Origin: Azolla caroliniana
Taxonomy: Eukaryota > Plantae > Polypodiophyta
Reading direction: 5' to 3'
Assembly (NCBI GenBank): GCA_043228905.1
Contig: JBHGNT010000022.1
Span: 9,424,001-9,488,000 of the forward strand
Length of the DNA: 64,000 nt
Shown: positions 1 through 64,000 of the stretch, in pieces
Position numbering within the stretch: the stretch's first letter is position 1
How the letters are laid out: each line of letters begins with the position of its first letter
Program-made: the position numbers and the translations under genes
The notes under the pieces: generated by a model
Seen by the model: only the letters and a program-made list of their open reading frames with translations
What the model was told of the DNA's origin: nothing
Databases searched by the model: none

Positions 1-578
1 TAGAGAAAGAAGGGAAGAAGTTTAAGATAAATGTGGAGCTCTAGCTTGGCGGTCGTGGTGGTCAACTCTCAACAAGAGGGAGGCAGTTCGAGCCTTATCT
101 TCATCAAAATATTGAAGTGAAGATTGTAGTGGTCTACTATCAAGAAAGAGAAGAGCGATTACCTTGCAAGACAAAGTTCATTTTGTAACTCTTTCATGAA
201 AATGATTATAAATTTCATACACTTTCTCATATATTATTTTATATCTTATCTTGTCTTATCTTATATTCCTTAAAAATCCTATTTTGTCATATCTTATTTA
301 TCTCTATTCACTCCATCTCTACTCTTTCGTCTCTTCTGTCCATAATCCCAGTGATTCCTTCCTCACTTTCACGTTATCCTTTATGTGCGCAACGCTACGC
401 TTCTAGGTGAGCCACGTCACGACACCGTTTTTCCTTCAACCTCCTTGTCGGCCACCTCCTTCTGTATGTGCATATTTGCCTCGGGCCACGTCTCCTCGCA
501 GCCACCTCCCATCTCTCCAATCTTATGTTGGCAATCGGGCACAACCGCCAAAGTCTCCAGAACCAGTGTCGAGGAATC

Positions 579-1529
579 TCATCTTCGTCCGCAATCGATT
601 GCCCCATTATCCATGTCGTCATATTGGTCCTCCGCTTTTCCGCCGCCACCTTCCGTTTCTCCAGTCTCACGTCTGCTCTCGGGACCAACCACTAAAGTCT
701 CTAGAATCGATGTCGGGAAAGTACCGGCACCATCGCTCTCTGACAACTTGTCCATAGCCACTTCCGTTCGGACGCCGTTATCCGTGGTTATCTCATCCTC
801 GATTATGCTTGCATCCTCTTCGTTCAATCTTTCGGGCAACCGTGTTCCGAACCATACGTCCACTCTTGAAGTGGTGTTCGTCGCTCCATAGTTCCTGGCC
901 TTATCCTTGTCCGTCTTTTTTCGGCAAGATGAGAGGGTGGCTTCCTCCCCGTTCTCCGATCGTCTCAAGCCCGACTCCATAATAGACCCTCCTTCGGCAT
1001 CGATCTTCATCTTGAAGATGTCATACGACTCCCTTACAAATGCCTCTATGTCGAGATCCACAGAACCATTCTGCGATAAGAACTCCTCCTTCGGTGGTAG
1101 TGCGTAGTCACTTGCCACCCTCTTCTTGCCGCAACTTGCGAACCGTGTTGAGGCCGACCGCTTCTCATCATGTCGCCAGCATACTTTCTCTACATCGGTC
1201 CAATCCTCGGTGAGGCCATTTGCTCCATCATCGTCTTCGACCTGAAGTAAAATGTCCATCCTTTCCTCTCGATCGATCGACTTAAAAAATAATAGAACTG
1301 TGTCCACCCCCACCAATCTTTGATCATGCTCCTAGAGTTGAGCAAAACGATGTTGAAACCCTTTGAATGCTTTCATTGCGCTTTGGTGGGTCTTTGCAGA
1401 TGCTACCCATTCTTCAAACTCGTGCCGAACTCGCGCCTTTGGTCTCTCATACCCACATGCCTCCAATAGAGCTTCCTCGAAGGACTCCCACGACTCATGA
1501 GCTTCTTGAAGCTTCTAGACCTCTTCGTG
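579..1529 (-). pseudogene. gag C-terminal part of element F (stops; low-complexity tail)
   Basis: ORF 579..1316 plus upstream in-frame segment with stops; homologous to ORF 24310..24804. Confidence 0.65.
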
Positions 1530-1859
1530 TATCGTGTTGTCTGCCTGGCCGGACTAGCCTCAACACAGGTGTCTATCCGACACTTCTCCAAAGGGGTGGT
1601 AAGGATTGGATGCTAGGTTACACGCGTAAGATGATTACAATTAAGCACAGACGGTAAACAATACGAAGATACAGATAAACACGCAATAATTACTTTTGTA
1701 TTACTTCCGTCAAACCCTTTACAATTCATCGGATCCTTTTATAGGCATCCAGCAAGGTTACAAAAGGTGCGCTTAGGCAACCAACATCCGAATCGGTCTG
1801 GATCCGGATCGGTACAACTGTACCGGATCCGTCCCTCCGAATAATAATTCTACTATTAT

Positions 1860-4800
1860 TTACTTCCTATTATCCGCATGCTGCGCCCTGGGTCGGTGGA
1901 AAATGTCGAATTCAAATTCCTGTAACAACAGTGTCCATCGTGTAATTTTTCCCGTCAGGGATGCCTTCGAGACCAGGTAGAGTAGTGCCGAATGGTCGAC
2001 ATGGAAGGAAAACTTCCTTCCGAGCAGATAGTGCCTGTACTTTGTGACAATATACACCATTCCCAATGCCTCGCGTTCCGTCGTGGAGTAGTTCCGTTCG
2101 GCTTTTGAGAGTTTCCGGCTTGCGTAGTACACCGGTCGGTACCATTTTGGCTCCGTGAGTTGCATCAGAACACTGCCGATTGCTACGTCCGACGCGTCGA
2201 CGAAGACGTGAAAGCTTTTACTCCAATCTGGCGGTTGCACCACCGGAGCTTGCGACAGCATAACCTTCAACGCTTGGTAGGCTTCCTCCTCCGTCTCCGC
2301 CCATAGGAAGGGTACCCTGTGTACGGCGGTATGTAATGGTGTAGCGAAGTCTGCGAGGTGCCGTATCATCCGGCTATGCCACCTTATTTGGCCCAGGAAC
2401 CGGCTTAAAGCCTTTGCGTTATTTGGTGCTGGTGCCTCGAGAATCGCCTTGACTTTATCCTGATCTACCGCGATTCCTTCCTTACTCACCACGTGCCCTA
2501 GTAAGTTGCCGCTTGCCACTCCAAAGACGCACTCGGCCGGGTTCAGACTCAACCGGTACTCGCGGCACTTCTCCAAGCACAGTTGGAGGTGATCGAGATG
2601 CTCTCCGTGCCGGCTGTAGACCGCGAAATCGTCAAGGAAGACCTGCATAAAACCGGGGATATATTCCCCGAAAATTTCCATTATTATCCTTTGAAAGGTC
2701 GCTGGAGCTGTCTTTAGTTCGAACATCATCACGACCACGACGAACACTCCCCATTCCGTAACGAACGTTGTCTTCTCCTGGTCGGCCGGGTTCATTCGTA
2801 TTTGGTTGTAGCCGCTAAATCCATCCAGGAAGCTATAAACTTCGTGACCGGCTACCGCATCTAACACCCCGTCCGTAAATGGTAGTGGAAACGCATCGGT
2901 CACTGTTGCGGCATTTAGTTTGCGATAGTCCACGCATACCCGGATTTTGCCGTTCTTTTTCGGGACCACCACTATCGGACTCAGTCAGGTTGCCTGCTTG
3001 ACCGGTCGGATAAATCCGACCCGGAGGAGCTTATCAATTTCCTCCTTCACCTTCGCCACATAATTCGGATTCATCCGGTACCTGCGTTGAGCGATCGGTT
3101 TCGCGTCCGTACTTAGGTGAATTTGGTGCTGATAGAGCTGGGGGTCCAGCCCTTGCATGTCTTCGTACGACCACGCGAACACATCCTTGAAGTCTGTTAA
3201 TAATGCTACCATTGCCTTCTTTTCTTCCTTCAGCAATTCCTTTGCGACATTTACCGGTCGGGGCTTGTCTGTTGTGCCGAGGTCCACCTCCTCTAGTTGG
3301 GATGCTTTTACCCTCTGGGATATCGTCATTTCCCTCTCTAGGGATTCCTGCGCTTGTCGCAGTTCCCGGATTGCCGCTTGGTCCGGTTCATCCGGCGTCG
3401 TAATGTACGGTTCTACTGCCGCCGTGATATCCACCTCAAATAGTGGGACGATTCGTGGGTGTTCCACGAGGTACCGCTCGACTTCCTTGTCCGGTAATTC
3501 CTCCAACATGTTGATGCTTTCCGCATAAAATGGAGTTGCTTCCTTACTGGCGATCACCCGTGGTTGTGTCGTTACTCGTACCTTTGTTTTCCCTCGCCGG
3601 AATGTGATCATGTTCTTTTGCCAGTTCTGCTTGATATGCGCCGTTTGCAGCCATGGTCGTCCTAGCAGTAGGGGGTACGCGCCTTGTACATTCAGCTGCA
3701 GCACCATGGCCGATATCCGGAATACGTGGCCTCCGATCATTACTTCCAAATCCCGGATAAGCCCGGTCGGTCGGACTGAGCTGGTATCCGCCATGCGTAA
3801 CCAGAAGGGGCATGGTTCCCATTCCCGGATGCCCAGGTTATCGCATGTCTGTCGGCTGATGACATTTACCCCGGAGCCTCCGTCAATAATCGTTCAAGCA
3901 ATTTCCTTTCCTTTCACGATTGCCGTGATCGTCGGGCTACTTGTATCGACCACCGCTGGTCCTTCCTCCGGATTGGAGAAGAATGCCGGTGCTGGCGTCG
4001 GCTTCAATTTTCTCACGGATGCCTGTAAGTCTGCCGTAAACCGTGGCACCAACTGTAGTAGCCGTGCTAACGGCAGCACAATTTGACAGTCCTGTAGCGC
4101 TTGCCACGTCGGGTTTTCTCCTGGCTGTATGATTTCTTCGTCTTTTGGCATATTTTGGTCTCTTACTTCTGCCGCATTCTGTTCATTGGCCTCCTTGATC
4201 CATTGCGCCGCTTGTTTTCTGATTGCCTCCTAGGCTTCCCACTTGGCGGTCTTTCCCTTTGACCAGGTTGTGACCTGCTGTACTTCTGTTATTTCGGTTG
4301 TAACCATGTTGACTGCCGGCTACTTGTCATTGGTTTTGCTTGGGCATTGGTTACTATAATGGCCTTCCTTACGGCAGTAATAACAGTACACCTTGTGACT
4401 GTTGCTCGTTTCTCCTTTGTCCCCGGTTTGGAGGGTGGGTGTGCTTCGGCGGTCGTCTTCCGTTTTTCGGTTATCCGGTACCGATACTGGGTTGTCATTC
4501 CTCGCTGCCTCCCGACGTTCCTCTCTTCGGAAAAATCCACGCTTCTGATTCCGTCAGAAATTTCGGTTCCCTTGTCGCCTCTCTTCTCTGCGTCGTTCGT
4601 ATTCCGGGGATTCGTCTCGGTCGTACCAGTCCCGGGGGTAGCTATCTCTGCGTTTCTCCTCTCGGTCATAGTTATCGCGTCTTCTATCAGCGTATCTGTT
4701 ACCACGTTCGCGTTGGTAGCGGTCGTCTCTCCGGAATCGATCCTCATCCGGGTTCTGATTGCGCGGTTCTATGTGTCGAACCGGTGCTGCCTGCCGATTT

Positions 4801-6210
4801 AACAAGTTATATTCGCATTGGTCCGTTGTATGGGCTCGAGAGTTGCAGATCATACATTGTGTCCGCAGGGTGCAGTCTACTGTTGAGTGGCCCGAATTTA
4901 GGCATGTTGTGCATTGTAAGGCCTGTCGGAACCTCAGGTCTTCCTCCTTCAGGAGTGCCCGGTGTAACATCCCCATCGACAAGAAGGAGCTAGTCTTGTC
5001 CATTTCTAAGACCCGATCCATAACTTGGTCCATTGTGCTGGTGTGGAAATCAAGGACTCCGCACATTGTTCGAAGTGGCTCTTTCAGCGCGGCCAAAAAG
5101 ACTGCTTTGGCTTCGTCTTCGGGTGGTGCTCTCGTCAGTTGGCTGTGCAGGGTCTGAAACCGAATGATGAATTGTGGCACAGTCTCGTTCTCTTCCTGCC
5201 GGGTGGTGTAGAACTGCCCGACCAATTCCCTTTGCTCAACTTGTCTGTGAAAAAGCCTGAGGAATCTGGCCTTCAAGGCATCGAATGTGACAAAGCTGCC
5301 CGGTAAGTGCTTTGTGTGCCATCGGGCCGCCGGTCCTTCTAAGGTCATGCCGAATTCGGCGACTTTGGATCGTTCGGCTTCGGGCTCCGTCAGTCTTTGG
5401 GAGACATGGTTGGCTTCCCATGTTTGGAGGAATGCGTACACGTGTGCCTCCGCGTCGGGCTCATCCTGGTACTTTGGGTATGGGTACGGCATCGTGTCGT
5501 CCAACTGACTCTCCTGCTTTCTGTCCGCTGTTGGCGTCGGTGTGAGAACCTTTGGTTCCTCCGCGGTTGGTGCCGATATCCGCTCCTTCAGTTCCTCCGC
5601 GGGTGTTGCCGGTGTCCGGTCCTTTGGTTCCTCCGCGGGTGTTGTCGGTATCCGCTCCTTCGGTTCCTTCGCGGGTGTTGTCGGTATCCGCTCCTTCGGT
5701 TCCTTCGCGGGTGTTGTCGGTATCCGCTCCTTTGGTTCCTTCGCGGGTGTTGTCGGTATCCGGTCAGCCTCCCTCGGCGATTGCCGGTCACCGAACTCCA
5801 AGGTTATTTCTTCCTCTAGCTCCGGTGTTACTGAGTCTTCCGACCCCTCTTCCCCCGGGTCGTTTGGTGTGTCGTGGCTGCTTTTATATCGGGACGCAAC
5901 GCTTTCGTCGCTTTCCGACTCCGCCTCAAGTGTTGCGAATGCTTCCGAGTCCCCGTCGCCCCCGGCGAGTGTCTGTAGTATCGTTTCCGCCTCTTGCAGG
6001 CTTGTTATGCTACTACCTTCGTCGGGGATTTGCAGAACCCGGAACTGCAGTGCTTCTTCTGCGACTCTCCGAAGAGTTTTGGAGAATGACCGATCCCGTC
6101 GGATCTCTTCGACGGCTTGCTGCAGGGCTTCCCGTCGTTGCTCGCGTTCGGTGTATCGTCTCCCTCGTTCGGTGATGTGGTCGTCGTTTGGTCTAGACAT
6201 CCATCCCCCG
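1860..6210 (-). pseudogene. gag-PR-RT-RNaseH polyprotein of element A, with in-frame stops
   Basis: ORFs 4554..6284 (gag, two CCHC knuckles), 3894..4151, 2985..3794 (PR) and 1860..2972 (RT/RH). Confidence 0.9.
5545..5765 (-). repeat. 36-bp tandem repeat (~5-6 units) in gag of A encoding IPTTPAKEPKER
   Basis: Directly visible repeated TCCTTCGCGGGTGTTGTCGGTATCCGCTCCTTCGGT. Confidence 0.9.
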
Positions 6211-6984
6211 GTTGTCCTCTGCACTTTGCAGGAATCGTGGTCGCCAAAATAGTGTTGTCTGCTTGGCCGAACTAGCCTCAACACAGGTGTCTATCCGACA
6301 CTTCTCCAAAGGGGTGGTAAGGATTGGATGCTAGGTTACACGCGTAAGATGATTACAAATAAGCATAGACGGTAAACAATACGAAGATACAGATAAACAC
6401 GCAATAATTACTTTTGTATTACTTCCGTCAAACCCTTTACAATTCATCGGATCCTTTTATAGGCATCCGGCAAGGTTACAATCGGTGCGCTTAGGCAACC
6501 GACATCCGAATCGGTCCGGATCCGGATCGGTACAACTGTACCGGATCCGTCCCTCCGAATAATAATTCTACTATTATTTACTTCCTATTATCCGATCCGA
6601 CTCCGCCTTCCCACTTGTCCTTGCTCTTCTGACCGGCCAACATATCGATACGGCCACCACCCGACAAAAATACTCTAGCCTCGTTGCTTTGTCCACGCCC
6701 CACTTCGTCATCTCGGCATTGTAGGCTCTCAAAAAATTTGGGACCTCGTCCTCGTTGAAACGGTTGACTCATGCGACCACACTCTTGACGGCTTATTGAG
6801 CCGCGTCTTGTCTTGTCTCGTCTCGTCTTGTAGGAGAAAGAATAAGAGATTAACACGGTAGAGAAATAGATGGTTATAAGGTTCATCAAACTAATTCCAT
6901 TACGAAGCACAAAAGCCACAAATTATTACAACCGCGACCGATTAGGCCAGACCCAAGCACAACTAGAAGAAATGATAATGACTA

Positions 6985-7023
<39 letters not shown>

Positions 7024-7572
7024 TAGAGAATGAAACCCTAAACCTTCCTAACTACTGCCACGATGACCAAACGAAAACCCTAAAACGAAATAGGTAAAGA
7101 TGAAGTAGAAAAACCCTAACGGTCTACCTCTAACGACAAAATGGTGACCCCTTACCCCTTTTTAAAGTAGAAAGGGCAGAGGTTTATTACAAAAGGAGAG
7201 GCCAAATCTTTCACTCCTTTCAAAGGGGGAATATTTGCCTTGATCTTAGGAGGAGAGATTGATGGGGTCTTAACTCCCTCTCCCCTCATTTTAACACACA
7301 ACCATGCCCTCTACTTATTACACCCATACTTCCATGCACTCCTGTTTAGTCTACATGTGTATGTGCTCCTAAGTGCACATTATCTTTATACTTCACGAAC
7401 TTTGTAGTGCACTTTTAGCACCTTACATTTTACCCTTCCTTTTACATTTGTTTTCTTATTCTTATTTTACAAATTTCCTAAGTGCCCAAATTTCCTAAAT
7501 GTGCAATGTTGCACATCCCGTTTTATCCGTCCCTCTCAAGTTTTCTCACCATAGCCGAAAATCCTCACGACA

Positions 7573-7959
7573 ACGTGACGAGGATCCTACAAAGATTCAA
7601 CATGCCGGAAGCAAAGCTAGTCGGCTCTGTGTTCCTAACTAGCTGCAAGCTGAATGTAAAGCAATGCCTGAGAGGGGAGAAAGAAAAGAGTGAGATGAGG
7701 AAAGTACCATATGCCTTAGCCGTCGGTAGTTTAATGTACGCTATGTTCTGCACGAGACCAGACATAGCATTTTCTATGGGAATGGTAAGCCGATATATGA
7801 GTAATCCAGGGCGAGAGCGCTAGGCAGCGGTGAAATGGATACTCGGGTACTTAAAAGGCACTTCGAGGGTATGCCTAAGGTATAGTGTCAGAAAACCCAT
7901 GCTCGAAGGGTTTACCGATTCAGACATGTCGGGAGATGCAGACTCGAGCCGATCCACGT
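7573..7959 (+). pseudogene. Copia element 'E' RT fragment (host of C and F)
   Basis: VTRILQRFNM...KVPYALAVGSLMYAMFCTRPDIA...FTDSDMSGDADSSRST; continues in frame at 31184. Confidence 0.9.
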
Positions 7960-9394
7960 TGTCGTAGTGTATTTCGTACACTACGTGAAAAACTTATAAA
8001 GTACCGATTTAATAAATATGAATAAATAGTAGAAAATATTTAAATATATATAGCATGCATAGGGCAAGATTCGAACCTTGCACCGCCATGTTAATAATGT
8101 AATGTCTTACCATTACACTAGCATTTCATTAGTGTTCAAAGGTAGATGTTCCACATAGAAAGCTTAGTTCACCTAGGATATACTTTAGTTAAAAGAAAAA
8201 GCTACGCATGCACATCTAGCGTGCATGAACGCTATAGTTGATAAAAAACGCACAAGTTAGAAAAAGCATGGAGTCTATCTATAGGAAAAGCATGGAGTCT
8301 ATAGTTAGAGAAAAAAAAAACATGGATTCCTAAGACTCCCTCATCACTACATAAGGATGGGGAGCACAATGTAATAGGTGTGTGAAATACTTCGAAATTG
8401 GATATATTTCCGAAAACACCAACCAATTAATATAATAGTGGGATTCACGAAAATAATATAATCTATACTTGTGCGATTCACAAGTTTCTTATATCTTTCT
8501 TTCAATCTAAATACATTATATTCTTATCTAAATATTGATTAATCGAATACAATTCACTCGTGGGATTGACGAAATTTCTATCTCTCTTTCTAATAATCTA
8601 TTCATTACTAACCTTATCTCATATTCTTCTTTCTCCTAGTCCAAAACCTCAGTGGTTCCCACCCAACTCACGCAACGATCTGGCGCCGAAAGGCACGACA
8701 CAAGTGGTGAACCCGACGTGAAAACGGGTGGCAAGGAGATGGAGAATCAACAAGCTAACAATATGATGGCGATGTTCGAGCGGATGCTACAAGAACAATG
8801 CGCGATGTCGGAGATTTCGGCAGCAGTAGAGCGGCTCGTGCAACACAATGGGCAATTCAACGGTAAGGATGTGTCGCGATATTTGCAGGACTACAAGGCA
8901 GAGATGCTCCTGTTACCGGCCGGCAAAGGAGTCTAGAGTGGCAAACGGGGAGTTATTTAAGTAGTAGGAATGTGGTTGTAATTAAGTTATGAGTGTGGAC
9001 GGACGGACCGGAATCGGTATGCCGTTCCGGATCCGGACCGATCCCGAACAGGTGCGGATGGCACCGTTTTGTAATACAGACCGGAAACCTATTTAAAGGC
9101 CCGGATACAATGTAATGAATAGCGGTTAATTAATAAAGCTTAGTGTTGTTATCTCTCTGTGTTAATTGCCGTTCTTCCTTAATTGTTATATCTCACGCGT
9201 GTGATTATGAAAGACGATCATGCTAAGTAACTTAATTAAGTCGGATTAATCGTTGAGTCTAATCCTATTGCCGTAACACCCTTTGGTGAAGTGTCTTCCG
9301 TAGACACCCTGTGTTAGGCCATTGTCCGGCCCTAAGAGTTAACACAGTTTTTGGCGACCACGATTCCTGTTTTTGCAACGAACGACGGCACGGA

Positions 9395-12300
9395 TGTACG
9401 TCTAGATCAAAGCACGACCTGGTTACAGATCGAACTCGACGCCTTGCCGAAAGGCAAAGGAGACGTGAGGCTTTCCAGCAAGCGGCGTAGGAAATTAGAG
9501 CGGATCGCTCGTTTTCCAACGTAATCCGGAGAGTAGCGGAGGACTCCCTCTGGTTACAGCAAACATCGCACCCGGACGACGGCAGCAGCCTAAGCAGCCT
9601 CTGGGAAACCGAATCCCTTCTCCACGCGTTGACAAACGGAGAAGGCGAAGCAGAAGCCTTTTCAGCATATGAATCGGACTCCGAAGGGGAATACAGCGTG
9701 CACACGAACTACCGTAGTAGCAACGAAACCCCGGGCGGACCGGAGGGCGAAGGATCGGATACCTTACCGTCACCGGAACCGGAAGTGCTAACACTGGAAT
9801 CCCCGGAACCAGCAGAGGAAGAGCGACCTCCGACACCGGAAGTCGAAGAGGAGAGGCCGCCGTCACCAAAAGAAGAGGAAAAACCACCGACGTCGGAAAT
9901 AAATCGGGAAAGCCCACCGACGCCGGAGAAAATTCCGGAACGAGCACCAACATTGCCAGCCCGCGCACCGATACCGGACGACGACATGTCGTTCCAGTAC
10001 TCCAAGTATAGAGATGATCCGGACGCGGAAGCTCATGTGCACGCCTTTGAACAGACATGGGAAGCCAACCATGTGTCCCAGCGATTGACCCTGGATGAAG
10101 AAGAACGCTCTAAGATAGCGGAATTTGGTGTCACATTGGAGGGACCAGCGGCAAGATGGCGCCGGACGCAGGACCCGTTTAGCATCAACACCTTTGCAGA
10201 TTTAAAAGCTAAATTCTTGCATTTTTTCCAAAAGGAGGTGGACCAGTCCGTAATGGTAGGCTTATTTTATACCATCCGACAGGAGGCAAGGGAGAGCATT
10301 CCCCAATTTGTCATCCGGTTTTAAGAGATGCATAGTCAGCTTGCCCGCGCACCCCCGGAGGAGGAATTACGGACTATATTCCTAAACGCGCTCTGGGAAC
10401 CCCTACGCACGGTTTGCATGGTAATTGACTTCCGCAAAAGTACCATCGACCAGGTCATTGACCAGGTGAGAGAGATGGAAAAGACAAGCTCTTGGCTCAC
10501 ACTGGGAGCACTCCAACGGGTGTTACCGTCCGATGAAGACCTCCGGTTTCGGCAAGCAATACAGTGCACAACCTGCTTGAATTCCGGACACTCGGCTCTA
10601 GAATGCACTATGAGGACGCAATGTGTAATCTATCAATCCAAGGGCCATACGACGGATAGGTGCGAGTATAATCTATTGAACCGGCAAGCACTGCCCTTCT
10701 GACAAATTGAGCCACGCAGCAGCCAGGATGAAGAAGAGGAACGCTGGTGGCGAATGGACCGCGACCGACCGGCACAGGATGTCTGGTACGGCGACCGACG
10801 GGAGAATGATGTCCGGTATGGCGATCGACGGGAGAATGAGGTCTGGTACGGCGATCGGTAGGATAACTATGACCGGCATGATCGGTACCAGGAGTACAAT
10901 AGACGATACGAACATTACGACCGGGAGCACTCCCCCGGGTATCGTCAGCAACCGGAGGAATACGGTAGATATAACGGGCAACCCCATCAAGAGTACCGCA
11001 ATAAGAAGAGCTATAACAAAAAACGGCATTTCAAAAAAGGCGGCTACCCACGGGATCCGGAACAAGGAGCTCCAAGCAGCCAACCGGTCCAAAACCCCGC
11101 GTGTACCGCAGGACCTGCCCCGGATACAACAGACAATGCCGAATCCAGCAATACCCGGAAAGCCTACTACTACTACTACCGATAGGAAGGCCATTATAGT
11201 AATCAATGCCTGGTGAAGAGCTAAGAAAAACGACCGGCCGTAAATATGGTAGTCCCTGAGGTGGCAGATCTGTAGCATGTGACCACAAGGTTGAAGGGCA
11301 TGGCCAAGGAATGGGAGACGTAGGAGACCATCCGGAAACAAGCAACGGAATTGGTGAAGAAAGCAAACGAGTAGAATGTCACAGACTTACAACGGCAAAA
11401 GGAGAACACCGTAGGGCTTGCCGGTGGTAGTCACTCCGAGAACGAGACATGGCAGGCGTTGCAAGAATGCCAAATTACGTTGCCACTAGGAAGACTCCTA
11501 CAACTCGTGCCAAGATTCATGGAAGGACTGAAGACGGCCATGACGGCAGGAGAACCATCACCGGCACCGGTACTCTTCTCGAATCCGGAGGAGGGACCAA
11601 CGGTGGTGGACACCAGCAGTCCGGTAATCACTGCCATTGTAAAAGGGAAAGAACTCCCCGGCACAATTATAGACGGAGGCTCTGGGGTGAATGTAATAAG
11701 CCTTCGGACGTGTGATGCCCTAGGAATCCACGAGTGGGAGCCATGTCCGTTCTGGTTGCGGATGGCCGATACAAGCTCAGTGCGGCCGACAGGATTAATA
11801 CGGGAATTAGAAGTCACCGTGGGCGGTCATACATTTCACATCTCGGCAGTAGTGCTACAATTACAAGCACAAGGCACATATCCGCTATTACTGGGGCGGC
11901 CATGGTTGAAAACGGCACATATCAAACAGAATTGCAGGAAAAATATAATTACCTTCCGGCGAGGAAAAGCTAAGGTACGGGTACCAACACAGCCAAGGAC
12001 GAGCATTGGCAAGGAATGTATACCGTTGTATGTGGAATGCGTCAATATGCTAGAAGGGTTAGCTGACGAAGAAGAAGCTTAGTACTTGCAGGAAAACCCG
12101 AAGATCATACCCCTCTTCGAAACTGACATTGCCGAAGCAGTAGCACCATACTTACCGCAACCGGAAGAGGCTAAAGACGAACCGGATAAAGATGCAATCC
12201 GGGAGTTACGGCAAGCGCAGGAAGCGTTGGAATGGGAAATGGCCGTTTCACAGCACGTAAAAGCGTCGCAACTGGAAGAGGTGAACCTAGGGACCACGGA

Positions 12301-15214
12301 CGAAGCAAAACCGGTGCACATCGCCAAGGAGATGAAGTCCGAAGACAAAACGGCAATGATCACACTTCTCACGGAATTTCGCGATGTGTTCGCCTGGTCA
12401 TACGAAGACATGGGAGGACTCGACCCTCGGTTATACTAGCATCAAGTTCACTTGAGCAAGGACACAAAACCAGTGGCACAAAGACGGTATCGGATGAATC
12501 CCAATTATGCCGCCAAAGTCAAGGAGGAAATCGACAAACTGCTAAGAGTTGGCTTTATCCGTCCGGTAAAGAAAGCGACATGGCTGAGCCCGATCGTAGT
12601 CGTACCCAAGAAGAACGGAAAAATTTGAGTTTGTGTGGACTACCGGAAACTCAATGCAGCTACAGTAATGGATGCGTTTCCACTTCCGTTCACAGATGGA
12701 GTGTTGGATGTCATCGCCGGCCATGAGGTCTATAGCTTCCTAGACGGATTCAGCGGGTATAATCAGATCTGGATGCACCCCGACAACCAAGAGAAAACGA
12801 CTTTTGTCACCGAATGCGGGGTGTTTGTGGCCGTGGTGATGATGTTCGGACTCAAAACGGCACCGGCAACATTTCAACAAATCATCATGGAAATCTTTGG
12901 GGAATATATTCCGGCTTTTATGCAGGTTTTCCTTGACGATTTCGCCGTCTATAGCCGGAAGGAGGACCATTTTCAGCACCTCCGTCTTTGTCTAGAAAAG
13001 TGTAGAGCGTACCGGGTAAGCTTGAATCCGGCAAAGTGTGTATTTGGCGTGTCCAGTGGAACTCTATTAGGACATATTGTGAGCCAGGAAGGTATTGCAG
13101 TCGACCCGGACAAAGTGAAAGCCATATTAGAAGCACCGGCACCGGCAACGGCAAAGGCATTAAGCCGGTTCTTAGGCCAGATCCGGTGGCACAGCCGGAT
13201 GCTCCGATACTTGGCCGACCTGGCTACACCGTTGCATGCCGCCGTACATCGGACACCATTCCAGTGGACCGACACCGCGGATAGGGCATATAGGGCCCTC
13301 AAGGTACTATTTTCACAAGCACCGGTAGTGCAGCCTCCAGATTGGAGTAAAGAATTTCACGTGTTCGTGGACGCCTCCGACATCGCAATCGGAAGCGTAC
13401 TGATGCAGCTTACAGAACCAAAGTGGTACCGGCCAGTGTACTATGCCAGCCGAAAGCTATCCCAAGCAGAACGGAACTACTCTACCATGGAACGGGAAGC
13501 TCTAGGGATGATCTATAGTGTGACAAAGTTTCGGCATTATTTATTGGGAAGGAAGTTTTCCTTCCATGTAGATCATTCAACACTCCTTTACCTGGTGTCC
13601 AAAACGTCACTCACCAGCAAATTGGCCCGGTGGACCTTACTATTACAAGAATTCGAGTTTGAAATATTCCACCGACCCGGTATACAGCATGTCGTGGCGG
13701 ATTCCTTAAGCCGATTAGAGTCCGGAGAGACGGGTGACAGAGTAGCGGATGAGTTTCCAGATGCGGAGCTGTTTTGAGTCACTATGGAAATGGCAGTAGA
13801 TGAGACGGTGGCACAGGAAGACAAGTGGCTCAAAAACATGCACGAGTTTCTAAGCACAAGACTGCCTCCGGAAGAGATGAACTGGGACGAACGGAAACGC
13901 CTGGCGGTGCAAAGCCGACATTTCTGCTTACTGCAAGACACACTTTACCACAAGGGCGCAGACGGCATATGGAGACGGGCTATGCGCAACAATGAAAAGG
14001 ACCTGATACTGAGGGAAGCTCACTGCGGAGTTGCCGGAGGTCACTATGCCGGGGATGCGACGACCAGGAAAATATGGCAAAGTGGCCTATGGTGGCCAAC
14101 GACATTAAGAGATGCGGTACGGTACGCAAAAGAATGTGACCTATGCCAGCGAATGGGCCAGCCAACGGAGCAAGCTCGGATGCCACACCAGCCGGTACTA
14201 CCACTCGAGTCATTCCAGAAGTGGGGGTTGGACTTTGTTGGACCGTTCAAACCACCGGCAATGAGAACGGGTAATCGGTACGTCATCGTCGCGACGGATT
14301 ACTGCACGAAATGGGTGGAGGCCAAAGCATTAAGAGACAACACCGTTGCGTCAACGGCGAAATTTCTATACGAGTACATCTGGTGCCGTTACGGATGCCC
14401 AATCGAATTAATAAGCAACCAAGGGGGGCACTTTCTCGGGCAAGTAGTGGAAAGCCTGACGACATTCTATGCCGTTGTCCACAAACGAAGCACACCTTAC
14501 TATCCGCAAGCGAACGGTTTAGCGAAATCAACGAACAAGACGCTCCAGAATATCCTCCGGAAGATCGTCAACGAAAACCGAACGGATTGGGATACCAAGC
14601 TACATAGCGCGCTTTGGGCATACCGGACGGCATACAAAACGAGCATCCGAACAACACCGTTCCGGTTAGCGTTCGGACTAGAGGCGGTAATGCTGGTGGA
14701 ATTCCAAGTACCCAGCTTACGGATCCAGCTACGGGAACGGCTGAATGAGAAGGAGTCGGAGGCAATACGGTTAACAGCGTTGTGTGAACTCGAGGAACAA
14801 CGACTGGCAAGCATCCTGCACTTAGAATTGGAACAATGGCGACGGAAAGCATTTGTCGACCGGCACAGGAAAGGAAACGAAAAAATGTTCGCAATCGGCA
14901 AACTGGTGTTAGTATTTCAGACCCGGATGGGCAAGATGTCGGGTAAACTACGGTTTAGATGGACCGGACCATATTGGCTACCACATGAGTATAATGGGTC
15001 CTACTAGTTAGGGACACTTGCCGGCGAAGTGCTAGGAAAATGGGTCAACGGATTCCGATTGAAGCCATATAGAGGACCGATGCCTAAGAACCCATTTGAG
15101 CAAAGGACCGACACCAGTGAGGGAAACGACAACCACCAAGACGGCGGAGATGGCGAGCCGGTAATTGGGGAGAATGAGGCCGGTAAGGGTCCGAGAGGAC
15201 CAACGGACAAGTAA
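9395..15214 (+). pseudogene. gag-PR-RT-RH-INT of element B, with scattered stops
   Basis: ORFs 9629.., 10328.., 11459.. (IIDGGSG), 12635.. (RT FLDD; RH) and 13784.. (integrase HHCC, WGLDFVGP, ATDYCTKWVEA, YPQANG). Confidence 0.92.
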
Positions 15215-18111
15215 CGTCACACACTCGGAAAAAAAAAAAAACGAAGTAATCATGCAAAAGCGAGGAATGAATGGATGAAAGAGCAAGGAGCGAAAAGGTA
15301 CGTAGTGGGCATTTAAAGCGCCACGACAGGACATAATGCTATTTTAGTACACGACATGCACACACTCGAAAAAGGCGCCAGAATGCACAGAGAAAAACCA
15401 TTGCACGTGGAGACCCTTTACTTTCGCGAACCCAGGAGCACAGAAGCACCAAGGCGCTGCAAGATCATCAGACGAGAACCTACGCACAGAGAACCCCCGC
15501 CTTCTGAACTCTCTCTCTCTCATCTCACTCTCATCACCATCCAACCTCGGCACCGCAATCCGACCTCGACACAGACATGGACCCGTAAACGCTGTCGGAA
15601 GCCGCCAAGACATGGCTAAAGCAACACGGGCTTGAGGGCTTCTTGATGATGATGGAAGTACCGCCACACAAAGAAGCCGACAAGGTGATCAAAGAAATCG
15701 ACACAGAGGTCATAACGGCAGAGGCGATTCGAGCGTTAACAGGCCTTCCGGAGGGAGGCATACTCACGATTGACAATCCAACCCCGGAGCAACTCATCAG
15801 GTATTTTGGTGAGTACTCCCTAGCCAGCAAGGGCTACCGGACACAGGGCGGCAGAGATATGTTGTTTCGCGAGATTGCTCGTGTGCTCCACGAATATGGC
15901 CATGTGTACCCTAGACCCCCTGTCATGCCGCAGAACCGGGCAGGGATGATCATCGCCACCTATGAAGGGATCAAGGTGGATTGGCCGGTATTGATCGCAG
16001 ACGGGTTGTGTGCGGCGATCGAGATCGTCAGAGGCAAAGACGGCAAAGAAGGCCGAGACGGACGGAGGATATGGCACGCCGTAACGCAGTGGCTCACCTT
16101 GCTTGTGCCACCCGTCCAGCCCGTCCAGCCCAAGAAGCGAGGAAGAGTGGTTGACGGCACCCCAAAGACGGCGTCCAAAAGACAACAGTTGTTGGCCTCT
16201 AAGGCCACTAAGGGAAAGGTGGCGGACGCAGAACAGGCGGGAAAGGAGAGCGGCAACCGGAAGCGTCCAACGGATGCGCAGGAGGAACCACCGGCACGGC
16301 CCGTAAAGGTTACACTCCGCCGACCGGTGAATAGAGAAGCGGACCCCTTGGCGGCAAAACTCAATGCCGGGACTTAGGAAGAGGAAATAGAGGAGGAGCC
16401 TACGGAGCACCTCCAGCGACGGTCGTCAACAAGGACCGTTGAGGCAGCCGGGAAACGTTTGGACCCTCAGACGGAGGGAACACCAGCTCCCCATACTAAG
16501 ACTCCCACGCCAAGGAAGGAACCGGAACCGGTGCGCATGGCACCAGAATCAGAAGCCCCGACACCACCGGCAACACCGGCAAGTCCCATCCCGCCAGAGC
16601 CGGAAAGGTCAATGCAGCTTCCCTCGGCCAACCAAGAAGAAGCGCAAGGGGAACCAGGATAGCAGGGTGGTCCACAGGCAGAAACGGAATTGCAACTCGG
16701 CGCAACCAGGCGGGACCACCCATCTACAAGTGAGCCCATCTGTCAAACCTCCGTGCAAGCACAACAATGCACCGGTAGCCTGTGGCTCTGGTGGATAGGC
16801 GAACAGATAGCCGGAGCTGAGGTGGAAGAAAGAGCGCAAAGCGAACGGTTGCTCGTCACAACCAATCAATTAGAGACGGCCCAGTCCAGAATCTGGTGCC
16901 TTGAAAAAGACTTGGATAAGGTCACGACAGAGATGGCCAAAATGGCCTTAACGGCAACACAGATTCAATCACCGGTGACTCCGGTAAGTATACAGAATAA
17001 AGAAACGGATCGACCTGTACATACCAATAAGACCCCGGCAACGGAAACCGTTCTGGCGAGAGATGCGGCGCAAGCCCAGGAGCTTGCGGAATTGAGAGAT
17101 GAACTTGCCGCACAGGAAGCGCTAAGGAGCCGTGAACGGGAATTGAAGACAGCGGCCAAAGCCGAATTAAAGAAGACTGCTGAGAACCTCCGCCGGGCAG
17201 AGGAGAGCCTCCGGAAAGGCCATCAAGCGTACGACCGGCTAAGGGAGGAAAAAGACAAAGTACTATAGGAAAAGGACAAGCTGCGGAAGACGGCGGAAAC
17301 GGAAATTGAACGGCTAAAGGAAGAGCTCCACCAGCAGAAGGACCGCGAGGACCGGGCCCGTCAACAGATCAACACACGGCTCAAGCAAAAGACAGATGAT
17401 TTTGAGCACTTGCACCGGGACTACAAATGGCTAGAAACAGAGCATAAGGAACGGATGGCCGAGCTCCAGCAGGAAGTTGATCGGGCCGCGATGGCGATCG
17501 CCGACGAACGTGCAGAAAATACAAGACGCTTGGACGAGGCGGAGAAGGTCCGGATGGAGCTCCAGAGGCAACAACAGGAAGAAAAGGAGAGAGCGTCAAC
17601 GATATTGCAGAAATTACAAAGCACGTATCAAAGGCAATTGACGCATTACAAGGAGCAGGCGGAAGACAACGTCAAAATCATCAAGCAATTGAAGGAGGAA
17701 CGGCAAGCAGCGGAAACCAAATCGCAATTGGGAACGGGCCGGATTCAGTCCATCCTTCGGGCATGGCTGAATCAGAAAAAACACTTGATTGACGAAAGCT
17801 CCGTAAGATGGTGGACAAAGTGGGCACAAAACGCGGCGGAACTCCAATTGCTACGGGCAGACGTGGCAAACCGGCGAAAGGAAGGAGATGATTGTTATAC
17901 GTTGACTTCCGAGGACTTCACCGCCATACGGGATGAGCTGGCCGACGACTTCCAAGTCCTGGTGGATGAACAACCGGCGCAAGTCAGGCAACTCGTAGCA
18001 GAGCTAGACGATGATAGGCTGGACGCTCAAATCCAGTTAGAAAGCTACGAGCGGTCCCGGGTTCGGGAAGAAAAAGCACGGGAAGCGGCAACGGTTAACC
18101 TTAGTGATGAG

Positions 18112-21100
18112 TGTTAAACACAGTGCTCGGCCACAACCGAGGAATAGGATCAACTCACAGAAAACAGGAAATACAAAGTGCACGAGGAAAATAGAGAGAA
18201 GAGTACACAGGATGTTTTACGTGGAAAACCCTAAATGGGAAAAAAACCACGGGAGTCCTCAAACTCCAACTATCACTATAAACAGAGATGTACAATGGTG
18301 AAGCTACAAGGCAACAACCTTGAGCTCACTATCTTCGCCACAGGCGGCGGTAATACACAGAGGCAACGACCTCTTCGTCTCTCTCTCTCTCACTTTCTCT
18401 CTCGGCTGCTCTCACTTCGCTCCCTCTAAGTGAAAACAGAAAAATGAGCAACAACTACTAAACTGTTTGCCCTAAGTCATATTTATACACATATGACTTT
18501 CGGGCTATTTACAAATATAGCCTCAAGGGCCCTTGGCAAACATATTCACAGATATGTCCCCGCATCCGGATCTCTCTCCGGGTACATTCGTCATCCGGCT
18601 CCGTAGCCAGGGTCTTCATCATCCGGCTCCGTAGCCGGGGTCTTCATCATCCGGATCCGTAGCCGGGTACTCTTCATCCGGCTTCATGCCGGGTACTCTT
18701 CATCCTCTGGTTCCGTAACCGCAACCGGGCTTGCCGTCATTCATCTCCGGACATCCCATCCGGAGGGACCGAAATCCCAACAAACTCCCCCTTCACTTCG
18801 GCATGGGATGTCTCTCCAATCCGATCCTCTTCCGGCATGCTTCCAGCTTGTCGGGTGTGAGCACCTTGGTCAGCATATCCGACCCGTTCTCGTCCGTGTG
18901 GATCTTCGTCAGTACGAACTCCTTGTCTTCTATCCTTTCCCGGATCCAGTGGTATCTACGCTGGATGTGTTTCGTCCGGGAATGGTAGGCCGCGTTCTTC
19001 GCAAGGTGGATGGCACTCTGACTATCGCAGTAGAGCCGGTACTCCTCCTGCCGGATACCGAGCTCTCTAATGAAGTCCTTCATCCATATTATTTCCTTGC
19101 CGGCTTCAACAGCCGCCATGTACTCCGCCTCCGTGGTTGACAACGCAACCGTCTTCTGCAACCTCGACTGCCACGAAACGGCTCCCCCTGCATATGTCAT
19201 TACATACCCTGATGTAGACCGGCTGGTATCCGCATCAGCCGACATGTCCGAATCAGTAAATCCATCGAGTTCGGGCTTACCGGAGCCGAATCGGAGGCAC
19301 ATGTTCGAAGTGCCCTTTAAGTATCGGAGTATCCATTTGACCGCGTTCCAGTGCTCCTTGCCGGGATTACTCATATACCGGCTCACTACTCCGACTGCGT
19401 ATCCAATGTCCGGTCGGGTACACACCATCGCGTACATCAAGCTCCCGACGGCAGAGGCATATGGTATCTTCATCATATCCTCCTTTTCAACTTTTGTCTT
19501 GGGACTTTGCTTGCCGGATAACTTGCAGTTTGCCGGGAGGGTCGACCCGACCGGTCTTGCTTCCGACATGTTGAACCGGTGAAGCACCTTTGTCACGTAC
19601 TTCTCCTGTGACAGCCACAACTGCTTCTTCTTCCGGTCCCGGATGATGTGCATCCCTAGTATTTGCCTCGCCGGACCCAGGTCCTTCATTGAGAAAGTTC
19701 GGTGAAGCGCTTTCTTCAGCATCCGTATCTTGACCTGGTCCCGTCCAACGATCAACATGTCATCCACGTACAGGAGGAGTATTAGAAAGTCTCCTTCTTC
19801 GAACTTCTTCACAAACACGCAGTGATCGGACTGCGTTTTGTGGTACCCTTCTTCGGTCATGAAAGAGTCGAACTTCCGGTACCACTGCCGGGGAGCCTGC
19901 TTCAGTCCGTAAAGGCTCTTCTTCAACCGGCATACCAGGTGCTCCTTCCCTTTCTTCTCGAATCCTTCCGGTTGCTGCATGTAGATCTCTTCTTCGAGGT
20001 CACCGTGAAGGAATGCCATCTTCACGTCCATCTGTTCTACCTCGAGGTCCATGCTTGCCGCTATGCTCAGCACCGTCCGGATGGAGGTCATCTTCACTAC
20101 CGGGGCAAATATCTCGTCGAAGTCGACGCCCTTCTTCTGCTGGAACCCCTTCACCACGATCCTGGCTTTGTATCTCGGGGGGTTTCCGGCATCTCCCGGT
20201 TTCAGCTTGAACACCCACTTGTTTCGAAGTGCCCGCTTTCGTTTCGGCAACTCCACAAGTTCATATGTGTGGTTCTCATGCAGGGAATCCATCTCCTCCT
20301 GCATGGCACTTAACCACCTGCGGCTATGTGTGTCAAGCTTTGCTTCTTCAAAACTCTCCGGCTCCCCCTCGTCGGTTAGCAGCACGTGCTCTGGTTCCGG
20401 AAATCTCCGGGGGGCCCTTCTCTCTCTTAGAGGATATCTCCGTTCCGGAGCTTCGGTAACCGGCTCCTCCGTTTCCTCTTCATCCGAATCCATTTCAGGA
20501 TCGGGGCAGGTTCCGGTATCAGTTTCATCTTCCTCGGCCGGTTCTGTTTCTTCACCGTCTTCGGCCGGATCCTCGAGTGCTAATCGGTCCCTTGCCGGTC
20601 GGGACTGCTCCTCGTAGAGTTGATCCTCACCGGTCGACTTGGAGCTCTTCATCTTCTTCTCCGACTCCCAGTCGGCGAGTGTCTTGTCCTCCATGAAGAT
20701 GATATCACGACTTCGGAATATCCTTTTGTCGACCGGGTCCCATACTCGGTAGCCGAACTCGTCATCGCCGTAACCGAGGAATATGCATGGCCGGGTCTTT
20801 GGATCTAGCTTTCCTCTCCGGTCCTTTGCTACATGCACATATGCGAGACACTCGAACACCTTCAGATGCCGGTAGGATACCTCCCTACCGGTCCACACTC
20901 TCTGCGGCGTGTCTCCGTCCAAAGGTACTGAGGGTGATCTGTTTATCACATATGTCGCAGTCGACATTGCCTCAGCCCAAAACCCCTTGGGTAATTTCGC
21001 ATGTGCCAGCATACTCCGGACCCTCTCCATTATGGTCCGGTTCATCCTCTCGGCCAGCCCGTTCAGTTCCGGCGTCTTCGGCACAGTAAACTCGAGTCGG

Positions 21101-23540
21101 ATTCCCTTCGAGTGACAGTACTCCTCGAACTGCCCCCGGTATTCCCCTCCGTTATCCGCTCGTATCGCTTTCAGCTTCTTGCCGGATTCTCTTTCCACTC
21201 TCGGGTGGAGTTCTTTGAAGACGGACAATACTTGGTCCTTTGTCTTCAACGGTGCCGTCCACAGCTTCCGGCTATGGTCATCTATGAATGTTACGAAGTA
21301 CTGGGCTCCGCCATGTGACTTCGTTTCTACCTGACACACATCAGTGTGTACCAACTCCAATGGTACACTACGTCTCATCAGTGGTCTTGAGCGGAAGGAG
21401 GTCCGGTTTTGCTTACCGGCCAGACAGTCGGTACACTTCCCCAGTTGTACGTGCTTTACCGGTATCAGGTTGTCTTCGGCAAGCCTCTTCATCCCCTTCT
21501 CGCTCATGTGGCACAGTCTCTTGTGCCACAGCTCACCGGTAGTGTCAGCTGCCACGTTCAGCTCCTCCGGACATAGCCGGGAATTCATCAGGTACAGTGT
21601 GTTGACCTTCCGGGCCCGAGCCACTATCAGGCTCCCTTTGCTGAACTTCATGACACCGTTCCGGATGCTACCCGTGTAGCCTTCATCGTCTAGCCTGCCG
21701 GCCGAAATCAGGTTCAATCGAACCTCCGGAACGTGTCGAACATCCTTCAGCAGCATCTTGCATCCGGTTGATGTCATCAGCCACACGTCTCCTATGCCGG
21801 CAATCCGGCATGTACCTTCATTTCCCATCCGGACACAGCCGTGCTCACCGGCTGTGTAGGATGAGAAGTATTTCTTCTCCGGGGTCAGGTGGAACGACGC
21901 TCCGGAATCGACCACCCAGGTCATCTCTTCACCGGCAAGGTTCAGCTCCCTCTCTTCGGTAATGAGCATTATCTCTTCTTCACTTGCCGCGAGTGCCGTT
22001 GTTCCTTTCCGGTCCTGCCCTCGCCGATCCGGACCTCTCCGGTCCGCGGCTCCCCGGTATGCACCGTTTCGCTCCGGTGACTTCTTCGAATCGGTACCGT
22101 CGGTTCCGTTGTCTTTCCGGAAATGCCGACAGTTCTTCTGGAAGTGCCCCGGCTTCCCACAGTAGAAGCATGTAGGTCTTCCCCTCGACTGCGACCGTGT
22201 CCCCGACTTCTCCCGTCTTTGCGGACTCCGGTTCCGTTGTCTTCCCCGTTCCGATTTGGTAAGCAGCGCCTTCGAGTCGGAGGCCGGTTCTTTATCTCTC
22301 CGACGCGCTTCTTCATTTAGAATACTTGTCTTTACCGTTAGTAAAGACAAGTTCTCTTCCTTACAGGAGGTGCTAAGTGTAACTACCAAGTTCTCCCAGC
22401 TCTCCGGAAGGGTACACATCAGCATGATGGCTTGCATTGCGTCATCCAACGGGAACTTGATCGCCGCAAGCTGGTTCACGAATCCCATGAACGTGCTGAC
22501 GTGTTCGACCATGCTCTCGCCGTCCCGGTACTTAAGATTCACTATCTTCCTCATCAGGGAGGTCCGGGTCAGAGCATTCTTCCTCTCATACAGTCCGGAC
22601 AGCTTCTGCCACATCTCATAGGCGTTCGTATCGTTCGCCACATGTTGCAGGACACTTACATCGACATATTGCCGGATCGTCGCTACGGCTTTCCGGTTCA
22701 GGAGCTTCCACTCCGACTCTATTACTCCCTTGGGTATCTCGGCATTGTCGATCGGTTCGTACAGGTCTCGGACGATGAGAAGGTCTTCCATCTTTATCTT
22801 CCAGTCGGCGTAGTTCTGTGAGTTCAACACCATCATGCCCGGAGGCCCACTACCGCCGCCTTCCATTTTCTGTGTTACAGTCGCTCTGATACCACTTTGT
22901 TAAACACAGTGCTCGGCCACAACCGAGGAATAGGATCAACTCACAGAAAACAGGAAATACAAAGTGCACGAGGACAATAGAGAGAAGAGTACAGAAGATG
23001 TTTTACGTGGAAAACCCTAAATGGGAAAAAAACCACGGGAGTCCTCAAACTCCAACTATCACTATAAACAGAGATGTACAATGGTAAAGCTACAAGGCAA
23101 CAACCTTGAGCTCACTGTCTTCGCCACAGGCGGCGGTAATACACAGAGGCAACGACCTCTTCGTCTCTCTCTCTCTCACTTTCTCTCTCGGCTGCTCTCA
23201 CTTCGCTCCCTCTAAGTGAAAACAGAAAAATGAGCAACAACTACTAAACTGTTTCCCCTAAGTCATATTTATACACATATGACTTTCGGGCTATTTACAA
23301 ATATAGCCTCAAGGGCCCTTGGCAAACATATTCACAGATATGTCCCCGCATCCGGATCTCTCTCCGGGTACATTCGTCATCCGGCTCCGTAGCCGGGGTC
23401 TTCATCATCCGGATCCGTAGCCGGGTACTCTTCATCTGGCTGCATGCCGGGTACTCTTCATCCTCCGGTTCCGTAACCGCAACCGGGCTTGCCATCATTC
23501 ATCTCCGGACATCCCATCCGGAGGGACCGAAATCCCAACA
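18112..23540 (-). mobile_element. Copia element 'D', full length, Tnt1/Tork-like
   Basis: LTRs 18112-18782 and 22898-23540; TSD ATGAG; PBS TGGTATCAGAGCGA (tRNA-iMet); PPT AAGGGGGAG. Confidence 0.97.
18793..22866 (-). CDS. Copia gag-pol polyprotein (1357 aa, uninterrupted)
   Basis: CCHC knuckle, WVVDSGAS protease, GAG-pre-integrase WHKRLCH, integrase HTDVC/FIDD/NGLAER, RT LLYVDD, RNase H TDSD/EAEY. Confidence 0.95.
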   Translation of the reverse strand: MEGGGSGPPGMMVLNSQNYADWKIKMEDLLIVRDLYEPIDNAEIPKGVIESEWKLLNRKAVATIRQYVDVSVLQHVANDTNAYEMWQKLSGLYERKNALTRTSLMRKIVNLKYRDGESMVEHVSTFMGFVNQLAAIKFPLDDAMQAIMLMCTLPESWENLVVTLSTSCKEENLSLLTVKTSILNEEARRRDKEPASDSKALLTKSERGRQRNRSPQRREKSGTRSQSRGRPTCFYCGKPGHFQKNCRHFRKDNGTDGTDSKKSPERNGAYRGAADRRGPDRRGQDRKGTTALAASEEEIMLITEERELNLAGEEMTWVVDSGASFHLTPEKKYFSSYTAGEHGCVRMGNEGTCRIAGIGDVWLMTSTGCKMLLKDVRHVPEVRLNLISAGRLDDEGYTGSIRNGVMKFSKGSLIVARARKVNTLYLMNSRLCPEELNVAADTTGELWHKRLCHMSEKGMKRLAEDNLIPVKHVQLGKCTDCLAGKQNRTSFRSRPLMRRSVPLELVHTDVCQVETKSHGGAQYFVTFIDDHSRKLWTAPLKTKDQVLSVFKELHPRVERESGKKLKAIRADNGGEYRGQFEEYCHSKGIRLEFTVPKTPELNGLAERMNRTIMERVRSMLAHAKLPKGFWAEAMSTATYVINRSPSVPLDGDTPQRVWTGREVSYRHLKVFECLAYVHVAKDRRGKLDPKTRPCIFLGYGDDEFGYRVWDPVDKRIFRSRDIIFMEDKTLADWESEKKMKSSKSTGEDQLYEEQSRPARDRLALEDPAEDGEETEPAEEDETDTGTCPDPEMDSDEEETEEPVTEAPERRYPLRERRAPRRFPEPEHVLLTDEGEPESFEEAKLDTHSRRWLSAMQEEMDSLHENHTYELVELPKRKRALRNKWVFKLKPGDAGNPPRYKARIVVKGFQQKKGVDFDEIFAPVVKMTSIRTVLSIAASMDLEVEQMDVKMAFLHGDLEEEIYMQQPEGFEKKGKEHLVCRLKKSLYGLKQAPRQWYRKFDSFMTEEGYHKTQSDHCVFVKKFEEGDFLILLLYVDDMLIVGRDQVKIRMLKKALHRTFSMKDLGPARQILGMHIIRDRKKKQLWLSQEKYVTKVLHRFNMSEARPVGSTLPANCKLSGKQSPKTKVEKEDMMKIPYASAVGSLMYAMVCTRPDIGYAVGVVSRYMSNPGKEHWNAVKWILRYLKGTSNMCLRFGSGKPELDGFTDSDMSADADTSRSTSGYVMTYAGGAVSWQSRLQKTVALSTTEAEYMAAVEAGKEIIWMKDFIRELGIRQEEYRLYCDSQSAIHLAKNAAYHSRTKHIQRRYHWIRERIEDKEFVLTKIHTDENGSDMLTKVLTPDKLEACRKRIGLERHPMPK

Positions 23541-24283
23541 ATGAGGACCCGTCGCCGGCCGAGGGCCAGCCCGGAACCAGTGAACCGGAGACCACTACGA
23601 CGGAGGGAGCAACGACAGAGACGCCGGTGTCAGAGCAACAAACGGAGGAGAAGCCGCAGCAGCCACCAACGGACCCGACGCAGCAGACATCAACAGAGCA
23701 GCAACAACAACAACAACCAATTCCAGATGAACCATTGGAGACTCTCGAACAAAGCATTCTGGATATTTTGGACGAAGAATAGCAAGGGTTGATTGTGGAT
23801 TCGACGTACAAGATACTGTCCCACGGGCGTGCCATGTGTTACCGGCGAGCAAAGGAGTCCAGAGTGGGAAACGGGTAGCTATTTAAGTAGTAGGAATGTG
23901 GTTGTAATTAAGCTATGAGTGTGGACGGACGGACGGACCGGAATCGGTATGCCATTCCGGATCCGGACCGATCCCGAACAGGTGCATGCGGACGGCACCG
24001 TTTTGTAATACAGACCGGAAACCTATTTAAAGGCTCAGATACAATGTAATGAATAGCGGTTAATTAATAAAGCTTAGTGTTGTTATCTCTCTGTGTTAAT
24101 TGCCGTTCTACCTTAATTGTTATATCTTACGCGTGTGATTATGAAAGACGATCATGCTAAGTAACTTAATTAAGTCGGATTAATCGTTGAGTCTAATCCT
24201 GTTGCCGTAACACCCTTTGGTGAAGTGTCTTCCGTAGACACCCTATGTTAGGCCATTGTCCGGCCCTAAGAGTTAACAGCTCC

Positions 24284-27200
24284 GGTGCCGGATTTCGGAA
24301 GGACTGCAAGTGACATCCTTCAAACGGGTGGCGACCGATGGGCTTCAAGGGAGTATCCATGGGTTACAACAGCAAAATCCAACGTGGGAAGCATTTGAAG
24401 AACCGTTAAAGAGCACGTTCGCCATCGAGGACTCCTCCAAGGCAACGCGGAGGGGATTCGAAGATTGGGTGGAAACGCCAGGTAAGGGGCTGAAGGTCCT
24501 CGAAGTGTTTTCGTCATTCGAAAGTCGGTTCGGGGGGTTGTCCGCAAGAGATCAAACTATTCTTGCACCGGACAAAGTCATCATGTTTTTGCGAGTTGTG
24601 GACGTCAAGGACCGGAAAGATCTCGGAGTGCTTCTGGAGGACATGACCACCGAAAGTGGCCTCACCAAAACCTGGGAAAGTGTGCGGGATATCGTCGCGC
24701 GATACACGAAGAGGGGGCAGTGGCTTGCTAATGAAGAGAAGAGGGTTTCGGAACCGATTCCAAAACCGAGATCCGGATTGGAGGACCATCAACTGCGGAC
24801 TTGAGAGACTACGACCGAGAAGGGGATTGACGCAACCACGGTGGAGCAGTTGCTGAAAGATATGGAGAATCTGAAAATCGCGATGGTGAAGAAGTCGGGA
24901 GACCGTCCCACAAACTCCAAGTATATGGACCGTCGATGTATATGGTGTGAAAGCACCGAACACGATCGGAGGGATTGCGACGAGCACAAGGAGGCATTAC
25001 AACGGGATCTTATCTACTACGAGGGAAATCGGATTCATTCGATGGACTCTCAGAAGCCACTCCGACCGAACTTCCGAAAAGGCGGCATGAAGAAGGTTCT
25101 AGAGGAGGAAATAGCGGAAAAAGGTAATTATGCGACGACCGCGGGAATAAGTGTGGGTGGGTCATCGGGAGCAAAGGCGTCTTTTTGGCCGGATATGCTA
25201 GAAAACCCCAAGAAAACCGACTCCAATGAGATCCGAAGCACCGCGGAAAGCATCCGTGAAGCTACGGGATGGGAGTGCCTCGTCGATAAGAATAGCGTGT
25301 TTGCTTTATGCCAATTGCATGAAGTGTATGTAGATGGGAAGTGACGGCGCACGGATGAGGCAGCCGGTCCATCGAAGACACCGGAAAGCTGGAACTCCGG
25401 AGGTAAGGTAAAAGAAAAGATGATTCCGGCATTCAAGCTCGCCTCAGACATCGAACAACAAACGGACTTGAAAAAGGTGTTCGAGGAGAGAATCCTCGAT
25501 AGCCGGGTAGATTTTTCGCTTCGAGAATTACTCGGAATAGCGAAGAAGGAGTTCCACGATCCTCTTGTGGATCTCGTAAAGAGAAAAAGGCAAAGTATGG
25601 AGGAGAATGCTCCAAGGGTGAATGCAAATACCGTTCTAATGAATGACACCGAATTGGAGGATGAAATACCGAATTCTCACTACACAAAGCCACACTGGGC
25701 ACGCGCAACTACGGAGACTCCGGTTCGAATCGGTAACATCAAAGAGCCCGTGCTAGCATTGATTGATCACGGATCGGAGATCAACTTGATGTTTGAGTTC
25801 TACCGGAAGGGTAAGTGGCCTATTAACATGAATCATGGGTGGAAGATCCAGGCAGCCACTAAAGCAACGGAAGATCTATTTGCGGCTTGTCCGGATGTGA
25901 CAGTGAAGATCGGGGATGTCGAGATCGACCAAAATTTCTTCGTACAAGATGAGTTCTCACACTCCGTGATCCTCGGGAAACCTTTTATGACGGCATCACG
26001 GATGGAGACGAAGGTGCTCAATAGCGGTGCGCCTTTTGCACGAATTCAGAGCCAAAACGGAGGGAAATCCGTCCAATTCCTAACGGTGCCGGCAAATCAT
26101 GGAAAGAACAAGAGAGAGCTCTTGTCCCAAACAAGAATGGATTTTTAGAGCGGATTGTTGCGGAGTGCGGAAGTGATAGTCCGAGAAGCCCTGATACCCC
26201 ACACAGGAAGAAACCTCTCGGTGCAAAACAAGTACGAATCAGTCCGGATGGGGCATCCACGTACACGGCCGTAACCGGAGGAATGAAGAAAGAATACCGA
26301 AAAGTGGAGGATAAGTTACGGTCGGCATCAATAATAAAAGAAGACGAAGAAATCGTGGGAATAGTCAAAGAAGTGTTCTATGGGAGCACACTACAACGGC
26401 TTGAAGAGCTCGCGGAAGATACAAGCTAGGGAAACCGGGTAATTCTGGTGGAGTCGGTCGAGATGTACGAGATCATTGTGAAAATGGGGTCGGATGCGCT
26501 CCGCAAAGAAGAAGCAATGGTAAGTACGAAATACAAGACCGTGGAGAAGAAAGTGAAACCGGCCGCGGGACCGTTACCCGCAGATAGCGAACAAAAGAGG
26601 AAAGAAGTCTCGGGGGATCCGACACTTCGGAAGTTCATGGATATAGGACATGCCTTCACAGATGAGACCCGGCAGAAACTTCAGATCGGTGGAGGTGGTT
26701 TCCTATTAAAGAATGAAGAAGAACAATTCCGTGGGATGCTAGAGCGACATGGGAGAGCATTTGCATTTACATTGAAAGAAATAGGATGCGCTGACCCGAA
26801 GATAGTGGAGCCGATGGTGATCTTCACGATTGACCATGTGTCGTGGAACCTGAAGCCGATTTCGGTGCCACAGGCGCATATTCCGAAAATCATCGACTTG
26901 CTCAAGGAGAAGGTGGCGATGGGGATTCTAGAGCCATCAAATGCTCCGTACTCAAATCGATGGTTTACGGTTCCGAAGAAGAATGGGTCACTCCGATTTA
27001 TTCAAGACTTGCAACCGGTGATCAAGGTCACGATCCGGAATTCCGGAGTCGGTCCGATAGTGGACGAATTTGCAGAAGCATTTGCCGGTCGTGCAATATA
27101 CTCCATCGGAGACCTATACTCCGGATATGACCAATTCCAACTAGCCGTGGAGAGCCGAGACATCACTACCATGCGGACACCGATAGGATTAGTCCGGATG

Positions 27201-29426
27201 TGTACGCTACCACAAGGCGCGACGAGCTCAGTCGCACATATGATGAATGCGATGAACAAGGTGCTAGGGGATTGCATACTGGAGATAACGATGCCGTTCC
27301 TAGATGACATTCCGATGAAAGGGTGTGTGGTGGAAGAAAAAGATGAAGCTATGGATGAACGCGGATGCCGAAGGTTCGTAGTCAACCATATCCGTGATTG
27401 TGAGAAAGTGTTACGGAAGCTAGAAGATGTGCATCTAACACTTTCCGAAGACAAATCGGCATTCGAACAAGAAGAAATATTGGTAGTCGGACATCTATGT
27501 GGGCCCTACGGCCAAAGACCGTCACCAACCAAGATCGATGCGATTTAAGCTATGAAAGAAGTATGCGAGTCACAATCCGAAGTCCGAAGGTTTCTTGGAG
27601 CATGTGCATTCTATCACATATGGATTCCGCACTACGCACATATTGCGGACCCGCTCTATCACTTGTTGCGGAAGGGGAAGAAGTTCGAATGGAAACCGGA
27701 ACACACCGAAGCCATGAGGAAGCTCAAGAAAACACTGCGGAGGGCTGAAGCTCTAAAGAAGCCGAACTATAACCGACCAGTTATAGTAACGGTTGATACA
27801 AGTCCAACCAGAATCGGATGGGTCATCAATCAACTCGACTCGGAAGGTTCGCGATATCCGATCCGATTCGGAGCAAAGGTTCTCAACGAAAGGCAACGCG
27901 GATATGCACAAGTTAAAAGAGAATTATGGGGAGTCGTGTCGGCAATCAAATCGGATCAAGATTATTTGATCGGAGCCGAAGTAGTGATCGAAACGGATTG
28001 TCTTCTAATACTCAGGATGATGCGGTGTTGCACGGTACCGGATGTGGCTATGCTAAGGTGGATTGCATATGTTAAGTCACTTAATTCGGAGGTAAGACAC
28101 ATCTCCAGAAAAGACAACGTTGTAGCGGATATGCTATCAAGGGCGCGGTTTGGAGATGACATAACCGAATCCGATAATGAAGAAGTTTCCGAAGACTACT
28201 TTGCTTCAGAGCACATATGCCGGGTGGACATAATCCAAGAATTCTGGGAAGAAGAATACGAGGGAGAAAGCTTGTTGATCGGGAAAGTGCTACAAGAAAT
28301 CGAGGAATCATCGGACAATAAAGAGAAGAGAGTCGAGATCCGAAGTAAGAAACGGCAAGTCCGAAAGTTCTTCTTGAAAAATGGATTTTTATGGAAGGAG
28401 CCGAAAAGACCGGGTGGCATACCACTTCGAGTAGTTGGGACAAAAGAGCAACGAAACCAGGTAATGTCCGAATTTCACGAATCTGATTGGGCTGGACATC
28501 GGGGAACATGGGGAACATTTGGGAAGATCAAGCAAAGATATTGGTGGAAGAATATGTACAAAGATGTCGCGGAGTTCACGGAAAGTTGCGAGAAGTGTCA
28601 AATCTACTCCGGAGTTCGACACCGAGATGAGTTACATCTGACATTCTCATCGACAATCAACTTCAAATTGATAGTCGACATTGTAGCCATGCCAACTAGG
28701 ATCGGACAAAATAAGTACTTGATGTTAGCTCGGGAAGATCTCACAAATCAAGTAGAAGGTCGGGCGCTATGAAGAAAAACGTGTTCTACGGTATGTCAAT
28801 TTCTTCTGGAAGAAGTGTTTTGCAGGTACGGGTGCGTAGGACAAGTGATTGCGGATCGGGGAGAACTTGACTCTGATAAAGCTAGGGGATTCTTCGCCAA
28901 AGATGGAATTCGGTTAACACTAACAACGGCATACAATTCGGAAGCCAACGGGAAGGTCGAGCGAGGACATAGTCCGATCATCAAAGCACTTGCCAAAGCA
29001 TGCGACGGAAGGGTGATGGATTGGCCACAGATGCTCCCGTATGCACTATGGGCGGATCGGACGACGCATAGCTCCGTAACCGGTTATATGCCGGCAGAAC
29101 TTATGACTGGACAAGCATCAGTAATGCCGACGGAAACCGCAATCGCGACATGGACAATGCTACCGCGGAAGATTGAAGAAGGAGATTGGGTGATTGTCTA
29201 CGACAGTAGTTTGGATCATCAACATACAACGATGTGGAAGTTCGTGAAAAGGTGGTTCGGGCCATATGAGGTTCAGAAAGTTTTCGATAACGGAACTTAC
29301 CGACTATGCGAGTTGGATGGAACGACGCTACGAGTGCCTATAGCCGGGAAACGGGTGAAGATTTTCAAGAAGCGGACTGAAGAAGAACCCTATGTGATCC
29401 TAGACAAGGCCGACAAGAAGGAGTAA
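24284..29426 (+). pseudogene. gag-PR-RT-RH-INT of element C (gag N-terminus at 8740-8910)
   Basis: CIWCESTEHDRRDC knuckle, LIDHGSEIN protease, YKTVEKKVKP motif, RT (GDLYSGYDQ, LPQG, PFLDD), RH (VTVDTS), integrase (ADRGE, ANGKVERGH, WFGPY); stops and an apparent deletion near 29168. Confidence 0.88.
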
Positions 29427-29584
29427 TCGGACGAAGATCGCAGTGATGCGGAGAGCAAGGAAAGTGGATTACAACTCATAGTCGACTTAAGGGGAGAATT
29501 GGAAGAACCTTCGGATGAAGGTGAATAGCTAGCATCGGGGACTTCGGCACATACCGGAGGATGTGCGGGTTCGGAGGGGGCGAG

Positions 29585-31179
29585 TGTCGTAGTGTAATTC
29601 GCACACTACGTGAAAAATTACATTTTTGGTTTCTCCAGATAGGATATGGAGTACCCAGTGAGAATCGGAAGGAAGAACTAGTGAGGACCAAAACCGGTAA
29701 GGAGACCGGCAAGAGCCGGATGAAGAAGGCCGGTGAGAGTCGGTGAGAAACGGACGAAGAGGATTGGTAAGGAGGATCTGGTAAGAACCGGATAAAGAAA
29801 ACCGGCGAGAACTAGATGAAGCAGAACCGGCAAGAGCCGGATGAAGAAGGCTGGTGAGAGTCTCTTACGGGATGAAGAGACACAATTGTAAATAAAAGAA
29901 ACATTAAAATTTTTGTTACGTGCATAGGGCAGGATTTGAACCTTGCACCTCCATGTTAATAATGTTAAGCCCTATCATTATACTAGCGTATTATGAATTT
30001 TAAAGTTATACTAAACATTATTCATACATAGACACTCGAGTTAAAAGAAGAGGTGAGAGAAAAAGCTAATCATGCACATGCAATGTGCATGAAAACTAAA
30101 GATAGGAAAAGCATGATGCTTGCATGTGATAAACTTAGACTCTTCCAACACTATATAAGGAAGAGAGAAATATGTATAGAGGTTGTTGATTATTTTACAA
30201 GGGTTGATTAATATAATATAATCGTGGGATCCACGAGTTTGCTAACTATTTTTCTCTCTTAATTTGAGAACTCACTAATACACTATACTCGTGGGATTCA
30301 CGAGTTTTTCATATCTTTCTTTCTTACAATATATTTCATATTCTTAATTGCCTTAGAATTTTCTTTCCTCCTAGTCCAAAACCCCAGCGGTTCCCACCCG
30401 ACTCACGCAACAATCTAGAGTCGTAAGGCACGACACAATTGTAAATAAAATCGGCGAGAACTGGATGAAGCAGAACCGGCAAGAGCCGGATGAAGAAGGC
30501 TGGTGAGAGTCTCTTACGGGATGAAGAGACACAATTGTAAATAAAAGAAACATTAAAATTTCTATTACGTGCATAGGGCAGGATTCAAACCCTACACCTC
30601 CAAACAAACAAACTACAGCCTTACCATTATACTAACTTATTCTGAGTGTTTCAAATATAGATTTAATACGTACAAAACATTTATTTTCGTCTACTTTCAT
30701 TAAAAGGTAAGTCATGCATTTTTAGAATGCGTGAAAACTTTATTTATATGCACACTAATAAAATTATGCGTGCACATCTAGCGGGCATGAATGTTAAATT
30801 TAGGAAATCATAGTCGGAAAAGTAAGGCATGCAGATTTAGAGAGCATGAACACTTTAGAAAAGCAAGAAGTTATGCTTAGCCTCTCCCGTCGTTATATAG
30901 GGAGGAGAAAAAGATGTATAAGGGTTGGTTATTTTTTTGGATTAAGTATTGATCAATATAAAAATTATTCGTGGGATTCACGATTTATGCATCTACTTCT
31001 TTCTTATCAACCTAAGTACCAATTAATATAGTATACTCGTGTGATTCGCGAGTTTCTTATCTTTCTCTTTACTATCTACTTATAATTAGTCTCTATCTCA
31101 CGATCTCCTTTCTCCTAGTCCAAAACCCCAGCGGTTCTCACCCGACTCACGCAACGATCCGGCGCCGAGAGGCAAGACA
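29585..31179 (+). repeat. Compound 3' LTR of C: full LTR 29585-30435 plus a second 5'-truncated LTR 30436-31179
   Basis: The LTR-end sequence CCTAGTCCAAAACCCCAGCGGTT...GGCA(C/A)GACA occurs at both 30435 and 31179; block ~29810-29945 is repeated at ~30460-30595. Confidence 0.8.
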
Positions 31180-31183
31180 ACGT

Positions 31184-32645
31184 CAAGGTACGTGATGACC
31201 TATGTAGGGGGAGCAGTGTCTTGGCAATCACGACTGCAGAAGTTTGAGGCCTTGTCGACCACAGAGGTAGAGTACATGGCGGAGGTAGAGGCTAGCAAGG
31301 AGCTGATTTGGATGAAGAGTTTCCTTGGTGAACTCCGGATGAAGCAAGAAGAATTCTTGCTCCACTATGATAATCAAAGTGCCATACATATTGCAAAGAA
31401 TGTTGCATACCACTCTCGGACCAAGCATATACAAAGGAGATATCATTGGTTGTGAGAGAAGGTAGATGAAGGAGAGTTTTCCCTCATGAAGATCCATACC
31501 GACGACAATGGATCCGACATGCTGACAAAGAACCTACCGATGACAAACTCAGATTCTATCGATAGAGAACAGGAATAACGAACTCCTCCCCACAGAACTG
31601 AAGGGGGAGTTTGTTAGGAATATGTCCCTCCAGTGGGAGGAGCGGACTCTTTGGACTAAGAAGTGTCGATAGTCGAAGACTAGAAGGAGCCAACTGTTCG
31701 GCCAAGTGCCGATGGTTGAAGAGTCAACTACGAGAAAGTCGATTGGGTGAGACAACAGAAAGGAGATTCAGGTCGAAGACACGACTGACTAGTCGAGCCG
31801 ACTGGATGGTCAATAACCATGCCAACAAGTCAAACCGACTGGACAGTCGACACTAGAGTCGGTTGATGGCTACTTATTATTATAGATAATAATAGTAATG
31901 ATGTGTAGTAGGGGATACATTTGTAAATAGCCAATATTGTGTATCAGTATAAATACAGCTAGGGCAAACAGTGTATCTGTGAGGAAGAGTGTAGAACAGA
32001 ATAGTGTGTGAGCCTTTGTAGTGTAGCGTGACAGAGAAGAGAGAGTGTGTGAGTGAGAGAGAGAGCGGCAACAAAGTTCAACGAACTTGCTAAGAACCCT
32101 AAGCGGGTTATCCTCTGTCTGTTAGACAAGATTGTAACCGTGTTTCTATACTCTCTTGTGTATAGTGGAATCTCTATTCCCGTGGTTTTCCCCGTTTAGG
32201 GTTTCCACATTAAATTTGTGTACACTTTTCCTATGCTTTTGAGATGTGTATTTTAGCGTATTCCTTTTCTTGTGGATTGACGATTCGTTTCTCAATAAAC
32301 TGGTATGAGAGCTTGAGGTTCAAGCATGGAAGGAGGTGTGAGTGGCTTCCCAAGTATGATAGTTCTGAACTCATAGAACTATGCAGATTGGAAGATCAAA
32401 ATGGAAGACTTCCTCATAGTGAAAGACCTGTACGAGCCCGTCGACAGAGCAGATATACCCAGAGGGGTATTGGAGTCTGATTGCAAACTTCTTAACAAAA
32501 AGGCAGTGGCCACCATCAGATAGTGCGTCGATGTGAGTGTCCTTCAGCATGTGGCGAAAGACACAAATGCCCATGAGATGTGGCAAAAGTTGTGAGGGCT
32601 ATACAAGAGGAAGAACACCCTCAATAAAACCTCACTGATGAGAAC
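31184..32645 (+). mobile_element. Copia E RNase H end, PPT, LTR (31612-~32297), then PBS and gag start of a second Copia internal region (truncated)
   Basis: YVMTYVGGAVSWQSRLQK...AYHSRTKHIQRRYHW; PPT AAGGGGGAG at 31601; TGGTATGAGAGC at 32301; MEGG...NYADWKIKMED gag similar to D. Confidence 0.85.
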
Positions 32646-33128
32646 TTACATCATACCTCACTAATGTTGCTTTAATGTTTCTTAAAGAGGTTATGCTTTA
32701 CCTTTTTTTATTCTCCATTGCTTCGATTTCTTATCTTTTTATGAGAGATGAGATTTCACGAGAATTCTTGAAAAGAGAACAAAAAGACCTTCGAGATTTG
32801 GCTTAGACTGTTTTCAACCTTCCTTCCACTCTAGAGAAGATCAGATGACTCATGAAGATTTCTCTTCTTCGTTGATACATCTACCTCAAGAGATTCGTTG
32901 AAGGTGCACACTTTTTTTTTGGTGGAAAGCAAAATCCATTTAATATGATTTTCTACTTATCTCTCCTCTAGAAACACACAAACAAACAACCCAAATATGC
33001 TAGCACACTTTAACTCCACGCTAACACACATATAGATAAACAAACAAAGATACCTACATACATATTTAAGAAAATGAAAATTAAAAAAGAAAAATTACTA
33101 AATCGAATAATATAACCCTAAACTTAAG

Positions 33129-35454
33129 AACATGAAGTCCAAGTTACAAAAATGGTGAGCAAAAGTAGTTGAAGAGGAGGTAAAAGTAGTATTTATACTT
33201 AAGCCAAAGACGTTGTAAGGGGCCCAACTTCTTGTTTTAGTTTATCAAACCATGTAATGTCTTCTCTAGGTTTGAAAACCATCCTTGTATCTTCGCAAGG
33301 ATGCTCACAAAAATATGGCTACTTGAGTACGGGAGAAAGAAGAGAAAAAGGAACATGCGACTATAGCACATCGTACAACTCAAGAACACTTGAAAATTCT
33401 AAAATTAGAGAAACCGCTACAACTAAAACTAAAATTCCAAAATATGACAAGGGGAACAGAATAATAATAAAACAGAACACCATGAAAGAATTAATCCTCA
33501 AACATGGGACGAAACCCTAAAATCCAAACGACCATAAAATAGATAAACAAAAATTAGATCAATCCATTTCCATCAGAAGAAAAATCCTTACCATGCAAAA
33601 AAGGAAACACATATGAAATCTTCCATAAACACCTTTTCATCTATTAACATTGGCATATCTATTGTGGGCCCCCCACAACTAATGCAACATGAAATATTAA
33701 CAAATGTGTGTATATAAGACTTTCTTCTCATAATATAACTGTACAGAACACTTTCTTGTATTCTTGAGGTACATAAAACCTTTTTATCCTACATATTGAT
33801 GTGCATATCACACGTTCTTAGGTTATTTGCATATATAGCCGCACTTTATATTAGTTTTGTGTTCTTTTGGACGTAGATATTAATGGTGTGGATAACACTT
33901 TCATATTGAATGGTGTATACAACATTGTAAGAACCAAAGCTCAAGTGATGATTGTGTCCTTTTTCCTAATTGAGGGTGGGCACATGTGTAAGATGTGTGT
34001 AAATAACAAACTTTAGGAGCGAATCTGATTATTGTGCCCTTTTCAGGGTTGTTACTAACGTAACATGTGGATATATAACACTTTATTGTACCCTTTTTCC
34101 GCGTTTGTGGAGGGTCACCATTGATAATGGTGTTGTTATTGCTACAACACGGTGACCATGGATTTAACACATGGTTGTTACATGATCAATAATAGTATCA
34201 GTACGAAACCCAATTCTTCGAAACAACAAAATATGATGTTGTTGTGGTCGAGAGTCCCAACTCCCATATTTTTAAATGACAACCCTTCCGAATCTTTTTG
34301 TTATTATTTAACTCAAATGTGTTGTGATTTCAATGTCATCTCTTGGTCATCTTTCAAAGTCCTCACCTCATCTCTCTCTCTCTCTCTCTCTCCATAGAAT
34401 CTCTAGGAATCGGCAATGGTTCACTTTCGGCTTAATAAGTTTGGCCTTGTGCAAACCCTTCCGAATCTTTTTGTTATTATTTAACTCAAATGTGTTGTGA
34501 TTTCAATGTCATCTCTTGGTCATCTTTCAAAGTCCTCACCTCATCTCTCTCTCTCTCTCTCTCTCCATAGAATCTCTAGGAATCGGCAATGGTTCACTTT
34601 CGGCTTAATAAGTTTGGCCTTGTGCAAACCAACCTGGGTAAGCCTTAACTGGTTTAGCCAATAAGTTTGGACTTTTCCAAACCAACCACGGTAAGCCTTA
34701 ACTGGTTTGGCCCAATTTGGCTCCGTGTAGGCTTGAGCCTTCCCAAACCGAGCTCAAACTAGTTTACGAAGCTCAAGCCCGAACCGAACCGAAACCGAAC
34801 CGCGAAACCGTTGGCTTGAACCACGGAGCTTGTGTTTACCCATTCCTAGAAATAGGAAGCTCCTCTCCCTCCTCATTTTGGCCTCTTCCCTTCTATCCCA
34901 TCCTCACTACATCAACATGGGATTATCTCATCTCTTCCATCATCCTCACAACACCATCTCTCACAATTATGTCGCAGATCCTCATCATTCCGCCATTGTT
35001 CTCGATCAGTTCCTCAGTCTCATCTCTGCGAAAGATGCAGTTGGATCAATACCAGATGATTCTTCTTCTTCTTCTTCTTCTTCTTCTTCTTCTTCCGATT
35101 TTGGCGGAGTAGGCGGAGACTTGCAGCATTCTTCTTATGCCATCACCGAGCCCGCGATGGACGATGAAATCACGAGAGAGAAAGAAGCTCACATGGTTTC
35201 GATTCTCGCCACATATCGCGAAACGCTTGTGGAGCGCACCAAATATCAGATTGGTATGAATGCCTCTGCATAATTAATTGTACACAGAACTTTAGAAAGC
35301 AATCCGCTTCTAGGCCATTTAATATACACAGGATTGACTAAACCTGGCTATGGCGTTATGATGGCAGGTTATCCCAGCAATATGAAATCTGATTATGGAG
35401 CATTGTCGCAGATGTAGCACTTCTACACCGACCATTTCAGTAGTACATTCACGG
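33129..35454 (+). repeat. Duplicated block (SDC-like promoter, exon 1, part of exon 2); other copy 38432-40405
   Basis: Near-identical sequence throughout. This copy has an extra ~171-bp tandem duplication (34281-34630) and a ~200-bp segment absent from the second copy. Confidence 0.92.
34917..35454 (+). pseudogene. Truncated SDC-like paralog (exon 1 34917-35253, exon 2 from 35368; stop at 35415; fused to Copia K)
   Basis: Same N-terminus as the intact gene with shorter poly-Ser; CAG>TAG stop; sequence switches to Copia integrase at 35455. Confidence 0.88.
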
Positions 35455-38400
35455 TCCATATTTCCTGAGGTATTTGAAGTCTTAGAGGTTTACTTGGTGA
35501 TATATTTATTATGTGTACTGCCGTAAGTAGAGCCTCCGCCCAAAAGCCATCCGACAGTCCGGAGTGTTGGAGCATGCATACTATGCGTTCTTGAATCGTT
35601 TGATTCATGAGTTCAGCAATTCCATTTTGCTCCGGACTATAGGGTGCCGTATATTCACGTCGAATGTCGCATTCCCGGAAAAATTTGACAAATTCTTCAG
35701 ACTTGAATTCTCCTACGTTGTCGGTTCAGAGACATTTCAGTTTCCGAACGATCTGATTTTCGACCATTGCAAGCCATTCAGAGAAGATCGAGAACACCCG
35801 ATCTTTGGTTCTTATGGGGTAAGCCCACACCTTTCGAGTCGAGTTGTCAATAAAACTGACGAAGTACGAAGCACCACCGAGAGATTGATGTGGCATCGGG
35901 CCACAAACGTCCGAGAGGACCAAATCGAGGGGACTCCATTCTCTTGGTGCTAATGTCGGGTGTGATGCGGCTATCTATTTGCTGTACTGGCAATGCTCGC
36001 AGAATTGGTGATCCGAGAAGGAGAGTTTGGGGATGTAACCGGCTTTGGATAGGTGCGTATATGTCGGCCTTGTTGAGGTGTCCAAGTCGTCCGTGCCATA
36101 ATGATGACACGGGGATATCAACCAAAAATAAGTCACCCTCTTTCAATGTGACATATAAAGGGTACAAGGAATGTACCTTTGGTCCTCGAGCAAGCAGGAC
36201 GTTCCCTTTGTGGAGTGTCCACCCTCCTGATGAGAATCTGGCACGGATGCCAGTTTCGTCAAGCTGTCCGACTGAGATCAAGGGTCTTGAGAGGTCAAGA
36301 ACGTGTCGGACATTGTGTAGTACGATTCTAGAGCCACCCGGAAGGTTGAACTCTACGGTGTTGATTCCGATTATAGCACAGTGCTGTGAATTTCCGACTC
36401 GAACTGAGTTGGAATGCCGGTCCGAGTATTGCTGAAACTGAGACTGGTGAGGTGTCACATGATACGATGCGCCCGAGTCCAGGAGCCATGTGCTCGATTC
36501 CTCAGTCGTAAGCAAAACTTCTGATTTGACTGGGTTCTCTATGGACAGCAAGTTTGGGTTAGTCGTCAAAATTTCGGTTGAAGAGCCGACGTAGTTGACC
36601 TCCTCATGCCGACTACTCTTTTGATCCGCTCTCTGAGCTTTGTCGATTTTTTCTTTGAGTGCCCGACAGTCGGCTTTCATGTGTCCCGGTTTCTTGCAGT
36701 AGTTGCCAATTCGATTGTCCCGGGACTTGCTCCAGCTTCGCTGATTGTTCGGCGGTCGGGAAGAACTTCTTCCCCGGTTGTTCGATCGGTCGGTCGAACC
36801 TTGTACTACGTAAGCTTCATCTGCCGAGTCTTTGGCGAAAGACTTTCTCCGAGTTGCTTCAGTCAGGATTGCGCTCGTGACTTCGGAGTACTTAACGACA
36901 GTTGTTGAAGCATTGCACATAGTTGTAACGAAAGTTTCCCATGAAGAGGGTAGACTACTCATGAGTATCATTGCTCTAAGTTCATCCTCGATTGCCGTCC
37001 CCTGAGACGAGATTTGGGAGCTTATGCTTTCATACTCGTTGAGGTGTGCCTGAACCGAATCGGATTCTTTCATCCGCAAGTTGTAGAGGCGCTGGATCAG
37101 ATACATATTTCTTGCAGCGACCTTCTTTTCATAAGTTTCCGACAATGTTTTCGATAGTTCAAAAGCTGTCGAGCACGATTGCATTGTGAAGTACACTGAC
37201 TCCAACAAGTGCATCCGAATCGTGGCGTGGACAATTCTGTCCAGCTTTAGCCACTAGTTTGCCTTGTATGCTTCTGGAGGATTTTCATTCTCAATCGGGT
37301 CTATCTGACCCTTGACTATGAGATAGTCCTTCATTTGTTCCTTCCAGAAGTTGAAGTTCAAACTATCGAACCTCCTTAGACTCATCTCCGATGAGCCGGA
37401 TGTTGATGCCATCTGCTTCGGTTTCGGTTGGTAAGACTCGGTTCGGAGTTGACTACGAACCTTAGTGGGGTGCAGCCGGTTGGCTCACCCGATGTCGTTC
37501 TACTCGATTTTGAACCCAAGTCGGTTTGGTTTCGGATACTTGTTGTTGAACTTGCTCGGAGTGACTCCGTTAACTTGAGGGACAGAACCGGCTGGTCTTC
37601 CCGAATGTTGTCAAGTCGGAGTGAGCCCGATTAGCTTCCAATTGTAAGCCGAATGACGATTACAAGAAATCGATTGTTTGGGACGATTCTGCTTCGGATT
37701 ACTGCAACGATGAGAGGGACAAATCCAACTGATCCTCCCGAATGTCGATCAGCCAAATGAAGCATGAATTTGGTTGTTGCCAGGAGACCAATCTACAGCA
37801 GGTGGTTACAACAAGCGAGTGAATAGCGTCCGGTGACCTATTCGGATGTCGTTTAACCGAATGAAGCACGATTGCATCGATTGTTGCACAACGAGCTCCC
37901 TCAAGCGGTTACAATCACAGGAACAGAGTACAACCGGCTGGCTTACTCCAATTTGTGATTTAACACAGTGAGATGTGAGCTTTTTGTTTTTCTTCTCCCT
38001 TCTCTGTTCTTCAAAGAAAACGAAAGCAAAATGTTGTGTGGTGTACTAAGATGGTCGGCAGTGGGTTGAAGAACCTCCAACGCTCTGATACCAAATGTTG
38101 GGGACAAGGCCGTCAATGCGGAAGTGCAAGCAACATTCATGATGAAGAAGAACCTGTGTATGAGATTGAACAAGATACAGAGAGAGAGAGAGAGAGAGAG
38201 AGAGGTACAAAGCAATACGTTATATTTCTTAATAGCAACAGTTACAAAATAACAACCAACCTTTTCTAAAGGTTACAAAGTCACTTTATATAGTGACTAT
38301 CCTAGGGCAACTGCCCTTTATGCTATTTACAAAAATAGCCCAAACTTGGACTGTCCAAAGGGACAGTGTGAATACGGCCATTATACACTCGTATTCGACA
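35455..38400 (-). mobile_element. Copia element 'K', 3'-truncated (LTR 38096-38400, PBS, long leader, gag-PR-INT)
   Basis: PBS TGGTATCAGAGCG at 38081-38093; ORF 35847..37214 (WLLDSGAS, LWHGRLGH); integrase SDVCGP, FWAEA. Confidence 0.9.
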
Positions 38401-39469
38401 CTCTTCCCTTCTATCCCATCCTCATTACATCAACATGAAGTCCAAGTTACAAAAATTGTGAGCAAAAGTAGTTGAAGAGGTAAAAGTAGTATTTATACAT
38501 AAGCCAAAGACGTTGTAAGGGGCCCAACTATCTTGTTTTAGTTTATCAAACCATGTAATGTCTTCAAACACCATGAAGAGAACACGGTCATGAAAGAGTT
38601 AATCCTCAAACATGGGACAAAACCCAAAAATCCAAACAATCTTAAAATAGATGAACAAAAATTAGATCGATCCATTTACATCCGAAGTAAAATCCTTACC
38701 ATGCAAAAAGGAAACACATATGGAATCTTTCATAAACACCTTTCGATCTATTAGCATTGGCATATCTATTGTGGGACCCCCACAACTAATGCAACATGAA
38801 ATATTAACAATTGTATGTATATAAGACTTTCTTCTTATAATATAGTTGTACATAACACTTTCTTGTATAATTGGGGTACATAAAACCTTTATATCTTACA
38901 TATTGATATGCATATTGCATGTTTTTAGATTATTGGCATCTATAGTGGCACTTTATATTACTTATGTGCTCTTTTGGTCGTAGATATTAATGGTGTGGAT
39001 AACACTTTCATATTGAATGGTGTATACAACATTGTAAGAACCAGAGCTAAGGTGATGATTGTGTCCTTTTTCCTAATTGAGGGTGGGCACATGTGTAAGA
39101 TGTGTGTAAATAACAAACTTTAGGAGCGAATCTTATTATTGTGCCCTTTTCAAGGTTGTTAGTAACATGTGGATATATAACACTTTATTGTACCCTTTTT
39201 CCGCGTTTGTGGAGGGTCACCATTTATAATGGTGTCGTTATTACTACAACACGATGGCCATGGATTTAACACATGGTTGTTACATGTTCAATAATAGTAT
39301 CAGTATGAAACCCAAATCTTCGAAACAACAAAATATGATGTTGTTGTGGTCGAGAGTCCCAACTCCCATGTTTTTAAATGACAACCCTTCCGAATCTTTT
39401 TGTTATTATTTAACTCAAATGTGTTGTGATTTCATTGTCATCTCTTGGTCATCTTTCAAAGTCCTCACC

Positions 39470-39504
<35 letters not shown>

Positions 39505-39843
39505 GAATCTCTAGGAATCGGCAACGGTTCACTTTCGGCTTAATAAGTTTGGCCTTGTGCAAACTAACCTGGGTAAGCCTTAACTGGTTTAGCCAATAAG
39601 TTTGGACTTGTCCAAACCAACCAAAGTAAGCCTTAACTGGTTCGTAGGCCCAATTTGGCTCCGTGTAGGCTTGAGCCTTCCCAAACCGAGCTCAAACTAG
39701 TTTACGAAGCTCAAGCCCGAACCGAACCGCAAAACCGTTGGCTTGAACCACGGAGCTTGTGTTTGCCCATTCCAAGAAATAGGAAGCTCCTCTCCCTCCT
39801 CATTTTGGCCTCTTCCCTTCTATCCCATCCTCATTACATCAAC

Positions 39844-42671
39844 ATGGGATTATCTCACCTCTTCCATCATCCTCACAACACCATCTCTCACAATTATGTC
39901 GCAGACCCTCATCATTCCGCCATTGTTCTCGATCAGTTCCTCGGTCTCATCTCTGCGAAAGATGCAGTTGGATCAATACCAGATGATTCTTCTTCTTCTT
40001 CTTCTTCTTCTTCTTCTTCTTCTTCTTCTTCTTCTTCTTCTTCTTCTGATTTTGGTGGAGTAGGCGGAGACTTGCGGCATTCTTCTTTTGCCATCACCGA
40101 GCCCGCGATGGACGATGAAATCACGGGAGAGAAAGAAGCTCACATGGCGTCGATTCTCGCCACATATCGCGAAACGCTTGTGGAGCGCACCAAATATCAG
40201 ATCGGTATGAATGTCTCTGCATAATTAATTGTACACAGAACTTTAGAAAGCAATCCGCTTCTAGGCCATTTAATATACACAGGATTGACTAAACCCGGCT
40301 ATGGCGTTATGATGGCAGGTTATCCTAGCAATATGAAATCTGATTATGGAGCATTGTCGCAGCTGCAGCACTTCTACACCGACCATTTCAGTAGTACATT
40401 CACGGACAGCAGCAGCAGCAGCCATGGCTTCCATTTGAAGAAATTCGAGGCCGAAGTGTTGGACTGGTTTGCTCGGCTTTGGGGAATCGGAAAGGAAGAT
40501 TACTGGGGATATATCACATCCAGCGGTACAGAGGGGAACCTCCATGGCATACTCCTCGGGTAATCATATATCCACATCTACCTCTCCCCTTCCATCTGTT
40601 TATGCTTAATGATGCTTAATTATGGTTGATTGTGCTTAATTGTGCTTAACTCTGGCTTAATCATTGGAATGTTTGGATGGATTTAATCGACAGGAGGGAG
40701 GCATATCCAGATGGTGTCCTTTATGCTTCCAAGGAATGTCACTACTCCATATTCAAGGCCGCTAGAATGTATAGGATGGAGCTTGTGAAATTGGAGAGTC
40801 TGGTATCAGGTGCAATGGATTGCTCGGATTTGAAGGCTCAGCTGCAACAGAGGAAACACAGAGCTGCAATAATCGTAGTGAACATTGGTATTAAAGCAAA
40901 CTCTCTCTTTGTTTTGCATGGATGATGATGATGATCTTTGTGCTCTTGTCATGTACCTACCATATGTACATACTTTTTTGGTATATATATATAGATAGAT
41001 AGATAGATGCCTATTATGCCACAAATGAAGAATGCATGTCTCAGATTTTTTTGTTGGAGGAAGGAGATCTTTGATTGTACAATTGATTTAAAATGCAGGC
41101 ACAACTGTGAAAGGAGCCGTGGATGATTTAGACCTAGTGATCAAGACATTGTCGGAGACGGGTTTCACCGAGGATCGATTCTACATTCATTGTGACGGAG
41201 CCCTCTTCGGTTTTATGATGCCTTTTGTGGACAAGGTACATACAAGTCTATGCTTTTGGTGCTATGTCCATATTTTTTCGATTCTATATTCATTGCGATG
41301 TAGTCCTCTTCGGATTTATGATGCCTTTTGTAGAGAAGGTACATACAAGTCTATGCTTTTGGTGCTATGTCCATATTTTTTTGTCACTTCTATGCTTTTG
41401 GCCAATGTACATATTTTTTAATAACTAATGGAAGGAGTCTTCTTTTTCTTCTTTTTTGGAAAAAAGTACATGTTTTTTATGTTTTTTAATAGCTAATAGA
41501 AGGTGTAAAGGTTGAGACACGGAAATTAAAGGAGATAAGCTATATTCATTTAGGAAAATACCCAGACTAGTACTTATGGAATGATAGCTAATAGTTATTG
41601 AAAACAAGAGCACATTTCCACTTCCCAAAATGGGAGGCCCACTTTTCCAGGAAGATGAGGTTTATTAAATAACCTACCTAAGAATGACGAATAGGGATGG
41701 CTTCATGACTGAAACGATTCCTCTTCTTTTATATTCATATTAATGAACGATTTCTTTATTTTAACCGTGTCATAACACGAGTAGTACTTATTTGGAAAAA
41801 AAGTACTTATTTTTTATCACTTCTTTGCTTTTAGGCAATGTACATATTTTTATTTGATCACTTCTATGCTTCTTGGCAACGTACATATTTTTTTATCATT
41901 TCTATGCTTTTCGTTAATGTACATATTTCTTATCACTTCTATGCTTTTCAGCAATATACATATTTTTTTATCACTTATATGCTTTTGAGCAATGTACATA
42001 TTGATATCAAGCATACTTGTTAGCATTGTTCTGATTAAGATATCTCATTTGTAATTTAGGCTCCAAAGGTGACCTTCAAGAAGCCTATCAGTAGCATGAG
42101 TGTCTCCGGACATAAATTTATCGGGTGCCCTATACCATGTGGTGTTCAAATCACTAGAAAGAAACTCATAAATTATGAGCTCTCGAGCAATGTTGAACAA
42201 TCTTGTGCATCGACATCATCGGATACAACTATATTGGGAAGCAGGAATATCCATGCGCCCTTATTCATGTGGTACACACTGAATCGAAAGGGCTACGGAG
42301 GCTTCCAGAAAGACGTCCGGCGTTGCCTTCGCAATGCTCGTTATCTCAAGGATCGGTTGCGAGAGGCAGGGTTTGGTGCTATGCTTAATGAGCTTAGCAC
42401 TACTGTGGTGTTCGAAAGGCCTCCCAATGACTCTTTCGTTCGCAAATGGCAACTCGCTTGCCAGGGAAATGTCGCGCACGCAATTGTGATGCCTAGTGTC
42501 ACGGTAAACAAGTTGGATGCCTTCGTCGAAGACTTGGTTCAGAATAGATCCGCTTGCCTCATTGGTGCCCAAGTTGTTGCTCCGTGTGTTGCTAAGGAGA
42601 TTGGCAATGAGAATTGCGCTCATTGTAGTCGGACCCATAAGACCGAAACGGTTCTCAAATGTAAAACATAA
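39844..42671 (+). CDS. SDC-like: Serine decarboxylase-like group II PLP-dependent enzyme, ~514 aa; exons 39844-40204, 40319-40559, 40694-40887, 41099-41235, 42060-42671
   Basis: GT-AG introns join in frame (1545 nt). Family motifs [66 protein letters not shown] (PLP Lys) and WQLACQG. Confidence 0.93.
41177..41385 (+). repeat. ~103-bp tandem duplication of the exon-4 3' end and splice donor; degenerate ~38-bp repeats follow in intron 4
   Basis: TTATGATGCCTTTTGT...AAGGTACATACAAGTCTATGCTTTTGGTGCTATGTCC occurs twice. Confidence 0.85.
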
Positions 42672-43341
42672 GAGAGTGGCTTCATGTAATGAAGAAGCCC
42701 TTAGTAACCGTTTTTATCATTATTATCCAGAAACTCAAAAACTTTAAACTTCTTGTTGGGTTTTCCTTTCAAATACCGTGGTTTCCGAACATTTTGCAAC
42801 CTCTACATATATAGAGCAACCTTTAATTTATGGGTTCCTCAACTTCTTTCCTCTTCCATTGAGATCCTTTGAGTTGGAGCTCATGGTATCAATAACCGTA
42901 GAGGAGGGATTAATCCATCTACTTAAAGTGACTTGGGATGAGTTTGATTGTATATATGAATAAGTAGTTAATAGATCTTTGTTATATTTACGGTATCAAA
43001 GTACACATTTAAGAGCTCATTGCAATGGAATAGGCATTCTGCAAATGCCAAAACGAGTCACTAACATACCATCACTTACGAACGCATTTTGCTGCCAACT
43101 TGTTAAGCGGCACACGTATAACATCATACAATTGTTGTGGAAGGAGGTGCTCTTAAATGGCTAACTTATTGTCTAGAAATAGTGATCTCCCTCTCTCATT
43201 CTTTCTCTCATGCATACATCTAAGTTCCTTCTTTTCGTGATTAGTGCATGTACAAAATACTCAACTTCGCTTGATGAGGGCCCTCAAGCAATTTCGCTAC
43301 AATGCAAGCAAGCCATCATCACTCTACCATCATTACTCTAC

Positions 43342-43594
43342 TGTTAGGATATATAATATAAATATCTATAGGTGAGGTTACACATAATAAAATATTACCT
43401 CACTTACAACTTATTTTGTAACTTAAATATTTAAATAGTTTTTGTATGTTTCTATATAAAGTTTTCTCACTAGGATAATGAAATATATAGAGAGTTTTCT
43501 TGTGTCAACCTTGTCTCTCCATCTCTGTCAATCTCTCATTCTCCCTTTGTCCTTGTGTGTTATTGCTTCTTTTCCCCTTACATGGTATTAGAGC
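43342..43594 (+). mobile_element. Short LTR remnant with Met-type PBS
   Basis: TGTTAG...CCTTACA followed by TGGTATTAGAGC. Confidence 0.55.
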
Positions 43595-44296
43595 TTCTTT
43601 AAGGCACAACAAGCAAAAGACAATACCACACATTATCTTGGATTGATCCGGAGAATCCAAACATGTACTCTGAGGAAGAAGTGGAACATTTATCTTCATT
43701 TAGATCCAATGAAGCACAAAATTAGAATCTCCTGTCATTCACATCCAATAATATTACAAGAAAGTATTCAGTATACAAACTTACAAATCACAACTACCGG
43801 ATATGGAAGAAAATGATGGAGCTAATCCTAGAAAAAGCTGATATGAATATGGCAGAGATAAACAGTAAATTCAGATCTGAATTTCAAACACAAGAAAAAC
43901 AGATACACACGATTTACGTGGAAAACCCTGAATCCAAGGAAAAACCACAGGGCAGAACAACTTCCACTATGAGAAAAGAAAATACAAAGCATATGACCAT
44001 AGAACCTGTTTAGGTGATGTGTTAATAATTAGATAATTAACTAGGGTTAATTAGTGACTAATTATGTGAGTAGTTAAGCAGTGGAAGATTATGTGATATG
44101 TGTGCGTATGTGTGTGAGAGGAAGAGAGAGAGGAAGATACAGTTATGAATAATAATATAAATGGGGGATGATTAACGAGTGTATATTAAAAGGCATCATC
44201 AAATACAAAAATACCCACAATGAGGTATATATACATCTCATGTGCAAAGGTACCCATGTGTGAGTAGAATATAGGTACAAAGGTGTAAGTCCTATA

Positions 44297-45084
44297 CAAG
44301 GTTGTTAGGTACGTTAGGTACGGTACGGATACCATACATATATAACATATTAATACGCGTATAGTACCTCCCAATTTACGTAATAATAGTACATTAAATA
44401 CTTCTAGAATTTGAAAATTATTTACCTTTCGAAAAAATATCTATAATATTGTAAAAAACATCTATGTTTACACAATTTTGTGATGTACAATATAGTTCTA
44501 CATCCTAAAATGCATATAAGACATTTGAACATTTCATATCTTAAAATACGTGTAGTAATATGGATGTCGACATTCCCTTATTCTATAAATCTGTGTAAGT
44601 GTGTATCATGATGTTCTACTTCAAATTGTAATCATTTACAATTATGCCTTCATAGATTGAGGAATCGTCTACGATTATCACACTCATGATAGGTTTCTCG
44701 TTTCTTCCTCTTCTTCTTCTTCTTCTATCTTCTACGATTATCACACTCAAAGTCAGGACAAGTTTATGTCTTCTTTTCTCTCTTCTTCTTCTTCTTCTTC
44801 TGCTTCTTATTCTTCATCTTCGTCTCTTCTATTCTTCTTTCTTCCTTCCTTTGGCTTCTTTTTCACTAAAATCCTTTTTTTTCTTTTGCTTTTTGTTGGG
44901 GTTTTACTTACATTTTCTTTATAAATACGTATTATACATGTTTTTTTTATAAATACGTTAAATACCATATTGGACAAATGTACATGATATTTGACTGAAC
45001 AACATTGAGGTATAGTATGTACTATACAAATTATGAGGTACTATACGTATTTAAACGTTAAATACGGGTACATAAACAACCATG
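44297..45084. mobile_element. Non-autonomous hAT-type DNA transposon, copy 1
   Basis: Termini CAAGGTTGTT / AACAACCATG; perfect 8-bp TSD GTCCTATA. Confidence 0.88.
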
Positions 45085-45239
45085 GTCCTATATTAAATGA
45101 ACATGGGAGTGGAGGATCTACAATGTATCCTATTTAAGGCTTTAAGGTCAACACACTAACTAGATTCTATATAGGTAACCACTAAGTTACCTATGTTGAC
45201 TAACTAACTATATCTAGTTGTGTTTCTCATGCATCATGG

Positions 45240-47345
45240 CGTGTGCTACCTCGAGTATTTGCCGATTCTTCCTTTCGGCTACTCCATTTTGTTGGAGTGT
45301 GTGTTGGCATGAGAATTCTCTCTAAATGCCTTCACCTTAGAGGTAGGTGATGAATTCGTCAGAGAAGTACTCCTTGCCTCCATTCGATGTAGGCATCGAA
45401 TGTGCCAACCAGATTCTTTTTCGACTTGGCCCTTGAGCTTTTGGAAGTGGTACACTTGGTACACTTATTTCCAAAGGTCAGAAGTCCGATGGCAACTTGG
45501 TACACTTATTTCGACTCAAAGGTCAGAAGTCTGATGGCAACTCCCTTTGATTGCATAGCTCGAAGCCGTTGGAGATTGATGTGGTTGATCTATTGTGCCA
45601 CAACTCGATGTTCGTCTCGGTTTTGAGACCTTTGGCATACATAGCCGTTTTCACCTCGTTCGAATCGAGAATGAACATTCGACCATCTCTCCGTCCTTAT
45701 GAAGAATCCTTCGTAGTTGAAGAACTTGCATGCCTTGCTCCATGATTTGGCCGAACGAGACCAAATTCATTGTTATTGTAGGCACATGCAATACATTCTT
45801 GATGCAATTGTTTTGGCCGTCGTTGCTGAATGGAACGTTGCTGATGTGCCAAATGGAATGTGTGGTGCCATCTCTGCTCTCTAGGTATCCGTGTCGATCC
45901 GGTGTTCTTAGGTCACGAAACCACTCTTGGTGTGATGTCATATGATGTGAGGCGTAGGAGTCGATGAACCACATGTATTTCAAGTTGGAGGTGCCATGGT
46001 TGTTTACGTACCCATATTTAACGTTTAAATACGTATAGTACCTCATCATTTGTATAGTACGTACTATACCTCAATGTTGTTCAGTCAAATATCATGTACA
46101 TTTGTCCAATACGGTATTTAACATATTTATAAAAAAACAGGTATAATACGTATTTATAAAGAAAATGTAAGTAAAACCCTAACAAAAAGCAAAAGAAAAA
46201 AAAGATTTTAGTGAAAAAGAAGCCAAAGGAAGGAAGAAAAAAGAATAGAAGAGATGATGATGAAGAAGATGAAGAGAGAAAAGAAGACATAAACCTGTCT
46301 TGAGTGTGATAATCGCAGAAGATAGAAGAAGAAGAAGAAGAAGAAAACGAAGAAAAGAGAAACCTATCATGAGTGTGATAATCGTAGACGATTCCTCAAT
46401 CTATGAAGGCATAATTGTAAATAATTACAATTTGAAGTAGAACATCGTGATACACACTTACACTGATTTATAGAATACGGGAATGTCGACATCCATATTA
46501 CGACAAGTATTTTAGGATGTGAAATGTTCAAATGTCTTATATGCATTTTTGGATGCAGAACTATATTGTACATCACAAAATTGTGTAAACATAGATGTTT
46601 TTTACAATATTATAGATATTTTTTAGAAAGGTAAATAATTTTCAAATTCTAGAAGTATTTAACGTACTATACGTAAAATACGTATTTTACGTACTTTATG
46701 TAGTTTATAAGTATTTAACATATTAAAAAAACTTATTTAACGTATTTTTAAATTGGGAGGTACTATACGGGTATTAATACGTTAAATACGTATGGTATCT
46801 GTACCGTACCTAACGTACCTAACAACCTTGAGAGGTGCTTGTGGAGTCGGAGGCCCACCATAGTCATCGTATTCAGAGTTCGCTCTATGCCTCATTATGA
46901 GTAGCCCACCATAGTGGTCGTTTTCAGAGTTGGTGGCATAATTTCTTAGTTGTTGGCTTGTCGAAGCCGACTCACTTCTCCTCTTCGCGGTGGCTGATTT
47001 TTCTGCAATAATTGCAAGTAGCGGGCCTCGTTTGCCGACCTTGTTCAGCATGGAAGCTCCCCCTTCTTTCGAAGGTTCCTCGATGGCTTCCATCTTGTTG
47101 TCGAAGTTTTGAGTTCCCTTCGTGAGATGGGTTGAATCAACCTTGTCCTCGGCCACCATCCGAATTCGAGAAGAACATTTGTCCTCCTGACATCTTGGTC
47201 TTGGTTCGGATGTGGTTCTCTTCAACCAACAACATTGAGTTGAAGGTCGAAGAACGAAGGAGGGTTCTCCCTCACCAAGATTGTTATCCTTAACAAGTTG
47301 AATCGTTGTGCGAGGCTGCCCAAGCATACTTCAACCATCTCGTCT
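45240..47345 (-). pseudogene. Degraded Copia gag-PR-INT fragments (element L), interrupted by hAT copy 2
   Basis: WFIDSYASHHMT protease-like segment; KLKGQVEKESGWHIRCL integrase-like segment. Confidence 0.7.
45995..46830. mobile_element. Non-autonomous hAT-type DNA transposon, copy 2 (inverted relative to copy 1)
   Basis: Reverse complement of copy 1; 8-bp TSD GGAGGTGC/AGAGGTGC (one mismatch). Confidence 0.87.
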
Positions 47346-47360
47346 TCTTCGACAGTTCTT

Positions 47361-47653
47361 CTAGAAGTACCCCGGCTTCCCACAGTAGAAGCAAGTAGAC
47401 CTCTCCCTTGACTTCGACCTCATTCCCAATTTGTCCCGGTTTTGGGGACTCTGATACCGGCCTCTACCCCGGTTGTGGTCATCTTCAGGGACCAAGGCCT
47501 TCAGATCGGTTCCGGACTCCCGATCCTTCCGGAAAGCTTCTTCATCTAGCAAGCTTGATTTTACCCTTGTTGTCAAGAATAGTACTAAAACAGAGAGAGA
47601 ATTAGTACTGGAGAAGGGAAGTACTATTAGTACTAAGAGGATGGGACTGCGTA

Positions 47654-47701
<48 letters not shown>

Positions 47702-50700
47702 GATAACATATGATATATTATATGAAGAGTAAGTACAAAATGGCTATAAGGCTTAAGACTAGCGTTGAACCAATTTGGTTCAACATAATGCCTTGTGCCT
47801 CCTTTTATAGTGTTCTCAGGAGGAGTGCTAAAGCTTCTAGAATGTTCTAGAGAAATCTGGAATATACATTAATTTCTTATAATAAAATTTAAAGGAAAAT
47901 ACTATCCTATGTATTACAATAGATGGTATGATGGTCAAGAGCTTGACCCATATAACATAAGTTCATGGGTTCGAGTCTTGCCATATCATGACACTATCCC
48001 CCCTTAAGACGACGAGTGTAACGAGTCGGCGATGATTGAGGACCGGGTTTGTCCGGATACTGTCGATGGAAATCAACAAGAAGATCCTGAGCATTGGTGA
48101 TATGCTCGACAAGTTCCCAAGTACGTTCACTCGGACTATAGCCAAGACAAACGACCAAATAATAAAGTTTGTTGGGAACAAATTTGGAGTCCAGGATGGC
48201 AGCAACTTCATACTCTGGGCCGGTGTCTAACTCAAGCGAGGGCAGCAATGGTGTAACACGATCGGGAATAGTGTTTGCTTTATAAGGTTCAAGAAGAGAA
48301 CTATGGAAGACCGGATGTGGAGGAAGATCAACACGGAATGTGACATCATTAACCTTACCAGTAATACGGAAAGGACCGAGTTCTCAATAATCCAACTTGT
48401 CGCACGGTCAAGTAGTCTTGATGTGATGACGTAAGAGCCATACTCGATCTCGGGATGGCAGAAGAGGAGGGAAGCCGATGACGATCCGCATAAGTCTTCT
48501 GTGTGTGTTGAGCATGATGAAGATGAGTAGAGAGATCCATCTGGATCTTGTGTAGCCTCTCCAAATGATCCTCGGCAGGAGGATTGGTATATAGCTCCAT
48601 GGTGTCGATCACAGACCAGCGAGGATAAGAACTGGTATAAGCGTAAAATGGGGAGACCCGAGTTGAGGAGTGAATAACGTTATTATAAGGAAACTCCGCA
48701 AAGTGAAGAATATCAGCCCAATCGTCTTGCTGATAACTCAGAAAACACCGGTGGTATTGTTCCAGCCTTTGATTTGTTTGTTCCGCCTGCCCATTGGTCT
48801 GGGGATGATAACCGGAGGAGAGGTTACAAGAGACCTTGAGCATCTTGAAGAGATTCTTCCAAAATTTGGAGACGAATTGAGGTCCTCGGTCACTAATGAT
48901 ATTGTCTGGGAGGCCATGATGCCCAAATACCTCACGCATGACAAGGGCGGCGGTTTCCTCACTAGTGATGGCCTTAGTACACGGCACAAAATGTGCCATC
49001 TTAGTATATTGATCAACGACGGTTAAGATAACATCGAAACCCTTCGAGACCGGCAGATCTGTGATAAAATAAAGACAAATAGACTACCACGACTTACTTG
49101 GAATCATTAAGGGTTCCAACAAGCCATATGGATGATGTCGTGGCATCTTTGCTCGGTAGCAAGCATCACAGGTCTGAACGTAGTTGTTGACAAAACGTCG
49201 CATATGGGGCCACCAAAAAGATCGTTGAACTAGATCCAACATCTTTGTACTACCGAAATGTCCCATTGTATGGGTGTTGTGACAATTTTGGACGATTTGA
49301 AGGCGACATGAGCAATCGGGAACATATACGAGCTTTTTAAAGAACAATAAACCATCATGATATTTGAATTGTCAGTAGTCCATACCTGGTTGTTGAGACT
49401 GGGAACAGGATGCCCGAGAGGTATCAATGTGTGCTAGAATGGCTTGAGCAAAACTGTCCATGGGGCCACCAAAAAGATCGTTGAACTAGATCCAACATCT
49501 TTGTACTACCGAAATGTCCCACTGTATGGGTGTTGTGACAATTTTGGACGATTTGAAGGCGACATGAGCAATCGGGAACATATACGAGCTTTTTAAAGAA
49601 CAATAAACCATCATGATATTTGAATTGTCAGTAGTCCATACTTGGTTGTTGAGACTGGGAACAGGATGCCCGAGAGGTATCAATGTGTGCTAGAATGGCT
49701 TGAGCAAAACTGTCCATCTTCAAGTTAGCACGTATAGCATCGATAATCTGGGAATCTAGTGGAGTGTGAAAAATCCACGTTGTGTGCAAACGTGTTGTCC
49801 CAATATTACCTGCTTTTGATTATCAAACGTTGGATCACCAGGACTAGGTGCAAGATATGAACACTGCGATAGTGCATTTGCTTTTCCTTATTGCTTCCAC
49901 GGTTGATATGTGATTTTGAAGTCAAAACACGTGAGGAATTTGGCCCACCGTGCTTGCCGTCGATTTAGTACATGTGCGTTCTGGAAATAAGCAAGATTTT
50001 TGTGATCACTGAAGACGATGACCTGATGTGGAGAACTCTCTAAGAAGTGCCGCCATTGCACAAAAGAATCCACGATGGCTAATAACTCCTTGTCATGTAT
50101 CTCGTAGTTGATTTCTGCGGCATCAAATTTGTGCAAATGGAAAGCCACAGGATGTAAGTCTTCTTTATCTCCTTGTTGAGAAAGGATGCTACCGAGGGCG
50201 TAATCCGATGTGTCGGACCCCATGATGAATGGTTTGTTTGTATCCACCTGTGCCAGAATAGGAGCTGATGTAAAGGCTTTCTTAAGATGCCTAAAAGGCA
50301 TGTTCGCTTCATTGGACCAAAGAAATGGCTATCCCTTCTTCGCAAGCAGTATGAGAGGTAAAATAATCTTCGAGTAATCTTGTATAAACTTGCGGTAGAA
50401 GTTAGCAAAACCTAGAAAACATTGTACATTTCGTAACGAACGTGGAGTTTGCCACTCTAGCACAGTTTTGACTTTAGCCGGATCCATGGAGATGCCCTTT
50501 GAGGAGATGACGTTGCCTAGAAATTCCACTTGCTTGTAGTCAAAGCTACATTTTCTAGTTTGGCATAAAGACCATTCTCTCGAAGTCATTTTAGTACTAA
50601 TAGTACATGAGAATCATGCTCTTCCTGGGTCTTCGAATAAATCAATAGATCATCCAGATAGATGATCAAACAGATATCCAAGAGGTCTTTGAATATATCA

Positions 50701-53085
50701 TTTGCCATGTGCTGCAAGACTGTGGGCGCATTGGTTAGACCAAACGGCATAACAGTATACTTGAAATGCCCAAACCGCGTGCAAAAGGCGGTCTTCCATT
50801 CGTCTCCCAGTCGGATCCGCATGAGTTATATGCTCCTCGTAGATCGATTCTTGTAAAAAACTTGGCACCATTTACTCGCTCTAAAAGACCTGATATAAGA
50901 GGAAGTGCATACCTATTCCTGATGGTGACCTTATTCAAGCCGCGGTAATCAACAACGAGATGAAGTGATCCATATTTCTTCTTGACAAAGAAGATGGGTG
51001 CACCGGCCGGAGATTTCAAATGATGAATAAACCCGCCTTCCAAGTTCTCCTCTATGTAGGCTCGACAGACTTCTAACTCGGTTGGTGACAAGTTGTAAAT
51101 TGGTCACCATGGTGGCTCTGTTCCTGGTTGTAAATGGGACAATCGTAGGGACGATGATGAGGAAGAGTACCGGATTTTACCTTGTCAAATACATCGGCAT
51201 AAGGATGATATTTCGTCGGAAGTTGCACTAAGGATTCCTTCTTAATATTGTTGGAAGGATGTACTGATATTGCAAATAGAAACATTGCCTCCTTGTGTCC
51301 TTCGTCACGTAATTAATGAAGTGAAATGGTCGAAACTCGATGAGTAGATTCTTGGGGTTGTCGATACCGGACTTCTCTTGTTCTCCAATCTATGTCTGGA
51401 TTAAGTCATTCAAACCAAGGTAATCCTAGGACAATGGGATGCTCTGGACTACTAATTATATTAAATGATACCACACACACAAAACTACCTAGGACAACCT
51501 GAATGGGTTCTGACTCTTCTACAATATTCCCAGAAGCAATGGGACGACTATCAATGACTACTAAAGATGCGGGGCAAGGAAGTTTTCGTAAGGATATTTG
51601 AGAAGCTTGGGCAAAATTTCGATCCATGAAACAGGAATTGGCTCCGGAATCTAAAAGTGCTAGGATGTGTACTGGAGGAGTACTTTTAGTACTAACCATG
51701 ACTTGGGCTAAGAACACATTGCTAACTTGATTGGAGGGAATGGAACCACTAATGGGTTGTACAGATCAAGGGTTGTCCAACCAAACGACTCCTATTTTGG
51801 CTGGACTCAGTCGTTTAACTCTTCTTCTAATTGACTAAGGATTTCAAATTTGTTTGAGATCCTTGGGCTATTAGTACTATTAATACTATCAGACACTCCT
51901 AAGGGAAGAATTGATTCGGGTTTAGTACAGGCTACGATTTGATTTACCTGTCTTCTTGGCCTATGGGGACAATTGATTGCGATATGCCTTGGTCCACCGC
52001 AATAAAGACATAATCGATTTGCACGTCGTCGTTACTTTTCTTCTTCCAATAACGGGCCACGTCGACGCATGGTGTCAATCTCCATCGGTGTCGGAGTATT
52101 TGCTTGAGATATGTCTCCTGCAAATGGTTTAACCGTGACTGAGGCATATGTGGGCTCCGGCCTAGGGCGTGGTATTTGTAATTGACGTTCAGAACGCCTT
52201 TCAAAAAGGCGGTTGTTGCATCAGACCGCTCGACTGATTACCTCTGTAAGAGACTTTGGTTCTTCGGGGAAGGTTAAGAGTAAATCTTTGACATCGTTTC
52301 GTAAGCTGTAGCGAAATTGCTCCATTAGTGCCTAATCATCCTAGGGGATATCTGAGGCGAGTAGAAGGAAATCCTCCACGTAGGCAGAGGCTGGACGATC
52401 ACCTTGACGCAATCGCCGGATTTTGTTGATAGCCATCCTGATGTTGTCGGAATCTCCAAAGAAGGCTTTAAACTCTCTAATAAAGTCTTCAAAGTTATTA
52501 AGCAAGGGCGATTGTTTTTCTAGAAGCGGAGCGAACCATGCCAAGGCTGAGCCGCTAAGCAACATGGCCGATTCGGGATGCATCAGTGGGATATCGGGAA
52601 GGATGCATTTGAATGACTAAGCGTACCTGATTAAGAAATCCCTTGAATTGTGATTGCGTTCCATCGAATTTCACAGGAAGTCCAATCTTGGGCTCTTTAT
52701 GAAATCCTTGGGGACTTGATCCTTGTTGTTGCAACGCTACGATGGTTGCTTCGAGTTGTTGTACACGTAACACTAACTCCCCATGTTGCTGTGTTTGTTG
52801 TTTTTCTAGAGCGATTTGTTGAAGATCCCCTAACAATCGTTGGTTTTCTTGTTCCAAGGCAACAAATTTTTCTTTTAGACCCTGTAGCTCGGAGAAAACG
52901 GATTGATATTCTTGGGCGCTAACAGTAGCCATAGTATTGGAAAAAAGGGGTAAGAGGATGAGAGAAACCAAAAAGAAGACTACAGGGCAAATTGGTTCAA
53001 ACTATCATGAATAGTACTAAAACAGAGAGAGAATTAGTACTGGAGAAGGGAAGTACTATTAGTACTAAGAGGATGGGACTGCGTA

Positions 53086-53138
<53 letters not shown>

Positions 53139-54404
53139 ATAACAGATGATATATTATACGAAGAGTAAGTACAAAATGGCTATGAGGCTTAAGACAGGCG
53201 TTGAACCAATTTGGTTCAACATAATGCCTTGTGCCTCCTTTTATAGTGTTCTCAGGAGGAGTCTTGAAGCTTCTAGAATGTTCCAGAGAAATCTGGAATA
53301 TACATTAATTTCTTATAATAAAACTTAAATGAAAATAATATCCTACGTATTACAATAGATGGTATAATGGTCAAGAGCTCGACCCATGTAACATAAGGTC
53401 ATGGGTTCGAGTAGGGACAACTGTTTTCCTTCCGGCCCGGCGTTTCCCAACGTGACAACTAGCGTCTCCCAACTATCCGGGAGGGAACCGAGCTGGAGCA
53501 TTGCGAGTACCTCATCGGCAAGGGAACCGAGCAGGAGCTGTCTTGGTACCGGAGCCTTACTAGCTTCCAATTAATAGCATTCTTGTTCTTGAACATGTTG
53601 CCGATCTTCTCCTAGAGTTCATGAGCCTTGCTCTTTTCATTGAAGTTGTTGTACAAACTCATGTCGATGAAGCACCGGATGTACGTCGTCGTCTTCATGT
53701 GCATCACCTCCCATGTCGCGGCATCGATCTTATCCGGTCTCTTTTCCCCGAACTAAACCGGAAACCAAAGATCTTTAACCACTAGCATATCCCTGATCTT
53801 TGACTTCCACATTGAGTAGTTGGATCCGGTGAGCTTGAACATGCCACCGAACGATTCTTCCATTTCCTGTGTTGTTCGCTCTAATACCAGATTGTGAAGA
53901 ATAGCGCGGAATATTGCTCGGCCACAACCGAGTCTTGAAATACAGAAATGGGAAGTAGAGAGTACATAGAATATTTACGTGGAAAACCCTAATAGGGTAA
54001 AAAACCACGGGATCTCATAGACTCCAAACTATCACTATATGAGAAAGGTACAATCATAGACTCAGAGGCAATGACCTTGACCTCTGTTTCTTCTCCAAGC
54101 GGCGGTTACAAGAGAGTATTGCCATGTATCTCTCTCTCCCTCTATACAGCAGTTATACACATACAAAAATATGACAACTACCAACACACAAAAGTGATTG
54201 CCCTAAGCCATATATATACTTATATGAACTTAGGGCTATTTACAAATATAGCCTCAATAGGCTTACTCAAAACATATTTACAAGTATGTCTTCTCTTCCT
54301 GTTCTCACCGGGTCCATCCGATCCATAACCGGATCTCTTCTGGTTCTCATCGGGTCCATCAAATCCATAACCGGATCCCATCCGGAGGGACCGATTTCCC
54401 AACA
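47361..54404 (-). mobile_element. Copia element 'I' (related to D; 5' LTR 53893-54404, PBS, gag), interrupted by H
   Basis: PBS TGGTATTAGAGCGA; gag LPDSWETLVVTL...KQLSL|TRVKSSLLDEEA...CFYCGKPG; LTR end CCGGAGGGACCGATTTCCCAACA resembles D. Confidence 0.85.
47571..53412 (-). mobile_element. Chromovirus 'H' (Tcn1/Tf1-like Gypsy), degenerate
   Basis: LTRs 47571-47993 and 53003-53412 (outer end clipped); PPT AAGGGGGGATAG; gag EPKIGLPVKFDG, PR LLDSGA, RT YLDD, RH, integrase ISDRGPQF, chromodomain EYEVAAILDS...YYLV...ERTWE; 256-bp tandem duplication at ~49202-49713. Confidence 0.92.
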
Positions 54405-54659
54405 GAAAAGATTAACATGTGGGAGCTAAACAGGACTTAACTGGCTCAACTGGACAACAACAAAAAACTCAAATTAAAAATAGTACATTCTCTGTACAAA
54501 GAGCACTTTTATACGAGTCCTTAAAGGACGGTTAGAAGTACTAACAAGTACTTCAAAGCTCATAACTAACCTACTGACACTAACTCCCAAAAATATAAAT
54601 ACCCACTAAACTAGGATCATAGGCCTCTCTGAAGAAGGTGAGACGTAGGTGGTGCTATG

Positions 54660-54704
54660 CAACAGAAGCAAACTTGTGTGTGTGTGAGTACACGTAAGGC
54701 AAGA

Positions 54705-54741
<37 letters not shown>

Positions 54742-55460
54742 TTAGCAATTCAACATGTTCCAGTACTCGTGTAGTGTAGTTAATGGGTGACCATACTCCA
54801 TTGTCACACCTACTATAAGTAGTGTTTTTAAAACACATTTATTAATATAATTGTGTGTTTTCACCCAAAAAAAGAGAAAGCTTTAGCAAGAAGTTGTATT
54901 AATAAAAATAGAATTACATCCAACAACAACTAAGTTACAAAAGTTTCATTTAAATACCAACTGATCTAGGTCAAGTGCCCTTTATACTAATTACAAATCT
55001 AACGTAGTATGATGTCCACTGGTTAGTGTGAACATTGTCTCTATGGCAAGTTGAGTTCGATTCTCAACACACCCCTTTGAACACAACTTCCGGATGTCGA
55101 ATCAGTTCGATCTTTGAAAAACTTCGATTCAGCTAAATCGGCTTCAGCTTTCAAGTGCTTGATTAGTTCGTGCTCCTTGTTCGGCTCTCGGCTCGATTGT
55201 TATCGTACTTCGACTGATCGGTTGTTGTTCAACATCAACGATTACTGTTGTTTCTCGGTACTCACCCTCAAGCGCGGCTAGTCAGTGATCGAGAGACCAA
55301 GGTTCGTCGCGAACTTCCGCAGTTTGTCGAGACCTAATGCTTTTGTGAAGATGTTGTGCATCATGGCCCTTGCTACCTCTACTATGTGCCGATTCTTTCG
55401 TTTGGCTACTCCATTTTGTTGAGGTGTGTCGGCAAGAGATTTCTCGTTGAATTCCTTCCT
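54660..55460 (-). mobile_element. Copia remnant 'J': 3' LTR ending at 55069, PPT, fused integrase/RNase H fragments
   Basis: Minus strand AAGGGGTG|TGTTGAG; TPQQNGVAKRKNRHIVEVARAM joined to IFTKALGLDKL. Left LTR boundary uncertain. Confidence 0.65.
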
Positions 55461-55463
55461 TTC

Positions 55464-58400
55464 TGTCACAGACATGACAACAGTCATATCAAGATTTGAA
55501 CTCTTGACCTCTTTGTGTTCTAACCAACACGTCCAAATATATGGTCATGTTATGTATATCTTAGTAGATTATTAGTAGATTATCTATTTCAAGTTCTAGG
55601 AGTTTTTATAAAGTTCTAGAGGGTTCTAGAATATTCTCCCGAATATTCTAATGCATGTACTTCGACTCATGGTATAAATACTTGTAACCTCCTTGGTTCC
55701 TTTCAAGGGATTCAACAACAGTCATTGACACATCAATCTAGTATTCTTGTTTAGCCCAATCGTCTCTCCTTGATATCTTTGTCTTTATGCTCTTGTATTT
55801 GTTCCTAGCGTCTTAAGTTCCTTATCTCATCGCTCCCAACCTCCCGAGTTTCTAGCCTCATCACGTCGAGTTCCACGTGCGTAACCTTATCGGTCGTAGC
55901 CTTGTCATTTGTGCTTTGTCGTAGTCTAACGTTGGTGTGTCCGTGACAGTTTGAATCCCTTCCAACTTGAAGCATTACCCATCTTCGTCATCGCCCTTTC
56001 TTCTAGAGTTACCATCGTCACCGTCATTGGTTCTAGAGTTATCATGAGAAGTATCCTCATCAATTTCTCAATGTTTTACTTCTTTACAAAACGATTGTTA
56101 CCGAAGTTACTCGCCAAAAATTTGTGATAGATATGATCGATTATTACACAAGTTACTTACGGAACATCCCTTTGTTTTCTATCTTCCTTGCCATCTCTAT
56201 CTCTTAGTTTCTTCTCATAATCATCTTTGTCTTTTAGATTCTTCTCATTCTTCACATCTCTATCTCCTAGTTTCTTCTCATCATCATCTTTATCTCTGCA
56301 CTTCTTATCATCTTCCACATCCCTATCTTTGCATTTTTGGTCATTGTCATCCTTCTCCTTGTGTTTCCTACCATTTTCATCTTTATCTATGTGTTTCTTG
56401 TTATCCTCATCACTTTCTCTACGTTTCTTATCACCTTCATCCCTGTCTTTGTGTTTTTTATCATCCTTTGTATATGTGTCTTTGTGTTTCTTTAGAACCT
56501 GAACATCTCGATCTCCATGTTTCTTATCCTCTTCATCTCTTTCTCCGCTTCCATCATTGTCATAATCAAAGTTGTTGCTTCCAAAGTCGCTTCGTCAACA
56601 TCATTGCCTTCATTGCTTCGTCTTCGACATCATCATCTTCAACCCTCTTGTTGTCATCATCAACACTACTTTTCCTAGCCGTCATTGTCGTCGAGTGTTC
56701 CAATTCCCGATGAGGACCGTGCAAGGTTGCTCACATCCATTGGTGTTCGTGTCTCCGGTGAGGACCGCACATGGTCGCTCACGCCCTTTCGTGTTCGCGT
56801 CTCTGGTGAGGACCGTACATGGTCTCTCACGCTCATTGGTGTTCGTGTCTCCGGTGAGGACCGCACATGGTTGCTCACGCCCGTTGGTGTTCCAGTTCCT
56901 AGTGAGGACCGCACATGGTCACTCATTTCCATTGGTGTTCCTGTCTCCGATGAAGACCGTACATGGTCTCTCACGCCCTTAGTGTTCATTTCACGCACTT
57001 GGTCGCTCACACCCATTGGTGTTCTAGTTCCTGGTGAGGACCGCACATGGTCGCTCGTGTCCATTGGTGTTCTGATTCCCGATGAGGACCGCACATAGTC
57101 GCTCACATCCGTTGGTGTTCCTGTCTCCGGTGAGGACCGCACATGGTCACTCACGTTGGTGTTCAAGTCTCTGATGAGAACCGTACATGGTCGCTCACGT
57201 CCGTTGGTGTTCGTGTCTCCGGTGAAGACCACACATGGTCACTCACGCCCGTTGGTTTTCACGTCTCCGGTGAGGACCGTACATGGTCTCTCACACCCGT
57301 TGGTGTTCCCATTCCAAGTGAGGACCACACATGGTCGCTCACACTCGTTGTTCCAGTTCCCGTTAAGAACCACAAATGGTCGATCATTTCCGTTGGTGTT
57401 CGTGTCTCCGGTGAGGACCATACATGGTCTCTTACACCCGTTGGTGTTCATGTCTTTGGTGAGGACCATACATGGTCGCTCACGCCCGTTGGTGTTCTAG
57501 TTCCCGGTGAGGACCGCACATGGTCGCTCACGTCTATTGGTGCTCATGTCTCTGGTGAGGACCGCACATGGTCTCTCATGTCCGTTGGTGTTCTAGTTCC
57601 CAATGAGGACCACACATGGTTGTTCACGTCTGTTGGTGTTCCTGTCTTCAATGAGGACCACACATGGTCGCTCACTCATGTTGGTGTTCCAGTCTCCAAT
57701 GAGGACCACACATGGTCGCTCGTGCTCATTGGTGTTCCAGTTCCCAGTGAGGACCATACATGGTCGCTCACACTCACGTTGGTGTTCCAGTCTCCAATGA
57801 GAACCGAATGTGGTCGCTCATGCTCACGTTGTTGTTCCAGTATCCAGTGAGGACCATACATGGTCGCTCACCCCCTTAGTGTTCTAGTCTCCGGTGAGGA
57901 CCACACATGGTTGTTCGTGTTCACCCGTGCTCCTATTTCTAGTGAGGACTGCTCATGGTCACTCACTCCTCAACGTACTTTGGTTTTCTCTTTCAACTCA
58001 CCCCTACACCATGCTTTCGAAAAGGCGGTCGTAAAGGGGAGGATAATGTCACAAAAATTACAATAGTCATGTCAATATTTGAACTCTTGACCTCTTATAT
58101 ATAGTCAAGTGTTGTGTTCTAACCAACACGTCCAAATATATAGTCATGTTATATGTATTTTAATAGATTATTTGTAGATTATCTATTTCAAGTTCTAGGA
58201 GTTTTTAGAAAGTTCTATAACTAGAAGGTTCTAGAGGGTTCTAGAATATTCTAATGCATGTACTTCGACTCACAATATAAATACTTGTAACTTCCTTGGT
58301 CCCTTTCAAGGGATTCAACACCAGTCATTGACACATCAATCTAGTATTCTTGTTTAGCCCCATCTTCTCTCCTTGATTTACATCTTTGCCTTTATGCTCT

Positions 58401-58555
58401 TGTATTTGTTCCTAGCATCTTAAGTTCCTCATCTCATCGCTCCCAACTTCCCGTGTTTCTAGCCTCATCACATTGAGCTCCAAGTTCGTAACCTTATCAG
58501 TCATAGCCTTGTCATCTGTGCTTTGTCGTAGTCTAGCGTTGGTGTGTCCAAGACA
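55464..58555 (+). mobile_element. Non-autonomous LTR element 'G' (no gag/pol; internal tandem array)
   Basis: LTRs 55464-55948 and 58047-58555; TSD CTTTC; PPT AAGGGGAGGA. Confidence 0.9.
56700..57968. repeat. 48-bp minisatellite (~26 units), consensus GGTGAGGACCGCACATGGTCGCTCACGCCCGTTGGTGTTCGTGTCTCC
   Basis: Directly visible; 16-aa periodic ORFs in several frames. Confidence 0.93.
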
Positions 58556-58990
58556 CTTTCAAAGGATGTCGTAAACCCATCCGAGAAATACTCTTTGTTA
58601 TCTCTTCTTCGAAGATACACCTTCGATTACTTCCTAGGTAATCAGGTCAAGGAATCGTGGTTACGTAGGAAGGAAAGACAGGGTCAAACATGACGATTGA
58701 CTATGAAAATGGCCGGCCACAGCCGGACTTACGGTTTAAAATTAAGATAGAAATGTGCACAAAGATTACTTGATAGAAACGTCCAAAATCAAAAAAACTT
58801 GAAATGCTATGTAGCCTCATTCTTCTTCCAAAATTGGGAGAATGTTCTCTAATTGTGGTTGCATTGGTGCTTGAGTTGGCTCTTCATCTATGAGGTCGTT
58901 GGCGAGTAACTCGGTTGATAAATCAAGCTGTTGGTCTTGAATCTCCTTCGTGGATTCTGGAACCGTTGCCTCCGGATGTGGTTCAGTGAT

Positions 58991-60530
58991 CTATGCATCC
59001 ACTTGCTCTGTTTCTACTCTTAGTCGTGGTTTCTCTTCTTCGATTACATTGGTCGTTGATGCCTGTGTGGCTTCCTCGATTACATTGGTCGTTGATGCCT
59101 GAGCGACGGCTGCTACTTCCGTTTCAGCGAGGATGCGCTCACGTATAGGCTTCCCATTCGGTCTCAGCAGCATCTGATCGTCGTTGAACTCCTCAAGGAG
59201 GTGTCTGATCGATGTCGTTTGTGTTTTTGCTAGGGCGTGAAATTCCTCAGTGAGGTCTTTGCGAAGGACTTTGATGTTGTTTTCATCCATCTTGTAGAAA
59301 CCGCGGCCCTCTTTTCTTCGATTTTCGACGTCTACTCGGAAGACTTGTAACTCGGTTGCTTGAACCGACCATTCGTTCCATCCTCGAGCGAGTGTCTCCT
59401 CGACTTTCTGATTTAGTTGCACGTGGTGTTTGAACACTAGGGATTTGATTCGTGCTTCGCCCATTTCATATTTGGCTTGGAGGGTGTTTAGTTCTTCCTT
59501 GGCCTTCGTGGCATCCTGTTGGAATTGGACTTTGAGGGTCTCGCACGACGTGGTAACGTTGGTGAGCTTTGCCACCATCTCCTTCGTATGTTGGTCGTAG
59601 CGCCGGAGGAGACGGTCCAAAATGTCGGTTAACTCCTACATATAATGGATCTGCTGTCGTTCGAGTTCCAGGGTCGCGGAGATTTGCAGCTAGTGAAGGG
59701 ACTCAGCTAGTGAAGGGACTAGATGCTAACGCAGCTCGCTGCTTCTCGGTTTCGTCTCTGGAGCGGACCTAGAGTTCCAAGAGTTCACTCTGCAGTCAAT
59801 TAGTTCTTCGGTTTGAGTGAACACATCCATCGGCATGGGAGGGTTGGTGTCATCCGTCTGTGTGGATACTTCGACGGAATTGGAAGCAAGGGGTGGTAAG
59901 CCAAGAAGGTTTGGTTCGCCAGTTTCTTGGAGCAGTTGTTGAAGCTTGGTCAGGCGGTTTTCAGAAGTCTGCCATAACTCCATGGCCATTTTGGCTTGTT
60001 TGCGCGTTTGTTTGTTGCTGACTGCCATGTCTTTCGCAACGCAGGTTGCTTTCTCCAATTCACTAAACCTCGACCACGACCATGTTGAGGTTTGGTAGCT
60101 CGATCCAACGCGGCAGGTTTTGGTTACACGTTTTCGGCCGATCTTTTGTAACTGCAGCTCCTCGTCCGATTCGAGCTCGTTGGCTAACGCCCGCTGGACC
60201 ATCTATTGTTCAGCATGGTCTTGAGCCATGCGTGTCGCGGCAGCAACCTGGCGGCAGCAACCTGGAGGCAAGCGATAAAGTCAATTAGCTCGTACGTCTT
60301 GCCATGTTGTAAAATTGCGCCGAGCTTGTAGGACTCAGCAAGCAAATCCTTGAAGGCCATGACTTCCTCCTCCAAAAACCAGGAAGGTAGTCCTTGCTCT
60401 GTATTTCCTGTTAAGGATAAAGACTTGTCTGTGACGACCGTAACAGACGGTTTTGTCAGGAGCCACAACAAGTTGCAGGTTCTCGGGCCCCTGTGTTTTA
60501 CCTTCGCTGTGGCATTGCAACCTGTGTTGT
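58991..60530 (-). pseudogene. Remnant of an extra ORF homologous to that of element B
   Basis: WNEWSVQATELQVFRVDVENRRKEG aligns with WTKWAQNAAELQLLRADVANRRKEG in ORF 17410..18117. Confidence 0.72.
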
Positions 60531-61184
60531 TTCTTGGCAGGGGTTCGAGATTTTTAAGATGATTAGGGTTAGAGGCTAGAAAGATTAAGATAATACTTCA
60601 AAGATTTAAAGATAAAGATTAAAAACTAATCAACTTGAAACGATTGAGATTACGGTTAAAAAAGGTTAAGATTACGATTAAGATTAAAATCCATCATGGA
60701 AGTCGCCATTCAGCTACTTTTTTGGCCAACAGTAGGATTCACGATACTTAACCTGATCATAAATCTATTGCCGTGGCACCAGTACAGAAAGTGTATGAAT
60801 TCGATCAAGGAAATTGAAATGCGGATCGTAAATCGAATACAAACGTTAAGAAAAATAGACCAGAAGGTAAACAGAAGAGAGATGGAGAGAAAACAGAGAA
60901 ATTTGCTATGTTCATAATGGAGGAAGCCATCTCTTCAATTTTCAGCATTACATTAGGTAAAAACCATAAATCATCATTCTCTATCCACGATAAGAGAGAT
61001 TGAAAGAGAAACGAAAAGCACGGACAGACACACCTGCCATCAGATCAACAGGAGAAATGGCAATAACCAAAGGATCTACAAGCTGCAAATAAGAAACACC
61101 GAGGGACGGATAGGGAATTGTTTATGGAACATTACCACATCTTCCTTTTCCCTCACCATTGACTAAATAAATTCTTGGGAGTTT

Positions 61185-61625
<441 letters not shown>

Positions 61626-61883
61626 CTAAACCCCGCTGAAGCTTCCTTCCTTTTTCCTGGTGATCCTTCCTTCCCTCCTTCTTCCTGCTGATCCTTCCTT
61701 CTTCCCGTTGAAGCTTCTTACTGACGATCCTCCTTCGCGATGAAGCTTCTTTCTGCAGATCCTACCTTCGTCCTTCCTAATGAAGCTTCCTTCCTGTCTT
61801 CTGCTTCGCGCCTTCCTTCTTCGCCTGCTCTGAGAAAGACTCTCTCAGAGCTCTGGATTTTAAAGGCGTCTGGGTTTCCTGAG

Positions 61884-62120
61884 TTTCCCGCCAGGATCCG
61901 ACGGCTCTCGCGAGAAGGAAAAGGCCTTCGGGGGGGATCGATCTCCTTCATCCAACGGCACATAATTTTTGTCGACCTTTCAACGTAAATCAAAATGCAT
62001 GTAACAAAATTCCGCCTTCTCTCTCACTCAACTCACTGTGTATATTTATTTATTTTTGGTAAAATTTTCCCGCTCAAATCCGACGGCGTACGGCCTTCCA
62101 TCATCATCATCCAACGGCGC
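61884..62120. promoter_or_regulatory. H3 promoter: two E2F sites (TTTCCCGC at 61884, 62066) and four ATCC(A/G)ACGGC MSA-like motifs
   Basis: Motifs seen at ~61896, ~61949, ~62078 and ~62109, upstream of the minus-strand gene. Confidence 0.65.
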
Positions 62121-63462
62121 ACCGCCTTTCCCACCTTCCTTCCTTCCTCCTCTCTTTTTAATTCTCTACTTCAATGAAACTTGTTCTATTATATAAATAT
62201 TTTAACTTCTCTCCTAAAATAAGTAAATACTATTTTGTTTAGTTTGTTTATATTTATCGAATCTACATATTTGTTTATTTTGTTTGTTATCTTTGTATTT
62301 ACATATTTATTTCGTTACTGTATTTTTCTTTTTCTTTTTTTAATTATTTTTTTATCTTTTTTATTTTTTTAGTTTTACTTATTTATTTTCCCATTTATTT
62401 ATTTTTCCTTTTATTTATTTTTTTATTTGTCTATTTATTTATTTTCCCATTTATTTATTTTTCCATTCATTTTTTTTTTTTTTTTCTAGATATCTTACTC
62501 AAACAAACAAAAAGCTCATCAAAGGAGGACCATGTTTTTGAGCACTCAATGTTTGTAAGTGGTTTTGGCCTATCCAAGATACGAAGCTCGATTCAAAGAC
62601 GAATGAAGGCTTGCCATCATACACACGCCCAAAACCAGGCTACCCTTCATAAACCACACCATGAAGCCACCTTCCCTTGTTCATGTCCCTAGCAGTCCCA
62701 TTCACATCTTTCACAACCTTCTTGTGGAATCTCGTGACAAATTTTGCGTTTTCTCTATTTCATTCTATGCATTAAGTAAGATAATGCCATCCCACACATC
62801 CGCTCCCGAAATTAACACTTGGATTATCATAACATTGAATAACATAAACCTCACTACCTATCCTCAAGTAACACTTTGGTTGCATTGGTTCTCAAATATA
62901 TAATAACTATTTCAATTTGCTTGAAGTCTAGACTCATAGCATACATTTCACCTATTTGTCAATGGGACAATAATACCCAAGATATTTGAAGCTTTGTACC
63001 ATTTGTAATGGTTCTCCATTGTATCATGTATGTAAAAGTGGGATAGTGCATTGGTTGTATTGCCTTTTATTGCCATCATTTTGGATTTGTCCACATAACC
63101 AAATACACCCCCCTAGATTTGACAAAATGTTTCCAATACATCAAGTAAGTGTTGCATATCATCGTAAGTATAGGAAAATAAAACATCACTGGATGAGAGA
63201 TAGAAAAGAAATAGATAAATTGTATTATCATCTTTGGAGTTCAAATATGTCCTACGAGACGAAAAACACAACATTTTCACATAATACATGTGAAAGTGAG
63301 TAGTGTGACTCTTGATGTTTAAAAACGTTAGTAATGATATACTTCTGAGGGAAATTAGGGTTTGGTTGAAGATGTGTGGAAATGATTATTAAAGGTAGAG
63401 CATTGTATCAAAGTGTGGTAGTCAAACTCTCAAGCTTGTTTAGGGCAAAGTCACGACACAGT

Positions 63463-64000
63463 TGTCAATGATATGAAATACATAGTTGGTGAGGATTGAA
63501 CCTGCAACCTCACATCAACAAGATGTCATGCTCAACCATTTTGATATGAGCATATATTTATATATAATAATTTAGTATTATATAGTCTACATTTCATAAT
63601 CATAATATACTAGTCATTAGTATATTCTAGAAATACTATACGGTATATTCTAGAGATATTTCTCGAGTATATTCTATATATATTCAATCTCGGAACTTGT
63701 ATAAATACTTGTAATCTCCTTGGTCCCTTTCAAGGGATTCATCGCCAATCATTGACACATCAATCTAGTATTCTTGTTTCAGGCCATATTGTCTCCTTCT
63801 TCATCTCTGTCTTCATGGTCTCATGTTCTTCATTTCATATCAATCGTAGCCTCGTCACCCATAGTCTCATCATCCGTGTTTCTTCTTAGTCCGCGGTTGG
63901 TGTGTTCGTGACAGTTTGAATCCCTTCCAACTGGAAGCATCACCTGTCTTCATCATCGCCCTTGCCTCTAGAGTTACCATCATCAATGTCGTTGCTTCTA
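63463..64000 (+). mobile_element. Second member ('M') of the G family: 5' LTR 63463-63913 and start of internal region
   Basis: Shares TATAAATACTTGTAA...TTTCAAGGGATTCA, the LTR end GTGACA and downstream GTTTGAATCCCTTCCAAC with G. Confidence 0.85.

Follow-up and report, generated by a model that had tools for sequence, protein, structure and literature searches.

The 64-kb stretch of DNA analysed here (hereafter the window) consists of plant LTR retrotransposons nested in one another, and several of its LTRs carry a pair of short motifs that resemble the A and B boxes of a tRNA gene. This raises the question of what a tRNA-like module is doing in the U3 of elements that have a Pol II promoter of their own, and whether it is kept there by selection. 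Our analysis indicates that the module is well supported as a sequence feature and that its function is a prediction. Specifically, the U3 of autonomous LTR elements from more than one lineage holds an A/B-box unit that lacks a cloverleaf and is apparently kept under selection.

The host elements were oriented by PPT, PBS and TSD checks, which place C, G and M on the plus strand and H and J on the minus strand. Element J was taken as Copia following the original prediction. The other elements are as follows.

7960..31179, plus strand: element C, a Phygy-type gypsy element with other elements nested inside it
7960..8700, plus strand: 5' LTR of element C, with a PBS at 8705-8722 and the 4-bp TSD ACGT (7956-7959 / 31180-31183)
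29585-30435, plus strand: 3' LTR of element C, carrying the C2 module
30442-31179, plus strand: tandem partial LTR copy of element C, carrying the C3 module
~47572-47993, minus-strand element: 3' LTR of chromovirus H
~53003-53412, minus-strand element: truncated 5' LTR of chromovirus H
55464-58555, plus strand: element G, non-coding, 3.1 kb, TSD CTTTC, with an internal tandem array at ~56700-57970
55464-55948, plus strand: 5' LTR of element G
58047-58555, plus strand: 3' LTR of element G
63463-63913, plus strand: LTR M, related to element G

Element C encodes RT, RH and IN domains found with Pfam, gave no match to a chromodomain, and has named homologs of its RT and integrase in Riccia, Adiantum and Ceratopteris. 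Its PBS at 8705, which may be of the tRNA-Trp type, is common to three of the outside loci described below (L009, L013 and L018). The Phygy traits listed by Neumann et al. 2019, in the passages of that paper on lineage traits (PMC6317226), include 4-bp NCGN TSDs and mainly tRNA-Trp PBSs, and these passages make no mention of an LTR Pol III module. Element C resembles this lineage in its 4-bp NCGN TSD (ACGT), in the lack of a chromodomain match and in its non-seed-plant homologs, and an assignment based on TSD and homologs fits Phygy. Judging from these homologs, the host too is likely a non-seed plant. Note that element C has one TSD pair, yet its LTRs are only ~73-89% alike in their aligned parts (7960-8700 versus 29585-30435 versus 30442-31179), and each LTR, as well as the tandem extra LTR, resembles a different outside subfamily (L003; L005 at 94%). 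This divergence and the separate subfamily matches suggest that element C is a recombinant element. Chromovirus H is a coding element as C is (between them they encode RT, IN and chromodomain), its chromodomain matching PF00385 at E 5e-9. The PBSs of H, G and M are all complementary to their own LTRs, that of H to a sequence ~30 nt past the TATA-like box. H is assigned to the Tcn1-type chromoviruses from its chromodomain and self-priming PBS, a kind of PBS that Tcn1 is described as having. Given that the PBS of the non-coding element G is of the same self-priming type, G is likely mobilised by a Tcn1-type partner.

The modules and module-like sequences of the window are given below, with profile scores in bits.

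8067..8120, minus strand: C1 module, an A box, 32-nt spacer and B box, antisense in the U3 of the C 5' LTR; 44.2 bits, first T4 run 30 nt downstream
29932..29985, minus strand: C2 module, in the C 3' LTR; 40.7 bits
30581..30634, minus strand: C3 module, with a spacer of the same length but diverged; 42.9 bits, T4 run 22 nt downstream
47924..47978, plus strand: H1 module, 33-nt spacer, antisense to H; 32.7 bits, no T4 run within 300 nt
53360..53412, plus strand: H2 module, in the truncated H 5' LTR; 30.4 bits
63492..63546, minus strand: M module, 33-nt spacer, antisense in LTR M; 26.8 bits
42..95, plus strand: S module, a sense copy whose Phygy LTR ends at 424, new in this analysis
58075..58134, minus strand: G1 partial module, AGGT and B box with a 37-nt spacer; 19.0 bits
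55492..55535, minus strand: G2 partial module, 21-nt spacer; 25.2 bits
55012..55069, plus strand: end of the Copia J LTR, a T-arm-like hairpin over the terminus with a poor A box, a doubtful member

The original prediction described antisense boxes at tRNA-like spacing in four LTR families, both Copia and Gypsy. The motif sequences that it quoted are present where it placed them, and in all five cases (C, H, G, M and J) the motif is indeed antisense to its element near the LTR 5' end, the prediction's plus and minus labels denoting the strand of the module. With a profile trained solely on 14 modules from outside loci, to avoid circularity, C1-C3, H1-H2 and M obtain 26.8-44.2 bits, versus 21.9 bits for the best of 100 block-shuffled windows. 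A scan with generic A and B boxes allowing one mismatch gave four matches in the window (C1, C3, H1 and M) versus one in six shuffles. None of the Tat-like and Tork-like LTRs of the window reaches 10 bits with the profile. Thus families C, H and M stand above shuffled sequence at the tRNA-like spacing of 32-33 nt, whereas G retains only a B-side block at aberrant spacings (37 and 21 nt). The Copia J hairpin is real but overlaps the LTR terminus, and both the profile and a B-block scan missed a full module there. Contig depth over J and G2 showed no clear module island apart from the LTR terminus.

The orientation proved less uniform than the predicted "always antisense", as sense modules occur at 42-95 of the window and in the outside loci L009/L010, L020/L021/L041 and L028. 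The existence of sense and mixed arrangements also removes the outward-facing arrangement as a general property. Taken alone, the S module with its 15.6 bits does not rise above the shuffles. However, a clear sense module in L017 and L018 is its homolog, the alignment fixes its sense orientation, and its host LTR matches that of L018.

The outside set comprises 82 loci fetched by integrase alignment. The LTR start was located in 66 of them, and the 49 with at least 400 nt of LTR were counted, the other 33 being left out. At up to two mismatches, the sequence downstream of the integrase contains 15 antisense and 8 sense matches in 105 kb, as against a single match in 250 kb upstream. Within the 49 LTR loci there are 17 matches (up to two mismatches) where 0.3 would be expected, and all 17 have a 32- or 33-nt spacer although 30-35 nt was permitted. 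By the profile, for which some of these loci were also training sequences, the module is present in 16 of the 49 loci; when the Phygy LTRs of these metagenome loci are grouped into 35 clusters, 12 carry it. The positive clusters all come from the main group of assemblies (12/30, versus 0/5 in other assemblies), and three loci outside the 49 (L029, L060 and L069) carry it too. Because 23 of the 35 clusters and all Tat-like and Tork-like LTRs of the window are without it, the module is dispensable. Two side observations on the outside loci are that most of the Phygy loci shown (L001-L082), across hosts, have a strongly conserved stretch of ~40 nt just before the PPT, as has the window at ~29545-29584, and that the plant Phygy integrase sequences of L001 and L002 lie in two bacterial genome assemblies, a placement that is likely contamination.

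In regards to arrangement, a sense copy stands alone in L009 and L020, the LTRs of L017 and L018 have two antisense copies stacked with one sense copy, and both orientations and stacked copies are found among L017, L018, L028, L029 and L062. The U3s of L018 (offsets 140-376) and L062 (offsets 102-184) also show tandem duplications of the block formed by AGGT and the B box. The antisense majority (15 versus 8 matches) would suit an RNA-level role in which the antisense U3 copy pairs with the primer tRNA and bridges genome ends, as proposed for HIV-1, whose U3-R reportedly contains a tRNA-Lys3-like sequence. This explanation has to contend with the sense copies, with a match of positions 61-73 to the primer end implied by the C PBS of only 2-7 out of 13 in 30 modules, and with the self-complementary PBSs of H, G and M, which likely use no tRNA primer. 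We therefore consider docking of the primer tRNA to be the least probable of the explanations weighed here.

What is conserved within the module was measured in 20 modules, one per family or position, and in a thinned set of 12 without close kin. The module is 54-55 nt long with its boxes 32-33 nt apart. Across the 20, mean pairwise identity amounts to 0.63 for the A box, 0.59 for positions 20-23, 0.34 for 24-43, 0.90 for 44-47 and 0.74 for the B box, the values for the boxes being partly circular since the boxes were the selection criterion. The flanks, at 0.33-0.34, are at the level of the 24-43 spacer, so the boxes exceed their surroundings in the box-versus-flank check that had been suggested. 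The same pattern holds within family C, where the free spacer of C3 is identical to those of C1 and C2 at 10/20 and 11/20 positions and the boxes at 9-10 of 11, which bears out the spacer divergence noted earlier. AGGT at tRNA positions 44-47, which was not in the search pattern, is present in 16 of the 20 modules and in 8 of the 12 after thinning (GG in 11 of 12). AGGT at this position matches the variable loop of many tRNAs, and a 32-nt spacer equals the G19-to-G52 distance of a tRNA whose variable loop has 5 nt. Argued from the AGGT, tRNA ancestry of the module is likely.

Several features beyond the boxes are those of a Pol III gene. In 13 of 20 modules (6.6 expected, p about 0.001), three sense modules among them, the strand of the module itself has a T4 run no more than 40 nt downstream, a signal that thinning leaves weak (7 of 12 versus 4.0 expected, p 0.05). 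No such near T4 run is found at the H, M and S modules. Internal T4 runs are absent from all 20 modules, versus 3.6 expected from spacer shuffles (p 0.012), with A4 runs occurring as expected. Ahead of the A box, at a distance of 40-10 nt, the A+T content climbs to 76-85%. Because its boxes, spacing, AT-rich upstream region and T4 run match the plant tRNA-gene layout described in passages of PMC13578239, the module can be said to have that layout. In terms of sequence it shows the A box, B box, tRNA spacing and AT-rich upstream region of a type-2 Pol III unit, the oligo-T terminator being present in 13 of 20 only. A functional tRNA gene was rejected, in agreement with the original prediction: ARAGORN called none in the window and none in any of 19 module-bearing loci, Rfam gave no tRNA match, and 15 aligned rows showed no covariation in the canonical D, anticodon and T stems.

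These structural results bear on the possibility that the module serves to produce an RNA, a short tRNA-like Pol III transcript whose T-arm hairpin is retained and which would work in trans as a small-RNA source, a decoy or a replication aid. In its favour, native T-arm segments fold better than chimeras (-8.4 versus -6.2 kcal/mol, p 5e-5; thinned p 0.008), in a flexible register, internal T4 runs are avoided, and acceptor-stem pairing is marginally above that of shuffles (36/105 versus 27.7, p 0.027). However, the opposite strand gives just as strong a hairpin signal, one flank control came out at p 0.03, folding of the D and AC arms is not significant, the canonical stems lack covariation and the spacer sequence is unconserved. 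A trans-acting RNA product is thus unlikely in our judgment, though not negligible. Note that the conserved T-arm hairpin also counts against a pure DNA barrier, which needs none.

We also considered how the module came to be spread as it is. On the integrase tree its distribution is patchy, the label 'none' needing nine changes, at least seven of them forced by well-supported branches. This count is approximate, as the labels came from the mismatch scan and L013 and L041, marked 'none', are profile-positive. L030 has in its U3 a block from an L029-like family that comprises that family's PPT, the start of its LTR and its module (100/131 identical), which shows that U3 capture can spread the module and speaks against the purely convergent origin that had been inferred. 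G2 shares 24 of 27 bases at positions 44-70 with the Phygy sense module of L028, the median being 17, a hint of exchange between lineages. No relatives turned up when viral contigs were scanned with the integrases of H and C, so that outside loci are lacking for H, G, M and J, and the occurrence of the module across lineages rests on the copies in the window. Alignment of six sister LTR pairs revealed no discrete bordered insertion, most U3s differing wholesale.

Patchiness and U3-block capture are both compatible with a neutral relic, that is, the head of a tRNA-derived SINE that hitchhiked in ancestral LTRs and spread by U3 swapping, and Helenus elements are proposed to originate from a SINE insertion in passages of PMC10886601. 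Contrary to such drift, near-perfect boxes and a fixed length persist although the spacer has fallen to flank-level identity. Neither a TSD, a SINE body nor a poly-A or other A/T tail is visible in the module flanks or among the loose ends listed. Family-level conservation in contig depth is also informative here. Contig depth on the C 5' LTR in four runs peaks at the LTR start, at 8048-8128, in the TATA region and at the 3' end. For example, the module bins of run X1 reach 338k, 394k and 228k versus 49-54k and 38-71k beside them, and the other three runs agree. The C module is therefore a depth island in 4/4 runs, like the LTR end and the TATA region, where depth is a sum over contigs rather than a copy number and modules of other families may add to it. 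Only 0-2% of the contigs on the C LTR run into unlike sequence, so that, among the loose ends listed, nothing points to a free SINE that has the module as its head. A neutral relic is accordingly improbable.

The position of the module relative to the Pol II promoter separates two types. In the LTRs with a recognised TATA-like box, the antisense modules and three of the sense ones are upstream of that box. In contrast, the sense module of S, L017 and L018 lies ~130 nt downstream of the TATA-like box, without AGGT or a near T4 run, and may be a separate, more Helenus-like type. As described in passages of Kojima 2024 (PMC10886601), Helenus elements (TRIMp3) are short (311-1263 bp) non-coding TRIMs with a tRNA-like LTR module that is taken to drive the element RNA. 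That module is conserved near boxes A and B, is mostly a non-functional tRNA, is patchily distributed with a proposed repeated origin from SINE2 heads, and lies in sense in the single plant family, from Selaginella. The same passages remark on a likeness to tRNA parts in 'not a few LTRs' of Repbase, with only TRIMs being analysed (PMC10886601).

The modules described here share with Helenus a tRNA-derived A/B-box sequence in the LTR. They differ in that their carriers include multi-kb coding Phygy and chromovirus elements instead of short non-coding ones of about 0.3-1.3 kb (C and H are coding, and G is non-coding but 3.1 kb long). They also differ in being mostly antisense, often self-terminating, sometimes stacked and upstream of a Pol II TATA-like box, rather than sense and transcribing the element, S/L017/L018 being the exception. 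An internal promoter of the Helenus or Cassandra kind that transcribes the element RNA itself would account for the S type, with its sense module past the TATA-like box and no near T4 run, and Helenus-1_SMo carries its module in sense. It fits nothing else, as most modules are antisense, or sense with a T4 run 14-35 nt downstream, and the hosts are multi-kb coding elements, which need Pol II according to passages of Kojima (PMC10886601). For the module as a whole we regard this explanation as highly improbable. Cassandra and Ajax TRIMs are similar in keeping a Pol III promoter of small-RNA-gene origin in the LTR, but theirs has 5S-type (A/IE/C) boxes, belongs to non-autonomous elements and makes the element RNA, as described in passages of PMC10886601.

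Among autonomous retroelements, tRNA-like or Pol III elements inside the LTR are the point of likeness with HIV-1, Ty3, mdg1 and foamy virus. Ty3 reportedly has a bipartite PBS, mdg1 is said to have Pol III transcription from its LTR, and foamy-virus U3s are said to have Pol III cassettes. These systems either base-pair to the primer tRNA or are in sense orientation, whereas the present modules have no primer-end match and occur in both orientations and in several families. Barriers formed by tDNAs and TFIIIC are reportedly the subject of Simms 2008, Noma 2006 and Van Bortle 2012. Along with the boundaries at mouse B2 SINEs, such barriers were shown in yeast and mouse for host loci and SINEs, and our literature searches found none for plant LTRs. 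In passages of PMC8136502, the tRNA-type boxes of B2 are proposed to delimit chromatin states. In the open full-text literature, subscription papers and Repbase annotations aside, we found no such module in autonomous plant LTRs, and the passages of a Marchantia preprint (10.1101/827881) and of a sugar-beet paper (PMC13570524) contain nothing on it.

Our best reading is that the module is selected rather than neutral and would act on LTR chromatin. Specifically, we propose with a probability of roughly 55% that it is a 54-55 nt tRNA-like unit, likely bound by TFIIIC, transcribed by Pol III and self-terminating, that keeps the chromatin upstream of the LTR Pol II promoter open. TFIIIC would bind the A and B boxes, Pol III would transcribe the module as a short unit ending at the T4 run, and the bound machinery would keep the chromatin just upstream of the Pol II promoter open. 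A DNA-level Pol III unit is favoured because conservation falls on the parts read by TFIIIC, TFIIIB and Pol III, and because the module occurs in both orientations, including stacked copies. We infer TFIIIC and Pol III occupancy, transcription and a benefit to the element from this pattern. The chromatin-barrier step is suggested by analogy with yeast tDNA barriers and mouse B2 SINE boundaries, and the insulator or shield role that had been predicted is a possible one.

A broader version of this proposal, which we offer tentatively and hold to be possible without favouring it, is an anti-silencing cassette. Here autonomous LTR elements of one plant group would have domesticated a portable tRNA-gene mimic that recruits TFIIIC and Pol III beside the Pol II promoter. 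Unrelated gypsy lineages would have traded it by U3 capture, putting thousands of Pol III sites in the genome and possibly inflating the tRNA-gene counts of repeat-rich ferns. A fern tRNA-gene count above 7500 is given in passages of PMC13578239; the passages of a fern genome paper (PMC6786969), and its supplement in a term search, contain no discussion of tRNA genes. Some extreme plant tRNA-gene counts would merit a check for LTR-borne mimics, as a lead only, given that ARAGORN does not call the modules. Previous descriptions of Pol III modules in LTRs concern short non-coding TRIMs, whose RNA the module drives, and a conserved self-terminating unit in either orientation in coding elements points to another use. 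If the proposal is true, a retrotransposon would have a cis-acting, protein-free way to resist silencing, and sister families that differ in the module would serve as a natural experiment on a barrier function of TFIIIC sites in plant chromatin.

Finally, the window contains other features of note. Before the 3' LTRs of the Tat-like elements D (23800-23836, plus strand) and A (1877-1915, minus strand), a stretch resembling a tRNA 3' end stops 2 nt short of the LTR, and the purine tract that precedes a 3' LTR is absent from both elements. Inverted repeats of ~800 bp that are ~90% alike flank a Copia fragment at 44297-46830, possibly a MULE-like or foldback element. An intact intronless reading frame at 61188-61595 on the minus strand, which from its sequence we take to be histone H3, lies among the repeats.
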